Below are positions 1 through 64,000 of a stretch of 64,000 bases of DNA, one piece after another. How positions within the stretch are numbered: position 1 is the stretch's first letter; every line of letters begins with the position of its first letter. Made by a program: the position numbers and the translations under genes. Location of the stretch: positions 17,814 to 81,813 of the IMG/VR virus record IMGVR_UViG_3300009131_000001; one strand, given 5' to 3'. The notes beneath the pieces were generated by a model. It did no database searches. It was not told the origin of the DNA and worked only from the letters and a program-made list of their open reading frames with translations. This stretch comes from a virus (Duplodnaviria; Heunggongvirae; Uroviricota; Caudoviricetes).

Positions 1-2280
1 TACTACTTCACATCAAGTATACCTAAAAGAACTATAGATAGTAAGGATACGGGATACTACGACAAGAAGTATGAGGCTGTTGAAGGTAATGAAAGTAAAC
101 TTCAGATGTATGAGTTTATGGTTAGAACCAATAGTAAGCTCAATAAGTATCTAGGAGATGAAATTAGTGGAATAACTCCATATACAATACCAGCATTAGA
201 AAAAACCTCTCTTGAGCACTATATGACAGGTGGAATGAGTAATGCTGTTGGAGAAGCTTGGAATAAGTTTAGAAGTGAATATATTGAAAAAACTAATAAT
301 GAGTTTATTCCAGGTTCTGCTGTAACTGCTAATGATAGGGAAATACTTCAGTTAAGGGCTAAGTTTATTACAGATAATAGGGATAGGATATTAGATTACA
401 TTAAGTTAAAGCAAATTCAATATGAGAATGCTACAAATTCTCCTGCTACACCTGAAATGATTGCTGAATGGAAAAAGGATATAGTTTCACAAATAGCCAG
501 TGAACAATCATTTGATTTACCAACAATACTTAAACTATATGCTCTAGCAGCAACTAACTATAAGTACATGTCTAAGGTGGAGTTTGCCATGACTATTGCT
601 AATGAAATGAATAGACAGGCTAGACAAACTCAACTAAATTCTTATGACCAAGATAAAGTATCGGATTTTTCTAGAGTACTTAGGGATGCTAATGGTTCTG
701 TAGAATGGGTAGAAGATTTTATTAAACATCACTTCAATATAGGAACTAGACTTAAGGAAGGAGTATCTAAAACTAAAACTTATACTAAAAAGGAGCAAAG
801 ACAATTAGATGAGATTGATGCTGAAATTAAGACTCTTCAAGATAGACTTGCTGAAGGTAAGATAGATGAAGCAGAATTTAGTAAGAAGTACGCTGATTTA
901 AGTTCACAAAGAAATAAGATTGGGGGATATTTTAAGGCTTCAGGAGTTGGTGATAAAGTACTTAAATTCTATCAACTTCTAGGAATGGGATGGAATGGGT
1001 TTGCAGGATTTATCAATGTTGGAGTTGGACAGTTAGGTAACTATATTGAAGCGTCAGGAGGACAGAGATTTAATGTAGATGAGTTAAATAAAGCAGAATT
1101 ACTAGTAATGAATTCTATTGCTAAAGGAGTTACTATGGAAATTGTTAATACACCTCAAGCAAGAAAGATTAGAGCTTTAATGGAAAAGTATCAGGTGCTT
1201 AAAGAAACTGCTAATGACCTATATGATAATAGAAAATGGGGTAAATTCTTAGGTAGTAAAAAGGCTAAATACCTAATGCCATACACAATGCAATCCATGA
1301 CTGAGTATGTTAACCAAGCACCTGTAATGATTAGTATGCTTCTACATACTAAGGTTAAGGATGCTAGTGGCAATGAAATATCTCTATGGGATGCTTATGA
1401 CGAAACTGGCAACTTAAAAGATGGGGTAGAGTTTAATGATTCTGAAGAAAATAGGAAGGATTTCTTAACTCAAAAGAGTAAGATAGATTCAGCTATAGTA
1501 TGGATTCATGGTAACTATGACCCCGATAGAAAGGTAATGTATAAGAATAGAATACTTGGTAGAGCACTAATGATGTTTAGAGGATGGCTACCAATGGCTA
1601 TTACCAGTAGGTTTGGTAAGGAAATACCAGATTTTCAAGGTGGGATAATTAGAAAAGGTAGATGGATATCCTATAAAGATTACTATCAATCTGTTGGGGC
1701 AGTTAAAGGTTCTATAAATATTATGAAATCTCTACTAATGAAACTTGCTGGAATGCCTTTAGTAAACAAGATTACTAGGGTGGATAACAGTCAACTATTT
1801 AATGATTTAATATCAGATGAATTTACAGAGGTAGATGCTGCTAATATGAGAAGAAATATGCAAGCATTAATTATGTATGGTTCAATGATGATTCTTACAT
1901 TACTAGTTAAGGCTAATATGGATGATACAGATGATGAAGAAAAAGCTCTATGTTACTTCTGGATTAATCAAATTAATAGAATTCAGTCTGATATGAGCTT
2001 CTTTATTGACCCGACAGAGTTTGTTAAGCTGAATAAAAATGTAGTTCCTGTATTCCAACTAGTTACTAATTTTGAGAAGGCTATGGAATCCACAACTAAT
2101 GTTGTATTTGGAGCAGATGATGAGTATCAGCAAGGCCCATATAAAGGACAATCTAAGCAATTTATAGCTTGGGGTAGAGTTATTCCAGGTATGAATCAAC
2201 TACCCAGATTTAGTTCAATTACAGAACAACTTTACGATAAAAATACTATTACATCAATGGTAACTGATGATGGGGAATAA
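1..2280 (+). CDS. Virion-associated protein, partial at the 5' end (frame is open from nt 1). Gly-rich hydrophobic segments resemble a tape-measure or internal/ejection protein.
   Basis: The frame is open from window position 1 through 2280 with no stop, and the ORF track places the first Met at 106. It carries Gly-zipper/TM-like stretches (GMGWNGFAGFINVGVGQLG; ALIMYGSMMILTLLV) and helical regions. It is the last plus-strand gene before the convergent terminator. Confidence 0.45.
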   Translation, partial: YYFTSSIPKRTIDSKDTGYYDKKYEAVEGNESKLQMYEFMVRTNSKLNKYLGDEISGITPYTIPALEKTSLEHYMTGGMSNAVGEAWNKFRSEYIEKTNNEFIPGSAVTANDREILQLRAKFITDNRDRILDYIKLKQIQYENATNSPATPEMIAEWKKDIVSQIASEQSFDLPTILKLYALAATNYKYMSKVEFAMTIANEMNRQARQTQLNSYDQDKVSDFSRVLRDANGSVEWVEDFIKHHFNIGTRLKEGVSKTKTYTKKEQRQLDEIDAEIKTLQDRLAEGKIDEAEFSKKYADLSSQRNKIGGYFKASGVGDKVLKFYQLLGMGWNGFAGFINVGVGQLGNYIEASGGQRFNVDELNKAELLVMNSIAKGVTMEIVNTPQARKIRALMEKYQVLKETANDLYDNRKWGKFLGSKKAKYLMPYTMQSMTEYVNQAPVMISMLLHTKVKDASGNEISLWDAYDETGNLKDGVEFNDSEENRKDFLTQKSKIDSAIVWIHGNYDPDRKVMYKNRILGRALMMFRGWLPMAITSRFGKEIPDFQGGIIRKGRWISYKDYYQSVGAVKGSINIMKSLLMKLAGMPLVNKITRVDNSQLFNDLISDEFTEVDAANMRRNMQALIMYGSMMILTLLVKANMDDTDDEEKALCYFWINQINRIQSDMSFFIDPTEFVKLNKNVVPVFQLVTNFEKAMESTTNVVFGADDEYQQGPYKGQSKQFIAWGRVIPGMNQLPRFSSITEQLYDKNTITSMVTDDGE

Positions 2281-2324
2281 TGCGTGGCTAAAATTTTTTA
2301 TTGAGCGCAAATAAATAAAATATA

Positions 2325-2360
2325 GGGAAGATATTAATATAGTATCTTCCCTTATTTATT
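2325..2360. terminator. Bidirectional rho-independent terminator between convergent gene blocks
   Basis: Perfect inverted repeat gggaagata/tatcttccc (9 bp) with a 9-nt loop. It is followed by ttatttatt on the plus strand and an A/T run on the minus strand. It lies between the stop at 2280 (+) and the stop at 2359 (-). Confidence 0.6.
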
Positions 2361-3252
2361 AACCACAACTAGAATACCCTCGTACACTACCAGTATTCCC
2401 GCAACTAGAATAATTTGGAACTGTAGGAGATGAATATAAAACATCCATTGGATTGTAAAATTCTACAGGTTTTCCAAAATTCCAATCTTCATATAATATA
2501 CCATCTGGTTGATATATTAATTCATATATAAAGTTTACATGATTAGATGGTTCATTAAGAGAGTACTTGAAATTTACAGGCATTCCCTTAATAAGTTTAC
2601 TATCTAACTTACATACTGGGCAACTATCTTTTCTAATGGACTTTACATTTGAAAATAAGTCATGTAATTTAAAATTATCCAAATTATCTGAATTATAGTT
2701 TTTTCTAAATGTCACAGAAGAAGCCCCAACTTTAAAAGCAAAATCTACATAATCATATAAATATTGTTTATCTCCAAAATTCTCTTCTACTACACAATTT
2801 ATATTAACTGGAATTCCTACATCATTTAATTTCTTACAAATAGTAGTAAGTTTTTTAGTACTTGGAACATCTTTAGTATTAAATATTTTATAGTTTTCTA
2901 TATCATCTATAGAATGTCTAGAAATATTAATATAACGAACCTTATTTTTCAGTATATCTATAACATTTGAAATATTACCCCCATTACTAGTAAGCACTAC
3001 TTTTGGGAAATTATATCTTGAAATAGTTTCTAAAGTAGGTGTAAGAAACTCACTATATGTAGGTTCTCCTCCTGATATTGAACATTGTGTAAATATATCA
3101 GGTAATATACTAAGATAATGGTTAAGTCTAGATAAGTAAGTAACATCTGTATAACTAGGCTTCCAAAAACAAAATCCACAATTAGCATTACATCCTCCAG
3201 GAAGAATTACTGTTAAATTTGGGGATTCTTGTATTGATTTTTTAAGTTTCAT
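2359..3252 (-). CDS. Radical SAM enzyme, viperin/MoaA-like
   Basis: CNANCGFCFW forms a CxxxCxxC motif with an aromatic residue, as in viperin CNYKCGFCFH. SISGGEP is the SAM glycine motif. VVLTSNGG and ISRHSIDDIEN parallel viperin VSIVSNGS and ISCDSFDEEVN. The C-terminus is Cys-rich (CPVC ... SSCG ... SSCG). Confidence 0.7.
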   Translation of the reverse strand: MKLKKSIQESPNLTVILPGGCNANCGFCFWKPSYTDVTYLSRLNHYLSILPDIFTQCSISGGEPTYSEFLTPTLETISRYNFPKVVLTSNGGNISNVIDILKNKVRYINISRHSIDDIENYKIFNTKDVPSTKKLTTICKKLNDVGIPVNINCVVEENFGDKQYLYDYVDFAFKVGASSVTFRKNYNSDNLDNFKLHDLFSNVKSIRKDSCPVCKLDSKLIKGMPVNFKYSLNEPSNHVNFIYELIYQPDGILYEDWNFGKPVEFYNPMDVLYSSPTVPNYSSCGNTGSVRGYSSCG

Positions 3253-3280
3253 ATATAATAATTTTTATTATTTCAATAAT

Positions 3281-3306
3281 AAGGGTACCCATAATAAGGT
3301 ACCCTT
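3281..3306 (-). terminator. Hairpin (possible terminator or regulatory stem-loop) between the HNH gene and the radical SAM gene
   Basis: aagggtacc/ggtaccctt is a perfect 9-bp inverted repeat with an 8-nt loop, and the context is A/T-rich. Confidence 0.3.
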
Positions 3307-3373
3307 AAATATTTAGTTTCACCCCCTGTATAGATAGTTACTCTATCAGATGCTTAAGGTCAGCCTTAACTAT

Positions 3374-3928
3374 TCAGGAATAATCAACAATATCTTTAAT
3401 AAATTTGAATGTTTCTTCTGGGGTAAGACATGCTTTTAAATAGTTAATTGATCTACATACTAAAACAGAGTTTTCTTTTGTATATCCTATTTTAGAATTT
3501 AGTCTATCTATACTCATGGAATATTGAGAATTACTATCTAAACTTAATGGTATATGTGAAAAATAACACAATCCATTTTGTCTATTAAATAATTCCTCAA
3601 TGTAATTTCCATCAAGTTCAAAACATAAATTCTTTTTCTTAGCATTTCCTTTCACCATTGCACATCTACGAAAGAATGGATTTAGCCCTTTTTGCAAAAT
3701 TCCATTTACAAACCATGGGTTTGTAGATTTCTTAATACTCCTTTGACTAGACGTTTTTCTGCATCCGCATGATTTTGTTTTACCAGAAGCTAATCTATAA
3801 ACCGGAACAATTGATGTGTTTCCACAATTACATTGACATAAAAAATAATTTTTATTATTTCTATTGTATGCAAAGTCTACTACTAGCAAATCTCCAAATG
3901 TTTTGTTTATTAAATCTATTTTTTTCAT
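3374..3928 (-). CDS. HNH homing endonuclease (probable start at internal MKKIDL)
   Basis: N-terminal FGDLLVVDF...CQCNCGN...SCGC zinc-finger-like module typical of phage HNH endonucleases. C-terminal SIDRLNSKIGYTKENSVLVCRSINYLK is an HNH motif. Confidence 0.6.
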   Translation of the reverse strand: MKKIDLINKTFGDLLVVDFAYNRNNKNYFLCQCNCGNTSIVPVYRLASGKTKSCGCRKTSSQRSIKKSTNPWFVNGILQKGLNPFFRRCAMVKGNAKKKNLCFELDGNYIEELFNRQNGLCYFSHIPLSLDSNSQYSMSIDRLNSKIGYTKENSVLVCRSINYLKACLTPEETFKFIKDIVDYS

Positions 3929-4024
3929 CTTACTATATTTATTTTTTACAAAAAAACACAATAAAATGCAAAAATCCAAATAATTATTAAATTATATATT
4001 AACTATTAAGGGAGCCACCTCTAA

Positions 4025-4207
4025 CTAATTTCTATCTACACCATCAATATATTCACCAGTAGCATCCCATGTAGGACATTTATATCCATTATAGAAATTA
4101 AATAATTCTGAATCTATTAATTCTTCTACACATAGTAGTAACAAAGAATCTTTATTATCAGTATCTAAAGTACTTATCCATTCTTGTAACCTCTCAGTTC
4201 TAGTCAT
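4025..4207 (-). CDS. hypothetical protein
   Basis: Tightly packed co-oriented ORF in the early block. Confidence 0.35.
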   Translation of the reverse strand: MTRTERLQEWISTLDTDNKDSLLLLCVEELIDSELFNFYNGYKCPTWDATGEYIDGVDRN

Positions 4208-4218
4208 TTTATTTAGTT

Positions 4219-4437
4219 CTATATATTATGAAAATCTATATAATAATTATCACCAATTTTAATAGCATCTACTTCTTTATAATCCACATATTCACAATAT
4301 TCGTGTGATTTTAATTCTTTCAAACTAATATCCCCTAATTTTTTCTTATTAGTAACATCATACACTACTGAAAACCCCATTTCGTGAAAAGCACAATAGT
4401 CCCCACTAATTTCAATATATACTCTAATTTTTTCCAT
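4219..4437 (-). CDS. hypothetical protein
   Basis: Co-oriented ORF, 2-nt spacing to its neighbour. Confidence 0.4.
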   Translation of the reverse strand: MEKIRVYIEISGDYCAFHEMGFSVVYDVTNKKKLGDISLKELKSHEYCEYVDYKEVDAIKIGDNYYIDFHNI

Positions 4438-4439
4438 AA

Positions 4440-4625
4440 TTATACTGTTTTATCAAATACTTTAACTTCAGCAAATAATACATTCAAATATAAAAATTCT
4501 TTGCTGACATTAATTGAAAATAATGATCTACTAAAATCCCAATGAGGTCTTTCAAGTCCACAAAAAGCTAAGTAAAATCCATTATAGGAATTCCACTCAA
4601 AATTAAACAATGTAAATCTCTCCAT
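4440..4625 (-). CDS. hypothetical protein
   Basis: Co-oriented ORF. Confidence 0.35.
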   Translation of the reverse strand: MERFTLFNFEWNSYNGFYLAFCGLERPHWDFSRSLFSINVSKEFLYLNVLFAEVKVFDKTV

Positions 4626-4639
4626 TTTATTTTTATTAA

Positions 4640-4861
4640 TTATTTTACAACTACAAATCCTGTTTTAGGAGCATAAAATCCATCTTGTTCTACTCTCCAG
4701 CTCATTCCTGAAGTATTTGACAAACCAACTACTATAGGTAATCCGCTAGTAGTAAATCCCTGACATACTCCATGTACTAATCCTTTATACCAAGGAGGAT
4801 TAAACACTATAGTATCCCCCACTTCTGGAATATTTCCTAAAATATCTTTTCTTATTTCCAT
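4640..4861 (-). CDS. hypothetical protein
   Basis: Co-oriented ORF, 1-nt spacing to the downstream gene. Confidence 0.4.
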   Translation of the reverse strand: MEIRKDILGNIPEVGDTIVFNPPWYKGLVHGVCQGFTTSGLPIVVGLSNTSGMSWRVEQDGFYAPKTGFVVVK

Positions 4862-4862
4862 T

Positions 4863-5471
4863 TTATTCAGTTTTATTTGTTATTAATTCAGACATAGGAA
4901 GAGTTTCTATCCATTTACAGAAATCTTGCCACTCTTGAAGCTTATGATGCTTGCGCTGTGAATAAATAGTTTTAAGTTGAAGATAGTTAGTTGATATACC
5001 CATCCATTTTAAATAACCAGATGGTAAATTCTCAATTATTCTTTTAAAACATATTTCTTTCTCGTCTAAAAATAACGGCGAATTATATGCCCTTATAGAA
5101 CCATTAATCAATTCTATAATACCATCATGTACATTGTTAGTAAAATCATCTTTAGTTAATTCTCTGCTAGTAATTTTATGCATCTTACTCTGAGAACTAA
5201 CAATGTCTACCCAGTGGTATCTTTGTAATTGTGGGCTAAAATATTCAGGATATTGTAGGTCAAATTGAACTATAATTCCTTTAAGGAAATTATTATGTCC
5301 TGAACCACTTGGTGTATTTGCTAGCTTTTTAGCTCTATTAGTATCCCCATTACATATAGATGATATGGCTTCCGACTTATCTAAATCTTTAGGTTCCCCA
5401 ACTTGCATTGGATAACCACTACGAACTAAGCTTTCTGCCAATCCGTAAATTTTTATATTTTTAATTTTCAT
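4863..5471 (-). CDS. Hypothetical protein with a faint ThyX-like resemblance (not supported)
   Basis: 202-aa ORF. GHNNF...IIVQF...QRYHW loosely recalls the ThyX N-terminal region but lacks the RHR motif. Confidence 0.45.
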   Translation of the reverse strand: MKIKNIKIYGLAESLVRSGYPMQVGEPKDLDKSEAISSICNGDTNRAKKLANTPSGSGHNNFLKGIIVQFDLQYPEYFSPQLQRYHWVDIVSSQSKMHKITSRELTKDDFTNNVHDGIIELINGSIRAYNSPLFLDEKEICFKRIIENLPSGYLKWMGISTNYLQLKTIYSQRKHHKLQEWQDFCKWIETLPMSELITNKTE

Positions 5472-6420
5472 GCAATAGTTTAAAAATTACGCCTTTATAT
5501 TTGTTATTGCCTTTATAGGACTTACCAGACTTTAATAGTTTTTCTATTGTTTTTCTATTAATTCCTGTATATTCTGATGTTTTTATTATATTATCAAACT
5601 GTAATATTTGATTATCATATTCAAAGGTAATTGGAACCCATTGTGAAGATTTTGTATTTTTTCTATTAAATTTCTCAATTCTGTATTTATCAAAAGGATC
5701 ATCTGGATATCTCCAAACAAAACCGTATGCAGATAGTACTTTTCCTTTAGAACATCTTACTATAGGTTGATATTTAAATCCAAGGTTCCTCTCTATTTCC
5801 ACAGAACTTGTAAAAGTTTTTATAAAATTTCCATCTATGTCATATTGATTTATTGGTTTAGATATCCTTAAAATATTTTTTTCTGACATTTTCTTTCCAG
5901 TATTGGCAATACTTATCTTAAGTTTTTGCTCTTCAGATAATTTCTTACCTAATCTAGATAAAGACATATTCTTTCGCCATTCAGGTGTTCTTGGTATATT
6001 ACGTAATGATTTTGAAAGTTTATCTATAGTCTCTTTTCTTCTTTTTACTCCTAAACATGATTTTTCTACTATTTTACAAATATTCATATCTGGATTAATG
6101 ATGTCTATATAATGCTGCTCAAATTTCATACATTCTTCTGCATCACAATAATGAATAACATATGCTTTAATATTATAGCATTTATTATAAATATTTTGCA
6201 TGAACACATTATAATGCTTATTTCTATGTAATAACCATTTATGTTGATTTATTCTTTCAGATAATCCTAATTTATTTGCTGTGCTACCAATATACAAATG
6301 ACTACCAATTTTTATTAAATATATACCAGTACTTCTATTTATTTTTTTAACTATTACTTTCCCATTACATTCCTCAATAATTTTCTCTAGTTCTTCTATA
6401 TTTTTTATATTGTTATTCAT
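5461..6420 (-). CDS. GIY-YIG homing endonuclease with NUMOD3/IENR1-like DNA-binding repeats
   Basis: GIYLIKIGSHLYIGST is a GIY-YIG core. NUMOD3-like EEQKLKISIANTGKK and a C-terminal IENR1-like YTGINRKTIEKLLKSGKSYKG are present. Confidence 0.75.
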   Translation of the reverse strand: MNNNIKNIEELEKIIEECNGKVIVKKINRSTGIYLIKIGSHLYIGSTANKLGLSERINQHKWLLHRNKHYNVFMQNIYNKCYNIKAYVIHYCDAEECMKFEQHYIDIINPDMNICKIVEKSCLGVKRRKETIDKLSKSLRNIPRTPEWRKNMSLSRLGKKLSEEQKLKISIANTGKKMSEKNILRISKPINQYDIDGNFIKTFTSSVEIERNLGFKYQPIVRCSKGKVLSAYGFVWRYPDDPFDKYRIEKFNRKNTKSSQWVPITFEYDNQILQFDNIIKTSEYTGINRKTIEKLLKSGKSYKGNNKYKGVIFKLLHEN

Positions 6421-6549
6421 ATAAGTTATTATAATATTAGGTTATTTATTTAAGAGAATCTAGCCCATAAGGAAGTCTTAAAGCCTCAAACATTGCCCTA
6501 AGACCTCCCATGTCAATTAATTCTACTTCTAGTCTTTTATTAATTTTCA

Positions 6550-6765
6550 TTATTCTAGTTCTTTTTTAAGTTGGTCTGCAATTAGCAATACATATTTACG
6601 ATCTACGTAAGATTCAATTTCATCAGCACATCTTCTTACAGTTTCTTCAATTGCTTCAATTTGAATTTGCTTAATAATTATAACAACTTCTTCTTCTGTT
6701 GCTGCAACTATAAAATTTTTATACCTTTTTGCAATTTCTTCAGGCTTTCTCATATAATTCTTCAT
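6550..6765 (-). CDS. hypothetical protein
   Basis: Co-oriented early ORF. Confidence 0.35.
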   Translation of the reverse strand: MKNYMRKPEEIAKRYKNFIVAATEEEVVIIIKQIQIEAIEETVRRCADEIESYVDRKYVLLIADQLKKELE

Positions 6766-7123
6766 TTAAAAACTCATTAATTGTTTCATAGAAATCTAAT
6801 TCTTCCCAAGTTTCTCCTTTGTATTTATTTTCAAATTTCAAAGTTAAATATTGAGCCAACTCAACTAGACCTTTTCTACCCTGAGATTCATATATTTCAT
6901 CAACAAGTTTTGACTTAAAAGTTGTACATTCTGCTTCCATCCAAGATAATTCGGCAACAATATTGTAGTAAGTTTCTAAATAAGATTCTGCTCCATTTGG
7001 GAATTTTTCATTTAATTGCAACTGTAGTCCTGAAAATTCCCTCCAATGGTATTCATTAGTTTTACTTCCAATATTATTTATTAGATGTTCTAAACACTGA
7101 GTAGTTTGCTGTATTATATCCAT
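6740..7123 (-). CDS. hypothetical protein
   Basis: Co-oriented early ORF, 127 aa. Confidence 0.45.
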   Translation of the reverse strand: MDIIQQTTQCLEHLINNIGSKTNEYHWREFSGLQLQLNEKFPNGAESYLETYYNIVAELSWMEAECTTFKSKLVDEIYESQGRKGLVELAQYLTLKFENKYKGETWEELDFYETINEFLNEELYEKA

Positions 7124-7344
7124 TATTCAGTCACTTTACATTTATATTGTATAGGGGCTTTATATAAACCGAATGTTACTGTTTGAAGCAGTTGTTTCCA
7201 CCATTTTTTATGAGGAGTTTCCAGAATTTTCATCTTAACATTCTTCTCACATATTATTATATCTCCTTTATAGAAATAGTTATTATTGAATTGTAAATAA
7301 AATTTATCCCCATTATTTATACCTGGTAATTCTTTATTTTCCAT
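7123..7344 (-). CDS. hypothetical protein
   Basis: Start/stop overlap coupling with its neighbours. Confidence 0.4.
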   Translation of the reverse strand: MENKELPGINNGDKFYLQFNNNYFYKGDIIICEKNVKMKILETPHKKWWKQLLQTVTFGLYKAPIQYKCKVTE

Positions 7345-7603
7345 TTCTTTCTTTTAAAAATTCTTGGAATAGTTCTTTATTTGTAAGAATATTATTTTCT
7401 AGATTATACTCTAATCTAGAAGCATAATCATATACCCAATCAGCGAACCCAATACATAAATCCTCTATTTTTGATTCTGCGTATTCTACACCTGATTTAA
7501 ATTCACCAGTAAGTTCATCCTTATATTTACATGCCCAATCTGGAAGGTACGAATAAATTTCTAGTGCTGCTTTTTCTACTTCTTCCTCGTTAAATATTTT
7601 CAT
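7334..7603 (-). CDS. hypothetical protein
   Basis: Overlapping coupled ORF. Confidence 0.4.
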   Translation of the reverse strand: MKIFNEEEVEKAALEIYSYLPDWACKYKDELTGEFKSGVEYAESKIEDLCIGFADWVYDYASRLEYNLENNILTNKELFQEFLKERNGK

Positions 7604-7851
7604 ACTATTTGATTTTTAACTCTTCTAATATCTTCATAGTTAACAACATATCTTTCCCTACCCATCCAATCTGACCCTGTCCAAGTTTCAGTAGTAACTT
7701 CTGCCACAGTAACACATAAATCAACAGTTTGATTACATGCTTCTCTCATAGCATTTAAAATCTCTTGTTTAAAAGCATCAGATTTAGTTTCTATTCCAAC
7801 TACTTTGTCAAGTATTTCTTCAAGGTTAATTATCCTCATTATCCAACTCAA
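7600..7851 (-). CDS. hypothetical protein
   Basis: 4-nt overlap coupling. Confidence 0.4.
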   Translation of the reverse strand: MSWIMRIINLEEILDKVVGIETKSDAFKQEILNAMREACNQTVDLCVTVAEVTTETWTGSDWMGRERYVVNYEDIRRVKNQIV

Positions 7852-8020
7852 TTACTAGTTTATCACTTTTCTTTTTGTAGTTAACCTTTTTAAGATTCTG
7901 CTTCTTCTTACCTAGTACAAATTCAATAGATAAATCTTTATCATCTATTAAATGTCTTTTATACTTAGCACTTGCCCCATCCTTAAATGTCTTTCCCATA
8001 CTTATAAGTATAACTTGCAA
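7826..8020 (-). CDS. hypothetical protein
   Basis: Lys-rich small ORF. Confidence 0.3.
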   Translation of the reverse strand: MQVILISMGKTFKDGASAKYKRHLIDDKDLSIEFVLGKKKQNLKKVNYKKKSDKLVIELDNEDN

Positions 8021-8246
8021 TTAAAGTTTCAATCTCATTAACTACCTTAAATACATCCATAACATCTTCTCCATTAGAATTTGTATAGCATTTAGTTTTT
8101 ACTTTAATGTTATTGTTTCCAACAATACTAGTAATACTCTTACTATTAAATTCTAATGAAGTAAGATGTTTCTTCTCCGATTCAATTTTAATCTGAAAGT
8201 TGCCCATATTTATAAAATGTGTCAATTCTTTCTTTTGCTCTATCAA
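7983..8246 (-). CDS. hypothetical protein
   Basis: Co-oriented ORF. Confidence 0.35.
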   Translation of the reverse strand: MIEQKKELTHFINMGNFQIKIESEKKHLTSLEFNSKSITSIVGNNNIKVKTKCYTNSNGEDVMDVFKVVNEIETLIASYTYKYGKDI

Positions 8247-8493
8247 TAATATCTAAGTCTTCTATTTTACCAAAGAATCCCCAAATACTATCAATAATCT
8301 GCTTATTCTTATCTAGTAGAACATATCCATAGACATCTCCATTTAGATAATCTTGTTGCTCTTTCTTTAGCAATTCTTCATCAAATACATCATTACCATC
8401 AATATAAATATCAGGCATTGATTCTGGTTCATAAGGGTCTATATCTTTATGAATCTCAATAAATACACCTCTATAAGGTACTTCTAGCTCCAT
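8188..8493 (-). CDS. hypothetical acidic protein
   Basis: 101 aa, D/E-rich. Confidence 0.4.
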   Translation of the reverse strand: MELEVPYRGVFIEIHKDIDPYEPESMPDIYIDGNDVFDEELLKKEQQDYLNGDVYGYVLLDKNKQIIDSIWGFFGKIEDLDIIDRAKERIDTFYKYGQLSD

Positions 8494-8504
8494 ATTATTT
8501 TGTT

Positions 8505-8741
8505 TTATTCTATTAAACCGTTTAGAATTGATTGTTTGTCAACACTTGGGAAAGTTTCATCCCAATCGGATTTGGCATTATCAGCAGCCCATCTAATACA
8601 AGCATTCCAAGCATCTTTTTGAAATAATCTAATCATTCCTTTTATTTGTAAGTGCTCTTCTTCATCTTTAAAATTAACACAGTTAAGTAAGAATCTATCT
8701 ATATAATTATCTGATTGTAACTCTTCAAATTCTTCTACCAT
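8505..8741 (-). CDS. hypothetical protein
   Basis: Co-oriented ORF. Confidence 0.4.
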   Translation of the reverse strand: MVEEFEELQSDNYIDRFLLNCVNFKDEEEHLQIKGMIRLFQKDAWNACIRWAADNAKSDWDETFPSVDKQSILNGLIE

Positions 8742-8742
8742 A

Positions 8743-8946
8743 CTATTTCTTTTTGTATACTTTCTCTAGCCATATTTTAAATCTCTTACACTTAAATTTA
8801 AATATTAATATACCCCCTAATAAAAGTACATTAATAAGATTGCAAGTATACGCAACATTAAGTCCATATAAAATATAGCATATAGTATCCGTAAGTAACC
8901 AAAATATATAAAAGGTTACTAAAACTAAATCTTTGTGTGTCACCAT
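8743..8946 (-). CDS. small membrane protein
   Basis: 67 aa with two hydrophobic segments (FYIFWLLTDTICYILYGL; LINVLLLGGILIF). Confidence 0.4.
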   Translation of the reverse strand: MVTHKDLVLVTFYIFWLLTDTICYILYGLNVAYTCNLINVLLLGGILIFKFKCKRFKIWLEKVYKKK

Positions 8947-9617
8947 GTTATTTCTTTTTTATTTATTGCACATAAAAATTCATTAATATTCTTAAACATC
9001 CAAAATAATACATCTGGATTATTAATTGGATTTTTAACTTTAATTTTTCTATGCATAATACTAATATGCCTTTCAAAACTCCAGTTATCTTCCCCAATCA
9101 TTACCCAACAAATATGAGGATAATTATTAATTTCCTCAATAGTCTTTATAATAAATTTATTCCAAAGATGTAAATGGTCTAGAGGTCTATTCTTTACATA
9201 GGTTAATTCCTTGTTTAGAAGAAATACTCCTTGTTTAGACCATCTACTTAAATCCATTAAATCTAATCCACTTAGTAGATTAGTGTCATTTTCAGGATAT
9301 TCACTATTAACCTCTTTAAAAATAATCTTTAGAATTGGAGATTCCTCAATTAATTTAGAACCTGATAAGCATAATCCATCATATTCTCCATTGTAGGTAT
9401 AGTGATTGGCTATAATAACTACTTTAATATCTTTAGGTTGAGTTAATCTATAACATCTAAAGTTATCCTCACTACCTTGTTCTGGATATATTATTTTACC
9501 AGACTTTCGCTCATTTGCTATAAAAGTATTGATCTTATAGAAATCATTAGAGGTAAGGAATGGCTCTAATTTAGAATACCATTCCTCACCAAATAGTTGA
9601 ATTAGTCTATCTTTCAC
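8940..9617 (-). CDS. Uracil-DNA glycosylase (family 1) homolog with substituted catalytic motifs
   Basis: ERKSGKIIYP matches Ung ERQSGVTIYP. KVVIIANHYTYNGEYDGLCLS aligns to [22 protein letters not shown] but replaces GQDPYH. RWSKQGVFLLNKELT matches SWARQGVLLLNTVLT. IKVKNPINNP sits in place of LKAPHPSPLS, so His is lost. Confidence 0.6.
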   Translation of the reverse strand: MKDRLIQLFGEEWYSKLEPFLTSNDFYKINTFIANERKSGKIIYPEQGSEDNFRCYRLTQPKDIKVVIIANHYTYNGEYDGLCLSGSKLIEESPILKIIFKEVNSEYPENDTNLLSGLDLMDLSRWSKQGVFLLNKELTYVKNRPLDHLHLWNKFIIKTIEEINNYPHICWVMIGEDNWSFERHISIMHRKIKVKNPINNPDVLFWMFKNINEFLCAINKKEITW

Positions 9618-9827
9618 CTAATCAATTTCTTTAAAATTAGGGTCTTCCCTTTCTAAATAATATTCCCAACTACCCAAAACATCAGTAATTGTAGTTTCAG
9701 CAAATCCCTGAGATTGTAATAGCTCCCTAAAATGTCTACAATACTTGTAAATATTATTATCAGGGTCAAATTCAACTGAGTATTTCTCATTCTCAGTTTC
9801 TAATGATAGTTTTACCCTCCTACTCAT
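9618..9827 (-). CDS. hypothetical protein
   Basis: Co-oriented ORF. Confidence 0.4.
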   Translation of the reverse strand: MSRRVKLSLETENEKYSVEFDPDNNIYKYCRHFRELLQSQGFAETTITDVLGSWEYYLEREDPNFKEID

Positions 9828-10032
9828 ACTTTCCCATTTTAAACATAAAATTTAATGAATCTATTAATTCTAAAGCTTCTTTTCTATTTAAGTAGGCTAG
9901 ATTCCTTTTAGAGTTATCATCAGTTTCTATAATACTTAAGAAAATAGAATCTTCATTACTGTAGTCCTTTTGTAACTTTATTTGTTGCTCTGTATCACAA
10001 ATGCTTATTATAATATCTCTCTCATCAATCAT
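9820..10032 (-). CDS. hypothetical protein
   Basis: Co-oriented ORF. Confidence 0.4.
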   Translation of the reverse strand: MIDERDIIISICDTEQQIKLQKDYSNEDSIFLSIIETDDNSKRNLAYLNRKEALELIDSLNFMFKMGKYE

Positions 10033-10756
10033 AATCAGTTAATATTTCGTCATTAATATTAGGAATAGAATCTAACTCATTTCCTTTAGGTATTTTACAG
10101 CCTAAAAAGTTTTCAAGCTCTTCAATATAAAATGGACTTTGCATAACTACCTTATATTGAATAGAATCTACTCCATTAAAAATTCTTATTTTCTCCTTTA
10201 ATTTACTAGAAAATTTTGAATATTCCGCATTTTTAAATTTATTTATATCTTCCCAATGTTCTTTAGGAATAGTGAAAGCATAGACAACTAAATTTGGAGA
10301 TACATCTATTGTTTTGTAGTAATTAGGATATTTTGTAATTAATGATTCAAAATATCTATACTTTTCACCTCTTATAAATCTATATGTTAAATATAAAAAC
10401 TTCCCATTTAAAGACTTGTCATTATCAATTTCTAAGTAAGCATTGATAAAGTAGCTATTTAAAAATAACTTCTGCCTAGATATTCCTAGACATGGGAGTA
10501 AATATGAAGTAGTTCTATTTCTACAATAAGAAATTAATGTATAATTACCTTCAGAATTTTTATTAATCTTTCTTATCCTATACTTCACATTTACCCCATC
10601 AATCTGAATATTAATATAATCATCAGTATTCAGAGTAGTATCTCCACATTGTAAACTTGTTATGCTATTATCTTTATAATTTTCAACTATATTAAAAGGT
10701 GTGGAAATCTCTACTAATCTACTTGTCTTCTTATTTATAGTAAAGAATTCCTGCAT
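10025..10756 (-). CDS. hypothetical protein
   Basis: 243-aa ORF with overlap coupling. Confidence 0.5.
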   Translation of the reverse strand: MQEFFTINKKTSRLVEISTPFNIVENYKDNSITSLQCGDTTLNTDDYINIQIDGVNVKYRIRKINKNSEGNYTLISYCRNRTTSYLLPCLGISRQKLFLNSYFINAYLEIDNDKSLNGKFLYLTYRFIRGEKYRYFESLITKYPNYYKTIDVSPNLVVYAFTIPKEHWEDINKFKNAEYSKFSSKLKEKIRIFNGVDSIQYKVVMQSPFYIEELENFLGCKIPKGNELDSIPNINDEILTDYD

Positions 10757-10761
10757 ACAAA

Positions 10762-11778
10762 CTATCCAATTATATTTTTACCTAATTCATAGTATCTAAA
10801 CTTATGTTCCCAACTGTCATTCTGAATATGCCATTTTAATTCTATAATTAATTCAGGAATAGACGGAATCTTATTATATTTAGGATATAAAACATCCATA
10901 AAATAAGTAGTTTTTTCTGCTTCACCATCTAAAATATCCCTATCTAATACCCAATCAACTAAATCATCACATAACTCATAAACCTCTGGTTTATTTGCTC
11001 CTGTTGTATCAATAGTTACATTGATATATTTATACTCATAATCAGCATATTCAGAGTAATTCTTCTTAAACAATTCCCCATAAAAAGGAGTTTGTAGATA
11101 GTAATGATACTTCCAGAAATTAGATATAAAATTACCCGAATAAGTCTTTACATCTACAATATAGACAATCTTTTCATTCTCATCTACATCTACAATATCA
11201 GGCTTACCTTTACACTCTATTCCCCATAATTCAGCAAATAGTTCTAATTGCTTAAATTGTTTGGTAAAATTTCTAGAATCTAAGTAATATTCAGTAGTTG
11301 GTTCATAGTGTGCAGATGTAATTAGGTTTTCAGCAAATTCTAATGTGTCAGCAGATATTACAGATTTACCTTCCGCTTGAGCAGATTGCATTGTTTCAAC
11401 ATAATCAGAACATCCTTCATAGAATTTCTTAATTACAGTTTCATCTTTTAACCTAGAATCATAATTTACATTATCTCTAGCTTGTAGTATGACTATATTA
11501 CTTGGACTTGTTAGTAATGGATCTGAAGCCAATCTAACATATTCATCTGCTAATGCTAGCATCCCTCCACTAGGTTTATTCCTAACTACTGCAAACTTAT
11601 TATAAACTGGTTCATCACTAGTTAGTAGATGGTCTACAATATTTCCTAATTCAAATCCACTTGAGGATTTATCTTCACCATCTATCATAGCCTTAGCCTC
11701 TTTAGGGGAGGCTATTAGGCTAGATAGTAGCGAATAATTTACTGCTTTACTTTCTTTGTAATTTAATATTTCTCCCAT
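10762..11778 (-). CDS. PD-(D/E)xK (RecB/Cas4-like) nuclease, probable recombination exonuclease
   Basis: GKPDIVDVDENEKIVYIVDVKTYSG gives a D...D/ExK core. A QTPFYGELF Q..Y motif follows. Confidence 0.55.
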   Translation of the reverse strand: MGEILNYKESKAVNYSLLSSLIASPKEAKAMIDGEDKSSSGFELGNIVDHLLTSDEPVYNKFAVVRNKPSGGMLALADEYVRLASDPLLTSPSNIVILQARDNVNYDSRLKDETVIKKFYEGCSDYVETMQSAQAEGKSVISADTLEFAENLITSAHYEPTTEYYLDSRNFTKQFKQLELFAELWGIECKGKPDIVDVDENEKIVYIVDVKTYSGNFISNFWKYHYYLQTPFYGELFKKNYSEYADYEYKYINVTIDTTGANKPEVYELCDDLVDWVLDRDILDGEAEKTTYFMDVLYPKYNKIPSIPELIIELKWHIQNDSWEHKFRYYELGKNIIG

Positions 11779-12332
11779 GGTTGTATTGCTGTATGTAATC
11801 CTAATGTACCCCCCTTATAAAATGTTAGAGGGTTTGATATATAATTATGCATTGCCAATCTTTTTAGAAATTTAGTGCCTATCAAAGAACTTATAGAATT
11901 TCTAATAGTTTTCTCAGTACAATTTAAAAATTTAGCACATTCTTGAATTTGTAAGGAACTAAAAATTATAATTTTAGATTTAGGTTCTTGAAATTCTACC
12001 ATATACATAAATACTTGTAAATCTCTAAGGCTGCTGAATTCAGTCAACCATTCCAATCCTTCAGTTGAATGTACCATAATAAAAGTTTCTTTTTTATCTT
12101 TTTCCCAACTTCTATTATGAATTTCCGAATGACATTTATAACATAGAGTTATTAACAAACTATTATCATATTCCCAAGCATTTCTGCCCTTTATATATTT
12201 AATATGATGTATATTTAATTTATCAATACTTCCACACCTTGTACATTTATAGGAATCTCTTTCTAAAATAGATTGCCTTTTACTTTTCCATTCTTTAGTC
12301 AATAATTGTTTTCTATATTCTTCTTTATTCAT
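11763..12332 (-). CDS. HNH endonuclease
   Basis: CTRCGSIDKLNIHHIKYI...NSLLITLCYKCHSEIH is a classic HNH C..C...HH...N...C..CH motif. Confidence 0.7.
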   Translation of the reverse strand: MNKEEYRKQLLTKEWKSKRQSILERDSYKCTRCGSIDKLNIHHIKYIKGRNAWEYDNSLLITLCYKCHSEIHNRSWEKDKKETFIMVHSTEGLEWLTEFSSLRDLQVFMYMVEFQEPKSKIIIFSSLQIQECAKFLNCTEKTIRNSISSLIGTKFLKRLAMHNYISNPLTFYKGGTLGLHTAIQPWEKY

Positions 12333-12370
12333 TATTGCATAATTTATTTTATTTATAAAATATTTTTATA

Positions 12371-12886
12371 TTAATTATTGCTAGACTCACTTTCAAACTC
12401 TATGTTCAAAGTTAATTTACCCCCTTCTTTTAAAAGTTGTTCTCTAGTTTTTAAATCTCCTTTCCAGAAATAGCAAGGATTTATAGTATAATCTCTTTTT
12501 TTATCTGTAATGAAATTATTTTTCTTTAGTCTACTAATAGAATTGGCTAGGGTATTGTAAGTAATACCTAATATTTCACATATTTCATCTCTTCTATTAG
12601 TGGACATACTCACTTTCCCAGTATTAAATTCTGCCATATTACATAGCACATATAAAACTTTTAAATCTACAATACTTTTCAACCCTATAATATCTTTCAA
12701 TAAAGTAAGAAAAGTAAAGTAAAATTCATCAGATTTTGTCTTAACAGAAAACGTTTTAGAGATAGTATTAGAAATAACTTCTCCAGTTTCCTTATCTACA
12801 ATTTCAGTAGTAGTTTCATTTTTTAACCTCATGTCTGTACTTATTAATTTTAATACAAACATATTAAAATTATCTGACACTTCCAA
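12371..12886 (-). CDS. putative winged-helix DNA-binding regulator (paralog of 40721..41200)
   Basis: Shares D(K/P)ETGEVIS...F...K and a wHTH-like ICEILGITYNTLANSISRLKKNNFI with the plus-strand ORF at 40721. Confidence 0.5.
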   Translation of the reverse strand: MEVSDNFNMFVLKLISTDMRLKNETTTEIVDKETGEVISNTISKTFSVKTKSDEFYFTFLTLLKDIIGLKSIVDLKVLYVLCNMAEFNTGKVSMSTNRRDEICEILGITYNTLANSISRLKKNNFITDKKRDYTINPCYFWKGDLKTREQLLKEGGKLTLNIEFESESSNN

Positions 12887-13029
12887 ATATATTTAATATT
12901 TTTTGATTAAAAAATTTAACTCCATAATTAAAAAGAGTAACTACAGAGTTAAATTTACTCATTGTCGAATTAAAATTAATAGTTGTAATTAACTGTAATT
13001 CAGTATAATATATGATGCTTCTTCTTATC

Positions 13030-13452
13030 TTATATATTTTCTTTATAATCAGTATCATCTTCATCTATAGAATCTTTTATATCATCAAAAAATTCTTCAA
13101 TTTCATTTTTTAAATCATAAAAGTTACTTCTAACATTTTCCGATGCTAATAAAGATGCTAGTATTTCGCTATTTAGATTTTTGAGAGAATACCCCAATTC
13201 ATCTGCTAATCCTAAAGATTCTGTAAGAGATGGGTCATTTTCTTGAAGATATTGAATAGCATTAGAGTAGTAAATAATTTCAACATTATATCCATCATTA
13301 TCTGCAATCATATCAGAAATAGATTCAAAAGGATTATCTAAATCTATACTATCAATATCTACATAATCATTTAGTTCAATACCGCATCTTTTAGATATAT
13401 CTTTAAGAAATAAGAATATTTTATCATAAATTATTGGATTCATATTTACCAA
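13030..13452 (-). CDS. highly acidic protein (candidate DNA mimic)
   Basis: 140 aa, rich in D/E (for example DIDSIDLDNPFESISDMIADNDGYN and the EEFFDDIKDSIDEDDTDYKENI tail). Confidence 0.5.
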   Translation of the reverse strand: MVNMNPIIYDKIFLFLKDISKRCGIELNDYVDIDSIDLDNPFESISDMIADNDGYNVEIIYYSNAIQYLQENDPSLTESLGLADELGYSLKNLNSEILASLLASENVRSNFYDLKNEIEEFFDDIKDSIDEDDTDYKENI

Positions 13453-14489
13453 TTTAGATTATTATCTTTTACAAACTTCTCAATCTCAATATCTCTTATA
13501 TCATGACATCCTGCCAAAATATAATAATAAACTCGTTGAGTTTGTAAATTTAGTTTTTTATAGATTCTTTGAACTTTATAATTACCAATATTTATAGGGC
13601 AACCGCTAGATTCCCATTCAGTATCAGTATCTACACACTCTCTAAACTTCTTGTATAATAACTCACAGTGGGATAGTGGAACTAAAACTCCTCTACTAGT
13701 TTCTACTGTATTTTGTTTTAACCTTAAATAAATAGGTACATTATATAAACAACCATTATATTCAAATGCTAACCACTTATCAATAAGTTCTTTTTCTTTT
13801 TGAGCTTTTAATTCTTGTGCTTTAAATCTGGCAAGTCTCAAAGATTCCACATCTTGTTGATACTTCTCTTCTACAAGAGTCTTTAAAGTTGAATCTGTAA
13901 AATACTTTAATTTCTTTTCATAACTCCCCTTAAATTTATTATTTGCTGCCCAATTTTTTACTTCAAACTTTAAATTATCTTCCTCAATCCATCTATATTT
14001 TTCATACTTTTCTAAGTATTCAGGAAGTAATTCTTCACATTGCATAGTACTACAAAAACTAGTAGCAGAATTTATTACAGACTGAAAATGTTTAGGATTG
14101 CCAAAATAGGAAATTCCATTATTCAAAGAGTTTTTATTTGCAGCAAGAGTTTCTACATATTCATCTAAATATGATCTTTTATCTGGAAAATTATGCCAAT
14201 TATTCCAATAAAATACTGACCAATCATTTGGAACAGCTCTACTAACATGTAATTGGTGTTTAGATGTTGAACTGCTATAAGAACCACTTCTGAATAGAAG
14301 TATTTTATTTTCAAAATCTGCTATTCCTATTACAGAGGAATAAGAATATATTTTATTATCCTGAAATTTAAAATTACTTCCATACCCATCACTTATCCCA
14401 AATTCATCCTGATGAAAAAATGCATGAGCAAGTTCCTTATTATTAAAACAATGTTTTGCCATATTACTACATATATAAAGACCTCTCAA
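13446..14489 (-). CDS. hypothetical protein
   Basis: 347-aa ORF (possible start at internal MAKH). No recognisable motif. Confidence 0.5.
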   Translation of the reverse strand: MRGLYICSNMAKHCFNNKELAHAFFHQDEFGISDGYGSNFKFQDNKIYSYSSVIGIADFENKILLFRSGSYSSSTSKHQLHVSRAVPNDWSVFYWNNWHNFPDKRSYLDEYVETLAANKNSLNNGISYFGNPKHFQSVINSATSFCSTMQCEELLPEYLEKYEKYRWIEEDNLKFEVKNWAANNKFKGSYEKKLKYFTDSTLKTLVEEKYQQDVESLRLARFKAQELKAQKEKELIDKWLAFEYNGCLYNVPIYLRLKQNTVETSRGVLVPLSHCELLYKKFRECVDTDTEWESSGCPINIGNYKVQRIYKKLNLQTQRVYYYILAGCHDIRDIEIEKFVKDNNLNW

Positions 14490-14965
14490 TTAAGAGAGGT
14501 CTTATTAATAATATTTTTTATTAGTTTAATTGCTTCATCTATTTGATACTGGTTGTGAGGTTCAAATATAAACCACTCATTACCAGTAGTTTCCAAATAC
14601 TCTCTAAACATTTTCATCTTAAGAGAATATGTAGATGATTTAATTCCTTTTGTTTCTATAATCCACTTATCTCCTACAAAATCGGGAGTATAAGTAGTAT
14701 TTGTTAATTTTGTTGTATTTAATTTTAACCCCTTAGTATTCTTATCAGGGTCATAGAATTTAACTAGATTTGGCTTATTGCCTATCAAAAGAATAAATGC
14801 TCTAGGTTCATACTTGAATTGCAGACTACTTTCTTTTAATTTCTTATAGCAATATAACTCCAATCTACTTTTAAAATCTATTCCACCATAAGATACTTTC
14901 TTAGCATTCTTAACCTTCTTATTTTCAGTATTATTTTTCTTTTGGAATTTCTTTATTTTCTTCAT
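14486..14965 (-). CDS. T7 endonuclease I-like Holliday junction resolvase
   Basis: FKSRLELYCYKKLKESSLQFKYEP...TTYTPDFVGDKWIIETKG parallels T7 gp3 FRSGLEDKVSKQLESKGIKFEYE...HTYTPDFLLPNGIFVETKG. Confidence 0.7.
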   Translation of the reverse strand: MKKIKKFQKKNNTENKKVKNAKKVSYGGIDFKSRLELYCYKKLKESSLQFKYEPRAFILLIGNKPNLVKFYDPDKNTKGLKLNTTKLTNTTYTPDFVGDKWIIETKGIKSSTYSLKMKMFREYLETTGNEWFIFEPHNQYQIDEAIKLIKNIINKTSLN

Positions 14966-15161
14966 TCATTCCTAATAAATATTTCTCAGCATATACATGC
15001 CAATTTGTCATATCTTCTTTAAGAAAAGCCATTGATAAAAGAACTATAGTAGTTCTAAAGGCTTCTTTAGATTTAGTACAGAACTCTTCCTTATCTAAAA
15101 GTGCATTACATTGATTATCGTTATAAACTCTAAAATACTCATCAAATATTTCTTGTGTCAT
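14931..15161 (-). CDS. hypothetical protein
   Basis: Co-oriented ORF. Confidence 0.35.
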   Translation of the reverse strand: MTQEIFDEYFRVYNDNQCNALLDKEEFCTKSKEAFRTTIVLLSMAFLKEDMTNWHVYAEKYLLGMNEENKEIPKEK

Positions 15162-15162
15162 A

Positions 15163-15579
15163 TTATTCTACAATTAGATTATATTCTTTCTTAATACTAT
15201 CAATAATCTCTTGTAAATTTTCACACTCGATTTGTGCAATAATAATTTTATTTTTAATACTTTCTAACGATGGGTATTTTAAATTGCATCCCTCTTCTAC
15301 TTCTTTGGTATATTGCTTATAACATTGACTGATAAAAGAGGGAATTCTTTCACTTCTATCAAGCCATCCTGACATATTAAATTTATAAATATCTTTAAAG
15401 CTATTTATTAAGGAATCTATCTTTATAAATTCTTTATATTTAGTGGTTTTTTTAAATTCTTTTTCCCAAACTTCTTTACATTTTGTGCCTGCTTTAATAG
15501 TGTCTACATTACTGTTTACAATTTCACTTTGAATTTTACCCGCAATAGCATTAATTTCTTGATTATTTAACTTTTTCAT
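15163..15579 (-). CDS. hypothetical protein
   Basis: 138-aa ORF. Confidence 0.45.
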   Translation of the reverse strand: MKKLNNQEINAIAGKIQSEIVNSNVDTIKAGTKCKEVWEKEFKKTTKYKEFIKIDSLINSFKDIYKFNMSGWLDRSERIPSFISQCYKQYTKEVEEGCNLKYPSLESIKNKIIIAQIECENLQEIIDSIKKEYNLIVE

Positions 15580-16579
15580 TTAATTGTTCTATTAATTGTT
15601 CGTAAAACTGCTTAATCCCATACTTACAAGAGTAGTCAAATGGGTCTTTTTCATTAATAGTTGGATTATACATATACTCAAGCCCATATAGTTCACTAAA
15701 ATGTTTAGCATTAACTATTCCTGGGTTATCAGAATCATAGTATAATATAATTCTTTTCCACCTACTTCTCATTTTATCTAGCCATTGAGATGGGCATATT
15801 GAAGTTTCTGTGTTCGGCGCAACGCCATGTATAATTTTATCTTTAACCCAACCATTAATATTAATTCTCCAAAAGACTCCTGCATCCTTTTTACTGCTAG
15901 TTATAAATAAAATATCCCCATACTTAGGCATTACATCTATAAGTTGAACCGTAGTATCATCTACATTAGATACCCATTTTAACTTAGATTTTGGTTGATA
16001 TATTTTCCTTCTAAATACTCCATTATGAAAGTAGTAATCATAAGAATAGGCTAATTTACTAGCCTTAATACATCTTCTACCTTTATCATTATCTATCCAA
16101 AAATACTCTATTGGAATAGTTTTAGCCTTAACTAGCATTTCCTTACTCCATATCTCAGGATTCCAGAATTCTAAATCATACTTACTAAAATCTCTAGCCT
16201 TTATATCCAGTATGGTAGGAGTTTTATCAACTCTTTCAGACTTAATTCTCTCCTTTAGGGTATACTGATATATTTTAGATTTAGAAAATTCTATGGAATC
16301 ATTTGCTACAATTTCTATAGCATCCTGTAATGAAATAGAAAACTTCTTTTGAAGATAATCTAGTATATCAAGGCTTCCTTCATTCTCCCCAAAATCTTTG
16401 TATTTAAGCCCTGTATTTGTAGGATTTATTACACATGAAGGATTACTATCACTTCTAAACTCTGATTTAAAAAAAGCCCCAACCTGATTAAAGTTGGGGC
16501 AATATTTTCTAAATAAATCTTCATGGGATACAGAGTCCAGAACTTCTTGTAAGTTGTAGATTCTTCTTCCCTTAATCAT
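15563..16579 (-). CDS. DNA primase (TOPRIM domain)
   Basis: YYDSDNPG DxD TOPRIM motif; ILFITSSKKDAG; N-terminal Cys/His-containing region. Confidence 0.55.
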   Translation of the reverse strand: MIKGRRIYNLQEVLDSVSHEDLFRKYCPNFNQVGAFFKSEFRSDSNPSCVINPTNTGLKYKDFGENEGSLDILDYLQKKFSISLQDAIEIVANDSIEFSKSKIYQYTLKERIKSERVDKTPTILDIKARDFSKYDLEFWNPEIWSKEMLVKAKTIPIEYFWIDNDKGRRCIKASKLAYSYDYYFHNGVFRRKIYQPKSKLKWVSNVDDTTVQLIDVMPKYGDILFITSSKKDAGVFWRININGWVKDKIIHGVAPNTETSICPSQWLDKMRSRWKRIILYYDSDNPGIVNAKHFSELYGLEYMYNPTINEKDPFDYSCKYGIKQFYEQLIEQLNEKVK

Positions 16580-16583
16580 ATCT

Positions 16584-17405
16584 TTAGAATGCTAGATCAT
16601 CAGCAGGAGCACTAATAGTAGATTCATATCCACCATTATTAGTATCTGGAGTTACAGGCTTGTGATTATATACTTGAAATTCATAAGTCCAAGTATCTTT
16701 GATTGGATATCCAGACTTTTCTTTATTAGAGATAAATCTCTCAAATGCCTTATAATCATCATCCCTCTTAAATCCCCTATCAAATACATTAGAATCTACA
16801 GTTTGATATTGCTTATCTCCAGCATCACGTACTTTATACAGTGCTTTAAATATATTATCCTTATACATAGATAGGATATCCTTAAGCTCCTTAACATTTC
16901 CTTTAGAGATAATATCATTAAGAGTATCAAGAGATACTTCATCACCAGGCTTTACATTAACCCAATTGATAAGTAGATTGATAAGACCTACTTCACCTAC
17001 CTTGGCAATTCTAGCACCTTTCTCAGAGAACCATTTCTCCCCTTTAGCATTAGTCCTATTAATTGCTGCATCAACAGATTCACTCCAAGTAGATTGTCCT
17101 AAATTATTAATAATCTCATATTTATCACCATTTTTATTAACCCTACCCTTATTTTCTAGGAATAGTGTGATATTAGTTTTCAAATCTTCCTTATCAGGAT
17201 TTTGAATGAAAAATTGAAGTTTCAACTTTTGTACTCCATTTTCATCTGTAGTTAGATACTCAGGTTCATTAGTAAAATTAAATCCAAGCTTATTAAGTTC
17301 TTCAAGGTTAGGATTAACCGCTAATACCTTAGCCTTACCTACACCTGTATAAAGATTAAATACTTTTTGAGTTTCTACACTTGAATTATTTCCTGCAATT
17401 GCCAT
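16584..17405 (-). CDS. ssDNA-binding protein, T7 gp2.5-like
   Basis: Sits beside the primase. The C-terminal acidic tail ends in Phe (ISAPADDLAF), like gp2.5. Confidence 0.45.
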   Translation of the reverse strand: MAIAGNNSSVETQKVFNLYTGVGKAKVLAVNPNLEELNKLGFNFTNEPEYLTTDENGVQKLKLQFFIQNPDKEDLKTNITLFLENKGRVNKNGDKYEIINNLGQSTWSESVDAAINRTNAKGEKWFSEKGARIAKVGEVGLINLLINWVNVKPGDEVSLDTLNDIISKGNVKELKDILSMYKDNIFKALYKVRDAGDKQYQTVDSNVFDRGFKRDDDYKAFERFISNKEKSGYPIKDTWTYEFQVYNHKPVTPDTNNGGYESTISAPADDLAF

Positions 17406-17440
17406 AATTATATAAAATTTAATTGTTTTAGTTTAAAATA

Positions 17441-17468
17441 AAACTAGTTGTTAGGTACAACTAGCAAA
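17441..17468 (-). terminator. rho-independent terminator (minus strand)
   Basis: Stem ctagttgt/acaactag with a 5-nt loop, followed on the minus strand by TTTTATTTT. Lies between the small ORF and the SSB gene. Confidence 0.5.
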
Positions 17469-17490
17469 ACCTTATAAATAAAAATATAGA

Positions 17491-17655
17491 TTATTCCTTA
17501 TCTTTAGACATGTCTTCCATAGCAAGTGAGCATGCCTCTGCTAACATGCTTGTAATTTCATCTTTAGTAAAAGATTCTTTTTCAGAATTTTTCATAAGTT
17601 CGTCCATCTTACCTGAAAGTAAAAGACCAATCATCATAACCATTACTTCTTTCAT
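17491..17655 (-). CDS. small hydrophobic peptide (54 aa)
   Basis: Hand translation gives MKEVMVMMIGLLLSGKMDELMKNSEKESFTKDEITSMLAEACSLAMEDMSKDKE. It is flanked by two minus-strand terminators. Confidence 0.3.
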   Translation of the reverse strand: MKEVMVMMIGLLLSGKMDELMKNSEKESFTKDEITSMLAEACSLAMEDMSKDKE

Positions 17656-17669
17656 AATATAAAATTTAA

Positions 17670-17712
17670 ATACGCAAAAATAAAAATACCAGTTTCTTCT
17701 TTCATCTAAACT
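17670..17712 (-). terminator. rho-independent terminator (minus strand)
   Basis: taccagttt/aaactggta 9-bp stem with a 12-nt loop, then TTTTTATTTTT on the minus strand. Confidence 0.45.
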
Positions 17713-17923
17713 GGTAAAGGATGGATTAGGATTAGTTGCGCATACTACCTAATGTGTCAAGTTTCATACTCTGAGTTGCCCCGTTTGTGAGTAGAGGATT
17801 TACTTACTCAATGTTTTATTTACCACTCTTCAATCTCTCTAATCATAGTAGTTTGATTTTATCTTACAAATATACTATAAAATATATTTATAGAATGGTA
17901 TTCTTAGAGAATTTAACTCTTCA

Positions 17924-18205
17924 CTAGATACTCTCTGTAAGTTCAAATGTGGAATTTTCTTCTTGTTGAATTTCTTCCTCAACAGATTCTTCAACAAATT
18001 CAAACAAACTCTTCTTCTTAGGTTTAATACCCTTAATTCCAAGTTGTTTTTTCAAAGCTGCTACATTAAGACCTGTTAACTTTTCCTTATCATCAGCATT
18101 GTAATCCTCATTAAGTCTAGTAGCAATCTCATCATTCTTTAGACCTAGAGTTTGTACATAGTAAGTAATCTTGTCTTTAAGTTCTGTCTTTGTAATTTTA
18201 ATCAT
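17924..18205 (-). CDS. hypothetical protein with acidic C-terminus
   Basis: C-terminus is FEFVEESVEEEIQQEENSTFELTESI. Confidence 0.45.
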   Translation of the reverse strand: MIKITKTELKDKITYYVQTLGLKNDEIATRLNEDYNADDKEKLTGLNVAALKKQLGIKGIKPKKKSLFEFVEESVEEEIQQEENSTFELTESI

Positions 18206-18227
18206 TTGTTTAATCTTTTAAATTGTT

Positions 18228-18437
18228 TTATAGTACATCAATAACATCAAATCCCAACATATCTCCTAATTGACATTCCCAATCATCCAAATCAACTTCA
18301 TCTGATTGTAATTCTTTTAGAGAAATCAATGCGGCTAACATTCTATGTAATTCAGGATTATTCTTAACTGAATTTTCTAATTCTTCTTCAGATACTTCAT
18401 TATATCTGTTAATTAAATCTTTACAATATATATTCAT
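18228..18437 (-). CDS. hypothetical protein
   Basis: Co-oriented ORF. Confidence 0.4.
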   Translation of the reverse strand: MNIYCKDLINRYNEVSEEELENSVKNNPELHRMLAALISLKELQSDEVDLDDWECQLGDMLGFDVIDVL

Positions 18438-18438
18438 A

Positions 18439-18675
18439 CTAATGCCTATCCACTATAAGTGATACAATACCTAAAACAATTGCCACAATAACTACTACTG
18501 CTAAGATAATACCTCCTATTGCTACTGGAATCCATAGTGGAGAAGTTACCCACCACCAAGACCATGCTGTTACTTGTCCTATTTCCGCAAGTTTTAGGAA
18601 CAAGAATACTAGAAATATCCCTGTACTAAGACTAATTATGGACTTAGATTCTTTAACTGAAATTTTGTCTGACAT
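18439..18675 (-). CDS. small membrane protein (Trp-rich TM, holin-like topology)
   Basis: Two hydrophobic helices: LSTGIFLVFLFLKLA and WIPVAIGGIILAVVVIVAIVLGIVSLIV. Confidence 0.45.
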   Translation of the reverse strand: MSDKISVKESKSIISLSTGIFLVFLFLKLAEIGQVTAWSWWWVTSPLWIPVAIGGIILAVVVIVAIVLGIVSLIVDRH

Positions 18676-18686
18676 TGTTAATTATT

Positions 18687-19451
18687 TTAATCCATGAAAA
18701 TTCTATCCCAATGATATACTATCTTACCGTCTATTGTTTCAGATAGTTGAATATCTTTACCTCTAAGATGTGGAGGTCTTGCACCACAAATAGTTGAATC
18801 ATTAGCAGCAAAATTTAAATATGTTCCATCCTCTTCTCTATGAAGATATGCTAAAGCATCCGCATTAGCACAAGTTATAGATGCAATTTTACCTGTTAAA
18901 TCTAGAGCTTTTTGAGATATTTCCTTACCTTGAAAATCTACCATTTTTTCTTTTAAATGCCCCACAAGAATAATATGTGGTGCTAACTTAGATATCTTCT
19001 CTAACCAAGTAGACATTGATAATCTCAACCACATATAACCACCTCCATTTGGAAGAGTGAGTACAGATTTCCACTGATTTCTTGGTAATAACTTAGTAGC
19101 GTCTTTAGGGTCTCTATTAAAAGCCTTACCAATAGGTTGCCTCATATACTCTTCAGTAGCTTCCCATTCCATCCAAGATTCAAGTTTGGTAATAGTATCT
19201 ACTGCAATATATTTATAAGGTCTTCCAGCCTTCATTATTTCAGTACCAAGTTCCTGTAATTCTGTGAGAGAATGTACTTTAACTTTTAATGCGGAAACAA
19301 AATCAGAACCATTTTCTAAATCTATTAACAAACAATTATCTAATGCTGCTACAGCAGTTGTCTTACCATGCTTAGGCGGAGAAAAAATAATTAGAGTATT
19401 ACAATTAAAAGATTTAGGCTCAATTTTTTGTGTTGGTAATTCTATTGCCAT
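18687..19451 (-). CDS. AAA_24 / Sak4-like RecA-fold ATPase
   Basis: Walker A SPPKHGKTT; LLIDLENG; IAVDTITKLESW (Walker B-like); GGYMW; ILVGH. Confidence 0.6.
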   Translation of the reverse strand: MAIELPTQKIEPKSFNCNTLIIFSPPKHGKTTAVAALDNCLLIDLENGSDFVSALKVKVHSLTELQELGTEIMKAGRPYKYIAVDTITKLESWMEWEATEEYMRQPIGKAFNRDPKDATKLLPRNQWKSVLTLPNGGGYMWLRLSMSTWLEKISKLAPHIILVGHLKEKMVDFQGKEISQKALDLTGKIASITCANADALAYLHREEDGTYLNFAANDSTICGARPPHLRGKDIQLSETIDGKIVYHWDRIFMD

Positions 19452-19478
19452 TTATCTGAAATTTAATTATTGTTAGTA

Positions 19479-19841
19479 CTATCTATTATCACCACTCCCA
19501 TCAATCACTCCTCTATCTTGTCTAGAAGCTAGTTTATCAAGATTTGCTTGACATACTTCTTCAAGAGTCCAGCCCATAACTTTGCACAATCCTGCTACCT
19601 GCCAACATATATCACCGAGTTCACATTTTAATTCATTTTCAATGTTTATTGTATCATCAAATATACCTATCGCACGTAATTCGTTGCTTTTAATATCTAA
19701 ATCTTTTTTCCTAATACCTTTAGCAACTTTACTTGAAAATTCTCCAACCTCTCCAACAAGATTAAGCATCATATATGCAAAATTATCACTACTAGGCATA
19801 CAAGTAGTCATTGCTTTATCTTGATATTCATTTAATTCCAT
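19479..19841 (-). CDS. mazG: MazG-like nucleoside triphosphate pyrophosphohydrolase
   Basis: EYQDKA...LVGEVGEF...ELGDICWQV...LEEV...NLDKL is the MazG EExx(E/D) architecture. Confidence 0.7.
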   Translation of the reverse strand: MELNEYQDKAMTTCMPSSDNFAYMMLNLVGEVGEFSSKVAKGIRKKDLDIKSNELRAIGIFDDTINIENELKCELGDICWQVAGLCKVMGWTLEEVCQANLDKLASRQDRGVIDGSGDNR

Positions 19842-19935
19842 CTATTCTTCATCTTTGTAGTTTATAACTTGGTAATCTTCTGGTAACTTAAAGTTTCTTA
19901 GTTGTTCCAATTCTGCATCTAGTTCTACTAGCCAG

Positions 19936-20367
19936 TTATCCAATTGTTCCATAATTAATCATTTTTAATTTTTTAATATACTTCTTATCACTAGCATACT
20001 TTCTTTTAACTAGGAATGTATAATAGCAACCTGAAGTATACCTTTTATTTTGAAAATACTTGTAGGACTTAACACAATCAGTCCAATGCTTGAACTTAGC
20101 ATACTTACCATTAAATACTAATCCAAATAAGTTATTATTTCTTTTACATACCTCACTAGTTAACCAACCAGTTTCAAGTATTGCTTGTTTAATAACAATA
20201 TTAGGATGTTTTACTCTTTGTAATTTAAGGTAAGCTTCTAAATTATTTAGAGTCAGTGGACTCTGAGTTAGTACTTGTAGTCTTAGATTTCTTTGGTCTA
20301 CTACTTTTCTTTGATGGTTTATCTGTAGGGGTATTATTAGTATTAGCAGTATTATTAATTTCTTCAT
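19936..20367 (-). CDS. Peptidoglycan hydrolase with a glucosaminidase (FlgJ C-terminal-like) domain and an N-terminal signal/anchor
   Basis: AILETGWLTS...NNLFGLV...KFKHWTDCVKSY matches AILESGWG...NNLFGIK of the mannosyl-glycoprotein endo-beta-N-acetylglucosaminidase family. The hydrophobic N-terminus is MKKLIILLILIIPL. Confidence 0.6.
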   Translation of the reverse strand: MKKLIILLILIIPLQINHQRKVVDQRNLRLQVLTQSPLTLNNLEAYLKLQRVKHPNIVIKQAILETGWLTSEVCKRNNNLFGLVFNGKYAKFKHWTDCVKSYKYFQNKRYTSGCYYTFLVKRKYASDKKYIKKLKMINYGTIG

Positions 20368-20560
20368 ATTCTATTATAGTTGTAGTAATTACATGGATAT
20401 AATCTTTTCCTGTAATGTATCTCCAAAAATCTTTAAATGTAGGTCTAATTAATAAATTATGTGTAAGAACAGTATCACCGTCTTTATTAACAAACACTCT
20501 ATCAATACCGCCTTCTACATTTGTAGAGTGCTCAATACGCTTGTCTTTAATCTTTAACAT
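20243..20560 (-). CDS. Hypothetical protein with a low-complexity T/S/K-rich C-terminus; it overlaps the downstream hydrolase gene by 125 nt.
   Basis: ORF track; C-terminal NTANTNNTPTDKPSKKSSRPKKSKTTSTNSESTDSK. Confidence 0.4.
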   Translation of the reverse strand: MLKIKDKRIEHSTNVEGGIDRVFVNKDGDTVLTHNLLIRPTFKDFWRYITGKDYIHVITTTIIEYEEINNTANTNNTPTDKPSKKSSRPKKSKTTSTNSESTDSK

Positions 20561-20822
20561 CTTCTTCCTGTTTTAATTGTTTATATTCTTCTAAATAAAT
20601 TTTAATAACATCAATTGTTTTAAGTAAATCTTCTTCCCAAGTTCCTTTATGCCTACATCTAACAACTCTTTTAATTATATCTTGTTCCCAAGAATTAAGT
20701 TGCCATTCATATCCAAATTTATACAGAGAATCTTTACCTTTATAATAGTCTCTAGTGTTAATTGATTTAGGTTCCTTTTTAGGAGGCCAATCTGAGCAAA
20801 TAGGCATTATTCCACTCTCCAT
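20547..20822 (-). CDS. hypothetical protein
   Basis: Co-oriented ORF. Confidence 0.4.
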   Translation of the reverse strand: MESGIMPICSDWPPKKEPKSINTRDYYKGKDSLYKFGYEWQLNSWEQDIIKRVVRCRHKGTWEEDLLKTIDVIKIYLEEYKQLKQEEDVKD

Positions 20823-21046
20823 TTAAAATGTTTACATCTACCACTTGCTTGAGTCATTATGCAAGAAGTCTTTTCTCCTTTATATATAAACTCTAATTTA
20901 TTATCATCTTTAAAACATGTACCAACTATTACTGTAATAAATTCTTTCTTATTTGTTGATAGTTGCTTTAACTTCATCATATTTCCCCAATAATTACAGT
21001 TTCTACAACTATTAGGATGCCCTAAACTATTAGTTTTAATTTCCAT
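20807..21046 (-). CDS. hypothetical Cys-rich protein
   Basis: CRNCNYW...C...C. Confidence 0.4.
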   Translation of the reverse strand: MEIKTNSLGHPNSCRNCNYWGNMMKLKQLSTNKKEFITVIVGTCFKDDNKLEFIYKGEKTSCIMTQASGRCKHFKWRVE

Positions 21047-21059
21047 TTAATATATTATT

Positions 21060-21227
21060 TTAATTTGTTACAGTATCTTTAGGTGGATGCATAGGATAGA
21101 AATCTGTTGAATCTACAGTATCCACACTATTTCTATCATTAGTATCTATTTTAGCATTTTTACTATTACACATTGAGAAAATAACTAATAAAAATACAAT
21201 AATTACTACATATTTGCAATATTTCAT
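21060..21227 (-). CDS. small secreted/lipoprotein-like peptide (55 aa)
   Basis: Hand translation gives MKYCKYVVIIVFLLVIFSMCNSKNAKIDTNDRNSVDTVDSTDFYPMHPPKDTVTN. There is a signal peptide followed by Cys, and an ATGA overlap with the upstream helicase gene. Confidence 0.3.
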   Translation of the reverse strand: MKYCKYVVIIVFLLVIFSMCNSKNAKIDTNDRNSVDTVDSTDFYPMHPPKDTVTN

Positions 21228-22387
21228 ATCTTAAATCCTGGTTTAATATTTCTCTCTTTAATTGCTTTATAAATAGTGGGATTCATTTGATTAGGTAGAG
21301 GCATTTCATCAAACCTGCTACATGCACCATCAAAATATAATGGGATTTCTTTATTACATTCCGATATATTAGATTTTAATAGAATTATACTTCTAAAAGC
21401 ATCCCCCAAAACTCTGATATTGTATCCTTCAACTTCTGGATATTGTTCTATACCATATCTAGCAGGAGCAAATAATCCAAATACCAATTGGTGATCTCTT
21501 TGACATTCCTTAGAGCCTCCTAATCCGTCTAAAGATGGTTTACATTTATCAATTACTAATTCCCCCTTATAGTTATATTGAGGTTTTTCAGACTCACTGG
21601 ATTGTTGTAAAATATTTATTAAAGTCCAATTCCAATGTTTAGTAATTTGAAGTCTGCCATATTGTCTAGTCCACTTATTTATAGTCTCTCTTTCTTGTAG
21701 AAGAATTCCTCCTTCTTTTTCTCTGGTTAAGTTATTAAGATTATCTACAATCATAATAACTTGCGTGTCAGGGTCATTTGCTTGATAATGTGAATATACC
21801 TTTTCTTTTACAGTTTCATTACTTTCATTAGTAAAATCTACTTCTTTATAATGATGGGTTCCCAACTGAATACTTAAATTTCTAGCCCATTTATAAATTC
21901 CATAAGGATTAAAGATGCTATCGGAAATTTCGCAATCTTCAAGGATATTTATAATCTCTAATTCAACATCATCCAATTTATCTTTAACTTCTTTGGGAAT
22001 CACTTGCTTTCTCATACTATTTAATGCTAATACATCAATTCTAATTCCATACTTATCATATAAAATCATGCAGAATAACCTGTTTATTAGCATCTCTTTA
22101 GTGTCCTCAAGAAGAGTAATTACAAATTTTACTTTATAGGTATTATTTGGTAATATTTTTTTGAGCTTATAATGAGTAAATAATATCATACCTAACCAAG
22201 AATTGGACTTACCAACTCCACTATTGGCAGTAAACATTATTTGAGTTCCAAATGGGATTACTGGTATATAATTTCCAAGTCTAGGAAATGTATGATACCA
22301 AGGTAATCCGACTAATTTACCCTCTAATACTTTAGCCTCATTTTTTATAATACTGTCCTTGACACTTCGTATAGTATCAGTTAACAT
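21224..22387 (-). CDS. DnaB-like replicative helicase (RecA-fold C-terminal domain)
   Basis: Walker A FTANSGVGKSNSWL, Walker B IMIVDNLN, and Q-containing H3 region ILQQSSE. Confidence 0.6.
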   Translation of the reverse strand: MLTDTIRSVKDSIIKNEAKVLEGKLVGLPWYHTFPRLGNYIPVIPFGTQIMFTANSGVGKSNSWLGMILFTHYKLKKILPNNTYKVKFVITLLEDTKEMLINRLFCMILYDKYGIRIDVLALNSMRKQVIPKEVKDKLDDVELEIINILEDCEISDSIFNPYGIYKWARNLSIQLGTHHYKEVDFTNESNETVKEKVYSHYQANDPDTQVIMIVDNLNNLTREKEGGILLQERETINKWTRQYGRLQITKHWNWTLINILQQSSESEKPQYNYKGELVIDKCKPSLDGLGGSKECQRDHQLVFGLFAPARYGIEQYPEVEGYNIRVLGDAFRSIILLKSNISECNKEIPLYFDGACSRFDEMPLPNQMNPTIYKAIKERNIKPGFKI

Positions 22388-22914
22388 AACTCTATTGGAT
22401 TATAGGTATTAGTAGTATCTTCACCCACCTCATTGATATAACCTTGAAATTTAGTTTCATTAAATAAAGTTTCAGGTCTTAAATAAGATTGCATATTAGT
22501 TCCCCACCAATCTTTAAACTTCTTATCAATAACTCTAGTTAAATCATCTTTTGTGTAACCAGATTTTAGTCTAGCATTTACAAATTTTAAATTAGATTTT
22601 GATCTTATGTCGAAGCCTCTTTTAGTAGGTGCTTTAGATTTAATCTTTAAATTAAGATAATTTAGAATTTCAATTGCCTCAGTATTCTTTTCAGATTTCT
22701 CAAATAATTGAATTAATTTATCTCTAGGTTCAAATTCATACTCTTCTAAATTTAGAATTTTAATGTATCCTCGATTTTCTAAGATATGATAAGTATCATA
22801 TGAAGTATTTTTCCAATCATTATATCCTTCATAAATTAGTTGCATTGAAACGTACAAAGAAATATCAAGATTACTTTTGGATAAATTATCTAAATCAATT
22901 GTTAAAGTTTTCAT
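22381..22914 (-). CDS. hypothetical protein
   Basis: 177-aa ORF. Confidence 0.45.
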   Translation of the reverse strand: MKTLTIDLDNLSKSNLDISLYVSMQLIYEGYNDWKNTSYDTYHILENRGYIKILNLEEYEFEPRDKLIQLFEKSEKNTEAIEILNYLNLKIKSKAPTKRGFDIRSKSNLKFVNARLKSGYTKDDLTRVIDKKFKDWWGTNMQSYLRPETLFNETKFQGYINEVGEDTTNTYNPIELC

Positions 22915-23098
22915 ATGTTAAATATTTATATTGATAATCATCGTATAACCCTAAATGTTTCATTTGAAGAGTTATATCTTCTTCTTCTAATTCAAGAGTA
23001 GTCTTAGATATAAGTATGTTCCCATATAATTTAGAATACAACTTATTCAAACTCTCTTGAATTATAGAAGATTTAATTTTATTTAGAGATTTTAGCAT
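22895..23098 (-). CDS. hypothetical protein
   Basis: Co-oriented ORF. Confidence 0.35.
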   Translation of the reverse strand: MLKSLNKIKSSIIQESLNKLYSKLYGNILISKTTLELEEEDITLQMKHLGLYDDYQYKYLTYENFNN

Positions 23099-23945
23099 TA
23101 TAATATTCTGCTATTTCTTTAATTTGTTCTTTAGTAAAAGTTCCTTTACCAATAGTTACAGATTCAATATCTTTATTAGTATTAGGGTACTCTCTGCACG
23201 TAAATAAGTCAATAAAAACTTCTCTACTAATCTCAGCACATCCAAACTTTACATAACCATCAAAAAATTCTCCTTTATATCCATTGATAGTAATATTAGG
23301 AAATTCTTCTTCATAGGCAGGATCAAACCACAATTCAAGTACTCCTGCTTCTTCCAGTCTTTTTAGTATTGTTGGATATCCTTTAAAAGTCATTTGATTA
23401 GTAATGGTATATTCATTACCACCAATAACAGATACAGCATTCATATACTTTTTACAATCCTCTTTAAGTTTATAACCTACTATTTTCTTTTCCATATCTT
23501 TTGATTTTAGTACATATTTCTGAAATTGTTCAAATGTGATTTCTGTGTAATTTTGAACATGTGTATATGCCCAACATTTATCTGAAGTTATAAAAATTAC
23601 GTTGTTTGGAGAGCTTTTATACCAATCAAATCCAGCCCAATTAGTTAAAATTAATCCTTCTTGTGGGTTATTTATTTTTACATACCACTTATCGGGAAGT
23701 ACAAATTCATCAATAGGTTTAGATAATTCTATAAATTGATCTAATGTTAGTAGAGTTGGATTATTTTTAAATGATTCTATAGATGAATAACATCTCCAAT
23801 AGCCATCGCCATTTCCATAATATTCACCTAATCCTTGCAATTCCCTATTATACTCTTGACATAAATATTTTAAAACACTATCTTTATATTTCTGAGAAAA
23901 ATCATTCTCAACTATCCAATAGTTTGGTAATCTATTCATTTTCAA
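23079..23945 (-). CDS. hypothetical protein
   Basis: 288-aa ORF. Confidence 0.5.
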   Translation of the reverse strand: MKMNRLPNYWIVENDFSQKYKDSVLKYLCQEYNRELQGLGEYYGNGDGYWRCYSSIESFKNNPTLLTLDQFIELSKPIDEFVLPDKWYVKINNPQEGLILTNWAGFDWYKSSPNNVIFITSDKCWAYTHVQNYTEITFEQFQKYVLKSKDMEKKIVGYKLKEDCKKYMNAVSVIGGNEYTITNQMTFKGYPTILKRLEEAGVLELWFDPAYEEEFPNITINGYKGEFFDGYVKFGCAEISREVFIDLFTCREYPNTNKDIESVTIGKGTFTKEQIKEIAEYYNAKISK

Positions 23946-24077
23946 TTCTTTTAATATTTGCTAAAATAAGTTCATAAGTATCTTTTGCTCCCTCATAGTA
24001 ATCATTATTACTACTACCAGCAAACTTCTTACAATTATCTATTTGAATTTGAATAAGTTGTTTTAATTCTTCCATAT

Positions 24078-25385
24078 TTAAATAGGTATTTCATTAACGT
24101 TAGTAATTTCAGTAATCCATTCAGAATCTACATTTTTTAAACAAGATTCTAACCAAGTTTCTGACTGGGTATTTCTAGGAACAATCCACATACAAATACC
24201 TAAGTCATTAGTATTCAATCTATTAAGTCTTCCTGCCTTTTGACTACTACTGGTATCACTTCCATTAAAACTCTCCATAATAGCATATTTAGCATTTTTA
24301 AGGTTAAGTCCTAATGTAAGCATATCACAACTAGATAATTCTCTAATAACTCCTTCATTGAATTGCTCTAGAAGTAATTTATTAGAATCTGCTTCTTTCT
24401 TAGAATGTATAGAATATCTAGATAGTTTTGATGCTTGGTTAGTTAAAGCAGAGAATATTAAAACTTTATTATCAGTTCCTTGTAGTATTCTATCCTTAAA
24501 TCTATTGCACCAATACTTACTAGATTCTAAATTCCATAAGAATTCTTTTCTATATCTAATAGAATTAAAGAATGCTCTACCAGCATCAGAGTACTGTTTA
24601 TCTAACTTATTACCATTCTCATCAATACCTTTCATCCATTGAATAGAAATTTTAAAAAAATCATCAGCACCTAAATATGCCATAGTTTTCTTAGCCTTAT
24701 CATACCTCTCAGATAAGTATTGATATTGAGATAATTCTCCTTTAGTCCAAGATTTAGTTTTAGTTCCAACTTTTATTTTAAAATCATCAGTTAAATCATA
24801 TCTAAACACATAGTTCATAGTATGATTAATTAAACCATCTTTAGCACTATTATAATATTCAAATACAATTGGCAGTTTAGTACTATAGAATTGAGATTTA
24901 AACTCATCAGATTTATTAGGAGTACCTGTTAATCCGAGGATTTTCTTTCTTAGCCATAAGGCATTCTCAATTAAAGCAGAATACTCAGAAGATATTACAA
25001 GATGCCCCTCATCGATAATTATGAGATCATACTCATTAATTCTAGACTTACTCCATTTATAACAAGTCTGGATATTAAATAAGTCAATGCTAATTAAGGT
25101 ATCATCATATTCCCAAATAGAATCTAATACTTCCTCTATTTTTGTAAATCCCCACTTATGTAACTCATTACTCCAAGACTCTTTAAGGTTAGTTCTAGGA
25201 GAAGTTATAAGAACTTTTCTAGGAGTAAATCTTTTTATAGCCTTTATTCCTATCAAACTTTTACCTGAACCTGGTGTAGCTACAACAACTCCACAACAAC
25301 CTTTATTTATCCAAGTATTTAGTGCTTTGCTTTGAATTTCATCTTTAGTCATTAATCTAGTAAATTTGTTTCTACTACACTCCAA
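24078..25385 (-). CDS. SF2 DEAD/DEAH-box-type helicase
   Basis: Motif I ATPGSGKS, motif II IIIDEGH, motif III LTGTP, motif VI QKAGRLNR. Confidence 0.7.
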   Translation of the reverse strand: MECSRNKFTRLMTKDEIQSKALNTWINKGCCGVVVATPGSGKSLIGIKAIKRFTPRKVLITSPRTNLKESWSNELHKWGFTKIEEVLDSIWEYDDTLISIDLFNIQTCYKWSKSRINEYDLIIIDEGHLVISSEYSALIENALWLRKKILGLTGTPNKSDEFKSQFYSTKLPIVFEYYNSAKDGLINHTMNYVFRYDLTDDFKIKVGTKTKSWTKGELSQYQYLSERYDKAKKTMAYLGADDFFKISIQWMKGIDENGNKLDKQYSDAGRAFFNSIRYRKEFLWNLESSKYWCNRFKDRILQGTDNKVLIFSALTNQASKLSRYSIHSKKEADSNKLLLEQFNEGVIRELSSCDMLTLGLNLKNAKYAIMESFNGSDTSSSQKAGRLNRLNTNDLGICMWIVPRNTQSETWLESCLKNVDSEWITEITNVNEIPI

Positions 25386-25579
25386 GCCATATCTTCATTC
25401 CAAGAATTTTTAAATTCTTGAGACTCTTCTTTAAACCATTCCATATAGTCATTTTTAGTCTTTTCCTTATCTAATTCAATAGCTTTTTCAGCCCCCTCTC
25501 TAGACTTATGTAAAGAAATAGTATATATACCATCTGCATCTTGACAAGTTGCTGCATATATTTTATTCATAAATTTCAT
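25352..25579 (-). CDS. hypothetical protein
   Basis: Co-oriented ORF. Confidence 0.4.
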   Translation of the reverse strand: MKFMNKIYAATCQDADGIYTISLHKSREGAEKAIELDKEKTKNDYMEWFKEESQEFKNSWNEDMAWSVVETNLLD

Positions 25580-25874
25580 TAGTCACATCTTTAATTATTT
25601 TCTCAATTTCTTCACTTAATGTAAATAGTGCTATCTTTTGTCCATCTGTTAGATTATTATAGCACCAGTTTACATTAGAATTTACTTGAGATTTAAATGC
25701 TTCAAATGTTCTTTCTATACCTTTTAATTCCTTTTTGTAATTAGGGTTTAATTTGGGATAGTTAGCATTCAATTCTTTAGAGAGTAAATCCGATAAAATT
25801 TGTAACTTGAGGATACTCTTTATGAATTCCATATCAGTACCCTCAAATTGTAATTTATTTTTTAAATTAGACAT
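25563..25874 (-). CDS. hypothetical protein
   Basis: Co-oriented ORF. Confidence 0.4.
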   Translation of the reverse strand: MSNLKNKLQFEGTDMEFIKSILKLQILSDLLSKELNANYPKLNPNYKKELKGIERTFEAFKSQVNSNVNWCYNNLTDGQKIALFTLSEEIEKIIKDVTNEIYE

Positions 25875-26031
25875 TCTTAGATTTAACTACTTTAATATCA
25901 CTTACTTTACCACAAACAGTACATCTGTACTTGTTACCATCTTTACCTGCTTCATTGCAAAGTCTTTGACCTTTACCATAAATCTTATCTTGTGCTTCAT
26001 GCATACATGCACAGTTCATTACTTTACTCAT
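25867..26031 (-). CDS. small zinc-ribbon protein (54 aa)
   Basis: Hand translation gives MSKVMNCACMHEAQDKIYGKGQRLCNEAGKDGNKYRCTVCGKVSDIKVVKSKN with CxC...CxxC. It is below the 60-aa track cutoff. Confidence 0.35.
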   Translation of the reverse strand: MSKVMNCACMHEAQDKIYGKGQRLCNEAGKDGNKYRCTVCGKVSDIKVVKSKNV

Positions 26032-26446
26032 TAGAAATTAGTTTAAAATTCATATTATTACAAGAAGCAATTCTTCTAAGGTATACCTCATCTGAGTATA
26101 CACTATCACTATCTCCGCCAGAAGTCATAAAAGTCATTTTCCCATCTATTTGTAAAGATGAAAACATAAAACATTCATTAGTAATATTTGACTTTGCTCT
26201 CATACCTGCAAAAGCAAGTCTTTCAGTATGTGTAGTTGCATCAGATACACATATTATATCTATGCCATCTTCCATACCTTCTAATAAATGTTTGTGTTCA
26301 GGTTTTATTCTATTAGATGAATAGGCTAATGCAGTATCAAAATCCCAATTTTTATATGGGAATTTCTTTAGTTTCTTAGAAATCTCATAAAATCTTTGAT
26401 GGTAGTTTCTATAAATCAGTCTGCACTCTAAAGTTTCTTTACTCAT
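26024..26446 (-). CDS. hypothetical protein
   Basis: 140-aa ORF. Confidence 0.45.
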   Translation of the reverse strand: MSKETLECRLIYRNYHQRFYEISKKLKKFPYKNWDFDTALAYSSNRIKPEHKHLLEGMEDGIDIICVSDATTHTERLAFAGMRAKSNITNECFMFSSLQIDGKMTFMTSGGDSDSVYSDEVYLRRIASCNNMNFKLISNE

Positions 26447-26454
26447 TGTTGTAG

Positions 26455-26652
26455 TTATTTAATTCTAATACTAATACATTCATCTCTTAAAGGACATTTA
26501 GGATGCATTTCATTTCCATTATCAATTGCTCCTATTTGTAATGTGTAATCTAAACTTTTTTGATTCCAATTAATAGGATGTCCGCAATATAGATTAAGTT
26601 CAGTTGCAAATATTAAAGGGCACTCATTACACTTATCAACTCTTATTACCAT
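26455..26652 (-). CDS. hypothetical Cys-containing protein
   Basis: CNECP...CGHP...CPLRDEC. Confidence 0.4.
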   Translation of the reverse strand: MVIRVDKCNECPLIFATELNLYCGHPINWNQKSLDYTLQIGAIDNGNEMHPKCPLRDECISIRIK

Positions 26653-26653
26653 A

Positions 26654-26860
26654 TTATGAAATACTTTTTAAGTCAGTTAATTTAATACATTCCAAATCTA
26701 ATCTTTTCTCAGCAATAACATCTTGAGTATTTAATATAAACTTACCAATAGCTTCTTCTTTTGATTGTGCATATATTCGACGTATTATATTTTCCATAAT
26801 AGTTGTAGAGAATTTTGTTTCTTTTACTACCATCTGACAACATATATATAAATCTTGCAT
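26654..26860 (-). CDS. hypothetical protein
   Basis: Co-oriented ORF. Confidence 0.4.
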   Translation of the reverse strand: MQDLYICCQMVVKETKFSTTIMENIIRRIYAQSKEEAIGKFILNTQDVIAEKRLDLECIKLTDLKSIS

Positions 26861-26873
26861 ACTAAATTAAATT

Positions 26874-27131
26874 TTAAAGAGATTTCTCATGTTTCATATC
26901 TAAAATATAACTTCTCTTATCTTGGAGAGTTATTAATATAGATTCTAATTCTTCTTTAATCAAAGGTTCTAATTCACAATTCCATAATTGTTTATTAATA
27001 TCCTGTATATATTCATTTACTTTAAATAGATTGTATCTACTTAAATCTTGTTCATCTATGTAGTATTTAGCCATTAGTGAGTCCAATAAGGTGTTATACA
27101 AGGTTCTGCTTTTAAAGGAATGATAGGACAA
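26874..27131 (-). CDS. hypothetical protein
   Basis: Co-oriented ORF overlapping the polymerase gene's upstream end. Confidence 0.35.
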   Translation of the reverse strand: MSYHSFKSRTLYNTLLDSLMAKYYIDEQDLSRYNLFKVNEYIQDINKQLWNCELEPLIKEELESILITLQDKRSYILDMKHEKSL

Positions 27132-29029
27132 AATGGTTTAGCCCCAGTTTCCATACAATCCTTAAGTATTAATGCCCATTCTTCAGATATATTTACAGGT
27201 ACTTCTAGTAAGGCCTCATCATAAATTAAATCTACAATTTTTACTTTCATAAAATTTCCAGTAGATACTATTTTCCTAAATAAAAGAATCATAGAATATT
27301 TAAGTACTTCAGCCCCAGTTCCTTGAATAGGAAAGTTTAGTGAACTTCTATACATATCCCCCTTAATAGCGTGATATTTCTTCTGTTCCTCTTTAGATAA
27401 ACTATTATATCCCTCTCTATTTATAGTTTCTTGTAATTCCTTTAATCTATTAATATCTGGATACCAATATTTTCTTCTACATATATTATTAAAAGTTATA
27501 TATCCATTTTTAAAAGATGTTTCTGATATATATTTAAAATAATTAGCAATTCCTGGAAATGCGGACATATAAGAATTATAAATTCTCTCTCCTTCATCTA
27601 TAGGAATATTTAAATTATTAGCAATAGTAAATCCATTACCTCCATAAGAGATAGCAAATCTAGCAGATTTAGCATTTTGTCTTAAATCAGGTCGTAACTT
27701 CTTTACCTCTTCTTCGAATATATTCTGTAATTCTTTAGGAAAACACATTTTTGCTACAAAACTATGCCCATCTCTTTTTCTAGTAGTATCTAAATAAAAT
27801 TCAGTTAATACTTTGTCTTGACATTTATTTGCAAAGATGATGTCTTCTTGACCCGAGTAGTCGCAGTCTATCAATATGTTACCTCGCTCTGGTACAAAAC
27901 ATTTCCTAGTATCTTCATCTCTTGGAATATTGAGCATATTAATATATTCTGTATGATTTGCTTTATCCTTACCTCCAGAATACATCCTACCAGTATTTAG
28001 TAATTGTCCAAAATTAGTATGAATTCTACCTGTTACTGGATTTATATGCTTATAGAAGTTTTCTCCATAAGTACTTAATTCCTTTTGAAGTTCTTTATAT
28101 TTGATATATATATTTATTATAGGATATTCATTTGCAAGTTTTCTTATATGTTTTGCCGAAACAGATTCCTTTTCCTCCCCCCTTTCAACAATACTTGTAT
28201 CTATTCCTAAAATATTAAATAAATCAATAACTTGTTTGGAAGAATTCCAATTAATATTTACTCGTATTTCAGTAGAAAACAAATCTAACTGTCGGTCAAT
28301 AAACTTAGTAATATTTAGTCTTAATATTTCATTATTAAGTTCTTTTTCAATTTCTAGAAGTTTTGCTTTGGATTTATTTATTCTTTGTTGCCAAAGATTT
28401 CTATCTAATTTAATTCCACAAAACTCCAAATAAGTGATTACAGGTACAAATAAATTATCTAGTTCAATGGCTTTATAAACATCCCATTCATAAGCCAATT
28501 TCAATTGTTTTCTTTTAATTTCATGCAAAAAAGCTACATCTTTTGCACCATATATTATTACTCTATCAGAAAGTCCTTCTTTATGAATATTTCCTCTAAT
28601 AGTTTTATCTAAAGTTTCACCACAATATCTTTTAACTAAGGCATCAAGAGCCTTTCCATGTAATTTATCATCATTATTATAAAGTATTTGTTCTGCTATA
28701 TAAGTATCATAAACTTTCATAGGAATGATACCTTTAATATATAACCATCTTATATCAAACTTTAGGTGTTGCCCTATAATTAATTTATTTTCTATAAGTT
28801 CTTTATAATATTTATCTATAGGAATCTCTTGAGTATTTATTACAAACTGATTAGTTTCATCTCCTAACTGAAGTGATAAAGTCTGTTTAGTATAAACATC
28901 AAATCCAGTAGTTTCAAAATCTAATCCAATTTCATCTAATTTATTTAAATACTCTAAACTATCTTCTACAGAACACCATTTAATTTTATCACTATCAAAT
29001 AATCTTTTACTTCCTACATAATAGTACAT
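27074..29029 (-). CDS. DNA polymerase, family A (Pol I/T7 gp5-like) with 3'-5' exonuclease domain
   Basis: Exo I GLDFETTG; motif A DCDYSGQEDII; motif B RQNAKSARFAISYGG; motif C IYDEALLEV. Confidence 0.85.
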   Translation of the reverse strand: MYYYVGSKRLFDSDKIKWCSVEDSLEYLNKLDEIGLDFETTGFDVYTKQTLSLQLGDETNQFVINTQEIPIDKYYKELIENKLIIGQHLKFDIRWLYIKGIIPMKVYDTYIAEQILYNNDDKLHGKALDALVKRYCGETLDKTIRGNIHKEGLSDRVIIYGAKDVAFLHEIKRKQLKLAYEWDVYKAIELDNLFVPVITYLEFCGIKLDRNLWQQRINKSKAKLLEIEKELNNEILRLNITKFIDRQLDLFSTEIRVNINWNSSKQVIDLFNILGIDTSIVERGEEKESVSAKHIRKLANEYPIINIYIKYKELQKELSTYGENFYKHINPVTGRIHTNFGQLLNTGRMYSGGKDKANHTEYINMLNIPRDEDTRKCFVPERGNILIDCDYSGQEDIIFANKCQDKVLTEFYLDTTRKRDGHSFVAKMCFPKELQNIFEEEVKKLRPDLRQNAKSARFAISYGGNGFTIANNLNIPIDEGERIYNSYMSAFPGIANYFKYISETSFKNGYITFNNICRRKYWYPDINRLKELQETINREGYNSLSKEEQKKYHAIKGDMYRSSLNFPIQGTGAEVLKYSMILLFRKIVSTGNFMKVKIVDLIYDEALLEVPVNISEEWALILKDCMETGAKPFCPIIPLKAEPCITPYWTH

Positions 29030-29080
29030 ATATACATAAGTAAAAATAAGGAGGAATAAATCCTCCTTATAAGTTATAAT

Positions 29081-29551
29081 TTATAAATAGTTACTAAAAG
29101 ACTTAGCGGCTTCAGTAGCAAGAGTATTAATCTTACTATTAGTTGAAGTTGAATCTGCTAGTAATTTTTCATCAGTTCTTTTATCATCTAATAATACAAA
29201 GATTTGATTTCTATAAATTAATGCTCCATCCTGAGTCATTAATTCTCCATTAGTAGGATTCTTTTTAGGTTCATGTCCTTCGTATTGAGGATTTAACGAT
29301 TCAATAATAAGAATTTTACCCTCAATAGGAAATTCATTACCTTCTACAAGATTATTCTCCTGTACTAGTTGCTCAATAATCTCTGTTCTACCCGTATAAA
29401 AGGCTCTTCTTTTATCTACAGTGGCAAATCCTGTTGGAGCAATACCAAATGTGTCACATCCTATTAGAATACTTGAAAATTCTGGATTCTTACTAGTTAG
29501 AATAATAGAATCACTTTTTTCTGATTTTAAAACTTTAATCTTCTGTTGCAT
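29081..29551 (-). CDS. hypothetical protein
   Basis: 156-aa ORF. Confidence 0.45.
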   Translation of the reverse strand: MQQKIKVLKSEKSDSIILTSKNPEFSSILIGCDTFGIAPTGFATVDKRRAFYTGRTEIIEQLVQENNLVEGNEFPIEGKILIIESLNPQYEGHEPKKNPTNGELMTQDGALIYRNQIFVLLDDKRTDEKLLADSTSTNSKINTLATEAAKSFSNYL

Positions 29552-29556
29552 TTTAT

Positions 29557-29856
29557 TTAATTTATTTTATGAGCCATAATTATATCACCACTATTTTCAA
29601 CTATTTGAATAGTTCTAATGTACCATTGAGATGTTGAATTAAATTCATCAGATAATTCCCCACTAAAAGTATTAAAGTATTTATAACTTTTATCTAATAC
29701 ATTTACTATCTGCATACTAGTATCATATTCAAGAGATTTAATCATATCTCCGACTTCTACATTTGAATCTGTATTAAATGAATATTTTTTCGCCTTACAA
29801 ATATCTTTATTATTTGTAATCTTTGAATTTGTGTAAATCACTAAAATTGTTTTCAT
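29557..29856 (-). CDS. hypothetical protein
   Basis: Co-oriented ORF. Confidence 0.4.
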   Translation of the reverse strand: MKTILVIYTNSKITNNKDICKAKKYSFNTDSNVEVGDMIKSLEYDTSMQIVNVLDKSYKYFNTFSGELSDEFNSTSQWYIRTIQIVENSGDIIMAHKIN

Positions 29857-29861
29857 TTTAT

Positions 29862-30245
29862 TTAATTTTTGTTATTAATCAATAATAGTCCTTGTTTAAT
29901 ACCTTCTTCTAAAACTTCTTCATAAGTATTCCAAACACCTCCATCATTAGGGCCATCTCCAATCTGACTCCACATTATATTTGTACCTCCTTCTGCTTTA
30001 TTTAAAGCATAATAATATCCACAAGCATTGTTTTCAATTACTATATGGATATTATGAACTTCTCTCAACCATTTTTGAAGTAAACTTTGTGTACATACAG
30101 CATATTCTGAATCATCTTCTGAATTTTTCCAGGATTTAAATGTTTTGCTTAAAATCCCACCTTCATAAGAATATTCACACATTTCATCAAATCCTTTTTC
30201 CTTAGCTAATTTAGCTACTTCAAAAGATATTAAAGTTTCTTTCAT
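29862..30245 (-). CDS. hypothetical protein
   Basis: 127-aa ORF. Confidence 0.45.
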   Translation of the reverse strand: MKETLISFEVAKLAKEKGFDEMCEYSYEGGILSKTFKSWKNSEDDSEYAVCTQSLLQKWLREVHNIHIVIENNACGYYYALNKAEGGTNIMWSQIGDGPNDGGVWNTYEEVLEEGIKQGLLLINNKN

Positions 30246-30247
30246 AA

Positions 30248-30571
30248 TTAATTAGTTTTATATTTTATTTCTTTAAATATAACACCTGTTTTATCCTTTC
30301 TACATAAAGGGCTACATATACCATATGTGGTAATACTACACCTACCATAATATGTACATTCTGGACAATAACTGCCTTTAATTACTACTATTTGTTTACC
30401 ATCTTCTTCATACTTATACCCAATAGGAAGATCAAGGTATGTAATATCAAATTTATATTTCGCTTTTTCTTTATAACACATAATGATAACGCAAATTCCC
30501 ATTCCTAATATTATACACATACCTATTAATAAAAATGGTTCATTAATAAATTCAATCAGAATTTCTTTCAT
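30248..30571 (-). CDS. membrane-anchored Cys-rich protein
   Basis: N-terminal TM helix PFLLIGMCIILGMGICVIIMCY, then CPEC...C...C. Confidence 0.45.
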   Translation of the reverse strand: MKEILIEFINEPFLLIGMCIILGMGICVIIMCYKEKAKYKFDITYLDLPIGYKYEEDGKQIVVIKGSYCPECTYYGRCSITTYGICSPLCRKDKTGVIFKEIKYKTN

Positions 30572-30573
30572 AA

Positions 30574-30846
30574 CTAATTTATTAAATTTGCAAAAACATC
30601 ATCATATATTTCATACCCAAGTCTTTTATGCTTAAGTATATAATCAGCCTCTTTAAGTGATTCATTTTTAGTTAATATCTCACTTAAACAGGTAATAGGC
30701 CTAGTACACTCATCTAAGAATGCTATTGCTTGACCTTCATTGGAAAATACCCTTCTTGAGTTTTCTGTCATATCTAGGTAGTTTCCAATGTGATCTTGCG
30801 TTATTTTCTCAGGGTCTGCATAGTAATGTACTGTTACAATTCCCAT
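30574..30846 (-). CDS. hypothetical protein
   Basis: Co-oriented ORF. Confidence 0.4.
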   Translation of the reverse strand: MGIVTVHYYADPEKITQDHIGNYLDMTENSRRVFSNEGQAIAFLDECTRPITCLSEILTKNESLKEADYILKHKRLGYEIYDDVFANLIN

Positions 30847-30872
30847 AAGTTTTTAAAATTTAGTTAATATTA

Positions 30873-31070
30873 CTAAGGTTTAAACCCTAATTCTTTAAAT
30901 GTCTTATCATTTAATCTTTTTGTCTTAATATGTCTAATGACAGTAACTAAGAATTTAAGGCTAATACTAAAAATAGCCCATACAAAAAGAAAAAGGCATA
31001 TAGCCCAAAATACAAAACATACAAAACTTCCTAAGTTTTCCATGTTAAAAGTCAATAATAATTCTCCCAT
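30873..31070 (-). CDS. small membrane protein
   Basis: SFVCFVFWAICLFLFVWAIFSISLKFLV. Confidence 0.4.
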   Translation of the reverse strand: MGELLLTFNMENLGSFVCFVFWAICLFLFVWAIFSISLKFLVTVIRHIKTKRLNDKTFKELGFKP

Positions 31071-31096
31071 AATTTATATAAAGTTTAGTTCTGGTT

Positions 31097-31276
31097 TCAG
31101 TAAGTATCACTCTTTTCATACTTAACTGCTGAGATGAAAAGAATGCCAATAAGAATGAATAAAGAAGGGATGATATAAGCATAGTTACTATCTACCCCAT
31201 CCTTAATCATTGCAATAAGTGTGAGTATTCCAAATAGGAATATTACAACCCCCATAAAATATCCAAAGAATTTCAT
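31097..31276 (-). CDS. small 2-TM membrane protein (59 aa)
   Basis: Hand translation gives MKFFGYFMGVVIFLFGILTLIAMIKDGVDSNYAYIIPSLFILIGILFISAVKYEKSDTY. It is below the track cutoff. Confidence 0.35.
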   Translation of the reverse strand: MKFFGYFMGVVIFLFGILTLIAMIKDGVDSNYAYIIPSLFILIGILFISAVKYEKSDTY

Positions 31277-31401
31277 AAAGTCAAGTTTTAAATGTTAATA
31301 ATTAATTAGTTAGAAAAGAAAACCCATCCATAGAATATCACTATTCAAAAGATGGGTTCATTATTGTTTGTGGTTTCCTATACTTAGGAATTTATAAGAA
31401 G

Positions 31402-31510
31402 TGGCAAAGGCAGGATTTGAACCTGCAATTTGTAGCCTTGTAGTGTCATTGGGGCTACATCGAGAAAACACACTAAAACTCTAAGCGTCTACCAATTCCG
31501 CCACTTTGCC
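31402..31510 (-). tRNA. tRNA-like gene with an oversized central region. The acceptor, D and T arms are Leu-type (type II), but the anticodon/variable region cannot be folded canonically.
   Basis: Minus-strand GGCAAAG-TG-GCGGAATTGGTAGACGC...GCAGGTTCAAATCCTGC-CTTTGCC-A has a perfect 7-bp acceptor stem and a 5-bp T stem. GTGGCGGAATTGGTAGACGC is identical to the bacterial tRNA-Leu D arm. The 58 nt between the D and T arms exceed the ~35 nt expected for type II. A 7-bp stem TGTAGCC/GGCTACA is present. Confidence 0.5.
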
Positions 31511-31555
31511 ATAAAATAAATCCCTACCAATTTCTCAATTAATAGGGATTAAATG

Positions 31556-32416
31556 CTATTTATTCATATTCATAATAATACCTTGTCCAGAACCTAGCAT
31601 TGTTTCTGGCAATTTACCATTCCACTTTTGAATCCATTGTTGTTGTACCAATAAGGCATTTAAAGTAGTTTGTTTCAATCTATTAGCTTCTGCTTCTGCT
31701 CTAGCAATTGCAAGAAGTGCTTTAGCTTTACCTTCTGCTTGCGCTACTTCAATAGCTGCCTGTGCTTCAGCAGTTCTCTTTTCATTTTCAGCTTTTTGCG
31801 CTAATTGCGTTGCTTGTACTTTACTATTAAGAGCCTCTTGAACAGATTGCGGAATTCTCACAGAACCTATTAAATATAGATTATCTATAAATATTCCACT
31901 AGGCATTAGTTGATTTTTTACTATAATTTTTACAGTATCAATCATTTTAGACTTTCCTGCTCCATATACAGATTCTACAGGCATTGTAGAAGCTACTTTA
32001 TTTAATGCATCTCTGATTGAATTCCTAACAACTACTGCCCTAATTTCATCAACCCCTTTTCTATAAGTTTGAAACATTTTAGCAATACTAGCTTGTTCAA
32101 AATGCATTGAAACTCCTAAATCAGCAGAGCATTCCATACCTTCAACTGTCTGAAATACAAACTGCTCATTAGCAGGAGAGCCTTCATCTGATGAAGATGT
32201 ATACGTATAGTTTACCTGAAATGTAGGAAATGTAAATAATTCAGTATTAATTCCGATATAATATCTACCGGGGCCTACTACTTCATCATCAACTCCTTTA
32301 TCAGAACCTAACATATTAACCTTAATTCCTGCATAGCCAGATTCTACCTTATCCATACAAGATGTAAAGAATGTTACGCACATCCCAAAAACTAAAAATA
32401 AACTTACTTTTCTCAT
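31556..32416 (-). CDS. SPFH/band-7 (prohibitin/HflKC-like) lipoprotein
   Basis: Signal peptide plus lipobox FFTSC. The SPFH core is ...VVVRNSIRDALNKVASTMPVESVYG.... The C-terminus is an Ala/Glu-rich coiled coil (AEAQAAIEVAQAEGKAKALLAIARAEAEANRLKQ) typical of band-7 proteins. Confidence 0.65.
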   Translation of the reverse strand: MRKVSLFLVFGMCVTFFTSCMDKVESGYAGIKVNMLGSDKGVDDEVVGPGRYYIGINTELFTFPTFQVNYTYTSSSDEGSPANEQFVFQTVEGMECSADLGVSMHFEQASIAKMFQTYRKGVDEIRAVVVRNSIRDALNKVASTMPVESVYGAGKSKMIDTVKIIVKNQLMPSGIFIDNLYLIGSVRIPQSVQEALNSKVQATQLAQKAENEKRTAEAQAAIEVAQAEGKAKALLAIARAEAEANRLKQTTLNALLVQQQWIQKWNGKLPETMLGSGQGIIMNMNK

Positions 32417-32423
32417 GATATAA

Positions 32424-32672
32424 TTAAAATTTAAAATTTCTTGTCATAATTGTTATTAAATATTTACCTAAATGCAAAGTGTTCAATATCCCTAATACTA
32501 GCCCTAGTATACATAAAGTATTACTGGGATACGAGATCAGAAATGGCAATATTACACCATACATCAATGAAATATTAACTAGCAAATAACAAATAATTGC
32601 TATGATGTTAGTATGAAATACTTGTAAAAATTTCTTCATATGGTTAAATAAAAAATCCAGCCCTATCATCAC
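32424..32672 (-). CDS. small polytopic membrane protein (possible NfeD-like partner of the SPFH protein)
   Basis: Two or three TM helices, with its stop 7 nt upstream of the SPFH gene. Confidence 0.45.
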   Translation of the reverse strand: MMIGLDFLFNHMKKFLQVFHTNIIAIICYLLVNISLMYGVILPFLISYPSNTLCILGLVLGILNTLHLGKYLITIMTRNFKF

Positions 32673-32716
32673 GACAGTACTGGATAAAAATACAATTACT
32701 AATTAATTAATCTAAA

Positions 32717-33184
32717 TTACTTCTTGGTTACAAATTTGCTAATCTTATATTCCCAATCAGAAATTTGCTTCTTCAAACCTTCATTGGCCTTTTCATTTCT
32801 TTCTTTAGTCTCTTCAATAGATTCTTGGAAATCTACTCTAGCCTTAATAGCCTCAGTAAACTGTTTATCCAAATCTTTTACATACTTTTTTCTAGACTCA
32901 ATAGACTGAACTCTATCCAAATCCATTTTCATAAAAGCCTCATCTTCTTCATGCTTAAGTTCTTCTAACTTTTCTTCAGCATCTTCAAGAAATAGATCAA
33001 GTTTTCTATTATTCTCATCAATTTGAGAATTAGCTTCCCTAATCTGACCTTTGTAATGCTTTACTAGTTGATGTACTTGAGCTCCAAGTTTACTATCATC
33101 ATCCACTTTAAGAAATGATTTAATCTTAGCTACTACTACATCATACATTGAACCATTGTTTACAGATTCTACATTCTTTGACAT
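32717..33184 (-). CDS. coiled-coil protein
   Basis: 155 aa, charged and heptad-rich (for example LDLFLEDAEEKLEELKHEEDEAFMKMDLDRVQSIE). Confidence 0.5.
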   Translation of the reverse strand: MSKNVESVNNGSMYDVVVAKIKSFLKVDDDSKLGAQVHQLVKHYKGQIREANSQIDENNRKLDLFLEDAEEKLEELKHEEDEAFMKMDLDRVQSIESRKKYVKDLDKQFTEAIKARVDFQESIEETKERNEKANEGLKKQISDWEYKISKFVTKK

Positions 33185-33214
33185 AATACAAAAGTTTTAA
33201 TTGTTTATAAAAAA

Positions 33215-34936
33215 TTAATTAATCTTACTTACAAAATCTGGAAATAAAGAAAACTCGGGTTTTTCTTTAACACATTCTTCAAAAGTTAATGGGTTTTTAA
33301 GTGCTGATTTATCAATATCTGAATCATTTCCTTTCTTAGGTTTAAACCACCATTCATTTTTATATCCAGTTAAATCTAACCATTCTTCGAATGATACGAT
33401 ACTCCTATATGCAAAAGAATCACAGAAACTTCTTCTATTCAAACCTATGTGAGTGTCTTGCTTAAACACATTCCAGTTTACCCCTTTAGACCACAAATTG
33501 GTATAACCCAATTTGTTACTAACAAAATCCCATTTTTCTTGTGTATCTACATGTACAGCGTCATAATCAGATAATGATTTTTTTGGAATATGTTTAATAT
33601 CTTTTGGAAATAATCCATCTTCTTCATAATGTATTATAGGTTCTTCTTTTTTATTTTTAGGATTCCCGTGCTTATCTATTTCTCCTTTTATCCATTGAAT
33701 TTGTTGTTCATTAGTAAAAAAGTTATCAAATATCTTATCTTTAAAAGGGCATGAGTCATCAATACATGATAATCCACTACAAAAAGAACAATCCTTAATG
33801 TTTAGTCTTAAAGTTTGTGATAGACAGGTATTTTCTTTTTTATTACGTATAAACTCACACAACTCTTCAACACTTTTACCACTTTCTCTGACAATAATAC
33901 TAGGATCATTATTTTTAACAGCTCTAGTTATTGTAGTGGATAAATCATATTGTTTAGGATTAGGTTTAATTGATTCTGTAATTTCTTTTGGTTTAGTAAC
34001 AGAATCTATTTCTTCTTGGGTTGCAGGTCTTGAATTATATTTATCAAACCAACCTGAAAAAGTAGGATACTTTGCATGCATTAAATCTGTCTGAAACTTA
34101 CCGTTTTTTTCATAAGTTAATTTAACAATATCTCCCTTTTTATGGGTGCTTCCATTAAGTACAACAATCCAATCTCCTACTTTAAATTCAGGCGTTTCGT
34201 TAGTTTTCATTTCTACTTTATTAGGAATTTTATCTGGATGATTCTCTGGAAGATATTGTTGAATTTCTTCTAAAGAAACTTCTTTAAAATCTCTTTCAAT
34301 ATCAATTATAGCTCCATTACTAGAATTAATTTTATATTTACTGTTATGAATATACCCAGTATCAGTTATAAAGTTATTATTTCTAACTTCTTTAAATTTA
34401 ATAATATATTCACCGCATCCTCTACATTTATACCATTTTCCTACTATAAATTTAGAATCTGAACTAGTTTCTTTTACTTCTGGAGTTGAAACAATCTCTG
34501 CCCATTTATTTGATTGTACACCAAAATGCTTGTGATAAAGATTATTATTAACATACGAAAATATACTAGAGGAATGCTCTACCCTGAACTCAATGTTCTT
34601 TGGAATTATATATGCATTATTAGTGACTAAACATTTAAATTTAGTACCAATAGTATATCTTCTTTTTGCTTCTTCAAGTAATTCCTCTTTAGATGCTTTA
34701 CTCCAATCTTTTTCTGTTGTAGTATTAATACCTAAATCTGACAATGTTTTTTCTGGTAAATCGTAAGTTTCAGAATCATTTAATGTATAGGTACTATTCG
34801 CAACTATAAAATATGGCCAAAATATACCATAACTATAGTTATTGCAACAGTTTAATTTATTATTAATAGCCCATGTTTCACATAATTCACTTTCTTCTTT
34901 TGAATTACATTTAATATAAAAATCTTCCATAATCAT
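33215..34936 (-). CDS. Large Cys-rich hypothetical protein. It shares a domain with 36106..36723 and the HYEEDGLFP motif with the terminase.
   Basis: 573 aa. Cys clusters KCRGCGEY and CSFCSGLSCIDDSCPF. Contains PIIHYEEDGLFP. Confidence 0.55.
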   Translation of the reverse strand: MIMEDFYIKCNSKEESELCETWAINNKLNCCNNYSYGIFWPYFIVANSTYTLNDSETYDLPEKTLSDLGINTTTEKDWSKASKEELLEEAKRRYTIGTKFKCLVTNNAYIIPKNIEFRVEHSSSIFSYVNNNLYHKHFGVQSNKWAEIVSTPEVKETSSDSKFIVGKWYKCRGCGEYIIKFKEVRNNNFITDTGYIHNSKYKINSSNGAIIDIERDFKEVSLEEIQQYLPENHPDKIPNKVEMKTNETPEFKVGDWIVVLNGSTHKKGDIVKLTYEKNGKFQTDLMHAKYPTFSGWFDKYNSRPATQEEIDSVTKPKEITESIKPNPKQYDLSTTITRAVKNNDPSIIVRESGKSVEELCEFIRNKKENTCLSQTLRLNIKDCSFCSGLSCIDDSCPFKDKIFDNFFTNEQQIQWIKGEIDKHGNPKNKKEEPIIHYEEDGLFPKDIKHIPKKSLSDYDAVHVDTQEKWDFVSNKLGYTNLWSKGVNWNVFKQDTHIGLNRRSFCDSFAYRSIVSFEEWLDLTGYKNEWWFKPKKGNDSDIDKSALKNPLTFEECVKEKPEFSLFPDFVSKIN

Positions 34937-35069
34937 TTAGTTAAAAGTTAATAAATAAAATAGAATATAATACTTAACTACAATTTAAAACAAGTATTAA
35001 CCACCAATCCAATCTGTATAACCTAGAATGTTAAGTATTATACTCTATCCATTATCTCACGACAATGTA

Positions 35070-35330
35070 TTATTTCTTTATTTTAAAGAATTTATTGTAA
35101 TTAATGCATTTATCATCATCTTCCCCTTCATAGTTCTCAATTGGAAAAAATAATAGCCATCCAATCATACAAAATATAGTATTTATAATCGGAATAAATA
35201 TTATAATTATCCATATTGAGTCTGGGTCAGTACATTCCCAAATACCATTTTTACTATGTGCTAAATGTGTATGAAGCCATTGTAAATATGCAGATACTAA
35301 ATAAACTGCAATTAATATAATCCAAATCAT
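35070..35330 (-). CDS. small membrane protein
   Basis: MIWIILIAVYLVSAYLQWL ... IIIIFIPIINTIFCMIGWLLFF. Confidence 0.45.
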   Translation of the reverse strand: MIWIILIAVYLVSAYLQWLHTHLAHSKNGIWECTDPDSIWIIIIFIPIINTIFCMIGWLLFFPIENYEGEDDDKCINYNKFFKIKK

Positions 35331-35331
35331 T

Positions 35332-35589
35332 TTATTTCTTATTTATATTATTAATAAATTCCTCATTAAACCAATATTTATCTTTTAATGGTTTAAAAGA
35401 ATAGAGCATTTCCTCATAAGATATATTATGATAATAAATTAGCAACTGATGACAATTTTGAGAGTTGAAAATCCTATCAAGTAAGTTATGTCTATATTTA
35501 CAAACTTTTTTATTTCTATATAGTCCATAAAACGATAAGATCGATACTATTGTTAGTATACATAATAAGACAACTAAGATTGTGTGCAT
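35332..35589 (-). CDS. membrane-anchored protein
   Basis: N-terminal TM helix MHTILVVLLCILTIVSILSFYGLY. Confidence 0.45.
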   Translation of the reverse strand: MHTILVVLLCILTIVSILSFYGLYRNKKVCKYRHNLLDRIFNSQNCHQLLIYYHNISYEEMLYSFKPLKDKYWFNEEFINNINKK

Positions 35590-35808
35590 TTTATTTAAGT
35601 TTTAAAAGTTAATAAAAACAATATCTCCACTACTATCACAGCACTAGAGATATTTAAATGCAAATCAATACAAAGGTGCAATTAAGGAATAAACCTTTGT
35701 AGTATTTTTACTTAATACCTATTAAACATAGTATTAAGATAATTGTAATTGTGATATATGAATGTTTATTCACCCATAACTCAAACTTAGTTAGTAGTTT
35801 ATCCATAG

Positions 35809-35952
35809 TTAATCAATTACAACCATTGATAAAATATACATAACATCTTCCGCAATTTCTTCAATGGCTTCTGTTCTTGAAGTGGCTTTAACTTGAATGT
35901 TTAAACAAGGAATTCCTTGCTTGTTGATAAATGAGAAAAAATAAGTTTTCAT
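35809..35952 (-). CDS. Small hypothetical protein. The probable start is the internal MKTYFF, preceded by a conserved upstream motif.
   Basis: The ORF track entry is 35809..36012. TTAACTTTTTAAAAC lies immediately upstream of the internal Met. Confidence 0.35.
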   Translation of the reverse strand: MKTYFFSFINKQGIPCLNIQVKATSRTEAIEEIAEDVMYILSMVVID

Positions 35953-36105
35953 TGTGTTTTGTTTTAAAAAGTTAATGTTAAATATCTCAATTAGTTTAAA
36001 TAACATCACCACGTAGAGGTTTGAGATATGATGTCATTTTATACATAGTGTATCACTACAATATGTAAAGGGATTTCAACCTGTATAACCTATTTATGAA
36101 AAAAT

Positions 36106-36723
36106 CTACTCTATAATCAAATCAATTAATTTCTTCTTATCAACATCTACTAATTTAGTAACTGCTAATTCTCTAAGAAATTGAATTGACAATGATTCTA
36201 ACTTATTTATATCAAAAAATACTCCCTTTTGTTTAGGTTTTACTTCTTGAGTATTAGTATCTGATTGACATGGTTTTGAGATAATTTTAGCCCATTTATT
36301 TGTGTTTATATCAAAAACTATCATATTATCATTAAATATATAACTCATCCTACTAATTTTAAGTGGTTTCGATATAATAAATATATCTCCAGAATATGGA
36401 GATTTACATACAGTACCAATAGGATAATTCTTTATAACATATTCTAATAACTCTTCTCTACTAGAATTCTTATCAGGAATGCTAGATTTAGGTTGTTTAT
36501 TAACACCATTTTTAGTATTAATCACACTAGAATTATCAGATTCTAATGAGAATACTTTATCTTGCTTGGATAGTACATTATACCATCTAGCACTACATAC
36601 TCCAAACTTTTTACTCTTTAATCTTTTACTTGCATTTCTAAAGGCATTAGCAAGATTATTAGGAGATTTAGATATTTCTTCTTTTAGAATAGTATCTTCC
36701 TTTTTAGTCCAAATAGTTCTCAT
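36106..36723 (-). CDS. hypothetical protein (shares a YPIGT...NKWA.I.S.P domain with 33215..34936)
   Basis: LLEYVIKNYPIGTVCK...NTNKWAKIISKP compared with AKRRYTIGTKFK...QSNKWAEIVSTP. Confidence 0.5.
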   Translation of the reverse strand: MRTIWTKKEDTILKEEISKSPNNLANAFRNASKRLKSKKFGVCSARWYNVLSKQDKVFSLESDNSSVINTKNGVNKQPKSSIPDKNSSREELLEYVIKNYPIGTVCKSPYSGDIFIISKPLKISRMSYIFNDNMIVFDINTNKWAKIISKPCQSDTNTQEVKPKQKGVFFDINKLESLSIQFLRELAVTKLVDVDKKKLIDLIIE

Positions 36724-36753
36724 ATTAAATTGTTTTAAAATTGTTGTTAAAAG

Positions 36754-36906
36754 TTAATCATAAGTCTCAGAACCAGGATAATACTGCCCATTAGCAAAAT
36801 CCTCATCAAAAATATCTTGATATCTTCCACAGTGGGGGCACTCTAATGATTTATTATAATCATATTCTTTCCCACATTTGTTACATGTTATTATGTCCTC
36901 TTCCAT
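36754..36906 (-). CDS. small zinc-ribbon protein (50 aa)
   Basis: Hand translation gives MEEDIITCNKCGKEYDYNKSLECPHCGRYQDIFDEDFANGQYYPGSETYD with CxxC...CxxC. Confidence 0.35.
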   Translation of the reverse strand: MEEDIITCNKCGKEYDYNKSLECPHCGRYQDIFDEDFANGQYYPGSETYD

Positions 36907-37128
36907 ATTTTAAAGTGTTAAAAATTAATCCTCAACTATCACAATTGAATTAAATCATTTCTGATTAGTATTAGATAGTTGAGGATATAAAATGTTATTC
37001 AGTTTGGTCAAAATCACTTGTTAAAATATATACTAGTCCAATAGCAAATACTAGTATACATAATGGATTATGAAAGTAGGCTGTTATGCCTAAAAGTATA
37101 ATCCATAAAATGGGTATTAAATAGGATT

Positions 37129-37893
37129 TCATTGTTTCTTTTTGTTTTGGTTAAACCATTCATTAAATGACTTTGTACTACGTACTTCTTTATCAATAGT
37201 TCTTAAATTATAAGAATACTTACACAAAGCAAGAACTTCCTCTTCTGTATAAAGGACAGGTTCTTCAAACTCTGCACAACTTCCAAATTCATCTGTTATA
37301 GTTGATTTTTTCTTGCAATTGTTAACACATTTATCACAAGTGCCTTTATTAATAATAGTTACAAAACCATTGGTTAAAATAGGCTCTATTATTTTTATCG
37401 CTGGTTGACCCCCATCAAGAGTGTAAGGTTTAGAAGTCTCTTCTTCAAAATGTTCTTCCATTTCAAATTCAACATCCTTAATAGTCCCATTATGGTATGG
37501 CTCTACAAACTCAGAAATGTATTCTGGAGATATTTGAGATTGTGTGGCTATTACTTTTTTAAAGTGAGATTTATGTATATATGGCTCAAATCTACATTTT
37601 ATTTTTATTATATCATTATTTGAACCAAATCCAACGCATGTAACTATTTCTTCATTATCTAATAATAAAGTATCTCCAACTTCAATCTTTTTATCTTCTA
37701 ATGAGATTAAAATGAGGTCTTTGGGGATCCAACCTAAAACCCTTAATCTCCTATATTCTGCCCCGGTATTGCATTTAAATATATTACCATTTGGTCTTGA
37801 TAATATATTATATACATTTTTTTCATCTATTGCGTTAACCAATACAGGTTTTACTAATTTTGTTTTCATTTGCTTGAGTTTTAAAAAGTTCAA
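37129..37893 (-). CDS. hypothetical protein
   Basis: 254 aa with a C-terminal Cys cluster CDKCVNNC. Confidence 0.5.
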   Translation of the reverse strand: MNFLKLKQMKTKLVKPVLVNAIDEKNVYNILSRPNGNIFKCNTGAEYRRLRVLGWIPKDLILISLEDKKIEVGDTLLLDNEEIVTCVGFGSNNDIIKIKCRFEPYIHKSHFKKVIATQSQISPEYISEFVEPYHNGTIKDVEFEMEEHFEEETSKPYTLDGGQPAIKIIEPILTNGFVTIINKGTCDKCVNNCKKKSTITDEFGSCAEFEEPVLYTEEEVLALCKYSYNLRTIDKEVRSTKSFNEWFNQNKKKQ

Positions 37894-37967
37894 TATTTTG
37901 ATAAACCCCTCAGTTCAATCTATTAGATATGTAGTTGAGGGGTTTTTAGTTAATGCCAAAAGAAAAT

Positions 37968-38070
37968 AATGACTGATAATCTGAATTCGCTACCACTATG
38001 CCCTCAACATTTCTTGTTAAGTATAGAATAATTCAAATAACTCCAATGCTGGCATCAATTATCAGTCATT
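37968..38070. repeat. 13-bp perfect inverted repeat (aatgactgataat / attatcagtcatt) enclosing a 77-nt GC-richer segment. It is a structured element or MITE-like insertion within a 385-bp non-coding region.
   Basis: Seen directly in the sequence. Internal sub-palindromes gaattcgc/gcgaatt and ttagca-cagtt-tgctaa are nearby. Confidence 0.4.
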
Positions 38071-38278
38071 AAAAAGAAAGTAACAAGTATTTTCATGATA
38101 TATTCATTTATTATCGAGCGAATTAGCACAGTTTGCTAATACCTCTAAAACTTCAATAACTGTTTATTACTTGTTACTATAAGTTTAGTAAGTTCTAATT
38201 TAGATACCGTTTTTATCAGAGTGAAATTAATCCGTTAAATAAAATACGGATAAATTGGACTAGAACTTACTTTATGTT

Positions 38279-38554
38279 TTACTTTAATGTACCACCTACA
38301 TTTACTTCGTATTTACCTCCAAAGTATTCATAGGTTTTATTTGTTTTGGTATCTTTAATTATTAGTAAATACTTATAAGCTTCAAAATTAGCATTATTAA
38401 CTCCTTTTATTACTACTACAGCATGTCCTTCACAAGCCTTAATAATTTCATCTAATGAATGATAATCAGGATTTTTTATTGTTCCTTTTGCTCTATCAAA
38501 ATTACATGATGTTAATAATACTAGTATTAGTAAGTTTAGTACAAAAGTTTTCAT
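38279..38554 (-). CDS. lipoprotein
   Basis: MKTFVLNLLILVLLTSCNF gives a signal peptide plus the LTSC lipobox. Confidence 0.5.
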   Translation of the reverse strand: MKTFVLNLLILVLLTSCNFDRAKGTIKNPDYHSLDEIIKACEGHAVVVIKGVNNANFEAYKYLLIIKDTKTNKTYEYFGGKYEVNVGGTLK

Positions 38555-38575
38555 AAGTTAACTGAGTTTAAAATG

Positions 38576-38863
38576 TTACTTATTAAGCTTCTTTATCCAA
38601 TGTTTTAGAAACTTAATTCTAGGAGTTTTATTTCCACGTGTCCACCAGTATCCATGATTTCTATATTTAAAAGAATAGCCATACTGATACCATTTGGGTC
38701 TGTGTGTATCTAAGAAATTATGTAATAAGACCCACTCTTCCCCCGAAATTAGATTACCCCGATGTAAAGCAAGGAGTTTATTACATAATCCATGATGCAA
38801 ATTACTTTCAACTTCTTTTAAAAGAATTTCAAGTAATGTTTTTAAATCTCTAGTGTTTTCCAT
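38576..38863 (-). CDS. hypothetical basic protein
   Basis: 95-aa ORF, W/K/R-rich. Confidence 0.4.
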   Translation of the reverse strand: MENTRDLKTLLEILLKEVESNLHHGLCNKLLALHRGNLISGEEWVLLHNFLDTHRPKWYQYGYSFKYRNHGYWWTRGNKTPRIKFLKHWIKKLNK

Positions 38864-38888
38864 TTATTTGAGTTTAAAATGTTGCTTA

Positions 38889-39320
38889 CTACTGTTTACT
38901 CAAAGATATTATATGAATTTTCCATCCATTAACATCATCAATTACTGGCAATCCATACGAAATGAATTTTAATGTTACTTTAAATCCAGTTTGATTAGCT
39001 ACTGCTGGATGAGCATTAGAACCTGCTATATTAGGAAATGCTCCTTTTATAACTTTAACATTTTTACAAATAGTAACAGGTTTAAACTTATCTTTTCTAT
39101 ATACTAACTTTTGCTCATTGCATATAAGAGAATCCCCATTATATCCTAAATAAGTAAATTCAGCAATTACTTCATATGTAGAAAGTAATCTATCTTTTAA
39201 ATCTTTGAAGATTTCTAGATGTTGATTAGTTCTAATTAAATATGCACATGAAAATATTTTATCATATATTGTCTCATCAGAACATGTTTTATTATAGTTC
39301 ATGTTACTTCTATCAATCAT
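38889..39320 (-). CDS. hypothetical protein
   Basis: 143-aa ORF. Confidence 0.45.
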   Translation of the reverse strand: MIDRSNMNYNKTCSDETIYDKIFSCAYLIRTNQHLEIFKDLKDRLLSTYEVIAEFTYLGYNGDSLICNEQKLVYRKDKFKPVTICKNVKVIKGAFPNIAGSNAHPAVANQTGFKVTLKFISYGLPVIDDVNGWKIHIISLSKQ

Positions 39321-39421
39321 TGTAATAAAGTTTAAAATGTTATTAGATGGGATTTAAGTAAATTTGTAGTGTCAACTACTAAATAAAGGAAATATAGGAG
39401 GTGTAAAACCTCCCATAATCC

Positions 39422-39727
39422 CTATAACTTACTAATTTCCATTAATGTAACATTAACTTCTTCTTCAGTAAGATTCCCTAGTACATCATTAATAATGGAT
39501 GTAGAATAATCTATATCAAAAGAAAATTCATCATTAAATGGTACACCTTTAATATTTTTTAGTACTGCAAGTTCCCACAATCCAATCTTATTACCATAAG
39601 AGAAATCATGCTTAAGAATACTAACACCTTTACCATTAGGAAATATTGCTACATACTGAATTCCCCTATTTGTAGGTCTATTAGGAAGTTCTTTAAAATC
39701 CATAATATATGATGTTAAATTAAACAA
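39422..39727 (-). CDS. hypothetical protein
   Basis: 101-aa ORF. Confidence 0.4.
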   Translation of the reverse strand: MFNLTSYIMDFKELPNRPTNRGIQYVAIFPNGKGVSILKHDFSYGNKIGLWELAVLKNIKGVPFNDEFSFDIDYSTSIINDVLGNLTEEEVNVTLMEISKL

Positions 39728-39777
39728 TCAAACTTAAGAATATGGGAGAATATTTCATCTCCCATAATTCACACATC

Positions 39778-40044
39778 TTACAGTGTATCCTGAATATTTT
39801 CTTCAGGATTACTTCCAGCCTTATGAATAAGGTAGAATTCATCTGCACCAGCAACTACCCTAGATACCATTGTGTTAGTCCTATAATCAGAACTAACTGC
39901 GCCACTAATCCTACCTAACTTGGTAGAATAGCAGGAGAAGAATAACTTACCACTATTAGGATTCTTAATAATGTCAATCTTAGTGATTCCATTATTACCC
40001 TTGAAGTCTGCTAGTGAGAAGGTGTTAACAAATGTTAAGTCCAT
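39778..40044 (-). CDS. hypothetical protein (first gene of the leftward block)
   Basis: 88-aa ORF adjacent to the divergent control region. Confidence 0.45.
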   Translation of the reverse strand: MDLTFVNTFSLADFKGNNGITKIDIIKNPNSGKLFFSCYSTKLGRISGAVSSDYRTNTMVSRVVAGADEFYLIHKAGSNPEENIQDTL

Positions 40045-40086
40045 GATAACGTAATTTTGAAATGAAACAATAAATACAAGGTTAAA

Positions 40087-40246
40087 TATAAAGTGTGCAA
40101 TCCACTATTCTGTCTGTAATTTACCTGTTAACTTGCTTCAGCGTTCCATCATAGCCTCCAAGTCTTAGTTGAGCAGCTAGGTAACGGTTAGGCAGGACTT
40201 TCACCTTCAGGTTGTGGTATAACTTCAAATTAAGCACACTTTATAT
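40087..40246. ncRNA. candidate structured RNA or IR-bounded element: 12-bp perfect inverted repeat (tataaagtgtgc / gcacactttata) enclosing a ~136-nt segment of clearly higher GC than its surroundings
   Basis: Seen in the sequence. It is non-coding in all frames and lies in the 5' region of the leftward early transcription unit. Confidence 0.35.
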
Positions 40247-40330
40247 AGGAAACCCCAATAGGGGATATGCCCAAAATTTAGTTTGGGTGTGGGGGTTATG
40301 GGTGGGTTAGTCAGTGATATTATTAGTATT

Positions 40331-40413
40331 CAAAATTTTGAAAAAATTATCAAAAATTTTATAGTTAATGATCTCAGTAATATCCAAAATTTTAAAAATT
40401 TTTCAAAAAATTA
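40331..40413. repeat. Two ~30-bp AT-rich direct repeats (caaaattttgaaaaaattatcaaaaatttt / ccaaaattttaaaaatttttcaaaaaatta), each containing the palindrome CAAAATTTTG or a near match. Candidate origin iterons or regulator sites.
   Basis: Direct reading; about 53 bp centre-to-centre. Confidence 0.5.
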
Positions 40414-40432
40414 TTTTACTACTTAAGGTCAT

Positions 40433-40465
40433 GTACTTAAATAAGTACACTAGTGTACTTAAATT
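40433..40465. promoter_or_regulatory. Stacked palindromic operator-like sites: gtacttaaataagtac and the 18-bp perfect palindrome aagtacactagtgtactt. There are three GTACTTA / TAAGTAC half-sites.
   Basis: Direct reading. Confidence 0.5.
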
Positions 40466-40600
40466 AAGATACCTAAAGAATAGTAGTTATAGAGTAAATA
40501 AAGAGAAGGAACTGTTAGTATTTTTATAGGATAATTATTTGAATACTAGTGAGTTAAGTATTGAAATACTCCATTCCTTAGTAGTATCAGACTACCTTGA

Positions 40601-40638
40601 TAGTCATACCAGAGTGATGCTTAGTCATACCAGAGTGA
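40601..40638. promoter_or_regulatory. Tandem 17-bp direct repeat tagtcataccagagtga x2 with a 21-bp period, immediately upstream of the rightward promoter
   Basis: Direct reading. Confidence 0.5.
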
Positions 40639-40667
40639 CTAAAAATGTTAAATAAGTACGACTATTA

Positions 40668-40699
40668 TTTGGAATTGTTAGATATTAGTCATATTTTTG
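40668..40699 (+). promoter_or_regulatory. Bacteroidota-type sigma-A promoter for the rightward operon: -33 TTTG, a 20-nt spacer, then -7 TAttTTTG
   Basis: TTTG at 40668-40671 and TATTTTTG at 40692-40699. The spacing matches the Bacteroides/Flavobacterium consensus TTTG-N19-21-TAnnTTTG. The ATG at 40721 has no SD. Confidence 0.5.
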
Positions 40700-40720
40700 T
40701 AAGACTAAATTAAAATAATT

Positions 40721-41200
40721 ATGCAGTTAGAGAAAATTGTAGAAACTGAACATGGGTTTGTAGACCCTGAAACTGGAGAAGTTATTTCTTCATCCTTTAC
40801 TAATACAAAGCATATCATAAAGAAGAAGACTACTTTTGATAATTTTGTGCAGGTATATATTAGAGATTTGGCAGATATTTATAGGATTACTAGTAGAACT
40901 CAGATTGCTCTTCTAATGGTACTATGTGAAGAATCTAAAATGATTTTAAGTAATTCAGATATTCTTCCGACATTTACTGCTCTTATTGATGATAAGCAAA
41001 GATGGGCAGAGAAGTTACAAATAAATGCAGGAAAGAATGTGGATAATGCCCTAGCTGAATTGGTTAAAAAAAATATTGTACTTAGAATAAGTAGAGGCAA
41101 ATATTCTTTAAACCCTAAGTATATATTCTCAGGAGCATTAAAGGATAGACCTAAAATGCTTGAACTATGTGTGAAATATGAAATATCAGAATCTGTATAA
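40721..41200 (+). CDS. putative winged-helix DNA-binding regulator (paralog of 12371..12886); first gene of the rightward block
   Basis: DPETGEVISSSFTN...; ALAELVKKNIVLRISRGKYSLNPKYIFSG wHTH-like segment. Confidence 0.5.
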   Translation: MQLEKIVETEHGFVDPETGEVISSSFTNTKHIIKKKTTFDNFVQVYIRDLADIYRITSRTQIALLMVLCEESKMILSNSDILPTFTALIDDKQRWAEKLQINAGKNVDNALAELVKKNIVLRISRGKYSLNPKYIFSGALKDRPKMLELCVKYEISESV

Positions 41201-41280
41201 ACATTATTTAACACATCTATAGGATAAGAGTTAGAAATTAATCTTTATATTTATCACCAATTAAATTTAACTAGTAGAAT

Positions 41281-41811
41281 ATGACTAAGGAGGAATTAAT
41301 AAAAAGTATAGAAAGAAACCTTACAAGTCTTAAAATTATTTGTAAGGATTCAGAAGATAATGAATGGGGAGAGATAATAAAAAGCTCTTATAGTAATGAC
41401 AGAACTTTTTTCTATCGAGGATGTTTAAATACTCCTACAGAGCAACTACTTATCTATAAGGCTATATTATCTACAATACCTGTAGAGTATAGAGATAATG
41501 CTACAATACAATTTAGCATGGAAGGTTCGTTAGTTCAGAAATTGAGTATTAGCGTATATGGTGAGTATAATTGTACTGTTAGTATGTATATGATAAAAAC
41601 AGCTCCTGGGCGGATTAAGTTAAGAAGTGCTTGGGATAATACAGAGATTGAATACGGGTTTGTACACTGTTTTGATAATGCTAAAAGTCTTACGGAAATA
41701 CCTGTTATAGAAAATAATTACACTCAGCCAATAGTTGATGGCTTTGAAATGCCTGAACTTCCTGATGAAGTTATTGAAAATATATTTAAAGAATTTGATA
41801 GTAAAGAATAA
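41281..41811 (+). CDS. hypothetical protein
   Basis: 176-aa ORF. Confidence 0.5.
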   Translation: MTKEELIKSIERNLTSLKIICKDSEDNEWGEIIKSSYSNDRTFFYRGCLNTPTEQLLIYKAILSTIPVEYRDNATIQFSMEGSLVQKLSISVYGEYNCTVSMYMIKTAPGRIKLRSAWDNTEIEYGFVHCFDNAKSLTEIPVIENNYTQPIVDGFEMPELPDEVIENIFKEFDSKE

Positions 41812-41907
41812 ACTATTATATTTGTACTGATTCTACACTCAGTATGAGATATAGTTGGTGTAGATGTTTGTAATTGTTTTTCATATGACTGATATTTTGG
41901 ATGATGG

Positions 41908-41945
41908 AATCCCTACTAGTTAATTCTGGTAGGGATTTTTCTTTC
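41908..41945 (+). terminator. rho-independent terminator
   Basis: aatccctac/gtagggatt 9-bp stem with a 12-nt loop, followed by TTTTCTTT. Confidence 0.5.
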
Positions 41946-42028
41946 ACATCTTAACCTTATTTATATGTTCTCTAGGATTAACTGTTTGAAGTTTTAGTAT
42001 ATTTGAGCAGAATTAAAACTGATTTACT

Positions 42029-42274
42029 ATGGTAAAATATTTTTGTGATTGCTGCAATAGAGAATTAGATGGTAGGTATTATGAAATACCTATAATGAAA
42101 CATATTGTTGAACAAGGTATAGATAAAATTATGTCAGGACATTTTAAAATGATTGACGGGGAAATGCATAGTATTTCTGGAGTCATAGTGAATAAACAAC
42201 TTTGCCTACCTTGCTATAATAAAATTATGTATAGAATAACTGAGGAGTTTGAAAATTTGAAAAGTTCTAAATAG
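42029..42274 (+). CDS. small zinc-finger protein
   Basis: CDCCNREL...CLPCYNK gives paired CxxC. Confidence 0.45.
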   Translation: MVKYFCDCCNRELDGRYYEIPIMKHIVEQGIDKIMSGHFKMIDGEMHSISGVIVNKQLCLPCYNKIMYRITEEFENLKSSK

Positions 42275-42281
42275 TATTAAA

Positions 42282-42506
42282 GTGGAAGATAAAGTAGAAA
42301 GATTAAAGGAAGTACTCAAGGAGTATGAACCTCACCTTAAAGTATGGAATACTATTCATTTAGAGGTTATAGATGATTTTATTTATATTATGTTTCTAGA
42401 ACCTAAGCATAAAAATGGGTATTCATCACTTATTAAGGAAGCACCTATAGCTGATATTGATAGGATTATAGAGATTTATGAAACTAAACTTAAGAAGTAT
42501 GAATGA
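42282..42506 (+). CDS. hypothetical protein
   Basis: Co-oriented ORF. Confidence 0.4.
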   Translation: MEDKVERLKEVLKEYEPHLKVWNTIHLEVIDDFIYIMFLEPKHKNGYSSLIKEAPIADIDRIIEIYETKLKKYE

Positions 42507-42663
42507 TTTACTAGAGATTAAGTATGAGATACTAAATGAATTATTAGAAGAATACTTACTATGTGAAGATGAATCTAAACTATCTAAACTAAGAGATATG
42601 ATTGATAGGTTAGATTATAGTATTGATTTAGATGAAGGATATAAATATTTAAGTAATGATTAA
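42478..42663 (+). CDS. hypothetical protein
   Basis: Co-oriented ORF. Confidence 0.35.
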   Translation: MKLNLRSMNDLLEIKYEILNELLEEYLLCEDESKLSKLRDMIDRLDYSIDLDEGYKYLSND

Positions 42664-42889
42664 AGAACCAAATTTACAGGAATTTCAAGATTTACAGTTA
42701 AATTTTGATATGATTAGTAGGGGTATTAGACCTGAAGGAATGGGTTTTGAGAAGTTTAAGTACTATAGAAAGATTACTCAGGCATTACTTAAGAGAAGAC
42801 TTAAAGGAGAATTAGTACATATGAGTACTTCTCTAGGATTGGGTAAAGGAAGTGGGGTTACTTATATTAAACCTAAAGAATTAGTATAA
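42656..42889 (+). CDS. hypothetical protein
   Basis: Co-oriented ORF. Confidence 0.4.
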   Translation: MIKEPNLQEFQDLQLNFDMISRGIRPEGMGFEKFKYYRKITQALLKRRLKGELVHMSTSLGLGKGSGVTYIKPKELV

Positions 42890-43195
42890 GTGGAAAATAT
42901 GATACCTAAACAATTTAAATTATTTGGAAGTACTATAGAAGTTATATTTGACAATAAGTACTGTAATAATAAAAACTTATATGGGGAAGCATCCTATAGT
43001 GAAAATAAAATTATCTTATCAAATGTTGATGGGGTAGATGATTTATCTCCAGATAGAGTGTTGGATACATACTACCATGAAAAGGTACATTTAATACTGG
43101 ACAGTATGGGAGAAGCTGATTTAAGTAAGAATGAAAAGTTTGTAGAGATATTTTCAAAACTGTTAAGGCAGTCTGATATAACAAGTGAATATTAA
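42890..43195 (+). CDS. small protein with an HExxH motif (possible mini metallopeptidase / ImmA-IrrE-like)
   Basis: YHEKVHLILDS contains HEKVH. Confidence 0.35.
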   Translation: MENMIPKQFKLFGSTIEVIFDNKYCNNKNLYGEASYSENKIILSNVDGVDDLSPDRVLDTYYHEKVHLILDSMGEADLSKNEKFVEIFSKLLRQSDITSEY

Positions 43196-43211
43196 TTTTA
43201 ATTTTATATAA

Positions 43212-43586
43212 ATGGAATTTAAGGTAAGAGGAAATGTAGTATTATTTGATGCACTTGAGATTAAGAAAGCATCTAAACTTATTCTAGATATGAAAGATAA
43301 GAAGTATAAGCTGATTGTTGCTTATAGAGGTGATGAAGTTGCAGGAATACACATAGGTAATGAGATTGTACTTAGAAATGATAATGCTAAGGAAATAGTG
43401 GAATTAGGTGGACATATTTATTGGCTTACTGCTCCACATAATGTATTAGCAATAGTTGAAGGAAATGACGTAGATACTTATACTTATGAGGAAACTACTA
43501 ACAGACAGAAGAATTCTCCATTAGCCGGAAGTGGCAATGATTTGATTCTACCGCATAATCAGGATATTATAATGCCTAATAATTAA
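43212..43586 (+). CDS. hypothetical protein
   Basis: 124-aa ORF. Confidence 0.45.
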   Translation: MEFKVRGNVVLFDALEIKKASKLILDMKDKKYKLIVAYRGDEVAGIHIGNEIVLRNDNAKEIVELGGHIYWLTAPHNVLAIVEGNDVDTYTYEETTNRQKNSPLAGSGNDLILPHNQDIIMPNN

Positions 43587-43606
43587 TTCAATTAAAATAA
43601 TAAATT

Positions 43607-43897
43607 ATGAATTTTGGACAAGCAATTGAAGCCTTAAAAGAAGGTAAATTAGTAGCAAGAGAAGGTTGGAATGGTAAGGGGTTATTTGTAATGAAACAAA
43701 TTCCTGCCGAAATTGGATTAGAGATTATCCCTAAAATGCAGTCTGTACAAGAAAGTGCTAAACAAATTTTAGTATCTAGAGGTACAACTCTAAAATATGA
43801 GAATCAAATGCTTATTATAAAACCAAATGGTACGGCAGATTCATGGGTTCCAAGCTCTTCTGATGTATTTGCAGAAGATTGGATTGTTGTAGAATAA
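43607..43897 (+). CDS. DUF2829-family protein (Tad2-like candidate anti-Thoeris sponge)
   Basis: N-terminus MNFGQAIEALKEGKLVAREGWNGKGLFVM matches the DUF2829 signature (M.FG.A.EALK.GKKV.R.GWNGKG) recalled from memory. The protein is ~96 aa, the typical family size. Confidence 0.5.
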   Translation: MNFGQAIEALKEGKLVAREGWNGKGLFVMKQIPAEIGLEIIPKMQSVQESAKQILVSRGTTLKYENQMLIIKPNGTADSWVPSSSDVFAEDWIVVE

Positions 43898-43919
43898 TAA
43901 TTAAATTAACTTAATTTAA

Positions 43920-43956
43920 ATCCTCACTAATAAAAATAGTGGGGATTTTATTTTTT
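43920..43956 (+). terminator. rho-independent terminator
   Basis: atcctcacta/tagtggggat 10-bp stem (one G-U) with a 7-nt loop, followed by TTTTATTTTTT. Confidence 0.6.
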
Positions 43957-44004
43957 ATATATAAATGTTTTATATATTTGTATTATAATTAAAATTAATA
44001 ATTA

Positions 44005-45000
44005 ATGGGTAGAGTAAGAAAAATAGGAGTCTATAAAATTACTTGTAATATTACTGGAATGTCTTATATAGGACAGAGTAATGATGTTTATAGAAGATTG
44101 AGATTTTATAAATCTCTGAGATGTAGGCAACAACCAAGAATTTACAGATCTCTATCTAAGTATGGCATAGATAATCACATATTTACAATCATTTGGGAAT
44201 CTACCTATAGTAGTAAACACATAATATTACAAAAGGACACTCTTAATATTTTGGAAAAATTTTACATATTTAAATATAATACCCTATCTCCCAATGGGTT
44301 AAATTTGTATTCTGGAGGAGATTCTTATACAGCATCTGAAGAAACTAGACTTAAATTAAGTAAATCTAAAAGTGGTATAAATCATCCAATGTATGGAAAG
44401 ATTGGAAAATTAAATCCAGCATCAAAGGAGGTTGTGCAATTAAGTAAAGATGGAGAGTTTATAAAAGATTGGGAATCTGCAACTGTTGCAGAAAAGACTT
44501 TAAATATAGCTAGAGATTTAGTATCAGCATGTTGTAGAGAAGATAGATATAGTACTAATGGGTATATATGGATGTGGAAAGCAGATTTTGATACTTACGG
44601 GCCAAAAATATACAAATTACCAAAAAGAAAAGATAGTCTATCAAAGAAGACTTATCAATATGATTTACAAGGTAAATATTTAAGAGAGTGGAATTCTACT
44701 ATGGATATAGAAAGAGAACTTAATATTGCAAATACATCTATAAGTAATGTATGCACAAATCAAAAAGGACAGGCTGGAGGATTTCAATGGAGATACTTTA
44801 TAAATGAAAATGGTATAAATGAATATATTACTAAGGGATTTCATGTAGTAGTTACAGATATAGATACAGGACTAATTCAAGAGTTTGAAAGTCTAGCTAA
44901 AATAAGTAAGACCTTTAAAATAAAGTGGTATATAATTAAAGAATGTTGCGAAGGTATTAGGAAATATTATAAAAATTATAAATTTAGTTATAAATATTAA
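44005..45000 (+). CDS. GIY-YIG homing endonuclease with NUMOD-type DNA-binding repeats
   Basis: GVYKITCNITGMSYIGQS is a GIY-YIG core. NUMOD3-like TRLKLSKSKSGINHPMYGK. Repeated IENR1/NUMOD1-like segments (KEVVQLSKDGEFIKDWESATVAEKTLNIA; LREWNSTMDIERELNIANTSISNVC). Confidence 0.7.
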   Translation: MGRVRKIGVYKITCNITGMSYIGQSNDVYRRLRFYKSLRCRQQPRIYRSLSKYGIDNHIFTIIWESTYSSKHIILQKDTLNILEKFYIFKYNTLSPNGLNLYSGGDSYTASEETRLKLSKSKSGINHPMYGKIGKLNPASKEVVQLSKDGEFIKDWESATVAEKTLNIARDLVSACCREDRYSTNGYIWMWKADFDTYGPKIYKLPKRKDSLSKKTYQYDLQGKYLREWNSTMDIERELNIANTSISNVCTNQKGQAGGFQWRYFINENGINEYITKGFHVVVTDIDTGLIQEFESLAKISKTFKIKWYIIKECCEGIRKYYKNYKFSYKY

Positions 45001-45015
45001 ATGTAGATTTTAGTT

Positions 45016-45534
45016 ATGAATAATAGGATACCAAAAGATTTTTTTATTACTAAAGGCTCTGGATTATCTGATATAACCATGCATGCTGGAGCATTTCATT
45101 TTGCATTATGGGATGCTGGAATTGATGGTTATAATTTTGTAAAATATTCATCAGTTTTACATAAAAAAGCAGAATGTGTAAATATTGAAAGTATTAAAAG
45201 TATGCCAGAACACGGTAGTGAGATGATGTGTATTCAAGCTATTGCCGAAGGAAAGGGTGGAGAAACTATTTCAGCAGGTATTATTTATGGATATCTTTAT
45301 GATCTAGAGGGCAATTGTTATGGAGGGATAGTTTGTGAAGAGTCTAATACGTATGGTGAGTCACAATTAACTTACAAATTAATAAATATAATAGATGATA
45401 TGTATTGTAAAACTTATAAAACTAAAGGATTGATACTAAGAGATGTAAAAACAATTACTGAAGAATTGTCAATTCCTAATGATGTTAGATTTGGATGTTG
45501 TTTAGTTAGTCTGTGTTTTATAAATTATTTGTAG
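45016..45534 (+). CDS. pdaD: pyruvoyl-dependent arginine decarboxylase (PdaD family)
   Basis: MNNRIPKDFFITKGSG...FHFALWDAGIDGYNFVKYSSVL parallels the PdaD N-terminus (...PK.FF.T.G.G...FE.AL..AGI...NLV.VSSI.P) including the Ser-Ser self-cleavage site. GGETISAGIIYGY matches GETISAAISVA. Confidence 0.65.
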   Translation: MNNRIPKDFFITKGSGLSDITMHAGAFHFALWDAGIDGYNFVKYSSVLHKKAECVNIESIKSMPEHGSEMMCIQAIAEGKGGETISAGIIYGYLYDLEGNCYGGIVCEESNTYGESQLTYKLINIIDDMYCKTYKTKGLILRDVKTITEELSIPNDVRFGCCLVSLCFINYL

Positions 45535-45535
45535 T

Positions 45536-45901
45536 ATGGAAATAAAAACTAATGTTAAAGGAGTAGATAAGTATATTACTATAGTCGGAATGCTTAGTAG
45601 CAAGTTACTTGGCAATGAACCATTTTGCGATTTACAACCTAAATGTCAGCTAGTATATGCATACTTACTATACTATAGAAATGATGTGTATGGGCATTTA
45701 GAGGAAAATTTGGCTAATAAGTTAACCTTTGATGGTGATACTAGAAGACTTATTGCAGAGGCACTTAAGGTAGAGAGAGTAGGTGTTTCTAACTATACTA
45801 AGATTCTTAAGGAAAGAGGTATTCTTAATGAGGATAAGAAATCTTTCAATAAGAAGTATCACATACCCAATCTTAAAGAATTTATTATTAGATTTGAGTA
45901 A
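45536..45901 (+). CDS. hypothetical protein (possible HTH)
   Basis: TRRLIAEALKVERVGVSNYTKILKERGIL is helix-turn-helix-like. Confidence 0.45.
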   Translation: MEIKTNVKGVDKYITIVGMLSSKLLGNEPFCDLQPKCQLVYAYLLYYRNDVYGHLEENLANKLTFDGDTRRLIAEALKVERVGVSNYTKILKERGILNEDKKSFNKKYHIPNLKEFIIRFE

Positions 45902-46095
45902 TGTTTATTATAAGATTTCATTTTAGAAATGTAGACGAATCTATAGATTTTATAGAACAATCCAAATCTATGTTAGAAGGATTTGACTATAAGATTAATA
46001 TAGAGGATAACGGTAAAATAGTTAAAGTTGAAATATTAAAACTAAAAGATAAAGTAATATGGGAAGTAAAAGGAAAGTGTTTTTATATGAACTAG
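45901..46095 (+). CDS. hypothetical protein
   Basis: 64-aa ORF with ATGA-type overlap. Confidence 0.35.
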   Translation: MFIIRFHFRNVDESIDFIEQSKSMLEGFDYKINIEDNGKIVKVEILKLKDKVIWEVKGKCFYMN

Positions 46096-47312
46096 CAACT
46101 GGTAAGACTATAGAATTTAATAGTCAGACTTCTGCTGGAGAGTTTTTACATGTTAGTGAAGCAACAATACGTAAGTATAATAATACTCTTAAAGAGATTG
46201 ATGGGTATAGAATATATAGTGGAGATAAAGTAGCACTTGCTGGAGAATCCTTATTAAATAGTATTAATGACCATAAAGAAACAAATGAAAACATTAATAC
46301 TAATGAGTTGGATTCAAGGATAAGTGAATTAGGTTATTCTAAATCTGATATACAGTCTGTTAAAACTTGGCAAACCCAGAAAGGTGAGACTAGATTTAGT
46401 ATTGTAACTAAACCAGATCAAGTTAATTCTGAAGAATTCCTGGAGAATCTTAAGAATAAGTTATCTGAATCCGTCAAACCATTTGAGATTCAACTTACAC
46501 CTGCTAAAGTTAGTGGGGTAGATTTAATAGTTTATACTTCAGATAAGCATGTTGGGGCTTGTAGTAAAGATTCTCAATATAATAATGAGTATAATGAGAT
46601 GGAATTTACTCGTAGAATGCAACAAATCTATCAAGAAATTGCATATGTAAAATTTGAATTTGGGCATATTAATAGTCTAATATTTATTGATTTAGGGGAT
46701 AATCTTGATGGGTATAATGCTCAAACTACTAGAGGTAATCATCCACTACCCCAGAATATGACTGATGAGGAATCATTTGATACTTATGTAAATGTACATA
46801 AGATATTCTTTGATAGTTTGGTAGAAAATAGTATGGCTAGTGAGTATAAGGCATACTTTGTAAATGATAGTAATCACTCTGGAAGTTTCGGATATACTGC
46901 AAATAGGGCATTGGAGATTTATCTTAATGTTAAGTTTCCATTCATAGAAACTATTCAGATGAATAAGTTTATGGAACATTTTATTCTAGGAGATGATTGC
47001 TATATTCTATGTCATGGTAAAGACAAGATTGATAGAAAGAATGGATTACCATTACATCTTAACGATGGTACTTATAAGTTAATATCTGACTACATTGACT
47101 ATAATAAGTTACATAATTATAACGTACATTTTGTAAAGGGGGATTTACACCAGAGTGCTTTTGAAAAGAATAGTAAGTTTACTTATAGGAATATACCTAG
47201 TGTATATGGTGCTAGTAAGTGGATTATGAATAACTTTGGATTGAATAAGCCTGGATTCTCAATGGATGTTTATCATATGGGGAATATTTATAGAAGAGAT
47301 ATTGAACTTTAA
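46059..47312 (+). CDS. calcineurin-like metallophosphoesterase with an N-terminal NUMOD1/IENR1-like DNA-binding module
   Basis: MPP motifs in order: DKHVG (D.H), GDNLDG (GDxxD), NDSNHSG (GNH-like), CHGKD (GH), GDLHQS. The N-terminal YELATGKTIEFNSQTSAGEFLHVSEATIRKY resembles homing-endonuclease DNA-binding repeats. Confidence 0.65.
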   Translation: MGSKRKVFLYELATGKTIEFNSQTSAGEFLHVSEATIRKYNNTLKEIDGYRIYSGDKVALAGESLLNSINDHKETNENINTNELDSRISELGYSKSDIQSVKTWQTQKGETRFSIVTKPDQVNSEEFLENLKNKLSESVKPFEIQLTPAKVSGVDLIVYTSDKHVGACSKDSQYNNEYNEMEFTRRMQQIYQEIAYVKFEFGHINSLIFIDLGDNLDGYNAQTTRGNHPLPQNMTDEESFDTYVNVHKIFFDSLVENSMASEYKAYFVNDSNHSGSFGYTANRALEIYLNVKFPFIETIQMNKFMEHFILGDDCYILCHGKDKIDRKNGLPLHLNDGTYKLISDYIDYNKLHNYNVHFVKGDLHQSAFEKNSKFTYRNIPSVYGASKWIMNNFGLNKPGFSMDVYHMGNIYRRDIEL

Positions 47313-47322
47313 ATTATAAATT

Positions 47323-47730
47323 ATGGAAAAATATTATTCGCCAAGTTCAGAAGAATTAAGAGTAGGTTTTGAATGTGAGATTAAATTACATACTGGAGAA
47401 TGGAAACCTATAAGATTAACTGAAGAATCCATGAAAACTACCTACTCTTCAGTAGATATTATAAGAGTTAAATATTTAGATAGGGATGATATAGAGAGTT
47501 TTGGGTTTGAATTTTGTGGTGCTGGATTTGATAATTATATGAATCACTTTAGTGATGGGTTCTTTAATATATGTTTTAGAGATATTGACGGGGATAATAA
47601 GGGAATTTCAATTAATCATGAAAGGAATAGTGGGGAGTATGTAAAAGATTTTTCTGGGTTTATAAAAAATAAATCTGAGCTGGAAATACTCCTAAAACAA
47701 CTAGGAATTAGAAACAATGAAGAATATTAA
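47323..47730 (+). CDS. hypothetical protein (paralog of 48136..48555)
   Basis: Shared YY(S/T)PS.EE.R.GFE.E...; VKYLD..DIESFGFE(F/Y); IKNKSEL...LK..G(I/V). Confidence 0.5.
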   Translation: MEKYYSPSSEELRVGFECEIKLHTGEWKPIRLTEESMKTTYSSVDIIRVKYLDRDDIESFGFEFCGAGFDNYMNHFSDGFFNICFRDIDGDNKGISINHERNSGEYVKDFSGFIKNKSELEILLKQLGIRNNEEY

Positions 47731-47890
47731 ACTATGTGTAAAATGTGGTTGTAGTGCTAGTAAGGTAGTAGAGGAATTTAATATAAAGATTCCTCTATGT
47801 ACCAAGCACTATAGAGAATATATTGAGGAAGAAGATGGATTTGTTGATAATGTGGAAGTAGTGGAGGAGGAAGAATATGACATTGATTAA
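47717..47890 (+). CDS. small zinc-ribbon protein (57 aa)
   Basis: Hand translation gives MKNIKLCVKCGCSASKVVEEFNIKIPLCTKHYREYIEEEDGFVDNVEVVEEEEYDID. It is below the track cutoff. Confidence 0.35.
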   Translation: MKNIKLCVKCGCSASKVVEEFNIKIPLCTKHYREYIEEEDGFVDNVEVVEEEEYDID

Positions 47891-48146
47891 ACCTAATTAC
47901 TTCTTAGATGGAGTAATGAGAGAAGTTGCTACTAAATATGATATTCCATTTGTTAAAGTACAAGAATGTATGGCTGCTCAATATGAGTTTGTTAGAAGAA
48001 GCGTTGAGAGTTATAATTCTAAAACTCAAACTGGAGCAAGGGTAATATATTTACCTAACTTTGGAAAGTTTATTATATCGGATAAGGTAATTAGTAATTT
48101 ACAGGAGAAGTATAAAGATTATAAGGAGAAGGAAGATGGAGAATAA
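47877..48146 (+). CDS. hypothetical protein
   Basis: 89-aa ORF. Confidence 0.4.
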   Translation: MTLIKPNYFLDGVMREVATKYDIPFVKVQECMAAQYEFVRRSVESYNSKTQTGARVIYLPNFGKFIISDKVISNLQEKYKDYKEKEDGE

Positions 48147-48555
48147 ATATTACACACCTAGTATTGAGGAATTTAGAATTGGGTTTGAGTATGAAGTGTA
48201 TATTCCAGAAAAAGAATTGTGGAGTAGTGAAACTTTTTATTTAAACCAATCTCATATTGATATTATAAAATATGTAGATATACAAACAGAAAATACTTTA
48301 AGACGAGTAAGAGTAAAATATCTAGATAGTTCTGATATAGAAAGTTTTGGGTTTGAATATAGTCATACTCCAAGAAAAAATGTGCTATTATTTAAAAGTA
48401 ATGAATATAATTTGTGGTTTGAAATGGATTTTAATTTTGTTAGAATAAGAAATACTAAAGAGATACTTCCGGGGAATATTCAATTGTTTTTTGGGAAGAT
48501 TAAAAATAAATCAGAACTACAACAAGTTCTTAAAATGATAGGAGTTATAGAATAA
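48136..48555 (+). CDS. hypothetical protein (paralog of 47323..47730)
   Basis: See 47323..47730. Confidence 0.5.
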   Translation: MENKYYTPSIEEFRIGFEYEVYIPEKELWSSETFYLNQSHIDIIKYVDIQTENTLRRVRVKYLDSSDIESFGFEYSHTPRKNVLLFKSNEYNLWFEMDFNFVRIRNTKEILPGNIQLFFGKIKNKSELQQVLKMIGVIE

Positions 48556-49121
48556 TGAAACTATTTGAATTAAATAGACTTACCTATGAAATAGAGATTG
48601 CTCCTGAAGCATTACTATTAGAACCTTTTAAAAGGCTTATTGATAGGGATAAGTCTAAGACTAAGGATATGGTTAAGAAGGAATTGGCTTTGATATACCA
48701 TTATTGCGATATTAGAAGTGATTATTCTGGTATGGAAAATAATACTAAACTTGCTCAAATTATTGAGAATCTTAAGTTTAGTAAAGGATATACTCCTGAT
48801 AAGATGGTAAAAGAAGCAATGGAATTCTATATGAGTTTTAAGACTCCTATTCAAGAATTATATGAAGGGGCTGTAATTGCTGCTCAAGCAGTTAATGAGT
48901 ATCTTAGGAAGTCCAAAGAATTGTTGGAAGAAAGAACTAAGGATGGTAAGATAGTGACTGACATTGCTAAAATTACAGCGTCTATTGAGAAGTTACCTAA
49001 GATTATGATGAACCTTAAGACTGCTGAGAAGGAATATATTAAGGAAACTAAGGAAACTGAGGGAAGGATGAAGGGGTCTAAGGCAATGAATATGTTTGAG
49101 GATGGATTAAAGACTGAATAG
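48555..49121 (+). CDS. hypothetical protein; candidate small terminase subunit by position only
   Basis: 188 aa, helical/charged, immediately upstream of the large terminase with a 1-nt gap. Confidence 0.3.
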   Translation: MKLFELNRLTYEIEIAPEALLLEPFKRLIDRDKSKTKDMVKKELALIYHYCDIRSDYSGMENNTKLAQIIENLKFSKGYTPDKMVKEAMEFYMSFKTPIQELYEGAVIAAQAVNEYLRKSKELLEERTKDGKIVTDIAKITASIEKLPKIMMNLKTAEKEYIKETKETEGRMKGSKAMNMFEDGLKTE

Positions 49122-49122
49122 T

Positions 49123-52100
49123 ATGGATTATACCAAACTAAATAAGTATCAAACATTAATAACTCCAGAACTAGAAAAGTCTTTACCTAAAGAAGTTTAT
49201 GCAGAACTTATCAATACTATTGATACTATTCCTTTTGTTAATTGGTTAGTACAACCTGAAGAAGTTAGGGGATTTGCTAAAGATAGGGTTAGGCATAAAG
49301 ATTTAGATGATTCTGATGAAAGAAAGCAATATGATGATAATAGGATAGTTGTAGATGTAACTAAACCTCATATACTTGAGGATATGGATTTCTTTAGGGA
49401 AAGGGCTATATTCTTTGATAAGTATGGATGTTATACAGATTTAACTCCTAATCCTAATCCTAATAGTGATTACGCTTTATTTTGGAAGGAAGAAATTAGA
49501 AGGTGGAAGGATGGATTAATTAAACCTAGTGATGGAGAATGGATTCCAGGAGGATTGTACTTTTATTGGAATTATTGTCCAATATGGCAAACCCAAACTG
49601 ACAGTATAACTATAAAAGGTAGAACTAAATCTAGGGCTAAACGTGTTAAAAAATTCCCTAAACCTTGGTTAGGAGATTATTTATTTTATCATTATATAGA
49701 ACAGGCTCAAGAATATGCACTACATGGTAAACTTCTAAAATGTCGTGGCGTTGGATTTAGCTTTAAAATGGGGAGTTTATCTCCTAGAAATATGTATGTG
49801 TATCAAGGTGAAGGAAATCCTAATTTCCATTTGGCTAGTGATAAAGGATTTTTACAGGGTGATAAGGGAGTATATAGTAAAGTAATCACTGTATTAGACT
49901 GGATTGCAGATACTACCCCACTCCCAAAATTAAGACTTGTGAATAGTGCTAGAAGTATGGAAATTAAACTGGGCTATCAAGATGAATATGGGGTAAATAG
50001 AGGCCCTCAGTCTAGTGTATTTGGTATATCTCTTAAGGATAATCCGGATAAGGCTCGGGGTATTCGCGGGCCTTTAGTCCATTATGAGGAAGATGGGCTA
50101 TTTCCTAATCTAGAAGATGCATGGAATATTAATCTTAAATCTGTAGAGGATGGTGACGAATCATTTGGTTTTCAATTAGCTGGCGGGTGTTTAACTGAAA
50201 ATAATTATGTATGGACTCATAATGGAAGTCTAAAAAGAATTAAAGATCTTAAAGTATCTGATGGTATAATAGGATTTAATAATGATAATCAAACTTTTAC
50301 TAAAGAACCTATTACTTATTTACAACCTACTATTAATAAACCTTGTTTGAGAATAGAAACTAATACTGGAAGATTTATTGAATGCAGTACAGATCATCCT
50401 ATACTGTACAGTCATTCTTTACTCTTTAAAAGAGAAGAACTACCTTCAGTAAATGGTAAAAGAAAAAGAAAGACATTTAAAGTAGTATCATTTAATCCTG
50501 CAAATAATTTAGTAATAGGAGACCAAGTAGCAACATTAGATCAGTTTCCCATATTTTCAGACATAGATATGTGGAATCCCAGACTAGTTGGATGGTTAGT
50601 AGGTGATGGTAGTTATGGTATAGATAAGACTCCAGTATTATCTAATTGTGAAGATGAGATAAATAGTTGGTTACATAATAATTTTAAAGATGATGTAACT
50701 ACAGAAAAATCATATATAACTAAGGATGGTAAAACTTATGAAGAAAATAGAATAAAAGGTATCACTAAAGAATTACGTAAGTTAGGGATATATGGACAAA
50801 CCAAATCAAATAAAAGACTTCCAATAGACATACATAATTACTCATTGAACACAGTCACGGAGTTTATAGGGGGATTTTATGATACTGATGGATATATTTC
50901 AAATACAGGTAGAGTTTCTTTATCCTCAGGACATAAAGAAATCTTGTTAGAAATGCAATTGTTATTACAAAAATTAGGTATTCATGGAAATATTATGTAT
51001 GTTAAACCAAATTTTAAAAACCCAAAAAGTAAAAATGGACATTATAATCTAGAAGTAGCAGATAGAGATAGTTTATTAAATTTTCAAAAGCACATAAAAC
51101 TATCTCCTAAAGTAAAAGCAGAAAGACTTGCTAATATTCATAATTTATATAAAAGTAAATCTCAACGTGCAAAACATCTTTCTGGAGTAAGATTTGAAAG
51201 AGTAGTTAAGATTGAGAATATAGGTATTCAACCTGTTTATAATTTAACTGCTGGAGAAACACATACTTATGTAGGAAATGGAATTATTACTCACAATACA
51301 GGAGGTACAGAAGGGGCTAGTTTTGAGGGTTCTGAGAAACTATTTTATCATCCAGATGCCTATAATATATACGGAATAAGTAACGTATATGATAGAAATG
51401 TAAATTCTGATTTAAAGTGTGGTTTCTTCTGGGGAGCATACTTAAATAGAAATAAGTGCTATGATTTAGATACAGGAGAACCTGATGTAATAAAGGCATT
51501 GTGTCAAATTTTACAAAATAGGTATAAAGTAAAAAATAATTCTACAGACCCCAAAGCAATTACTCAAAAAAAGGCCGAAGAACCTATTACTCCACAAGAG
51601 GCTATCATGCGTAGGGAGGGGAATATATTTCCTGCTGAAGATATTAAGAACTATCTTGCTGAAATAATGCCTAACTTCCAAAACTTTGTTAGTAGTCACT
51701 ATGTAGGCAAACTAGTTATTAATACTTCTGGAGATGTAGAGTGGAAACTAAATGAAGGTAACTTATACCCTATTAGGGATTTTCCATTTTTAGATGGTAA
51801 TAAAGAAGGTGCTGTAGAAATATATGAAATGCCTAAAAGATTTGGTAATGGGGAAATTCCTGTTGGTAGGTATATTTGTGGTATAGACCCCTATGACGAT
51901 GAAACTGGTACTTCATTAGGCAGTATATTTGTATTTGATAGGTGGAGTAGATGTATAGTTGCAGAGTATACTGGTAGACCTAGATTTGCAGATGAATTCT
52001 ATGAGATTTGCTATAGATTAGCCAAGTATTACAATGCAATGATAATGTATGAGAATAATAAGAAAGGATTATTTGTATATTTTAGAAATAAGAATATACT

Positions 52101-52512
52101 TCATATGCTGGCAGATGTTCCTAAAATACTTACTGATAAGCAGTCTTTAAAACCTGATACATTATATGGGAATAAATCCAAAGGGTTCAATGCCACTGCT
52201 GAAGTAAATACATTCTTAAGAACTGCTCAAGTTAAATGGATGTGTGAACCTTTAATGGATGATGAAGGAAACCCTAATGGATTGACTAGACTACATAAGA
52301 TTAGAAGTGTTGCATATCTTAAGGAGTGTGCTAGTTGGAATAGTGATGGTAACTTTGATAGGGTTAGTGCTATGGGAGCAGTAATGCTGTATGATTTAGA
52401 ATTAGGTAATGTAGAGATTAAAAGAACTACTGAACAAATTAAAACTAGAGCACATGATAAATATTTTGATAAGTTCTATGGAAACAAATCTAAAATGTTA
52501 AATACATGGTAA
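49123..52512 (+). CDS. terminase large subunit interrupted by an intein
   Basis: The C-terminal RNase H-like nuclease domain (YICGIDPYDDETGTSLGSIFVFDR...IVAEYTGR...EFYEICYRLAKYYNAMIMYENNKKG) is typical of TerL. A 370-aa intein is inserted after ...FQLAGG. Confidence 0.65.
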   Translation: MDYTKLNKYQTLITPELEKSLPKEVYAELINTIDTIPFVNWLVQPEEVRGFAKDRVRHKDLDDSDERKQYDDNRIVVDVTKPHILEDMDFFRERAIFFDKYGCYTDLTPNPNPNSDYALFWKEEIRRWKDGLIKPSDGEWIPGGLYFYWNYCPIWQTQTDSITIKGRTKSRAKRVKKFPKPWLGDYLFYHYIEQAQEYALHGKLLKCRGVGFSFKMGSLSPRNMYVYQGEGNPNFHLASDKGFLQGDKGVYSKVITVLDWIADTTPLPKLRLVNSARSMEIKLGYQDEYGVNRGPQSSVFGISLKDNPDKARGIRGPLVHYEEDGLFPNLEDAWNINLKSVEDGDESFGFQLAGGCLTENNYVWTHNGSLKRIKDLKVSDGIIGFNNDNQTFTKEPITYLQPTINKPCLRIETNTGRFIECSTDHPILYSHSLLFKREELPSVNGKRKRKTFKVVSFNPANNLVIGDQVATLDQFPIFSDIDMWNPRLVGWLVGDGSYGIDKTPVLSNCEDEINSWLHNNFKDDVTTEKSYITKDGKTYEENRIKGITKELRKLGIYGQTKSNKRLPIDIHNYSLNTVTEFIGGFYDTDGYISNTGRVSLSSGHKEILLEMQLLLQKLGIHGNIMYVKPNFKNPKSKNGHYNLEVADRDSLLNFQKHIKLSPKVKAERLANIHNLYKSKSQRAKHLSGVRFERVVKIENIGIQPVYNLTAGETHTYVGNGIITHNTGGTEGASFEGSEKLFYHPDAYNIYGISNVYDRNVNSDLKCGFFWGAYLNRNKCYDLDTGEPDVIKALCQILQNRYKVKNNSTDPKAITQKKAEEPITPQEAIMRREGNIFPAEDIKNYLAEIMPNFQNFVSSHYVGKLVINTSGDVEWKLNEGNLYPIRDFPFLDGNKEGAVEIYEMPKRFGNGEIPVGRYICGIDPYDDETGTSLGSIFVFDRWSRCIVAEYTGRPRFADEFYEICYRLAKYYNAMIMYENNKKGLFVYFRNKNILHMLADVPKILTDKQSLKPDTLYGNKSKGFNATAEVNTFLRTAQVKWMCEPLMDDEGNPNGLTRLHKIRSVAYLKECASWNSDGNFDRVSAMGAVMLYDLELGNVEIKRTTEQIKTRAHDKYFDKFYGNKSKMLNTW
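50188..51297 (+). mobile_element. Intein with a LAGLIDADG homing endonuclease domain inside the terminase large subunit
   Basis: It starts with Cys (CLTENNY) at 50188 and ends ...GIITHN at 51297, followed by Thr (+1). Two LAGLIDADG motifs are present: LVGWLVGDGSYGID and FIGGFYDTDGYIS. The length of 1110 nt is in frame. Confidence 0.75.
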
Positions 52513-52568
52513 TTAAATTAGTGTTGATGATATGAATATGTATAAATTTGGAAACTAAATATTAAAGT

Positions 52569-55106
52569 ATGATAAAGGAATCATCTGCAATGGGAGTTCA
52601 AAGTGTTAACTTTTTCCCAGCACAAATGCTTACTGATAAAGAAAGAACTGATGATTTCTATCAGCAGTGCATTGATGCTGGATTAAGTATAGTTAACTGG
52701 AACCTCAACTTATATAGTTCAATTGGTGTAAGAAACACCAGAAAGAATAAGATTATCAACTACAATCTTTTCAATGATATTGTTGATAGAGAGGAAATGA
52801 ATAGGGTTATTAATCCTTGGGGATTTGATGATGTTGCCAAACTTCCTAGATATAAGAATTACTCTTTACTAAATAGTAGTCTGATGTTGCTATTCGGTGA
52901 GGAAAGAAGAAGGGCATTTAATCCTATTGCTACATCTATTAATAGCGATGCGGTTAATGAGAGATTACGAACTATTAATAATGCTTTTACTCAAACTGTA
53001 ACACAATCACTTATAAATCCAAATGAATCTCCTGAAGAAACTGAAAGGAAGATGCAGGAGTTTGGTAAGTGGGCTAATTTTGAGTATAAGGATAGAAGGG
53101 CTAGAATGGCTCAACAGGTTATTAACTACTTATACAGGACTGACTATGCTGCGGAGACTTTTAGTAGAGGATTTGAGGATTTACTAATTGCTGGGGAGGA
53201 GATATATTTTGGAGATGTTATAGGTAATAAACCTGTACTTAGAAAGGGTAATCCTTTAAATACGTATAGTTTGAGAGCAGGTACATCCTATAAGATAGAA
53301 GATTCAGATATTATTGTTGAGGATGGGTATTTACCTTTGGGAGAAGTTCTTGATAGGTACTATGATGATTTATCACCTAAAGAAATAGATGCACTACAAC
53401 AAGGATTTAGAATATCTACAGGTAAAGGGCTTATTCAGGGGCAAGAGGCTAACCCAGTATTTGACCCAAGTCTAATATTTGGAGTAGAATTAAATGGTAA
53501 TATATTTAATCCCAATAACTCTGATGTATCATATTTTGCTGGAGGATTTGATGTTCAAGGTAATGTTAGGTGTACTAGAGTTCTTTGGAAGGGTATGAGA
53601 AAGGTAGGCTCACTAGAAACTACTGACCCTGAAACAGGTGAAACCATTAAGAAGTATGTAGATGAATCCTATAAGCCTAACAAAATGTTAGGTGAAAAGA
53701 TAGAGTGGATGTGGCTATCTGAATGGTTTGAAGGTACTAAGATTGGTAATAATGTGTATACCAGAATGAGACCTTGTCCAGTACAGTTTAGAAGTATGGA
53801 TAATCCATCTATCTGTAAGCCTCCTGTGGTAGGTATAGTTGTTAATGTTAATGCTAATAAGGGTAGAAGTTTGGTTGATATGACTAGGGAATATCAGTAC
53901 CTATATAATGCTCTTATGGCAAGAATGGAAATGACTATGGTTAAGGATAGGGGTAAAATGGCTAGACTAGATTTATCCTTAATTCCTGATGGTTGGGAAA
54001 TGGATAAGTGGATGTACTATGCTGAGGTATTAGGTTGGCAAGTAGTAGACCCATTTAATGAAGGGCAGAAAGGTGCAGCCACTGGTAAGTTAGCAGGAGC
54101 AATGAATCAGAATTCTTCTTCTATAGATTTGGAACAGGGGCAATACCTACAAAGAACTCTACTAATGGCAGATTTCATTGCTAGAAGAGTTGAGGATATA
54201 ACGGGTATTAACCCACAAAGAAAGGGGGCTGTAGATAATAGGGAAACTGTTGGAGGTGTTGAGAGGGCTGTAACTCAGAGTTCTATGAGTACTGAAAAGT
54301 GGTTTGTACTACACGATAATGTTAGAATTAGAGCATTAAAGATGTGGCTAGAACTTGCCAAGTTTGCTTGGAGAAATGAGCAGTTTAAGAGGCCATATAT
54401 TATGGATGACGGTAGTATGGGTATCTTGGATTTTGACTATGAAACATTTGTAGAATCTGAGTATGGTATAGATATTACTTCAAGTAGTGCTGATATGGAA
54501 ATGACTCAAGCACTTAAGCAACTTGCACAACCATTTCTACAAAATGGGGGTAATCTATCAATTGTTGCAGATTTGTATAGAACTACAGACCCACAAAGTC
54601 TACAGAGAAAGATTGAGGCTTATGAGCAACAGATTGCAGATAATACTAGACAGACTCAGGAGCAGCAGAATCAGATACAAATGCAGCAAATTGAACAGGC
54701 TAGTGCTCAAGCAGAAGCTACTGCACAAAGAGAGTATGATTTGGAAATGGCTAAACTTGACCTTGAAAGGTATAAGATTGATACTGAAGCATCTACTAAG
54801 ATTCAGGTAGCACAAATGGCTACTTATAATAAGAGGGAGGATATTGACTTAAATAAGAATGGTATTCCAGACCCAATGGAAATTGCTTCTAATGCTTTAA
54901 ATGCTAGAAAACAAGAGGCTGATGAATTTCAGAAGGAGTTAGATACTACATTAAAGTATAAGTTAGAACAGGAGAAAATGGATTTAGAGAGAGAGAAAAT
55001 GCAACATGATAAAGAGTTGCAGGATAAGAAGGATAAAGCAGCAATGGCTAGAGAGAAGTTGAAGGCTAGTACAGCACGTAAAAATAAAGTTTCAGGAGAG
55101 AAATAA
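52569..55106 (+). CDS. portal protein (probable)
   Basis: 845 aa, immediately after the terminase. The C-terminal Q-rich coiled segment is common in portals. No decisive motif. Confidence 0.5.
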   Translation: MIKESSAMGVQSVNFFPAQMLTDKERTDDFYQQCIDAGLSIVNWNLNLYSSIGVRNTRKNKIINYNLFNDIVDREEMNRVINPWGFDDVAKLPRYKNYSLLNSSLMLLFGEERRRAFNPIATSINSDAVNERLRTINNAFTQTVTQSLINPNESPEETERKMQEFGKWANFEYKDRRARMAQQVINYLYRTDYAAETFSRGFEDLLIAGEEIYFGDVIGNKPVLRKGNPLNTYSLRAGTSYKIEDSDIIVEDGYLPLGEVLDRYYDDLSPKEIDALQQGFRISTGKGLIQGQEANPVFDPSLIFGVELNGNIFNPNNSDVSYFAGGFDVQGNVRCTRVLWKGMRKVGSLETTDPETGETIKKYVDESYKPNKMLGEKIEWMWLSEWFEGTKIGNNVYTRMRPCPVQFRSMDNPSICKPPVVGIVVNVNANKGRSLVDMTREYQYLYNALMARMEMTMVKDRGKMARLDLSLIPDGWEMDKWMYYAEVLGWQVVDPFNEGQKGAATGKLAGAMNQNSSSIDLEQGQYLQRTLLMADFIARRVEDITGINPQRKGAVDNRETVGGVERAVTQSSMSTEKWFVLHDNVRIRALKMWLELAKFAWRNEQFKRPYIMDDGSMGILDFDYETFVESEYGIDITSSSADMEMTQALKQLAQPFLQNGGNLSIVADLYRTTDPQSLQRKIEAYEQQIADNTRQTQEQQNQIQMQQIEQASAQAEATAQREYDLEMAKLDLERYKIDTEASTKIQVAQMATYNKREDIDLNKNGIPDPMEIASNALNARKQEADEFQKELDTTLKYKLEQEKMDLEREKMQHDKELQDKKDKAAMAREKLKASTARKNKVSGEK

Positions 55107-55108
55107 CT

Positions 55109-55606
55109 ATGAAAAGAATATCAGAAGAATTAGAGAAGAGAATTAACATCCATATAGAACTTGAGGAAAACTCCTCAAGGCTCTATAGGGCTATGGGAGA
55201 ATGGTTTGAGTACAATGGTTGGTTTAATGCTGCAAAACTTTGGAAGAAGTATGCAGATGAAGAAATGGCACATTGCAGTAAGTTTTATCAGTATCTACAG
55301 GATAGGGATGTTTTACCTGTAACTCCAATGGTTAAAGAACAACCTAATGAGTATGAGTCTATGGAGAAGATTATAGAGGCATCTTATAAGCATGAAATTG
55401 AGGTAAGTAAGGAATTATCCAAAACTGCAACAATGGCTTTAAAGGAAGGTGATTTAACAGTATTTGGATTTATGCATTGGTTTATTCAAGAGCAAATTGA
55501 AGAAGAATCTAAGATGATGGCATTCTTGGATAGAATTGATATGCTTAAACAGACTAATACTAGTCTATTCTTTATGGAAGAGGCTTTTGAAGAAGCTTTA
55601 GGATAA
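55109..55606 (+). CDS. ftn: ferritin-like protein (bacterial non-haem ferritin Ftn type)
   Basis: Ferroxidase-centre pattern E..Y...EE.AH...Y; YKHE is identical to the E. coli FtnA segment YKHEQ; DLTVFGFMHWFIQEQIEEE matches DYPTFNFLQWYVSEQHEEE. Confidence 0.75.
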   Translation: MKRISEELEKRINIHIELEENSSRLYRAMGEWFEYNGWFNAAKLWKKYADEEMAHCSKFYQYLQDRDVLPVTPMVKEQPNEYESMEKIIEASYKHEIEVSKELSKTATMALKEGDLTVFGFMHWFIQEQIEEESKMMAFLDRIDMLKQTNTSLFFMEEAFEEALG

Positions 55607-55695
55607 TATTATGTTATACGTGAAAATTAAAACTAATAAATAAATTGTAGAAGAATTTAACTTTTAAGTTCTTTGCTCAAAGAAGAAGGAAAATT

Positions 55696-56892
55696 ATGGC
55701 AGGAATGTTTGATGTAGATTTTAATTCTGACCCACAAGGTGAGTTGGAAATGAATATTGATGAAATAGTCAATTTAAAAGGTAGTGAAGATTCATCTACT
55801 GAGGAAGAAAAAGTGGATGATAATAGTAAAGAAAAAGTAGATAATACTGATTCTGATGAATTAAATCTTTCAATAGATGAAATTATTAAATTAGATTCTA
55901 TTGAAGATGGTGAAGTAAAAGAAGATAATAATGAAGAAATAAAGCCCTCTTCTGCAACAAAAGAGACTGCTAATTCCTTCCTTCTTCTCAGTAAAGCTCT
56001 TGCAGAAGAGGGTATTTTATCTGAATTTGATGAAGAAGGTTTCGGAAAATTAGTGGAAGAAACAGGTAGTGGTGGTAAAGCACTACTACAGTTAGTAAAT
56101 GCTAGGGTAGAAGAAATGGAAAAATCCATTAAAGAAACCTACGAAGAAGACTATAAGACATACTTACAGCTAAAAGAATCTGGAGTACCACAAGATGAGG
56201 CATTTGAGTTAACTAATTTAAGCTCTCAACTAGAACAGATTGATAATGATATTCTAGAAGAATCCGAAGAAACTAGACGTGGTATTCTAGAAATGCATTT
56301 TAAGAATACTACTAAGTGGGATGATTCAAGGATATCCAAGCATATTGATAAGTTGGTAACTAATGGTGAGGACATTGATGAGGCAAAGGAGGCATTGCCA
56401 GAACTTCAAAAGCATACTAAAGAGGCTATTCAGAGTAAACAGAGTGAGTATGCTAAGTACCAAGAGGATTTAGCAAAGCAACAGGAAGAGGCTGCTAAGG
56501 ATATTAGAGATACTTTCAAAGCAGACGCAGAAATTGTTAAGGGAGTTAAGCTTACAAAGACTCAAGCCATTAAGGCTCAAGAATTACTTTTAACCCCAAT
56601 CAAGTTGGAAGATGGCAGTATAACTAATCCTTTGTGGGCTGAAAGGGCAAAGAATCCTTTAGAGTTTGATAAGAAGATTGCAGCACTATACGCTGCCGGA
56701 GCATTTGAGGGCAATATAACAACTGCAAAAGCAAGTAAAAAAGTTGCTCTGGATGAATTAGATAAAGTACTTAAAACTGGTAGTAAATCTTCATTTAAGG
56801 GAAATACTGCTGCTAATACAGAAGTTATTGATGAGCAGAAACAACTTCTAGATGATAAGTTTATGCGCTCAATAAGAAGAAATAACGAATAA
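55696..56892 (+). CDS. scaffolding protein (probable)
   Basis: 398 aa, very acidic, highly helical and low in complexity, sitting between the portal and capsid candidates. Confidence 0.5.
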   Translation: MAGMFDVDFNSDPQGELEMNIDEIVNLKGSEDSSTEEEKVDDNSKEKVDNTDSDELNLSIDEIIKLDSIEDGEVKEDNNEEIKPSSATKETANSFLLLSKALAEEGILSEFDEEGFGKLVEETGSGGKALLQLVNARVEEMEKSIKETYEEDYKTYLQLKESGVPQDEAFELTNLSSQLEQIDNDILEESEETRRGILEMHFKNTTKWDDSRISKHIDKLVTNGEDIDEAKEALPELQKHTKEAIQSKQSEYAKYQEDLAKQQEEAAKDIRDTFKADAEIVKGVKLTKTQAIKAQELLLTPIKLEDGSITNPLWAERAKNPLEFDKKIAALYAAGAFEGNITTAKASKKVALDELDKVLKTGSKSSFKGNTAANTEVIDEQKQLLDDKFMRSIRRNNE

Positions 56893-56913
56893 AACCTATT
56901 AAAATAATAAAAC

Positions 56914-58413
56914 ATGGGATTTCAAGTAAGTAAACTGCAAATTACAGAACCTAAATACTGGAGTAACTTTACCAGTATGGATCACCTGGCTGCTATGGGT
57001 AACTATCAGCCTGAATACATTAATCAAACCTTGGAATATCTGTATGATGTAAACTACGGATATAACTTTGGTAGTATGATTAATAAGCTACCTGTTCACT
57101 ATATTGATAATGGTGAAATGAACTATAGATGGGCAATGATTGGTGGAGAGGAAAGACCTATTCCACTAGTAAAAGCCTCTCTTGATGCAACTGGTACTGC
57201 CCTTAATGCAACAGACAAACCAGGTCAATATGGTGCCAGCTTCTACATGTGGTTTGCTGAACCATATTTTACTGCTACAACTACTTTACTTGGTTCTAAA
57301 CCAGAAGCATATGTAATTAGATGTAAATCTGATGCTATTCAGGTAGGTGATTTATATCGTCATGAAGTAGAATTACTTACGTCAAATCCAGCATTCTTTG
57401 TACCTGTTGCAGACCTTATTGCAGACAGCCTATGGAATGAAGGATGGGGGCAAGTAGAACAAGCCCTCTCTAAGAGGGGTAATGGTATCCATCATGGTAC
57501 TCACTTCATGTTTGAGAATACCCTTAATGTAATTCGTAAGAACTATGAAGTTCCTGGTAATGTGCTGCGTAATGGTACTCAAAATAACCCACTTGCATTT
57601 GCATTTAAAGATTTGGAAACTGGTCAAACTAGTAAGAAATGGATTGATAAGCAAGCTTGGGATTTCTATCGCCAGTTTAGAAATGATGCATATAGACTAG
57701 ACCTCTATGGTAAGTCAAATAAGCAACTTGATGGTTCTTATGGTAATAGAGGTGAATCTGGTAATGTAATTAAGTCTGGATTTGGTCTATATGAGCAAAT
57801 GAATAATAGTAATATTCTATACTACAATAAGTTTAGTATTGATGCATTACTTGACTTTGTACTTAGTGTTACTGTAGGTAAGTTCCGTGAAGACCAGCGT
57901 AAACTTGTTGTTACTTGTGGAGAATATGGAGCAGTTCAATTCCATAAGGCACTACTTGCTAAACCAGGTGCATCTAGCTTCTTCAGAAGTGATTATCCTC
58001 TTGAGAAAGCTGCTAATGGCAAGTTAGGTTGGAATGAGGGACAATTCACTACTATTAAGTGGGTTAATGGTATTGAGATTACCTTGGTAATTGATAGCCA
58101 AAAAGACAGCCCTTTCCATACTTTGAAGCATCCTGATGGAGGTAATGTTGCATCTTATATCTATGATATCTTTGACTTTGGGCAAACTAATGGTCAGGCA
58201 AATATCATGCGTGTAATGCAACGTAACTTTGAAGAAACCTTCGGTTATATTCCAGGTATGTTTGACCCATTTACTCCTGGTGGTAAGGCTGGTAATCCTA
58301 AGACTATTACCTCTTCTGTAGATGGTTACTCAGTATATGGTTGGAAGCAACGTGGTATTATGATTAAGAATCCTCTTAAGACAGGTAGGTTTATTCCTGC
58401 AATCTATAGATAG
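56914..58413 (+). CDS. major capsid protein (candidate)
   Basis: 499 aa, immediately after the scaffold, with GC-richer 'highly expressed' codon choice. A strong terminator follows it. Confidence 0.45.
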   Translation: MGFQVSKLQITEPKYWSNFTSMDHLAAMGNYQPEYINQTLEYLYDVNYGYNFGSMINKLPVHYIDNGEMNYRWAMIGGEERPIPLVKASLDATGTALNATDKPGQYGASFYMWFAEPYFTATTTLLGSKPEAYVIRCKSDAIQVGDLYRHEVELLTSNPAFFVPVADLIADSLWNEGWGQVEQALSKRGNGIHHGTHFMFENTLNVIRKNYEVPGNVLRNGTQNNPLAFAFKDLETGQTSKKWIDKQAWDFYRQFRNDAYRLDLYGKSNKQLDGSYGNRGESGNVIKSGFGLYEQMNNSNILYYNKFSIDALLDFVLSVTVGKFREDQRKLVVTCGEYGAVQFHKALLAKPGASSFFRSDYPLEKAANGKLGWNEGQFTTIKWVNGIEITLVIDSQKDSPFHTLKHPDGGNVASYIYDIFDFGQTNGQANIMRVMQRNFEETFGYIPGMFDPFTPGGKAGNPKTITSSVDGYSVYGWKQRGIMIKNPLKTGRFIPAIYR

Positions 58414-58439
58414 TAATTCTAATTGTTTGTAAAATGTTA

Positions 58440-58480
58440 AATAGGTGGTAGTTTATTCTATCACCTATTTTATTTTTAAT
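58440..58480 (+). terminator. rho-independent terminator after the capsid-candidate gene
   Basis: aataggtg/cacctatt 8-bp stem, followed by TTTATTTTTAATTT. Confidence 0.5.
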
Positions 58481-58526
58481 TTAAATAACATTACTTTAGC
58501 ATAAAATTTAACTAAATTAGTAAAAC

Positions 58527-59459
58527 ATGGAAGTGAAGGAAGGAAAAGGACTAATTGAGGAAGGTCTTGATAAAGGATACCTTAAGAGTAAAAAGGTTTA
58601 TATTAAACCTCTTATTCAGGCACAGCCTCTACTTGGTGCAAATCAAAAAGGGCATCCAGCCCAATTTATGATGGATGAATGTAGATGGGGATATACATTA
58701 GGTGTTACTAGGGCAGGACATCTAATTAATCCATTTGAATCTGAGGAAGAAAGGAAGTACTTTGAGAGTATTTATGATAGGTCTTTAAACTACCGTGATA
58801 ACGTAGATAACTTCTGGACAACTTTTATAGTTTATATTGATAAATCATCTGAGCTACTTGCTGGTAGAAAATTTCTAGATTTATCTATTCCAGAAGATAA
58901 CCTAAAGTATAGGGTACTAAAATCCTGTGAAACAGACTTTGCAATTGGTAAAGAGGATTATGATACAAATCCATTTAGGAAGTTTATTCTTGTAGATGAA
59001 GACTTCTCAATGAATGAGGATGCTGGTAAGCTTAAGGATGAAACTGATGTTTACATTGAGATTGGTAAGATTAGAACTTCTAAGACTGAAATGATTAGAT
59101 TCCTAACTCTATACTACGCAATGAAAAGAAGTGGTAAGATTGTGCCAGAGGATAATAAGAATGAGTGGTATGAATCTGAGATTATGGGTTGTTTAAAGAA
59201 GGACTTTGAGATTGTGAAAAAGATTGTTGATGATAAGGATAGGAATATCAAATCACTTATCTCAGATGGGCTTGTTAAAGGGGCAGTAGAAAGAGTTGGG
59301 GCTGCAAGTTATAGGTTGCCCGGAATGCCTGAATCATATACAATGGAGGTATTTATCTCAGTAATTAAGGATTTGAAGGAAGTTACAGACCCATTGTACC
59401 TAACCTTAGTTGCTCAGGTAGAAAGTAAAAGTGCTAAGAAAAAAGTAGTAAAAGAATAA
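58527..59459 (+). CDS. hypothetical structural protein
   Basis: 310 aa in the morphogenesis block. Confidence 0.5.
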   Translation: MEVKEGKGLIEEGLDKGYLKSKKVYIKPLIQAQPLLGANQKGHPAQFMMDECRWGYTLGVTRAGHLINPFESEEERKYFESIYDRSLNYRDNVDNFWTTFIVYIDKSSELLAGRKFLDLSIPEDNLKYRVLKSCETDFAIGKEDYDTNPFRKFILVDEDFSMNEDAGKLKDETDVYIEIGKIRTSKTEMIRFLTLYYAMKRSGKIVPEDNKNEWYESEIMGCLKKDFEIVKKIVDDKDRNIKSLISDGLVKGAVERVGAASYRLPGMPESYTMEVFISVIKDLKEVTDPLYLTLVAQVESKSAKKKVVKE

Positions 59460-59463
59460 TATA

Positions 59464-60153
59464 ATGACAGTACAACAATTCATAGATAAGTTTAGATTAC
59501 TTACAGAGGTAGTTTCAAGTTATGAAGCCCCAGGGCTACTAGATGTTGAAATCTATGATCTGCTTAATATCTCTCAAAAAGAGTTGGCTCTAGAGTTGTG
59601 TACTAATGGAAAGGCTGATAGCTTATATAGTCTAATAGTTCAGGGGGAAGTATCACTTTCCTCTGAAACTATTGGGCCTTTACCTAATAATAGCAAGGTA
59701 TATAGAGGGAATCTTCCAGATAACTTCTTTTATCCAATAAAAGGGCAAATTGCTATAAGTAGAACTGCCCTATCTAGCAGTGGATTTATACCTACATATG
59801 AGATGGGCAATACTATAGTTAGCCTTAAGGAGGTTGATGTGGATTTTGCAAATAATTTTATTGAAAATCCTTTTAATAGGAATACTATTTTACTTAATCC
59901 TTTATATTGGATTGAGAGTCAGGAAAGTCTTAACAAGGCTAGGATAAAGGTTATTGCTGATTCATATACTACTGTTGGGGCATTTACAACTATTATAAGT
60001 CAACCAAATGTAGTTTTTACCTATATTAGGACTCCATCAGATATTACTGAATCTGTTACTTCAGAACTACCAGAAATGTTACATGAAGTTATCCTTAATA
60101 AGGCTGTAGAAAAAAGGAATTTATCTCTAACATCTAATGCTAATAAAAACTAG
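59464..60153 (+). CDS. structural protein, member 1 of three tandem paralogs (~230 aa each)
   Basis: LPDNFFYPIKG and a C-terminal PEMLHEVILNKAVE, shared with the next two ORFs. Confidence 0.5.
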   Translation: MTVQQFIDKFRLLTEVVSSYEAPGLLDVEIYDLLNISQKELALELCTNGKADSLYSLIVQGEVSLSSETIGPLPNNSKVYRGNLPDNFFYPIKGQIAISRTALSSSGFIPTYEMGNTIVSLKEVDVDFANNFIENPFNRNTILLNPLYWIESQESLNKARIKVIADSYTTVGAFTTIISQPNVVFTYIRTPSDITESVTSELPEMLHEVILNKAVEKRNLSLTSNANKN

Positions 60154-60158
60154 TTAGT

Positions 60159-60863
60159 ATGACTACAACAGAAATGATGTATGAATTTCAGAGTTTGCTA
60201 GATACTTCTGTTCCTGCATATGCTGAACAGTTGAGACTAAATTCTGATAAAATAATGATGCAGCTTAATATTGGATATAGGAGATATATACTGGAGAAAT
60301 TTCTATCATCCAGAGATTCCAATACAAATGCGCTAACCATACAAGCCCATCAAGATGTTCTATCAAATTTAATTGAGGTGGCACATTTACCAGCAGTAAG
60401 TATAGGTAGTGGGGAACTTGTTGGTATTGGGTATAGTGTAGTACTTCCTGATAACTACTACTACTACATTAGGGGAGCTGTAGCAACTACTAGAGCAGAT
60501 GAAATTCAGACCAGTGATAATTCCTATAGCAACTTAATACTTACTAACTCATATCAGACATTTGAAAATGCTAAAACTACTAGGTTTAATACCCCAATAC
60601 TTAGAGAACCTATTAGCATACTGTTACAGGATAAGTTGGTTATTTTGGTAGATAAATGGACTAAGATAGGAAGTGGTAATGTATGTACTTTAACCTATCT
60701 AAAAACTCCAAAAAATCTTGGATTTGAGGATACTTCTATAGTGGCCACTGTACCAGAAATTGCTGAGGTTCTACATGAGGATATAGTTAAGTACAGCTAC
60801 CAGCTATTTATGAGTAATATTTCATTTTCTAACAGAGTAAATAATCCAACCAATGACAACTAA
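60159..60863 (+). CDS. structural protein, tandem paralog 2
   Basis: LPDNYYYYIRG; PEIAEVLHEDIVKYS. Confidence 0.5.
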   Translation: MTTTEMMYEFQSLLDTSVPAYAEQLRLNSDKIMMQLNIGYRRYILEKFLSSRDSNTNALTIQAHQDVLSNLIEVAHLPAVSIGSGELVGIGYSVVLPDNYYYYIRGAVATTRADEIQTSDNSYSNLILTNSYQTFENAKTTRFNTPILREPISILLQDKLVILVDKWTKIGSGNVCTLTYLKTPKNLGFEDTSIVATVPEIAEVLHEDIVKYSYQLFMSNISFSNRVNNPTNDN

Positions 60864-61542
60864 AGAAATGGTATATAATTGTGATGGTAGGTTAAAAACC
60901 ATCACTAAGAGTGGGGATATATTTATTCCTACAAGTGAGTGGTTACAGTACCTGAATGAGGCTCAGGAAATGGTATTTAGAGATAATTTACCATTTAATC
61001 AAGAAAATTTTACTCAGTTTGACTTAAACACTACCACCAGAAATAATCTAGCAGCACTTATAAAGGATAAACAGTACCTACCTGCGGATAGTAGGACTAC
61101 TACCACAAGTAAGTTTTCTGGAGTTAACTATATATTTGAATACCCAATAGACTTAAAGTATGTAGATGTAGGTGAGGTAAATATGGTTAAAAATGGCAGG
61201 ACTGTTTACTGTAGGGTTAAAGATGTAGAACCTAGATACTATCATCAGAATAGAAAAAATCCATTTAAAAAGCCTAATGCTGAGATAGTGTGGAGAATGG
61301 ATTATGGTTCTAATGGTAAAAGGTATAATGAAATTGTTATACCTGAAGGATTTACTTTAAATAATTTTACATTAAGGTATATAATTAACTTACCTTGCTT
61401 GGACTATGAAAGTGATTCATTGTTGGCTAGTTCTCTACATATAGATATTGTTAACAAAGCAGTTGATATATGTATGAAAGCACACCAGAATAACTTATAT
61501 TTGAAACAAGTTGCAATGCAACAAAATAATGAAAGAGAATAA
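60853..61542 (+). CDS. structural protein, tandem paralog 3 (more divergent)
   Basis: Same length and MTT start; LHIDIVNKAVD; NPFKKPN compared with NPFNRNT. Confidence 0.45.
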   Translation: MTTKEMVYNCDGRLKTITKSGDIFIPTSEWLQYLNEAQEMVFRDNLPFNQENFTQFDLNTTTRNNLAALIKDKQYLPADSRTTTTSKFSGVNYIFEYPIDLKYVDVGEVNMVKNGRTVYCRVKDVEPRYYHQNRKNPFKKPNAEIVWRMDYGSNGKRYNEIVIPEGFTLNNFTLRYIINLPCLDYESDSLLASSLHIDIVNKAVDICMKAHQNNLYLKQVAMQQNNERE

Positions 61543-61570
61543 TTTTTTGTTTAACTAAAACTAAATTAAA

Positions 61571-62797
61571 ATGATTGATGGTCAATCCGCAGTTACTGGT
61601 TTATATGCTGCAAATGCCGCTCGTGGGGCAAATACCACAGTTGCTACACTACCAAATAAGTCAGTAGCCATTGTAGATATGGCAGGTACTGTACAAACTT
61701 CTGCTATTACTGATACGAAATTGAAAGTACGTATCGCCTCTAAAGATTCTAATGGGTATGTAACATACTCTCCTGTATTTACTATGGGTACTGTTGAATC
61801 AAAGACTTATACGGACTATGTTGCCCCTACTCAACAGGTAACTATTGTTGGGTATAATCCAACTACTACTCTAGGAGCATTTGATGCTACAGTTAACACG
61901 GACTATGAGCTATCTCTAGATTTGTTGAGTACTTTTGGTATTTATAATAACACTCCTGTTATTAAACAAGTATCTTATGCTACTGGTGCTACTACTTCTC
62001 AGGAAGCAATTGTAACTGGTCTTAAGACGGCTTGGGATGCTTTGATGGCTTATGAGGCAACTCCATTTGCTATTATAGAAAGAATGTCTGATGGTACTAG
62101 AACTGCCTTTGCTGCTGGTACTGGAGATGCTACTGGTGTAAAACCTGTTAATGGTTCTACCTATGTACCATTTGTTAAGGCTGCTGATGCTGCTGCTACT
62201 ATTCAAACAGCAATTACTTCTGGATATGTTAAACTATCTGGTGTAACTTATGTTGTTACTGGCGGCACTACTAGTGGGTTTACTATTGATAAACCTTTTA
62301 CTGGAACAACTGGTACTATTGCATTTACAGATGGCACTACTGGTACTTATGCCACAATTACTAATTGGGGCCTTAAGATTACAGGACTACTTCTTCCAGT
62401 AGTTAATCCACAGGTACAAGATTACTATAGAGTAAGCTTCTTCACACGTCTACGTAAACCTAATCAAGGTATTTATGCTGATAGTGGAATTCCAATTGTA
62501 AATGTTACTGCTCCTTCTGATGGTAATGGTACTGGATATAAGCTTGCTATTAAGGAGTATAGGATGAACTTTGGTAATACTAACATCACCTTGAGTTCTT
62601 TCCCAACTACTAAGATTAAGCAAGAAATTGTACCTACTGCTACTTACGAGCAAATTGTACTTAAAGCATATGATGAAACTTATACCTCAGTAGCAACTGG
62701 AGTTCAGCCAAAATCTGTTTATGACATGATTATTGCAGTTGAGGCATCTCTAGATACTGATGTAACATCTCTTAAAACTGTTTTGGGTATATCATAA
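61571..62797 (+). CDS. major structural protein (Thr/Gly/Ala-rich; candidate major tail or capsid-associated protein)
   Basis: 408 aa. The composition and codon bias indicate high expression. Confidence 0.5.
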   Translation: MIDGQSAVTGLYAANAARGANTTVATLPNKSVAIVDMAGTVQTSAITDTKLKVRIASKDSNGYVTYSPVFTMGTVESKTYTDYVAPTQQVTIVGYNPTTTLGAFDATVNTDYELSLDLLSTFGIYNNTPVIKQVSYATGATTSQEAIVTGLKTAWDALMAYEATPFAIIERMSDGTRTAFAAGTGDATGVKPVNGSTYVPFVKAADAAATIQTAITSGYVKLSGVTYVVTGGTTSGFTIDKPFTGTTGTIAFTDGTTGTYATITNWGLKITGLLLPVVNPQVQDYYRVSFFTRLRKPNQGIYADSGIPIVNVTAPSDGNGTGYKLAIKEYRMNFGNTNITLSSFPTTKIKQEIVPTATYEQIVLKAYDETYTSVATGVQPKSVYDMIIAVEASLDTDVTSLKTVLGIS

Positions 62798-62816
62798 TTA
62801 GTAAACTTATCTTGAC

Positions 62817-63176
62817 ATGGGTTGTTCAACCACTATAGGAATTTATAAGAAAAAGAGTTCAATTAAGGCAACTTTGAAGTTTAATATTGCTATTACTTCA
62901 TTCGCTGATATATTTGTAGTATTCATAGATAAAAATGGTAACATATTAGGTAAGTATTCCAAAAATGCTGCTAGTGGGTATGATAACAACTCTGTCAAGA
63001 TAAGTGCAATTAATCCAAATTGGTTAGAAGTATACATAGATACTACAGTCACGGAAAATGCCGTGGCTGATAGTATTTATGATATTACTATAGATTATAG
63101 GTTGACAAATTCAAACTACTCTTCTGGAGTAGAAGTTAAAATATTAGAGGCACCTTCTTTGAAATTTATAGAGTAA
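62817..63176 (+). CDS. hypothetical structural protein
   Basis: 119-aa ORF. Confidence 0.4.
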   Translation: MGCSTTIGIYKKKSSIKATLKFNIAITSFADIFVVFIDKNGNILGKYSKNAASGYDNNSVKISAINPNWLEVYIDTTVTENAVADSIYDITIDYRLTNSNYSSGVEVKILEAPSLKFIE

Positions 63177-64000
63177 TGGGAATTGATGTAGGACTATCTG
63201 AGGTTGATAGAATAGAGGTGGTATTTGAGGAAGTAAATAATGAAGATATTACAGTTGAATTATTAGATAATCCTGTAACCATTGAATTAGAGACTCCTCC
63301 TGAAATACAAGTAGCTATTAATGAAATATATTCGGATGTTAATGTTATACTAGACCATGACAAGTTAATTAATAGGAATTTAAATAAGCAGCATACTGCC
63401 GAGACTATTCAAGAATCTACATCTAAAAGATTTACATCAGACACTGAGATAAGTAATTTAGAACCTAAAAGGGGGATTGATGATTTTTATATTACCGATG
63501 CCGAAAAAAACCAAGGAGGTTTAGCAACAGGTAACGTTGTATTGCCTACTGTTAAAGATGTTGCTGATTACGTTAGTAGTTTAACATATAAACTTATAGC
63601 AAGTTTTAATCCAATCGTAGGCACTGTGGGATTTTCTACAATATATGATAATAATGGCAAATTATTAAGCGATTATAATATTAAAAGATGTATAATAGAA
63701 ATTTATATTGCAACAAATGTAAACAGTGTTCAATTTGGAGAGTTATCAATAAATAACGTTAAAACATTAACATATAAACAAACAGGAAATTTAAGATCAG
63801 GTATTATTATTAGAAATAATTCTGAATCATACAATTGGATTAATATCGATTTTTTAGGGTTATTAAAATTTACAACATACGGGAATAATTCTACAACTCA
63901 ATTAAATGATACTTCGTTTACAAATGCAAGTTATCAGGGCATAAATAGATCAATTTTAAATGGTATATTAAATAAGTTAGATTTAACTCTTGGTGGAGGT
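63176..64000 (+). CDS. Structural protein, partial at the 3' end (runs off the window). Candidate tail or fibre protein.
   Basis: ATG at 63176 overlaps the upstream stop (TAATG). The frame is open to the end of the window and the protein is Asn/Thr-rich. Confidence 0.45.
   Translation, partial: MGIDVGLSEVDRIEVVFEEVNNEDITVELLDNPVTIELETPPEIQVAINEIYSDVNVILDHDKLINRNLNKQHTAETIQESTSKRFTSDTEISNLEPKRGIDDFYITDAEKNQGGLATGNVVLPTVKDVADYVSSLTYKLIASFNPIVGTVGFSTIYDNNGKLLSDYNIKRCIIEIYIATNVNSVQFGELSINNVKTLTYKQTGNLRSGIIIRNNSESYNWINIDFLGLLKFTTYGNNSTTQLNDTSFTNASYQGINRSILNGILNKLDLTLGGG

What the first reader, a model, noticed from the sequence alone, without database searches (positions are those of the whole stretch)
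2359..3252. Phage-encoded viperin-like radical SAM enzyme at the distal end of the early block
The 297-aa protein carries CNANCGFCFW, which matches the animal and prokaryotic viperin (pVip) signature CNYKCGFCFH. SGGEP, SNG and ISxxSxDxxxN elements follow in the same order as in viperin and MoaA. Viperins make chain-terminating ddh-nucleotides and are normally antiviral, so a copy in a virulent phage genome is unexpected. It could act in host shutoff, inter-phage competition or nucleotide modification. It sits beside an HNH homing endonuclease, which may explain its mobility. The C-terminal Cys pairs (CPVC, SSCG x2) may indicate an auxiliary cluster not found in canonical viperins.
Basis: partly seen in the sequence, partly recalled or inferred. 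Interest (0 to 1): 0.7.

Follow-up and report, generated by a model that had tools for sequence, protein, structure and literature searches.

The report
Phage radical-SAM enzyme with Cys-Gly tail
This gene in a crAss-like phage is a real radical SAM enzyme but not a viperin: it belongs to a large, uncharacterised, almost entirely phage-borne family whose hallmark is a short Cys-Gly-repeat peptide, either fused to the enzyme's end or encoded as a tiny gene next to it, that probably serves as the enzyme's own substrate or thiol partner.

Summary
It is a genuine radical SAM (rSAM) enzyme in a crAss-like phage, next to an HNH endonuclease. The viperin assignment fails. MoaA and viperin tie in every comparison, always far below curated cutoffs and only over the rSAM core (residues ~20-175). 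The C-terminal third is not viperin's helical extension. It is an antiparallel beta-sheet with an invariant CPxC hairpin, followed by a flexible tail ending in paired [G/S]-C-G motifs. The protein belongs to an uncharacterised family: 375 clusters at 50% identity, 229 IMG/VR loci, and almost none in cellular genomes. There is no conserved neighbour gene. About 82% of members carry the Cys-pair tail, whose last Cys lies within three residues of the C-terminus. In most tail-less members examined, the same peptide is a separate, Shine-Dalgarno-led mini-ORF abutting the gene. A sister clade lacks both CPxC and peptide. Best reading (~0.4): an enzyme plus dedicated-peptide unit resembling a RiPP (ribosomal, post-translationally modified peptide) system, usually fused. 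Main rival (~0.3): the peptide is an RNR/TrxR-style thiol relay. ddhNTP synthesis is unlikely (~0.07).

The parts
2359..3252 (-). Complete ORF, 297 aa plus stop: radical SAM enzyme with a fused Cys-Gly tail
   Evidence: An identical protein (P0001) lies on a 99.7-kb metagenomic contig.
3169..3192 (-). CX3CX2C motif (C21, C25, C28) that ligates the radical SAM [4Fe-4S] cluster
   Evidence: Invariant in 63 of 63 aligned members. Lies within the Pfam Radical_SAM match.
3061..3075 (-). SGGEP (residues 60-64), the SAM-binding GGE motif
   Evidence: G61, G62 and E63 are invariant. Aligns to the GGEP of MoaA and viperin.
2914..2928 (-). N109-I-S111-R112-H113 on strand beta4. N, S and R are family-wide. 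H113 is specific to the CPxC clade.
   Evidence: Counts of 195: N 195, S 195, R 187, H 192. H113 is replaced by A, T, S or P in the sister clade that lacks CxxC and the tail.
2701..2709 (-). F182-R183-K184 on strand beta6. R183 is the only conserved basic residue shared in position with the beta6 Arg/Lys of MoaA and viperin.
   Evidence: R183 in 194 of 195 members. Its positional equivalence is inferred from secondary structure, not from an alignment.
2482..2697 (-). Family-specific C-terminal domain (residues 186-257): a four-stranded antiparallel beta-sheet carrying E234, E244, D256 and W257
   Evidence: AF2 model: mean pLDDT 92.1, strands 205-211, 214-221, 224-231 and 242-247. No sequence similarity to the MoaA or viperin C-termini above shuffled controls.
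2611..2622 (-). C211-P-V-C214 at the beta-hairpin turn. Consensus: C-P-V-C-[R/K]-x7-G223-x4-[W/F]228-K.
   Evidence: C211 in 195 of 195 and C214 in 193 of 195 members. Its presence correlates with the Cys-Gly peptide.
2413..2481 (-). Linker (residues 258-280). The first ~15 residues pack on the core and the rest are flexible.
   Evidence: pLDDT falls from 93 to 71 to 55. Across the family the linker has a median length of 36 aa and is Lys/Glu-rich.
2362..2412 (-). Cys-Gly module: Y281-SSCG-NTGSVRG-YSSCG297 (C284 and C296), ending the protein
   Evidence: Conserved in homologues of 65-75% identity. The module is detachable as a mini-ORF in other loci.
2324..2352 (.). Hairpin plus U-run terminator shared with the convergent upstream gene
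   Evidence: 10-bp stem, z = -4.0
3280..3307 (.). Perfect palindromic hairpin (AAGGGTACC...GGTACCCTT) between the HNH gene and the rSAM gene, unique in the window. Probably terminates the HNH insert.
3374..3979 (-). Neighbouring HNH endonuclease. This is context only and not a conserved partner.
   Evidence: phrog_374 E = 3e-21. Not conserved next to homologues.

Best explanation
Layer 1 (confidence about 0.85). The gene is not a viperin or a MoaA. It belongs to a large, uncharacterised and essentially phage-restricted radical SAM (rSAM) family. Three parts define the family: (i) a MoaA/viperin-type (beta-alpha)6 rSAM core, (ii) a beta-sheet C-terminal domain with an invariant CPxC hairpin and a clade-specific His113, and (iii) a dedicated Cys-Gly peptide. 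The peptide consists of a Lys/Glu-rich linker followed by one or more pairs of [G/S]-C-G motifs 5-9 residues apart, with the last Cys at or within three residues of the chain end. It is fused to the enzyme's C-terminus in about 80% of members. In most of the remainder examined it is a separate, translationally coupled mini-gene abutting the rSAM gene. The unit has no other conserved partner gene.

Layer 2 (inferred, confidence about 0.4). The Cys-Gly peptide is the enzyme's own substrate. This would be a RiPP-like maturase/precursor pair that is usually fused, as in the borosins. In the proposed reaction, reductive cleavage of SAM at the C21/C25/C28 cluster gives a 5'-deoxyadenosyl radical. 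The flexible peptide threads its terminal Cys-Gly pair into the barrel beside the CPxC/His113 site. That site would be either a reduced auxiliary Fe-S site with an open position for the substrate thiolate, as in the sactisynthase CteB, or a catalytic Cys pair. Hydrogen abstraction from the peptide, plausibly at a Gly C-alpha or a Cys C-beta, would then lead to a thioether-type crosslink or an oxidised Cys.

Shown here: the architecture, its conservation, the fused and split forms, the phage restriction and the absence of partner genes. Inferred: that the peptide enters the active site, the chemistry, and the biological role, which may be host takeover or counter-defence during early or middle infection.
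For: Family size and phage restriction.
- 375 representatives at 50% identity score E <= 1e-30.
- There are 229 relatives in IMG/VR.
- Only three close hits occur in 185,579 species-level genomes, all on MAG contigs.
- Cultured members include Erwinia phage Y3 gp274 and Yersinia phage fHe-Yen9-02 gp171, which share the CPSC motif and the Cys tail.

No curated model covers the family.

Tail statistics in 195 members.
- 159 have at least two tail Cys.
- The last Cys lies within three residues of the C-terminus in 136 of those 159; shuffles give 22 +/- 4.
- CG dipeptides number 327 against 68 +/- 7 in shuffles.
- The last two Cys are 5-9 residues apart in 127 members against 30 +/- 5 in shuffles.

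Separability of the peptide.
- 6 of 11 tail-less loci have a same-strand mini-ORF (26-93 aa) with the motif within 700 nt. Two or three more have variant forms.
- The background rate predicts about 0.03 such ORFs per locus.
- Each of the five mini-ORFs at the 3' end of the rSAM gene has its own Shine-Dalgarno sequence and ATG there.

Other support.
- CxxC and the peptide co-occur: 24 loci have both, 8 have CxxC only, 3 have a dubious tail only, and 37 have neither.
- Long tails contain repeated whole modules with conserved flanks, for example LLExCGG...YSGCGG and FYGSG..STFDSFEY..YECGG, in variable copy number. This is typical of multi-core substrates.
- No conserved neighbour gene appears in 30 dereplicated locus groups.
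- Precedents: fused and split enzyme-substrate architectures in borosins (abstracts), and an rSAM-matured repeat peptide in phage-bacterium conflict, the HXS system.
Against: - There is no RRE/PqqD-like leader-binding domain and no complete SPASM or twitch Cys set.
- AlphaFold leaves the tail undocked, with pLDDT 43-55.
- The tails and mini-ORF peptides match no NCBIfam peptide family.
- No protease or exporter is conserved nearby, so a released peptide product is not indicated.
- A sister clade (phage and Sorangium) keeps most core and C-terminal conserved residues (E234, E244, W257) without CxxC or peptide. This hints at a peptide-independent substrate, with the peptide acting only as an accessory.
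- Paired, terminal, Gly/Ser-flanked Cys are equally typical of redox shuttle tails.
- Two of the 11 tail-less loci (L005, L072) have no detectable peptide.
- The sequences are related, so the shuffle statistics overstate independence.
Confidence: 0.4

Rival explanations
1. Thiol relay. The enzyme performs a reductive radical reaction on an unidentified substrate that is not a peptide, possibly a nucleotide. The CPxC pair donates a hydrogen atom and an electron and becomes a disulfide. The mobile Cys-pair tail, or the mini-peptide, then re-reduces it. This is how the C-terminal Cys pairs of class I/II ribonucleotide reductase, the GCUG tail of mammalian thioredoxin reductase and the MerA tail work (comparison from my own knowledge).
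For: - The Cys come in pairs 5-9 residues apart, flanked by Gly/Ser, at the extreme C-terminus. Counts of 2, 4 and 6 Cys are more common than 3 and 5.
- The tail co-varies with the CPxC hairpin and His113.
- The sister clade keeps the rest of the conserved set without CxxC or tail, which suggests a shared non-peptide substrate.
- The closest folds, MoaA and viperin, act on nucleotides.
- In most members the tail is fused, as redox tails are.
Against: - Free peptides of 26-29 aa with their own Shine-Dalgarno sequence have no precedent as redox shuttles.
- Tails with up to five modules, conserved flanking sequence and internal positions are not needed for a relay.
- Most Lys/Arg residues that bind triphosphate in MoaA and viperin are absent.
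- No rSAM enzyme is known to use such a tail.
Confidence: 0.28
2. Split auxiliary cluster or gating tail, a MoaA-like mechanism. C211 and C214 are what remains of MoaA's C-x2-C-x13-C auxiliary [4Fe-4S] site. A tail Cys supplies the missing ligand, or the tail plugs the active site and gates radical initiation as MoaA's C-terminal Gly-Gly tail does (my own knowledge; Hover and Yokoyama 2015).
For: - The hairpin spacing C211-x11-G223-x4-[W/F]228 equals the twitch/MoaA C-x11-G-x4-C, with an aromatic residue in place of the last Cys.
- CxxC co-occurs with the tail.
- From my own knowledge, MoaA's tail can act in trans as a peptide.
Against: - The C-terminal profile scores no better against MoaA's C-terminus than against shuffles.
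- Multiple repeated modules, variable linkers of 1-137 aa and independently translated mini-peptides are odd for a structural ligand.
- Tail-less, peptide-less members keep CPxC.
- AF2 does not dock the tail.
Confidence: 0.12
3. One reading: a viperin-like enzyme that converts NTPs to chain-terminating ddhNTPs, used by the phage for host shutoff or competition between phages.
For: - The cluster loop CNxxCGFCF is viperin-like.
- Viperins are the top single-sequence PDB hits.
- PADLOC pVip scores 56 bits.
- Distant Sorangium relatives sit beside a type I-G CRISPR-Cas locus together with a P-loop AAA_28 protein. That resembles a defence island.
Against: - The scores fall far below both curated viperin cutoffs: 41 against 180 and 16.6 against 450.
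- MoaA ties or wins in every comparison.
- Homology stops at about residue 175. The C-terminal extension and the beta-8 nucleobase loop that define viperins (Shomar et al. preprint) are replaced by a beta-sheet CPxC domain.
- The aligned positions of N77, H79, K120 and K220 are not conserved.
- This reading does not explain the Cys-Gly peptide.
Confidence: 0.07
4. An orthologue of a known phage or cellular radical SAM function. Candidates are MoaA as an auxiliary metabolic gene for molybdenum cofactor synthesis, an NrdG/PflA-type glycyl-radical activase, QueE, or an SPL-like DNA-hypermodification isomerase such as M6 gp53.
For: - GenBank annotates the Y3 homologue as 'GTP 3',8-cyclase'.
- There are weak NCBIfam hits to MoaA, NrdG2 and QueE.
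Against: - All scores are 4- to 20-fold below the curated cutoffs.
- The third auxiliary-cluster Cys and the GG terminus of MoaA are missing.
- No moaB-E, nrdD, queC/D, folE, dpdA, 5-HMUDK or PLP genes were found among the window ORFs scanned or in the neighbourhoods of related loci.
Confidence: 0.03

Closest known systems
MoaA (GTP 3',8-cyclase; PDB 1TV7, 2FB2)
   Same: - Shares the CNxxCxxC, GGEP, TTNG and N-x-S motifs and the beta6 Arg.
- Has a C-terminal beta-domain with a CxxC-x8-G hairpin at the same spacing.
- Has a flexible C-terminal tail of small residues.
   Different: - Identity is only 15-17%, and the score is 41 bits against a cutoff of 284-325.
- The third auxiliary-cluster Cys is replaced by an invariant Trp/Phe.
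- The GTP-binding Lys and Arg (K69, R71, K163 in S. aureus numbering, from my own knowledge) are not conserved.
- The tail ends in Cys or Cys-Gly pairs rather than Gly-Gly.
- There is no molybdenum cofactor gene context, and the family is phage-restricted.
Viperin / prokaryotic pVip (PDB 5VSL, 6Q2P, 7N7H)
   Same: - Nearly identical cluster loop (CNxxCGFCF).
- No full auxiliary cluster.
   Different: - Lacks the C-terminal extension that closes the barrel and the beta-8 nucleobase loop.
- Lacks the aligned N77, H79, K120 and K220.
- Falls below both curated cutoffs.
- Carries a CPxC beta-hairpin and a Cys-Gly peptide, which viperins do not have.
- Encoded by phages rather than in defence islands.
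Twitch/SPASM peptide-modifying radical SAM maturases (SkfB, SuiB, CteB, anSME, YydG/EpeE)
   Same: - The enzyme gene abuts a short peptide gene with a conserved Cys-containing C-terminal core.
- The twitch-type spacing C-x11-G-x4 is present.
- CteB offers a precedent for a substrate Cys binding an open auxiliary-cluster site (my own knowledge).
   Different: - No RRE domain.
- Only two of the three to seven auxiliary Cys are present.
- The peptide is usually fused to the enzyme.
- No protease or transporter genes are nearby.
- The peptide matches no known target family.
- Found in lytic phage genomes.
Borosins (OphMA-type autocatalytic N-methyltransferase-precursor fusions and split borosins)
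   Same: The architectural logic matches. A SAM-dependent enzyme carries its substrate core at its own C-terminus, and related systems encode the peptide separately (abstracts).
   Different: - The enzyme class is unrelated: a methyltransferase, not a radical SAM enzyme.
- The chemistry differs.
- Borosins are not phage-encoded.
- This is an analogy only.
C-terminal Cys-pair redox arms (class I/II RNR alpha subunit, mammalian TrxR GCUG, MerA, DsrC)
   Same: A flexible terminal arm carries two Cys a few residues apart, flanked by small residues, at or next to the chain end.
   Different: - These are not radical SAM enzymes.
- They have single pairs only and are never separate 26-aa peptides.
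- This comparison comes from my own knowledge and was not tested here.

Membership tests
Viperin / pVip | Radical SAM core with CX3CX2C and GGE motifs | tested here: met
Viperin / pVip | Scores above the curated family cutoffs (NF038283 at 180 bits or more; TIGR04278 at 450 bits or more) | tested here: not met
   41.0 and 16.6 bits. The best of 16 family members reaches 57 bits.
Viperin / pVip | Closer to viperins than to the MoaA outgroup | tested here: not met
   [not shown]
Viperin / pVip | C-terminal extension that closes the barrel, with the beta-8-loop nucleobase pocket (mouse C314/K319; Shomar et al.) | tested here: not met
   No alignment extends beyond profile position 175. The C-terminal profile scores no better against the viperin C-terminus than against shuffles. 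The model shows an antiparallel beta-sheet with CPVC instead. This rests on a predicted structure.
Viperin / pVip | NTP triphosphate ligands (mouse N77, H79, K120, K220; their roles are from my own knowledge of Fenwick et al.) | tested here: not met
   The aligned residues are T14, I16, Q56 and a non-basic beta5 residue.
Viperin / pVip | Makes 3'-deoxy-3',4'-didehydro-NTPs | not testable with these tools
   Requires an anaerobic enzyme assay with LC-MS.
MoaA (GTP 3',8-cyclase) | Scores above the curated cutoffs (TIGR02666 at 284; TIGR02668 at 325; NF001199 at 231) | tested here: not met
   36.0, 41.3 and 38.0 bits
MoaA (GTP 3',8-cyclase) | Auxiliary [4Fe-4S] cluster held by three Cys (C-x2-C-x13-C) | tested here: not met
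   CxxC is present at the same spacing, but the third position is W or F in 184 of 195 members (E. coli MoaA sequence).
MoaA (GTP 3',8-cyclase) | C-terminal Gly-Gly end | tested here: not met
   The query ends in ...YSSCG, and the family ends in C, CG or CGx. E. coli MoaA ends in ...SYIGG.
MoaA (GTP 3',8-cyclase) | Molybdenum cofactor gene context (moaB/C/D/E) | tested here: not met
   None appears in the Pfam-listed neighbourhoods of five related loci, and no gene is conserved across 30 locus groups.
Radical SAM RiPP maturase (sacti-/ranthipeptide type) | Co-encoded short peptide with a conserved Cys-containing core next to the enzyme gene | tested here: met
   The peptide is fused in 159 of 195 members. 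An adjacent mini-ORF with its own SD and ATG occurs in 6-9 of 11 tail-less loci, against about 0.03 expected per locus.
Radical SAM RiPP maturase (sacti-/ranthipeptide type) | SPASM or twitch auxiliary-cluster Cys set (three to seven Cys) | tested here: not met
   Only C211 and C214 are conserved in the C-terminal domain.
Radical SAM RiPP maturase (sacti-/ranthipeptide type) | RRE/PqqD-like leader-recognition domain | tested here: not met
   There is no such Pfam hit, and the protein starts at strand beta1.
Radical SAM RiPP maturase (sacti-/ranthipeptide type) | Peptide belongs to a described rSAM-target family (SCIFF, ACGX-repeat, CXXX-repeat, HxS and similar) | tested here: not met
   Ten tails and mini-peptides gave no NCBIfam hit. 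Low-complexity filtering may hide weak matches.
Radical SAM RiPP maturase (sacti-/ranthipeptide type) | Enzyme covalently modifies the peptide | not testable with these tools
   Requires co-expression and MS/MS.

The most novel reading that the evidence does not exclude
Hundreds of large lytic phages carry a self-contained radical SAM enzyme that matures its own C-terminal Cys-Gly peptide. These include crAss-like phages, Erwinia, Yersinia and Dickeya jumbo phages, and many uncultured lineages. It would be the first autocatalytic radical SAM enzyme-substrate fusion, and a phage-specific RiPP-like system. The modified thiol-rich tail or mini-peptide would act during infection, for example as a redox, metal-binding or counter-defence effector.
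Probability: 0.35. Interest if true: 0.8.

Novelty: new variant of a known kind. Interest (0 to 1): 0.62.

Why it matters
Radical SAM genes are common in phage genomes but almost none have a known role. Public records annotate this family as "hypothetical", "MoaA-family" or even "GTP 3',8-cyclase". Here it is shown to be a coherent and abundant family restricted almost entirely to phages, with a diagnostic architecture: an enzyme plus a dedicated Cys-Gly peptide that is either fused or split.

This makes the family directly testable. Cultured members exist (Erwinia phage Y3 gp274, Yersinia phage fHe-Yen9-02 gp171). The split pairs give natural two-component substrates for mass spectrometry.

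If the peptide is the substrate, this would be a new kind of autocatalytic radical SAM/RiPP system and a new class of phage effector. If it is a thiol relay, it would be the first RNR/TrxR-style redox arm on a radical SAM enzyme.

The result also warns against calling viperins from the CNxxCGFCF loop alone.

Tried and rejected
1. A by-eye match between MoaA's auxiliary-cluster segment (FCATCNRLRVSSIGKLHLC) and the CPVC hairpin. A profile of the C-terminal domain scored no better against the MoaA or viperin C-termini than against 500 shuffles. Only the spacing pattern and the structural match remain.
2. A conserved partner gene. All-against-all clustering of ORFs within +/-6 kb in 30 dereplicated locus groups found none. 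The window ORFs scanned include no NrdD, Que, Moco or thymidine-hypermodification genes.
3. Programmed frameshifting or assembly errors as the cause of the split loci. Each mini-ORF has its own Shine-Dalgarno sequence and ATG.
4. A glycyl-radical reading of the C-G motif, as in NrdD's RxCGY. Many tails end in Cys with no Gly after it, there is no structured Gly loop, and PflA/NrdG are weaker matches.
5. Known rSAM-target peptide families. No NCBIfam hit for ten tails and peptides. The Haft and Basu 2011 paper could not be retrieved.
6. The neighbour ORF 4863-5471 looked ThyX-like by eye. It has no Pfam or PDB support, only phrog_6721 of unknown function.
7. Literature searches for phage rSAM, viperin, crAss, jumbo phage, RiPP and fused-core terms found no description of this family.
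8. Tool failures. The search for related loci with the 63-sequence alignment found no conserved stretch. The afdb50 fold library was unavailable. hmmalign of the sister-clade hairpin was inconsistent, so the correspondence between YYYY and CPVC is only suggestive.
Full report
OBSERVATION. All the motifs are present in the stated order: CNANCGFCFW (residues 21-30), SGGEP (60-64), SNG (89-91), ISRHSIDDIEN (110-120), CPVC (211-214) and two YSSCG motifs (281-285 and 293-297, the second ending the protein). Pfam Radical_SAM is significant at 40.2 bits against a cutoff of 29.5. The upstream gene 3374-3979 is an HNH endonuclease (PHROG E = 3e-21).

The gene closes the minus-strand block that holds DNA polymerase A (27074-29029), an SNF2/DEAD-type helicase, AAA_24 and a PD-(D/E)XK nuclease. 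GC skew marks that strand block. The gene ends at a hairpin plus U-run terminator shared with the convergent gene (2324-2352, z = -4.0). A unique perfect palindrome (3280-3307) separates it from the HNH gene. The window is a crAss-like phage: the Crassvirus major capsid protein scores 340.9 bits at 56914-58413. There is no near-identical record in the phage collection. The identical protein lies on a 99.7-kb metagenomic contig.

IS IT A VIPERIN? No. Every comparison gives a tie between MoaA and viperin, far below the family thresholds and confined to the radical SAM (rSAM) core.
- NCBIfam: moaA_archaeal 41.3 bits (cutoff 325), viperin_w_prok 41.0 (cutoff 180), eukaryotic viperin 16.6 (cutoff 450). 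The tie holds across 16 diverse family members, whose best score is 57 bits.
- A 63-sequence family profile against all PDB sequences: MoaA 60.6, viperins at most 56.6, YydG 46.8, all over profile positions ~17-180.
- The same profile scores E. coli MoaA at 47.1 and human viperin at 46.8 bits, both over positions 20-175 only.
- PADLOC's pVip model gives 56 bits but covers only residues 20-157.

Viperins are defined by a C-terminal extension that closes the barrel and carries the beta-8 nucleobase loop (mouse C314/K319; Shomar et al. preprint). Here the region after strand beta6 is a four-stranded antiparallel sheet (205-211, 214-221, 224-231, 242-247) with CPVC at a hairpin turn. It shows no sequence similarity to the viperin or MoaA C-termini above shuffled controls.

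The residues aligned with viperin's N77, H79, K120 and K220 (mouse numbering) are T14, I16, Q56 and a non-basic residue. Their roles in CTP binding are from my own knowledge. The MoaA label is no better. The third auxiliary-cluster Cys, the GG terminus, the curated score and the molybdenum cofactor gene context are all absent.

WHAT IT BELONGS TO. A word-indexed search found 71 relatives, all metagenomic. An exhaustive profile search found 375 representatives at 50% identity with E <= 1e-30. IMG/VR holds 229 relatives. Among 185,579 species-level genomes, only three MAG contigs carry close relatives.

Cultured members are the Erwinia, Dickeya and Yersinia jumbo phages (25-28% identity). Erwinia phage Y3 gp274 is annotated "GTP 3',8-cyclase". 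These proteins add an N-terminal domain of about 95 aa but share the CPSC motif, the E...E...DW block, a Lys-rich linker and a Cys-rich end. PHROGs and NCBIfam have no model for the family. BFVD returns only unnamed phage rSAM proteins.

Invariant or near-invariant positions in 195 members are C21, C25, C28, G61-G62-E63, N90, N109, S111, R112, H113, R183, C211, C214, E234, E244, D256 and W257. Clustering all ORFs within +/-6 kb across 30 dereplicated locus groups found no conserved neighbour. The gene typically sits among small unannotated early-type genes of large phages.

THE CYS-GLY PEPTIDE. The most informative feature is the tail. In 159 of 195 members, the region after W257 is a Lys/Glu-rich linker (median 36 aa, range 1-137) followed by Gly/Ser-rich [G/S]-C-G motifs.
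- The last Cys lies within three residues of the C-terminus in 136 of the 159, and is the terminal residue in 83. Shuffles give 22 +/- 4.
- There are 327 CG dipeptides against 68 +/- 7 in shuffles.
- The last two Cys are 5-9 residues apart in 127 members against 30 +/- 5 in shuffles.
- An aromatic residue at position -3 is enriched threefold, as in YSSCG.
- Cys counts favour 2, 4 and 6.

Long tails repeat whole modules with conserved flanks, for example LLExCGG...YSGCGG, and FYGSG..STFDSFEY..YECGG repeated three times in P0085.

The module is also separable. I examined 11 loci whose rSAM protein lacks the tail. Six of them have a same-strand mini-ORF of 26-93 aa carrying the motif and directly abutting the gene.
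- L064: a 65-aa ORF starting 3 nt after the stop codon, ending ...GCGSGGCGHGSPARSCGSGGC.
- L084: a 60-aa ORF overlapping the stop codon.
- L082, L012 and L140: MW-led peptides of 26-29 aa ending GCGxxxGCG.
- L066: a 93-aa ORF upstream.

Three more loci have variants. The next gene in L141 begins MCGSPSGGCGSPS. L142 has a 76-aa ORF ending ...CNSGYNLCDPRNARGC one gene away. L143 has a 92-aa ORF ending ...EDYSSCR. The background frequency of such ORFs is 41 in 12,880 over 1.03 Mb, which predicts about 0.03 per locus. Each of the five mini-ORFs at the 3' end has a canonical Shine-Dalgarno sequence inside the end of the rSAM gene, 5-9 nt before its own ATG. They are therefore real, translationally coupled genes and not frameshift artefacts.

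Finally, the peptide tracks the CPxC hairpin. Among dereplicated locus proteins, 24 have both CxxC and a tail, 8 have CxxC only, 3 have a dubious tail only, and 37 have neither. His113 follows the same split. The clade with neither feature has a GYYYYVE segment in the hairpin region. It comprises many IMG/VR phages and a relative conserved in all Sorangium chromosomes.

HOW IT MOST LIKELY WORKS. The following is shown: a stand-alone rSAM core, a CPxC/His113 site specific to the peptide-bearing clade, and a dedicated thiol-rich peptide that evolution keeps attached or adjacent. The rest is inferred.

The reading I rank first, at about 0.4, is that the peptide is the enzyme's own substrate. An rSAM gene abutting a short peptide gene with a conserved Cys core is the classical signature of sacti- and ranthipeptide-type maturases. 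Peptide-modifying rSAMs are among the structural neighbours. Module copy number varies as multi-core substrates do. Borosins provide a precedent for fused and split enzyme-substrate architectures. An rSAM-matured repeat peptide already figures in phage-host conflict, in the HXS system. The hairpin has the twitch/MoaA spacing C-x11-G-x4, with an invariant aromatic residue where the last cluster Cys would be. It could therefore hold a reduced auxiliary site with an open position for a substrate thiolate, as in CteB (my own knowledge).

Several observations count against this. There is no RRE domain, no full auxiliary Cys set and no protease or exporter. AF2 leaves the tail undocked. The peptide matches no known target family. 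The sister clade keeps E234, E244 and W257 without any peptide.

The main rival, at about 0.28, is an RNR/TrxR-like thiol relay. In that model CPxC donates a hydrogen atom and an electron to a substrate that is not a peptide, and the terminal Cys pair re-reduces it. This fits the paired, terminal, Gly-flanked Cys and the sister-clade argument. It does not fit the free 26-aa peptides or the multi-module tails.

A split auxiliary cluster or a MoaA-style gating tail gets about 0.12. A genuine ddhNTP synthase gets about 0.07. Known functions (MoaA, NrdG, QueE, SPL-like hypermodification) get about 0.03. The M6 gp53 hypermodification enzyme is SPL-like and always clustered with 5-HMUDK and PLP genes, unlike this family.

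NOVELTY AND VERDICT. No paper in the searchable library describes this family. It is a new variant of a known kind, namely a radical SAM enzyme with a cognate Cys peptide. Its unusual traits are phage restriction, predominant enzyme-peptide fusion, a truncated twitch-like site and the absence of accessory genes. Interest is moderate to high because the family is abundant, mis-annotated and now directly testable with cultured phages and natural split pairs.

Noticed in passing
window 56914-58413 (+), whole window: The window comes from a crAss-like phage. The Crassvirus major capsid protein scores 340.9 bits. GC content is about 28-30%. A minus-strand replication block (2.3-40 kb) and a plus-strand structural block diverge near 40 kb. 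There is no close relative in the 50,697-record phage collection.
   Followed up: partly
window 49123-52512 (+): A 1129-aa ORF carries an intein (Hint/Intein_splicing) with a nested LAGLIDADG homing endonuclease. The host protein was not identified.
   Followed up: no
window 3374-3979, 5461-6420, 11763-12332, 44005-45000, 46059-47312: Homing-endonuclease-type genes are unusually dense here: two HNH, two GIY-YIG/NUMOD and one NUMOD1-only. The HNH gene beside the rSAM gene is bounded by a unique perfect palindrome at 3280-3307.
   Followed up: partly
L016 3100-10548 (Sorangium cellulosum So0157-2); also L013-L028: All Sorangium chromosomes carry a distant full-length relative (24-26% identity) that lacks CPxC and the Cys tail. 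It sits in a cassette of Cas3g, Cas8g (type I-G CRISPR-Cas), a second radical SAM, the relative itself, Methyltransf_24 and an AAA_28 P-loop protein. This may be a defence-island module.
   Followed up: partly
L086-L132 (IMG/VR, many from sample 3300045988): A phage sister clade (110-150 bits to the family profile) has a GYYYYVE segment where the CPVC hairpin would be. It has no His113 and no Cys tail, and ends in an acidic ...EDILLxY motif. hmmalign places YYYY under CPVC in only a few sequences, so the correspondence is suggestive only.
   Followed up: partly
L007 5719-7062 (Erwinia phage Y3 gp274); L008 5737-7131 (Yersinia phage fHe-Yen9-02 gp171): The jumbo-phage members carry an extra N-terminal domain of about 95 aa. 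They lie one to two genes downstream of an RNA 2'-phosphotransferase. Y3 gp274 is annotated 'GTP 3',8-cyclase MoaA' in GenBank, which the membership tests here do not support.
   Followed up: partly
L003 135-7905: In a 181-kb phage contig the family member follows an RNA ligase, a split RtcB, adenylosuccinate synthase, a second unrelated radical SAM (CNFKCPYC, 330 aa) and a GGDEF protein. Downstream lie amidoligase, GATase and RimK-type genes. This RNA-repair and peptide-ligase neighbourhood is not shared by other loci.
   Followed up: no
L141 2334-2555: In one split locus the Cys-Gly pair is at the N-terminus of the downstream 73-aa protein (MCGSPSGGCGSPS...), followed by a helical region. 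This topology is the reverse of all the others.
   Followed up: no
P0013, P0072, P0076, P0079 (family members with long tails): Several long-tailed members add a further globular-looking segment of 60-140 aa after the Cys-Gly modules. It ends in an acidic-Trp motif (...NEENWDN, ...NEEEW, ...GEENWD, ...VEWDEDI). Its function is unknown.
   Followed up: no
window 4863-5471 (-): A 202-aa ORF matches phrog_6721 (E = 7e-55, unknown function). By eye it has a ThyX-like ...QLQRYHW..SSQSKMH segment, but there is no Pfam or PDB support.
   Followed up: partly
window 31556-32416 (-), 40721-41200 (+): An SPFH/Band-7 protein lies within the replication block. A RepL-like protein sits at the start of the plus-strand block, and RepL-like ORFs also appear in L001 and L002.
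   Followed up: no

Follow-up and report, generated by a model that had tools for sequence, protein, structure and literature searches.

A phage-encoded homolog of family-1 uracil-DNA glycosylase with substituted catalytic and DNA-contact residues in a conserved replication-module position

The 64-kb stretch of viral DNA analysed here (the window) contains a single homolog of uracil-DNA glycosylase (UDG), encoded by a 225-codon ORF that begins with a GTG immediately after the TAG of the upstream gene and ends with a TGA that shares bases with the ATG of the ORF downstream (Table 1). The gene lies in a replication block, as the preliminary description had stated, with an exonuclease, a primase, an SF2 helicase and a family-A DNA polymerase (PolA) on the same strand. 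PolA has 651 residues and consists of PF01612 and PF00476 only, without a fused UDG domain; the UDG-like protein has its own gene, at a distance of about 17 kb from polA. The synteny of the neighboring gene for a 243-residue protein is kept in the window and in three related loci (L001, L009, and L010), with a dN/dS of 0.10, and searches returned neither a family or fold match for this protein nor any functional clue. According to the annotation of phage cr108_1, a PD-(D/E)XK exonuclease also adjoins its canonical UDG. The syntenic slot exonuclease-x-UDG is common to the window and the canonical UDGs of the cr108_1/crAss001 type, and the UDG-like gene is the positional ortholog of the canonical crAss-like phage UDG (phrog_12143). 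This gene trio also occurs in the nearest outgroup (P0040/L010), where the motifs are in an intermediate state (xTEPY, with HP kept).

A second, canonical UDG was found neither in the 64-kb window, which covers all but about 34 kb of the genome, nor in 10 other loci, each of which gave only its known gene. The annotated parts of the window contain no dUTPase, thymidylate-synthase-like, Ugi-like or known base-modification genes, and nothing in the window points to uracil-containing DNA, DNA protection or a decoy, roles that had been suggested earlier. Three gene associations were considered and set aside. A radical-SAM gene is directly upstream of the L001 ortholog; the copy in the window is 6 kb away and 23% identical, and neither protein could be classified. 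A ThiF/E1 trio occurs near the gene in L001, L009, L010, and a bajarodcaudo virus and is absent from the window, so it is not required. A GATase gene and a gene for a protein of about 500 residues lie upstream of the UDG in phi14:2 and cr108_1; this pair accompanies canonical as well as altered UDGs and so does not account for the altered state. Elsewhere in the window, a Tad2-like gene is situated at 43607-43897, an example of the counter-defence-like genes that phages of the group carry.

Table 1. Features of the UDG-like gene and of its replication-related neighbors, in window coordinates
Feature	Position	Strand	Basis or remark
UDG-fold protein CDS, catalytic and DNA-pinch residues stripped	8940..9617	(-)	ORF, PDB phmmer, AF2, Foldseek, dN/dS
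Motif B remnant N196-P-I-N-N-P201, replacing HPSPLS	9015..9032	(-)	Read from sequence; alignments
G175-E-D-N-W179, replacing the Gly-Ser phosphate-binding loop	9081..9095	(-)	Invariant-column and alignment tables
Beta-2 strand V131-F-L-L-N135, uracil-reading Asn retained	9213..9227	(-)	Alignments
N110-x-x-N-L-L-S-G-L-D-L-M-D-L-S-R-W126, acidic/hydrophobic, clade-specific, almost invariant	9240..9290	(-)	Entropy, pLDDT
S85-G-S-K-L-I-E-E92, clade-invariant, replacing the Pro-rich DNA-pinch loop	9342..9365	(-)	Per-column conservation
Motif A remnant A70-N71-H72-Y73-T74-Y75, replacing GQDPYH	9393..9410	(-)	Read from sequence; alignments
Conserved 243-aa protein	10025..10756	(-)	Synteny: always between exonuclease and UDG-like gene; possible partner
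PD-(D/E)XK exonuclease (RecE/exonuclease VIII-like)	10762..11778	(-)	phrog_412 E = 5e-20; PF12705/PF12684
Primase	15563-16579	Same strand as UDG-like gene	
SF2 helicase	24078-25385	Same strand as UDG-like gene	
Family-A DNA polymerase, with a 3'-5' exo domain plus a pol domain	27074..29029	(-)	PF01612 + PF00476; candidate replisome partner

The family-1 UDG homology of the window protein is far beyond chance. In phmmer searches against PDB sequences, E-values of 6.8e-19 (3tr7, Coxiella Ung), 1e-12 (human UNG) and 1e-11 (E. coli Ung) were obtained, and the NCBIfam Ung equivalog models cover residues 10-225. The AlphaFold2 (AF2) model is confident (pLDDT 90.6, pTM 0.90), and the best 50 Foldseek matches in the PDB are all family-1 UNGs (TM 0.77-0.85). 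The full-length alignment proposed earlier is thus borne out, and the blocks on which it rested are present in the translation (NERKSGKIIYP at 35-45, KVVII at 65-69, GLCLS at 81-85, VFLLN at 131-135). Compared with the Ung/UNG enzymes of E. coli, human and Coxiella (3tr7), the protein has 27-35% identity over the full length, the same fold (TM 0.83-0.85 to the solved structures), and the same core hydrophobic framework. However, its scores are far below the curated cut-offs: 94.8 bits against 162 for NF003592, the best NCBIfam model, 86.5 against 185.75 for TIGR00628, and 14.9 bits against a gathering score of 24.3 for Pfam PF03167. The match to PHROG 12143 is strong (E = 5.1e-26, residues 13-215 against 10-217 of the 227 profile positions), and the UDGs of Fpv1, phi14:2, cr108_1, and the bajarodcaudo virus match this family too. 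MUG/TDG chains are absent from the 44 PDB sequence matches. By megablast, no close cultured-phage DNA relative was found, and in IMG/VR viral contigs none of 59 back-translated pattern matches was confirmed as a clade relative.

Both catalytic motifs are altered, as the preliminary description had read them (GQDPYH to ANHYTY and HPSPLS to NPINNP), and the two substitutions hold across all 12 full-length relatives (54-94% identity) that form the clade considered here. The residues concerned are the water-activating Asp (D64 in E. coli, D145 in human) and the leaving-group-stabilising His (H187 in E. coli, H268 in human). Whether either residue has a retained equivalent was checked with two MAFFT alignments, an HMMER alignment and the strand register predicted by the model, and both are gone under every alignment tried. 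Depending on the placement of a one-residue gap, Asp64 lies opposite N71 (A1 alignment) or H72 (190-sequence alignment and model strand register), and the column accordingly holds N/S/D or H/Q/P in the clade. Asn71 is found in 10 of the 12 members, with Ser in P0010 and Asp in P0012, the sole member with an Asp near this position; His72 is replaced by Gln or Pro in two members. The leaving-group position has no His in any of the 12, the column being N/D by HMMER, 190-sequence MAFFT and model strand register or V/I/T by 19-sequence MAFFT. The motif-B position is always Asn or Asp followed by Pro, and this remnant begins the shortened, variable former Leu-intercalation loop.

The Asn and Tyr of the uracil pocket are mostly kept. 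Ten of the 12 clade members share Asn135 (N123 in E. coli, N204 in human), the Asn of the beta-2 'LLN' (Ser in P0009, Thr in P0012), and 10 or 11 share Tyr73, the thymine-excluding Tyr. At the Phe77 position the window protein has Leu, and the clade a hydrophobic or aromatic residue. A pyrimidine-like ligand may therefore still enter the pocket, judging from Asn135 and Tyr73. In all, 2-3 of 15 classical functional positions are kept.

The DNA-gripping residues are replaced throughout. All four phosphate-pinching serines are substituted: Ser88 corresponds to Ile95, Ser166 to an invariant Glu176, and Ser189 and Ser192 to N/D/I/R in the clade, with N/D196 or I198 and N/R199 as the candidate positions. 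The minor-groove Arg (Arg276 in human, Arg195 in E. coli) is replaced by Asp or Asn at position 202 or deleted. Within the clade, variability peaks in the Leu-intercalation loop (entropy 1.22 versus 0.72 for the whole protein), which contains indels, and the wedge position itself (Leu191 in E. coli) is variable. The five DNA-face loops have a net charge of -4.8 +/- 1.1, versus -0.35 +/- 2.7 in canonical relatives, some of which are equally acidic (Mann-Whitney p about 1e-6, not phylogeny-corrected). The pI of the whole protein, about 6.1-8.2 in the clade versus mostly about 9 in database matches, was dropped as a sign of lost DNA binding because the clade range overlaps genuine Ungs. From these residues, canonical Ung-style DNA binding by the window protein is doubtful. 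The earlier proposal of a fold that binds DNA without excising uracil thus finds no support, since the gripping Ser and Arg are replaced, the Leu loop is unconserved and the DNA-face loops are acidic.

Conservation has shifted to other segments. There are 76 invariant columns in the clade, including the new motifs SGSKLIEE, with Ile95 just downstream, and GEDNW, as well as Asp80, His148, His189, and Lys191. The 17-residue segment 110-126 contains a 5-residue insertion relative to Ung that is absent from phi14:2 and canonical UDGs. It has a mean entropy of 0.43, against 0.72 for the whole protein, and includes the only low-confidence part of the AF2 model (residues 114-118, pLDDT < 50); it is a candidate partner-binding or lid loop. 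Comparison with the L009 ortholog gave a dN/dS of 0.18 at a dS of 0.40 (0.10-0.22 for the neighboring genes), and this purifying selection implies that the UDG-like gene is functional.

Among the UDGs of crAss-like and Flavobacterium phages, the window protein shares membership in PHROG 12143, the place in the replication module beside a PD-(D/E)XK exonuclease and a crAss-like genome background. On the other hand, the UDGs of cr108_1, Fpv1, and the bajarodcaudo virus keep GQDPY and HP and are presumably active, whereas the window clade is the most derived, with about 30% identity to them. A second altered form (GKEPY / GE / EDPI) is gp053 of Cellulophaga phi14:2, which still bears the annotation 'uracil-DNA glycosylase'. 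Among 172 non-clade homologs, the Asp and His are lost jointly far more often than singly, as expected if activity was abandoned. Replacement of Ser by Glu in the Ser166 column is commoner in homologs with altered motifs (11/42 versus 2/130).

Precedents exist for UDG modules that are dead or act independently of catalysis. Vaccinia D4 is essential for replication with a dispensable catalytic site, as the D68N/H181L virus replicates (PMC2630940; PMC3946371), and the earlier analogy to this replisome accessory is a legitimate one (PMC2630940). Poxvirus D4 (E4) resembles the window protein in being a viral family-1-like UDG fold in the replication machinery with an essential role that does not need glycosylase chemistry. 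It differs in that D4 naturally keeps its catalytic residues and the DNA binding used in processivity, whereas the window protein lost both sets; moreover, no A20-like bridging partner has been identified here, and the polymerase is of family A, not B. In N4-like phages the UDG domain of PolA has lost its catalytic residues and is a proposed processivity or structural module (PMC10201439). UDG domains are placed ahead of the fork on phage PolA, and a similar docking mode is predicted for phage UDGs encoded in trans (bioRxiv 10.1101/2025.03.26.645540). The N4-like UDG domain is likewise a PolA-associated phage UDG-fold module with replaced or deleted catalytic residues; however, it is family-4-derived and fused in cis, whereas the window protein is family-1-derived and encoded by a separate gene. 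Because the DNA-face loops are acidic here, in contrast to the positively charged DNA-contact surface of D4 and SP15-like PolA, the precedent transfers only partly. Literature searches found nothing specific on DNA modification in crAss phages or on phage UDGs that are inactive and stand alone.

Failure at the Ung cut-offs, absence of the catalytic residues and the conserved replication slot together count for a pseudo-glycosylase subunit. We tentatively favor, at somewhat less than even confidence, the hypothesis that the protein is a non-catalytic, repurposed UDG-fold subunit that serves the phage's replication/recombination machinery as an adaptor or structural component. Its ancestor would have been the uracil-DNA glycosylase of the replication module found in many crAss-like and Flavobacteriia phages (PHROG 12143). 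The lineage would then have turned into a pseudo-glycosylase with an intact fold, from which the Asp, the His, the four Ser, the Arg, and the constraint on the Leu wedge were lost, so that uracil would no longer be excised by the window protein. Selection would now keep other loops around the old active-site face, namely SGSKLIEE, GEDNW and the invariant acidic/hydrophobic insertion NLLSGLDLMDLSRW. Through these newly conserved loops, rather than an Ung-like grip on DNA, the protein would bind its partner, which may be the PolA replisome or the exonuclease together with the 243-residue protein.

The mostly kept pocket Asn and Tyr and the family-2/3-like motif states (PMC4787834) are equally compatible with catalytic activity, be it residual or new.

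It is possible, though rather unlikely, that the protein is a slow, retargeted glycosylase with MUG/TDG- or SMUG-like chemistry, in which a base is still flipped into the pocket, an Asn positions the water and no His is needed. Its substrate would not be plain uracil but perhaps a pyrimidine, damaged or modified, in host or phage DNA. In families 2 (GINPG) and 3 (GMNPG), motif A carries an Asn and the enzymes are active; the motif-B His is missing from family 2 (PMC4787834). The N71 and N196-Pro state of the window protein mimics this arrangement. The mostly kept Asn71, Asn135, and Tyr73, the residue at the Phe77 position, the constant Asn/Asp-Pro of motif B and the purifying selection are all consistent with such chemistry. 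Covarying motif changes in a wide family-1-like radiation suggest alternative functional states rather than decay, and UDG-fold glycosylases of new specificity feature in phage-host conflict, as summarized for a study cited in bioRxiv 10.1101/2025.03.26.645540 (ref. 17). However, the protein has no specific sequence or structure affinity to families 2 and 3, the ANHY context is unlike GINPG or GMNPG, and the putative catalytic Asn varies in P0010 and P0012, as the pocket Asn does in P0009 and P0012. The backbone-pinching serines are all lost and Glu176 would repel phosphate; base flipping is not easily squared with a wedge loop that varies in both length and sequence, and no base-modification pathway is recognised in the window.

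A broader proposal, to which we give a similarly low probability, is that the window clade stands at the extreme of a so far unrecognised functional class, made up of family-1-derived proteins that viruses encode; phi14:2 gp053 and dozens of metagenomic lineages, mislabelled as UDG, would belong to it too. In such a class, the Asp and the His would be lost in concert with the Ser-to-Glu change in the Gly-Ser loop, while the old DNA-binding face is remodelled to form a new site for catalysis or binding. The outcome may be a dedicated protein-binding replisome adaptor, or a new chemistry whose substrate is a modified nucleotide or not DNA at all.

It is distinctly unlikely that the protein is a non-cutting reader of uracil or modified bases that binds DNA and shields such bases from host Ung or senses them at the fork. 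The Asp-to-Asn and His-to-Asn state is like that of an engineered, catalytically inactive UNG that reportedly serves to detect U-DNA (PMC4756853), and the retained pocket residues and the replication-block position would suit a reader. Against it stand the replaced DNA-contact Ser and Arg, the acidic DNA face and the unconstrained Leu loop; moreover, stoichiometric shielding of a genome of roughly 100 kb is implausible, and signs of dU or hmU metabolism are absent from the annotated 64 kb. The acidic remodelling of this face would instead suit an Ung-shaped decoy that titrates a host factor with a normal role in recognising Ung or DNA (for example a host protein, an SSB tail partner or a defence sensor), and an invariant, structurally unconfident acidic/hydrophobic loop is typical of a docking motif; phages of the group also carry counter-defence-like genes such as the Tad2-like gene. 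Such a role is quite improbable, because the gene occupies a conserved replication/recombination slot and not a place among variable early or accessory genes, no PADLOC model resembles the UDG-like protein and the idea is purely inferential. An ordinary uracil-DNA glycosylase with catalytic residues supplied elsewhere, for example by the invariant Asp80 or by His72 or His189, is very improbable: Asp80 might in principle reach the pocket, and His148, His189, and Lys191 are invariant too, but the few classical positions kept, the scores far under the Ung cut-offs, the variation of His72 and the joint loss of Asp and His among non-clade homologs argue against it. A decaying relic, or pseudogene in the making, would account for the loss of all hallmark residues and is effectively refuted by the dN/dS, with the ORF intact in at least 12 diverged genomes, the invariant columns and new motifs, the confident fold and translational coupling to both neighbors also against it.

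UDG genes are treated as a conserved 'repair' marker of crAss-like replication modules and are annotated by homology alone. The substitutions described here suggest that part of the crAss-like UDG lineage, including the cultured Cellulophaga phage phi14:2, gave up uracil excision, and probably Ung-style DNA binding too, while remaining under selection. As a non-catalytic subunit of the replisome or of recombination, the protein would give bacteriophages a natural parallel to the role that poxvirus D4 plays independently of catalysis, and would match, in trans, the dead UDG domain of N4-like polymerases; a newly acquired substrate, by comparison, would extend the UDG superfamily. With a 225-residue protein and a cultured relative, the system is compact and testable. 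Either way, the 'UDG' label is an unsafe basis for inferring uracil repair in these phages.

The UDG-like ORF of 225 codons starts with a GTG directly behind the TAG of a small upstream ORF, and its TGA stop shares bases with the ATG of the ORF that follows; it is therefore tightly coupled to its neighbours. An MK[DN]RLI start is common to its orthologs. The sequence blocks quoted in the preliminary description (ERKSGKIIYP, KVVII, GLCLS, and VFLLN) are all present in the translation, and the replacement of GQDPYH (motif A, with the water-activating Asp) by ANHYTY and of HPSPLS (motif B, with the leaving-group His) by NPINNP is real. The full-length homology to family-1 UDG claimed there is highly significant. 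By phmmer against PDB sequences, the protein matches Coxiella Ung (3tr7, E = 6.8e-19), human UNG (1e-12), and E. coli Ung (1e-11), and residues 10-225 align to the NCBIfam Ung equivalog models. An AlphaFold2 model built from 38 homologs (mean pLDDT 90.6, pTM 0.90) retrieved only family-1 UNGs among its best 50 Foldseek matches in the PDB (50/50; top TM 0.83-0.85), and its best viral matches are UDGs too. Descent and fold place the protein in the family-1 UDG lineage, and it is also a member of PHROG 12143.

The catalytic residues were compared in a small alignment of the window protein, 11 full-length close relatives (54-94% identity; together the window clade), canonical Ung hits, and the UNGs of E. 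coli and human, and in a large MAFFT alignment of 190 sequences, 150 of them the top-scoring matches from an exhaustive HMMER search. Because one residue is deleted after beta-1, motif A can be aligned in two registers; Asp64 (E. coli numbering) lies opposite Asn71 or His72, with a carboxylate in neither register. For His187, the HMMER alignment, the large MAFFT alignment, and the model's strand register (beta-4 at residues 190-194, then K-N-P) all give Asn196 as the counterpart, and the small MAFFT alignment gives Val194; in either alignment, none of the 12 clade members has His at this position. As far as sequence alone can show, Asp and His equivalents are not retained elsewhere in the protein, which leaves the preliminary reading of the motifs standing, although the invariant Asp80 might in principle reach the pocket. 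The losses reach well past the two motifs. In the clade, Phe77 of E. coli Ung, which stacks on uracil, is replaced by Leu, or in two proteins by Tyr or Trp; the phosphate-pinch residues Ser88, Ser166, Ser189, and Ser192 are Ile, an invariant Glu, N/D or I, and N/R or P, respectively; and Arg276 of human UNG, which reads the minor groove, has given way to D/N or is absent. Just two residues mostly persist, the thymine-excluding Tyr (Y73) and the uracil-reading Asn (N135), each in about 10 of the 12 clade proteins. Ung is defined functionally by the motif A Asp, the motif B His, the Ser-Pro pinch, and the Leu loop, none of which the protein retains, and its scores lie below the curated Ung thresholds (94.8 vs. 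162 bits in NCBIfam; 14.9 vs. 24.3 bits in Pfam). The label "uracil-DNA glycosylase" is unsuitable; "UDG-fold protein, catalytic residues not conserved" is a fitting one.

The gene is not decaying. Comparison with its ortholog on the related contig L009, whose protein is 88% identical, gives dN/dS = 0.18 (dS 0.40), against 0.22 for the flanking exonuclease gene and 0.10 for the 243-aa gene. Conservation in the clade is redistributed rather than lost. Genuine Ungs hardly vary in the Leu-intercalation loop, but in the clade its remnant varies more than any other segment (mean column entropy 1.22 vs. 0.72 overall, with indels). Almost no variation is seen in three segments around what was the active-site face: S85-GSKLIEE-92 in place of the Pro-rich loop, G175-EDNW-179 in place of the Gly-Ser loop, and N110...NLLSGLDLMDLSRW126, which includes a clade-specific 5-residue insertion. 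Only residues 114-118, inside the insertion segment, have pLDDT < 50; an invariant loop modeled with low confidence would be expected of a segment that orders upon partner binding. Invariant acidic residues have been gained (D80, E91, D119, D122, and E176), and the net charge of the five DNA-face loops is -4.8 +/- 1.1 in the clade vs. -0.35 +/- 2.7 in 130 canonical relatives (Mann-Whitney p ~1e-6 in a test that ignores kinship; some canonical proteins are equally acidic).

The window is from a crAss-like phage: it has Pfam Crass_capsid and CrAss_Ring matches, and its major capsid protein is 29-30% identical over the full length to crAss001-type phage capsids. Its G+C content is ~28-30%, and no nucleotide-level relative was found among 50,697 phage records. 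The UDG-like gene, the only UDG homolog in the window, lies in the replication block described previously, which is on the minus strand and also holds HNH, RepL, and AAA_24 ATPase genes (Table). It matches PHROG 12143 (E = 5e-26), labeled "unknown function", which from its matches turned out to be a UDG family of Bacteroidota phages: UDGs of Fpv1, cr108_1, a bajarodcaudo virus, and Cellulophaga phi14:2 all match it strongly. In cr108_1 the UDG is likewise near a PD-(D/E)XK exonuclease, and the order exonuclease, ~243-aa protein, small ORFs, UDG-like gene is kept in the clade and on L010, the contig of its nearest outgroup protein, P0040. The shared PHROG and the conserved slot near the exonuclease indicate that the gene is the positional descendant of an ordinary crAss-type UDG. 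GQDPY and HP are intact in cr108_1, Fpv1, and the bajarodcaudo virus; P0040 has xTEPY with HP intact; phi14:2 gp053, annotated "uracil-DNA glycosylase", has GKEPY / GE / EDPI; and the clade has ANHY / GE / [N/D]P[I/V]. An erosion series inside one syntenic ortholog is plausible from these states, and the same relabeling applies to gp053.

Features of the window and of related loci
Feature	Locus	Position	Strand	Remark
724-aa ORF	window	106-2280	+	1233 aa in matching Logan contig L002, running past the window's left edge
Radical-SAM protein	window	2359-3252	-	PF04055, E = 5e-10
HNH/NUMOD genes	window	3374-3979, 5461-6420, 11763-12332, 44005-45000		homing-endonuclease-like
UDG-like ORF	window	8940-9617	-	
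NPINNP (motif B)	window	9015-9032	-	
ANHYTY (motif A)	window	9393-9410	-	
243-aa protein	window	10025-10756	-	
PD-(D/E)XK exonuclease	window	10762-11778	-	replication block
Primase	window	15563-16579	-	replication block
SF2 helicase	window	24078-25385	-	replication block
Family-A DNA polymerase	window	27074-29029	-	replication block
Tad2-like protein	window	43607-43897	+	PF11195
Arginine decarboxylase	window	45016-45534	+	PF01862, E = 8e-24
1129-aa ORF	window	49123-52512	+	intein-splicing and LAGLIDADG domains
Ferritin-like protein	window	55109-55606	+	
Crass_capsid match	window	56914-58413		
Radical-SAM gene	L001	9119-9958		directly upstream of UDG-like gene
ThiF/E1 trio	L001	4084-6962		
ThiF/E1 trio	L009	3764-6583		
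ThiF/E1 trio	L010	4513-7422		
ThiF/E1 trio	L007	85-2141		
Amidotransferase and ~500-aa protein	phi14:2 (L005)	2497-6666		directly before UDG gene
Amidotransferase and ~500-aa protein	cr108_1 (L008)	1-3582		directly before UDG gene

The 243-aa protein is always upstream of the UDG-like gene and strongly conserved. Its N-terminal domain is all-beta and its C-terminal tail acidic and disordered (…ELDSIPNINDEILTDYD); no family or fold match turned up. Several related phages conserve, a few kb from the UDG(-like) gene, a trio encoding ~400-aa and ~330-aa proteins and a ThiF/E1-like adenylyltransferase; in the window, which lacks it, a 347-aa gene, RepL, and an HNH endonuclease take this slot. phi14:2 and cr108_1 carry a glutamine amidotransferase (GATase) and a ~500-aa hypothetical protein that is homologous between the two (27% identity), and phi14:2 additionally ATP-grasp and gamma-glutamyl cyclotransferase genes. 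The core of the window's unclassifiable radical-SAM protein, 23% identical to that of L001, resembles prokaryotic viperins (PADLOC pVip, E = 7.8e-16) and scores 41, far below the curated viperin cut-off of 180 bits. Radical-SAM, ThiF/E1, and GATase genes beside the UDG(-like) genes of relatives showed no consistent tie to the altered state.

Elsewhere in the window, at least four HNH/NUMOD genes are found; that at 11763-12332, inserted between RepL and the exonuclease, is missing from L001 and L009. The pyruvoyl-dependent arginine decarboxylase gene, adjoining a NUMOD gene, points to polyamine or agmatine metabolism. The domains of the 1129-aa ORF indicate that an intein interrupts a large structural or packaging gene. 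The Tad2-like protein (anti-Thoeris family) is small and encoded in the early plus-strand block, and the ferritin-like gene, amid structural genes, sits immediately upstream of the capsid gene. At its left end, the window may depart from the L002 assembly or be a permutation of it.

The exhaustive search yielded 5,153 homologs at E <= 1e-3, in which the clade is one 50%-identity cluster (434 bits; next score down, 145 bits). Among 172 non-clade homologs with residues in all three columns, 130 keep both Asp and His, 18 have lost both, 21 only the Asp, and 3 only the His; the two losses are associated (Fisher p = 5e-11, kinship ignored). The Ser166-to-Glu change occurs in 11/42 altered vs. 2/130 canonical proteins (p = 3e-6, kinship ignored), and the pocket Asn is kept almost always. 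In a crude, weak NJ tree with motif columns masked, altered forms are dispersed, and the proteins that group nearest to the clade are of this kind too. These patterns suggest, without proving, that shifts to other functional states happened repeatedly or long ago.

Precedents for UDG modules in replisomes are solid. D4 and A20 together form a polymerase processivity factor (PMC3946371); N4-like phage PolAs have a family-4 UDG domain, its catalytic residues replaced or deleted, that is a proposed processivity module (PMC10201439); and in cryo-EM of SP15-like PolAs the UDG domain sits on the template in front of the fork, a study whose authors predict that trans-encoded phage UDGs dock likewise on family-A polymerases (bioRxiv 10.1101/2025.03.26.645540). 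The window protein would have given up uracil excision and would be a non-catalytic component of the replication/recombination machinery, its rebuilt former active-site face contacting a partner. This adaptor role is favored only tentatively, at somewhat below even chances, because D4 and the PolA domains act via a positively charged DNA-binding surface that the window protein appears to have lost.

A slow, retargeted glycosylase, the main rival, is unlikely but deserves weight: active family-2 and family-3 enzymes normally have Asn in motif A and family 2 lacks the motif-B His (PMC4787834), so substitution of both motifs does not by itself equal inactivity. However, the motif A Asn varies within the clade, the pocket Asn is missing in two members, and base flipping without pinch or wedge is hard to picture. 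The preliminary description had proposed a protein that binds DNA without excising uracil. Its inactivity is likely but unproven; canonical DNA binding has probably been lost as well (pinch residues replaced, Leu loop variable, loops acidic), and a DNA-binding uracil shield is improbable. A decoy is more doubtful still, a still-ordinary Ung is very hard to credit, and a functionless relic is effectively excluded by the dN/dS against the L009 ortholog.

PADLOC gave no match for the UDG-like protein, no clade members were found in IMG/VR, and literature searches turned up no stand-alone, inactive family-1 UDG described from phages. Viral replisomes are already known to contain UDG modules that are catalytically dead or act independently of catalysis, and the adaptor proposed here would not be a new category; what is new is its family-1-derived, stand-alone form in a crAss-like phage, with a rebuilt, conserved surface.

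What the first reader, a model, noticed from the sequence alone, without database searches (positions are those of the whole stretch)
31402..31510. Oversized tRNA-like gene: Leu-type acceptor, D and T arms but about 20 extra nt in the anticodon/variable region
The minus strand encodes a 109-nt molecule. The acceptor stem is perfect (GGCAAAG/CTTTGCC), the D arm is identical to bacterial tRNA-Leu (GTGGCGGAATTGGTAGACGC) and the T arm is canonical (GCAGG-TTCAAAT-CCTGC). The 58 nt between D and T arms cannot form a standard anticodon arm. TAGAG/CTCGA would enclose a 14-nt loop, TTTTAGTGTGTTTT. A 7-bp stem TGTAGCC/GGCTACA with a 15-nt loop lies where the variable arm should be. One reading gives the loop TTTTAGT, that is anticodon UUA, which decodes UAA (ochre suppressor). 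Alternatively this is an intron-like insertion, a non-canonical decoder or a degenerate tRNA. Phage suppressor tRNAs are linked to stop-codon recoding, but no in-frame stops are seen in the late genes here.
Basis: seen in the sequence. Interest (0 to 1): 0.6.

Follow-up and report, generated by a model that had tools for sequence, protein, structure and literature searches.

The report
Anticodon-less tRNA-Leu look-alike in a phage
The 109-nt gene is real and has a perfect tRNA-Leu acceptor stem, D arm and T arm but no usable anticodon arm, and it belongs to a large, apparently undescribed family of phage RNAs that keep the part of tRNA-Leu recognised by processing and charging enzymes while the rest varies freely.

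Summary
Window 31402-31510 (minus strand) scores 42.7 bits on Rfam tRNA (threshold 29). It has a 7/7 acceptor stem, a bacterial tRNA-Leu D arm, a canonical T arm and discriminator A. A 58-nt middle replaces the roughly 33 nt of a normal tRNA-Leu.

The ochre-suppressor reading is not supported. There is no 7-nt loop closed by a 5-bp stem. The ARAGORN "intron" model is weak, and the phage reads normally in the standard code.

Pattern scans found more than 250 similar genes in viral, metagenomic and genome contigs, including the cultured Bacteroides phage BS-TP2, where it is unannotated. All share the tRNA-Leu frame. Their middles run from 16 to about 130 nt and are nearly all unrelated in sequence. 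As a group the middles show no U33 and no anticodon stem above chance. The base before the T stem is U in 96%, as expected for the partner of A15. Two sub-families show compensatory changes in helices of the middle.

What is conserved matches the published leucyl-tRNA synthetase determinants, for which the anticodon arm is dispensable. My best explanation (0.6) is a non-decoding, probably chargeable tRNA-Leu mimic. Its downstream role is unknown; decoy, amino-acid donor and processing signal are the candidates.

The parts
31402..31510 (-). Whole 109-nt tRNA-Leu-like RNA gene. No CCA is encoded; the next bases are CUU.
   Evidence: Rfam tRNA 42.7 bits, full model 1-71; sequence.
31504..31510 (-). 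Acceptor stem, 5' strand GGCAAAG.
   Evidence: 7/7 Watson-Crick pairs with 31403-31409.
31403..31409 (-). Acceptor stem, 3' strand CUUUGCC. The discriminator A is at 31402.
   Evidence: An A discriminator is the main LeuRS determinant (PMC2377443).
31485..31501 (-). D arm GCG-GAAUUGGUAGA-CGC: 3-bp stem, A14, A15, G18, G19. It is identical to the D arm of bacterial tRNA-Leu genes.
   Evidence: The same D arm occurs in ordinary-looking chromosomal tRNA-Leu genes such as L275.
31460..31483 (-). Hairpin P1 in the anticodon-arm position: UAGAG / 14-nt loop UUUUAGUGUGUUUU / CUCGA. 4 of 5 pairs, with one A.G mismatch.
   Evidence: It is not a canonical anticodon arm.
31431..31459 (-). Hairpin P3 in the variable-arm position: UGUAGCC / 15-nt loop / GGCUACA (7 bp).
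   Evidence: Present in both the MFE and centroid folds and in the frame-constrained fold. A stem ending near the T arm is enriched in the family: P3 of 7 bp or more in 26% against 13% of shuffles.
31470..31475 (-). UAGUGU in the P1 loop. It could pair with ACACUA (31441-31446) in the P3 loop as a 6-bp loop-loop contact.
   Evidence: Duplex energy -6.7 kcal/mol. Not significant on its own: a helix of 6 bp or more appears in 5% of shuffles. Inferred only.
31427..31430 (-). Linker AAUU. The U at 31427 sits where U48, the tertiary partner of A15, belongs.
   Evidence: The base before the T stem is T in 96% of 134 family members.
31410..31426 (-). T arm GCAGG-UUCAAAU-CCUGC.
31519..31550 (-). Terminator-like hairpin followed by a U tract, between the stop codon of the SPFH gene and the 5' end of the RNA.
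31313..31358 (-). Second terminator-like hairpin (AACCCAUC...GAUGGGUU, then UUCUUUUC), about 45 nt 3' of the RNA.
   Evidence: Read from the sequence.
31556..32416 (-). Upstream gene on the same strand, an SPFH/Band 7 protein (context only).
   Evidence: Pfam PF01145, E 2.6e-18. Homologous SPFH genes lie 31-74 nt upstream of other family members in L077, L093 and L141.

Best explanation
The gene encodes a non-decoding tRNA-Leu mimic.

Shown:
- It keeps every element of the tRNA 'top half' and elbow: a 7-bp acceptor stem, discriminator A73, U8/A14, A15 with a U48-equivalent, G18G19 and a canonical T loop.
- The anticodon and variable arms are replaced by a lineage-specific module of two hairpins that cannot present a 7-nt anticodon loop.
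- It is one member of a very large phage-borne family built on the same plan.

Inferred:
- The RNA is transcribed with the early/replication gene block, either by read-through of the hairpin after the SPFH gene or from an unrecognised promoter.
- RNase P cuts its 5' end. The 3' end is trimmed and CCA is added, because no CCA is encoded.
- It folds into an L shape.
- The retained elements are those published as sufficient for bacterial leucyl-tRNA synthetase, whose aminoacylation does not need the anticodon arm. It is therefore probably bound, and likely charged, by the host enzyme.

Not established: what the mimic then does. In order of preference, the candidates are:
1. A nuclease-insensitive decoy or sponge for host factors that target long-variable-arm tRNAs or tRNA 3' ends.
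2. A leucine donor for, or modulator of, a tRNA-dependent enzyme.
3. A stable tRNA-shaped carrier for the variable structured module.
For: Frame:
- Rfam tRNA 42.7 bits over the full model.
- 7/7 acceptor pairs and 5/5 T-stem pairs, and a tRNA-Leu D arm.
- G+C 46% against 30% for the genome.

No decoding arm:
- Default ARAGORN finds nothing.
- The Rfam alignment leaves 51 nt unaligned.

Family, from pattern scans:
- IMG/VR: 111 of 134 matches have at least 6/7 acceptor pairs and at least 4/5 T-stem pairs, giving 97 distinct sequences.
- Metagenome contigs: 50 of 69 pass.
- Genome contigs: 47 of 122 pass.
- With the acceptor type AGUCAGG alone there are 110 distinct closed elements, 70 to about 180 nt long. 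I saw no canonical anticodon arm among those I inspected. Up to 5 copies occur in one phage locus.
- The 179 distinct middles fall into 150 similarity clusters.

Family-wide features:
- T at the U33-equivalent position is 28%, which is background.
- Pairing in the canonical anticodon-stem position equals shuffles.
- The U48-equivalent is T in 96%.
- Position 26 is A or T in 90%.
- The discriminator is A in 82%.

The middles are under structural selection:
- Mean MFE z-score is -0.82 (p 1e-9).
- In a 7-sequence sub-family, 96% of cells pair against 32-39% in slid controls. The helix in the anticodon-stem position changes on both sides in 3 of its 4 pairs.
- A second sub-family shows a pseudoknot helix as AGCUUU/AAAGCU, UAACAGC/GCUGUUA and UGUAAU/AUUACA.

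LeuRS determinants:
- A73 plus the tertiary core (U8-A14, A15-U48, G18-U55, G19-C56) define leucine identity.
- Deleting the whole anticodon stem-loop costs only 2.5-fold in affinity (PMC2377443).

A family member is present and unannotated in the cultured Bacteroides phage BS-TP2.
Against: - There are no expression, end-mapping or charging data for any member.
- The window RNA has no alignable relative. Its own P1, P3 and loop-loop pairing therefore rest on a single sequence.
- Its MFE z-score is only -1.62, and the loop-loop helix is within chance.
- I defined the family by my own patterns, which required the Leu D arm and a T loop at an unusual spacing. The Leu-type frame is therefore partly built in by the way I searched.
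- 18% of members lack an A discriminator, which would weaken charging.
- No conserved protein partner lies nearby.
- The closest relatives of the flanking SPFH gene (75% identity) lack the RNA at that site and carry ordinary tRNAs instead.
- The literature search covered only open-access text, so a prior description could have been missed.
Confidence: 0.6

Rival explanations
1. It is a cis-acting processing or 'punctuation' element only. The tRNA shape recruits RNase P and RNase Z to cut the polycistronic early transcript and to define the 3' end of the SPFH mRNA. The released RNA has no function of its own.
For: - The RNA is always on the same strand as its neighbours (same-strand fraction 1.0 in neighbour clusters).
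- In the window it starts 8 nt after a hairpin that could protect the upstream mRNA's 3' end.
- Genomic contexts are diverse, with no protein partner.
- The middles vary freely.
Against: - RNase P needs only a generic acceptor/T-arm minihelix and elbow. That does not explain the retention of the Leu-specific D arm, the A15/U48 pair (96%) and an A discriminator (82%).
- It also does not explain compensatory changes in the middles.
- It does not explain up to 5 tandem or nearby copies in one phage locus.
- The Leu frame is partly built in by my search patterns, so this counter-argument is weakened.
Confidence: 0.15
2. It is an interrupted tRNA gene. A short intervening sequence (26 nt in ARAGORN's model, or the 7 nt GUGUUUU) is removed, leaving a Leu-type tRNA with anticodon UUA that reads UAA (an ochre suppressor).
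For: - ARAGORN in intron mode reports tRNA-Stop(tta), 84 nt plus a 26-nt intron.
- UUUUAG sits exactly at positions 32-37 after a 5-nt stem strand.
- L006/L007 carry the same loop in a perfect 5-bp anticodon arm.
- Other phage and bacterial tRNA genes with short non-group-I inserts in intact anticodon arms exist: L039, L120, L059.
Against: - The spliced model has an A.A mismatch in the anticodon stem and a 14-nt variable region with no stem.
- The proposed splice sites lie inside a continuous 6-bp helix, not in the two bulges of an archaeal-type splice motif (my inspection).
- There is no group I intron signal, and 26 nt is far too short for one.
- I know of no bacterial mechanism that removes such inserts (own knowledge).
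- The window has normal standard-code ORF coverage. UAA would be the main stop codon in a 30% G+C genome.
- The family shows no U33 signal.
Confidence: 0.08
3. It is a decaying tRNA-Leu pseudogene whose middle has drifted.
For: - The anticodon arm is unrecognisable.
- There is no close homologue of the middle anywhere.
- The closest relatives of the phage lack it at this site.
Against: - Both stems of the frame are perfect and every conserved tertiary base is intact, while only the middle differs.
- The same pattern recurs in hundreds of independent phage contigs, with a conserved U48-equivalent.
- Helices in the middles show compensatory substitutions.
- G+C is 16 points above the genome average.
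Confidence: 0.08
4. It is a functional decoder used as it stands, with an expanded 14-nt anticodon loop. It would read UAA or a longer or unusual codon.
For: Natural tRNAs with 8-nt anticodon loops exist (PMC7609411). UUA lies at the right distance from the D arm.
Against: - A 14-nt loop is far outside any known decoding tRNA.
- The loop can pair with the P3 loop.
- There is no recoding signal in the window.
- The family as a whole has no anticodon-loop signature.
Confidence: 0.04

Closest known systems
Bacterial and phage tRNA-Leu (long-variable-arm type, Rfam RF00005)
   Same: Identical D arm, 7-bp acceptor stem, discriminator A73, A15/U48, canonical T arm, and a stem-loop in the variable-arm position.
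   Different: There is no 5-bp stem with a 7-nt anticodon loop. The middle is 58 nt instead of about 33. Default ARAGORN does not call it. The family has no U33 signal.
Engineered minimal tRNA-Leu substrates of LeuRS (anticodon arm deleted)
   Same: It retains the parts reported as necessary for leucylation and varies the part reported as dispensable (PMC2377443).
   Different: Those are laboratory constructs. This is a natural gene, charging is untested, and the variable-arm orientation that A. aeolicus LeuRS requires cannot be judged from sequence.
YrlA / bacterial Y RNAs (Rfam RF02553), tRNA mimics found in bacteria and phages
   Same: A non-coding RNA with tRNA-like acceptor, D and T elements and a Levitt pair. 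YrlA is recognised by tRNA enzymes (PMC4201824). A YrlA-like permuted tRNA lies next to the relative in L007.
   Different: In YrlA the 5' and 3' ends lie in the Ro-binding stem that replaces the anticodon arm, and the acceptor stem is closed by a loop. Here the ends form the acceptor stem. There is no YrlA hit in the window.
tmRNA tRNA-like domain
   Same: A chargeable tRNA top half joined to a pseudoknotted, non-anticodon body.
   Different: There is no G3.U70 alanine identity pair (here it is C3-G70). The D arm is complete, no open reading frame is present, the size is 109 nt, and neither ARAGORN nor Rfam reports a tmRNA.
Phage T4 stable RNAs, species 1 and 2 (rnaC, rnaD)
   Same: Small stable phage RNAs of unknown function encoded in the T4 tRNA region. 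rnaC ends in a canonical T arm and an acceptor-like stem.
   Different: rnaC has no Leu-type D arm, only 5/7 acceptor pairs by eye, and no sequence similarity. The comparison was by inspection only.
Phage suppressor tRNAs linked to stop-codon recoding
   Same: A phage-encoded tRNA-like gene with UUA at the anticodon position. A normal-sized Leu-type tRNA(UUA) exists in IMG/VR (L043).
   Different: There is no closed anticodon arm here and no sign of recoding in the window.

Membership tests
Canonical tRNA (Rfam RF00005) | Score at or above the curated threshold over the full model | tested here: met
   42.7 bits against 29, model positions 1-71.
Canonical tRNA (Rfam RF00005) | 7-bp acceptor stem, D arm with G18G19, and T arm with a TTCRANT loop | tested here: met
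Canonical tRNA (Rfam RF00005) | 5-bp anticodon stem closing a 7-nt loop with U33 | tested here: not met
   51 nt are unaligned in the Rfam match. The best local stem has 4/5 pairs around a 14-nt loop. Default ARAGORN finds nothing.
Bacterial tRNA-Leu as a LeuRS substrate | Discriminator A73 | tested here: met
   A at 31402. A in 82% of family members.
Bacterial tRNA-Leu as a LeuRS substrate | Tertiary core: U8-A14, A15-U48, G18/G19 with the T loop | tested here: met
   All these bases are present in the sequence. The U48-equivalent is T in 96% of the family. The determinants are taken from PMC2377443.
Bacterial tRNA-Leu as a LeuRS substrate | Actual aminoacylation with leucine | not testable with these tools
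   Needs an in vitro charging assay or acid-gel analysis.
Bacterial tRNA-Leu as a decoder | Leu anticodon (NAG, UAA or CAA) in a canonical loop | tested here: not met
Ochre suppressor tRNA | Anticodon UUA presented in a closed 7-nt loop | tested here: not met
   UUUUAGU is followed by GUGUU, which cannot pair with UAGAG. ARAGORN's version needs a 26-nt intron and a mismatched stem.
Ochre suppressor tRNA | Genes of the phage interrupted by in-frame UAA, or poor standard-code ORF coverage | tested here: not met
   Coverage by stop-to-stop ORFs of at least 100 aa is 78% in code 11. The increase on UAA read-through is the non-specific rise expected in a 30% G+C genome. This is a coarse test.
Group I intron-containing tRNA | Match to the group I intron catalytic core | tested here: not met
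   No Intron_gpI hit at the gathering threshold or at E up to 5. The same model did detect one in L035.
Archaeal/eukaryal-type spliced tRNA | Bulge-helix-bulge motif at the splice sites | tested here: not met
   By inspection, ARAGORN's splice sites fall inside a continuous 6-bp helix (UAGUGU/ACACUA), not in 3-nt bulges. No dedicated search program was run.
tmRNA | tRNA-like domain with G3.U70 plus a tag reading frame | tested here: not met
   ARAGORN -m reports 0 tmRNA genes. There is no Rfam tmRNA hit. The pair is C3-G70.
YrlA / Y RNA | Match to the Rfam YrlA model and permuted topology (ends in the Ro-binding stem) | tested here: not met
   No hit in the window. The ends form the acceptor stem. 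I did not check for a Ro60 gene in the phage.

The most novel reading that the evidence does not exclude
Phages of many lineages, including Bacteroides phages, encode a widespread and so far unannotated class of anticodon-less tRNA-Leu mimics. These RNAs are processed and leucylated by host enzymes but never decode. Their hypervariable, often pseudoknotted middle is the business end. It could be a nuclease-proof decoy against host defences that attack long-variable-arm tRNAs or tRNA 3' ends, or a cargo displayed on a natural tRNA scaffold. That would be a new functional class of viral non-coding RNA.
Probability: 0.3. Interest if true: 0.85.

Novelty: new variant of a known kind. Interest (0 to 1): 0.68.

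Why it matters
If these RNAs are stable and charged, they would be a natural counterpart of the laboratory "minimal tRNA-Leu" and "tRNA scaffold" constructs.

They would also be a new class of tRNA mimic alongside tmRNA and Y RNAs, carried by hundreds of phages and invisible to standard annotation. ARAGORN misses them, and the GenBank record of Bacteroides phage BS-TP2 leaves its copy blank.

Their extreme diversity on a fixed frame is the pattern expected of an arms-race molecule. That links them to the recent finding that bacterial defences cut long-variable-arm tRNAs.

On the practical side, Rfam-type tRNA hits of 100-130 nt in phage genomes should not be annotated as suppressor tRNAs, and recoding should not be inferred from them.

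A cultured host-phage pair (Bacteroides salyersiae BG8 and BS-TP2) makes the question directly testable.

Tried and rejected
Searches that found nothing:
- Close DNA relatives of the region in cultured phages: none.
- Exact 5' and 3' frame sequences in IMG/VR: none.
- A metagenome scan using the window's own T arm: 70 loci, but none alignable to the window's middle. Covariation for the window RNA itself could therefore not be tested.

Neighbour-based search for positional relatives:
- The closest SPFH homologues (69-76% identity) either carry ordinary tRNAs nearby or have only a terminator at the site.

Ideas tested and dropped:
- Antisense-target idea. The 58-nt middle has no complementarity of 12 nt or more elsewhere in the window, and matches at 11 nt are below the shuffle expectation.
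- One common architecture for all middles (stem at position 27, stem before the T arm, loop-loop helix). Only the 3' stem is enriched over shuffles.
- A conserved protein partner. Neighbours are diverse and include DUF3127, NinG, HNH endonucleases, terminase subunits and SPFH.
- A known Rfam family for the middles. Nothing was found beyond tRNA.
- T4 rnaC/rnaD as homologues. Only a T arm is shared.

Literature:
- Eight full-text searches found no description of this family.

Full report
**1. What is in the window**

The minus strand of 31402-31510 reads:

GGCAAAG UG GCG GAAUUGGUAGA CGC U UAGAG UUUUAGUGUGUUUU CUCGA UGUAGCC CCAAUGACACUACAA GGCUACA AAUU GCAGG UUCAAAU CCUGC CUUUGCC A

- Rfam's tRNA model matches end to end at 42.7 bits (threshold 29). 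It leaves 51 nt unaligned where the anticodon arm belongs.
- It is the only tRNA-type hit in the 64-kb window.
- Default ARAGORN reports nothing. With introns allowed it reports tRNA-Stop(tta) with a 26-nt intron. That model has an A.A mismatch in the anticodon stem and a stemless 14-nt variable region.
- The single-sequence fold is not exceptional (z = -1.62).
- The RNA has 46% G+C in a 30% G+C genome.

**2. Context**

- The window is a phage. All genes in this block are on the minus strand: an SPFH/Band 7 gene directly upstream, then small ORFs, a family A DNA polymerase and a helicase downstream.
- A terminator-like hairpin ends 8 nt before the RNA. A second one follows about 45 nt after it.
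- Standard-code ORFs cover the window normally, so there is no sign of stop-codon recoding.
- The contig is known from a Logan assembly (78 kb) and a JGI contig (99.7 kb). No cultured phage resembles it.

**3. Relatives**

- Exact frame sequences gave nothing in IMG/VR.
- Requiring the Leu D arm followed by UUUUAG found L006/L007. This is a 118-nt gene with a perfect anticodon arm GUACU-UUUUAGG-AGUAU and a 49-nt variable region.
Of 134 matches, 111 have at least 6/7 acceptor pairs and at least 4/5 T-stem pairs, giving 97 distinct genes of 102-132 nt.
- A metagenome scan with the window's T arm gave 50 valid genes from 69 matches.
- A scan of one genome per prokaryotic species gave 47 valid genes from 122 matches, in contigs assigned to many phyla.
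- Searching only the most common acceptor-plus-D-arm start (AGTCAGGTGGCGGAAT) gave 110 distinct closed elements. Their lengths run continuously from 70 to about 180 nt. I saw no canonical anticodon arm among those I inspected. One phage locus (L052) carries five copies with different middles.
- One member, 100% identical to L055, lies unannotated at 19550-19657 of the cultured Bacteroides phage BS-TP2, between a DUF2303 gene and ninG.
- Most members are the only tRNA-like gene in their roughly 10-kb locus. Default ARAGORN calls none of them.

**4. What is conserved and what is not**

- The 179 distinct middles form 150 similarity clusters. The window's middle is a singleton.
- In the canonical anticodon-stem position, pairing equals the shuffled control: 3 observed cases of 5/5 against 2.4 expected.
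- The U33-equivalent position is T in 28%, which is background.
- By contrast, the base before the T stem is T in 96%, position 26 is A or T in 90%, and the discriminator is A in 82%.
- The middles are not junk. Their folding energies are shifted (mean z -0.82, p 1e-9), and a stem ending just before the T arm is enriched.
- In a 7-sequence sub-family, 96% of cells pair against 32-39% in slid controls. The helix in the anticodon-stem position shows compensatory changes in 3 of its 4 pairs. This sub-family includes copies that also sit just after an SPFH gene.
- A second sub-family keeps a pseudoknot helix through three different sequences.
- No single architecture fits all middles, and none matches a known Rfam family.

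**5. Interpretation**

The conserved set is the acceptor helix, A73, U8-A14, A15-U48, G18G19 and the T loop. This is the published identity set for bacterial leucyl-tRNA synthetase. In A. aeolicus, deleting the whole anticodon stem-loop costs only 2.5-fold in affinity (PMC2377443).

I therefore read the window RNA as a non-decoding tRNA-Leu mimic. It would be processed like a tRNA and is probably bound or charged by LeuRS. Its anticodon and variable arms are replaced by two hairpins: P1, with 4/5 pairs and a 14-nt loop, and P3, with 7 bp and a 15-nt loop. Their loops could form a 6-bp contact (UAGUGU/ACACUA, -6.7 kcal/mol). That contact is within chance expectation.

The UUA 'anticodon' is then most likely a coincidence in a U-rich loop. 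The repeated UAG(A/U)G motif explains why ARAGORN could build an alternative stem.

What the mimic does is not shown. [quoted passage not shown] No conserved protein neighbour points to a specific partner. No antisense target exists in the window.

**6. Rivals**

| Explanation | Confidence | Main point |
|---|---|---|
| RNase P/Z processing signal with no function of its own | 0.15 | Fits strand and context; does not explain Leu-specific conservation or structured middles |
| Interrupted suppressor tRNA | 0.08 | Kept alive by L006/L007 and by other short-insert tRNA genes seen in passing |
| Pseudogene | 0.08 | Contradicted by perfect frames across hundreds of contigs |
| Decoder with a 14-nt loop | 0.04 | No precedent, no recoding signal |

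**7. Comparison and novelty**

The closest known things are canonical tRNA-Leu, engineered minimal tRNA-Leu, YrlA/Y RNAs, the tmRNA tRNA-like domain and the T4 stable RNAs rnaC/rnaD. It fails a defining feature of each: there is no anticodon arm, it is not permuted, and it has no G3.U70 or tag frame.

Eight full-text literature searches found no description of this family. One survey of structured RNAs in viral sequences mentions unnamed 'tRNA-like' candidates only in general terms (PMC10690425). I rate it a new variant of a known kind (tRNA mimic).

**8. Caveats**

- The family was ascertained with my own patterns, so the Leu-type frame is partly built in.
- The window RNA has no alignable relative, so its internal helices are unverified.
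- Nothing about expression or charging has been measured.

Noticed in passing
L039 3448-3563(-) and 11794-11909(-) (IMGVR_UViG_3300045988_177541, 229-kb phage): Two 116-nt tRNA-Val/Pro-like genes with intact anticodon stems and 43-45-nt inserts in the anticodon loop. Both inserts share the motif GAACAGCAA. They are far too short for group I introns.
   Followed up: no
L012 2716-2899(+), L013 493-676(-), L020 667-850(-) and relatives L008, L017, L023, L032, L034, L041: 184-nt Leu-frame genes whose middle contains a second tRNA-like cloverleaf with its own D-like arm, T arm (GGGUUCGAAUCCC) and acceptor-like stem. It looks like a tRNA nested in a tRNA.
   Followed up: partly
L007 896-1016(-): A permuted tRNA (T arm, acceptor 3' strand, loop, acceptor 5' strand, D arm). 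It scores 34 bits on Rfam YrlA, below the threshold of 69. It lies about 85 nt upstream of the Leu-like RNA of L006/L007.
   Followed up: partly
L260, L264, L254, L286, L312, L320 (bacterial genome contigs from several phyla): tRNA-Leu genes with typical bacterial acceptor stems and normal variable arms. Their anticodon stem continues into a 15-20-bp hairpin in place of the 7-nt loop. I did not check whether these are spliced, non-decoding or disrupted by small palindromic insertions.
   Followed up: no
L052 (5 copies), L080 (3), L368, L373, L395, L411, L410 (2 each); L393; L419 and L154: Several AGUCAGG-frame elements per phage locus, each with a different middle. L393 is a collapsed copy (AGTCAGGTGGCGGAAT joined directly to CCTGTCCTGACTA). 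L419 and L154 carry roughly 70-nt inserts inside the D loop.
   Followed up: no
L437 2501-2548 (Cellulophaga phage phi10:1, KC821618.1 3010-3057): A free-standing, unannotated copy of the pseudoknot-like motif (AAGGUUAACAGUA...AGUAACCU.GAAAUACCC) that forms the middle of the framed RNAs L111/L049. It has no tRNA frame and is followed by a terminator. The match is weak (79% over 47 nt, E 0.4).
   Followed up: partly
L438 4001-4108 (Bacteroides phage BS-TP2, PQ571275.1 19550-19657): A 108-nt family member in a cultured phage, with no feature annotated in the record. It lies in the recombination/replication module.
   Followed up: yes
L022 and L026 (near 5008-5123 in L022): A truncated Leu-type 5' half (acceptor, D arm, part of the anticodon arm) directly upstream of an intact tRNA-Leu(UAA). 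L022 also carries a permuted tmRNA. This could be the scar of an integration site.
   Followed up: no
L003 432-493 and 2841-2913; L005 1433-1503: The closest relatives of the window's SPFH region carry tRNA hits with odd features: matches only to model positions 6-65, a C at position 33, and a shortened anticodon region.
   Followed up: no
window 3992-4862, 40105-40708 and 35602-36105: Stretches of 500-870 nt without any stop-to-stop ORF of at least 80 aa. Rfam at gathering thresholds finds nothing there.
   Followed up: no
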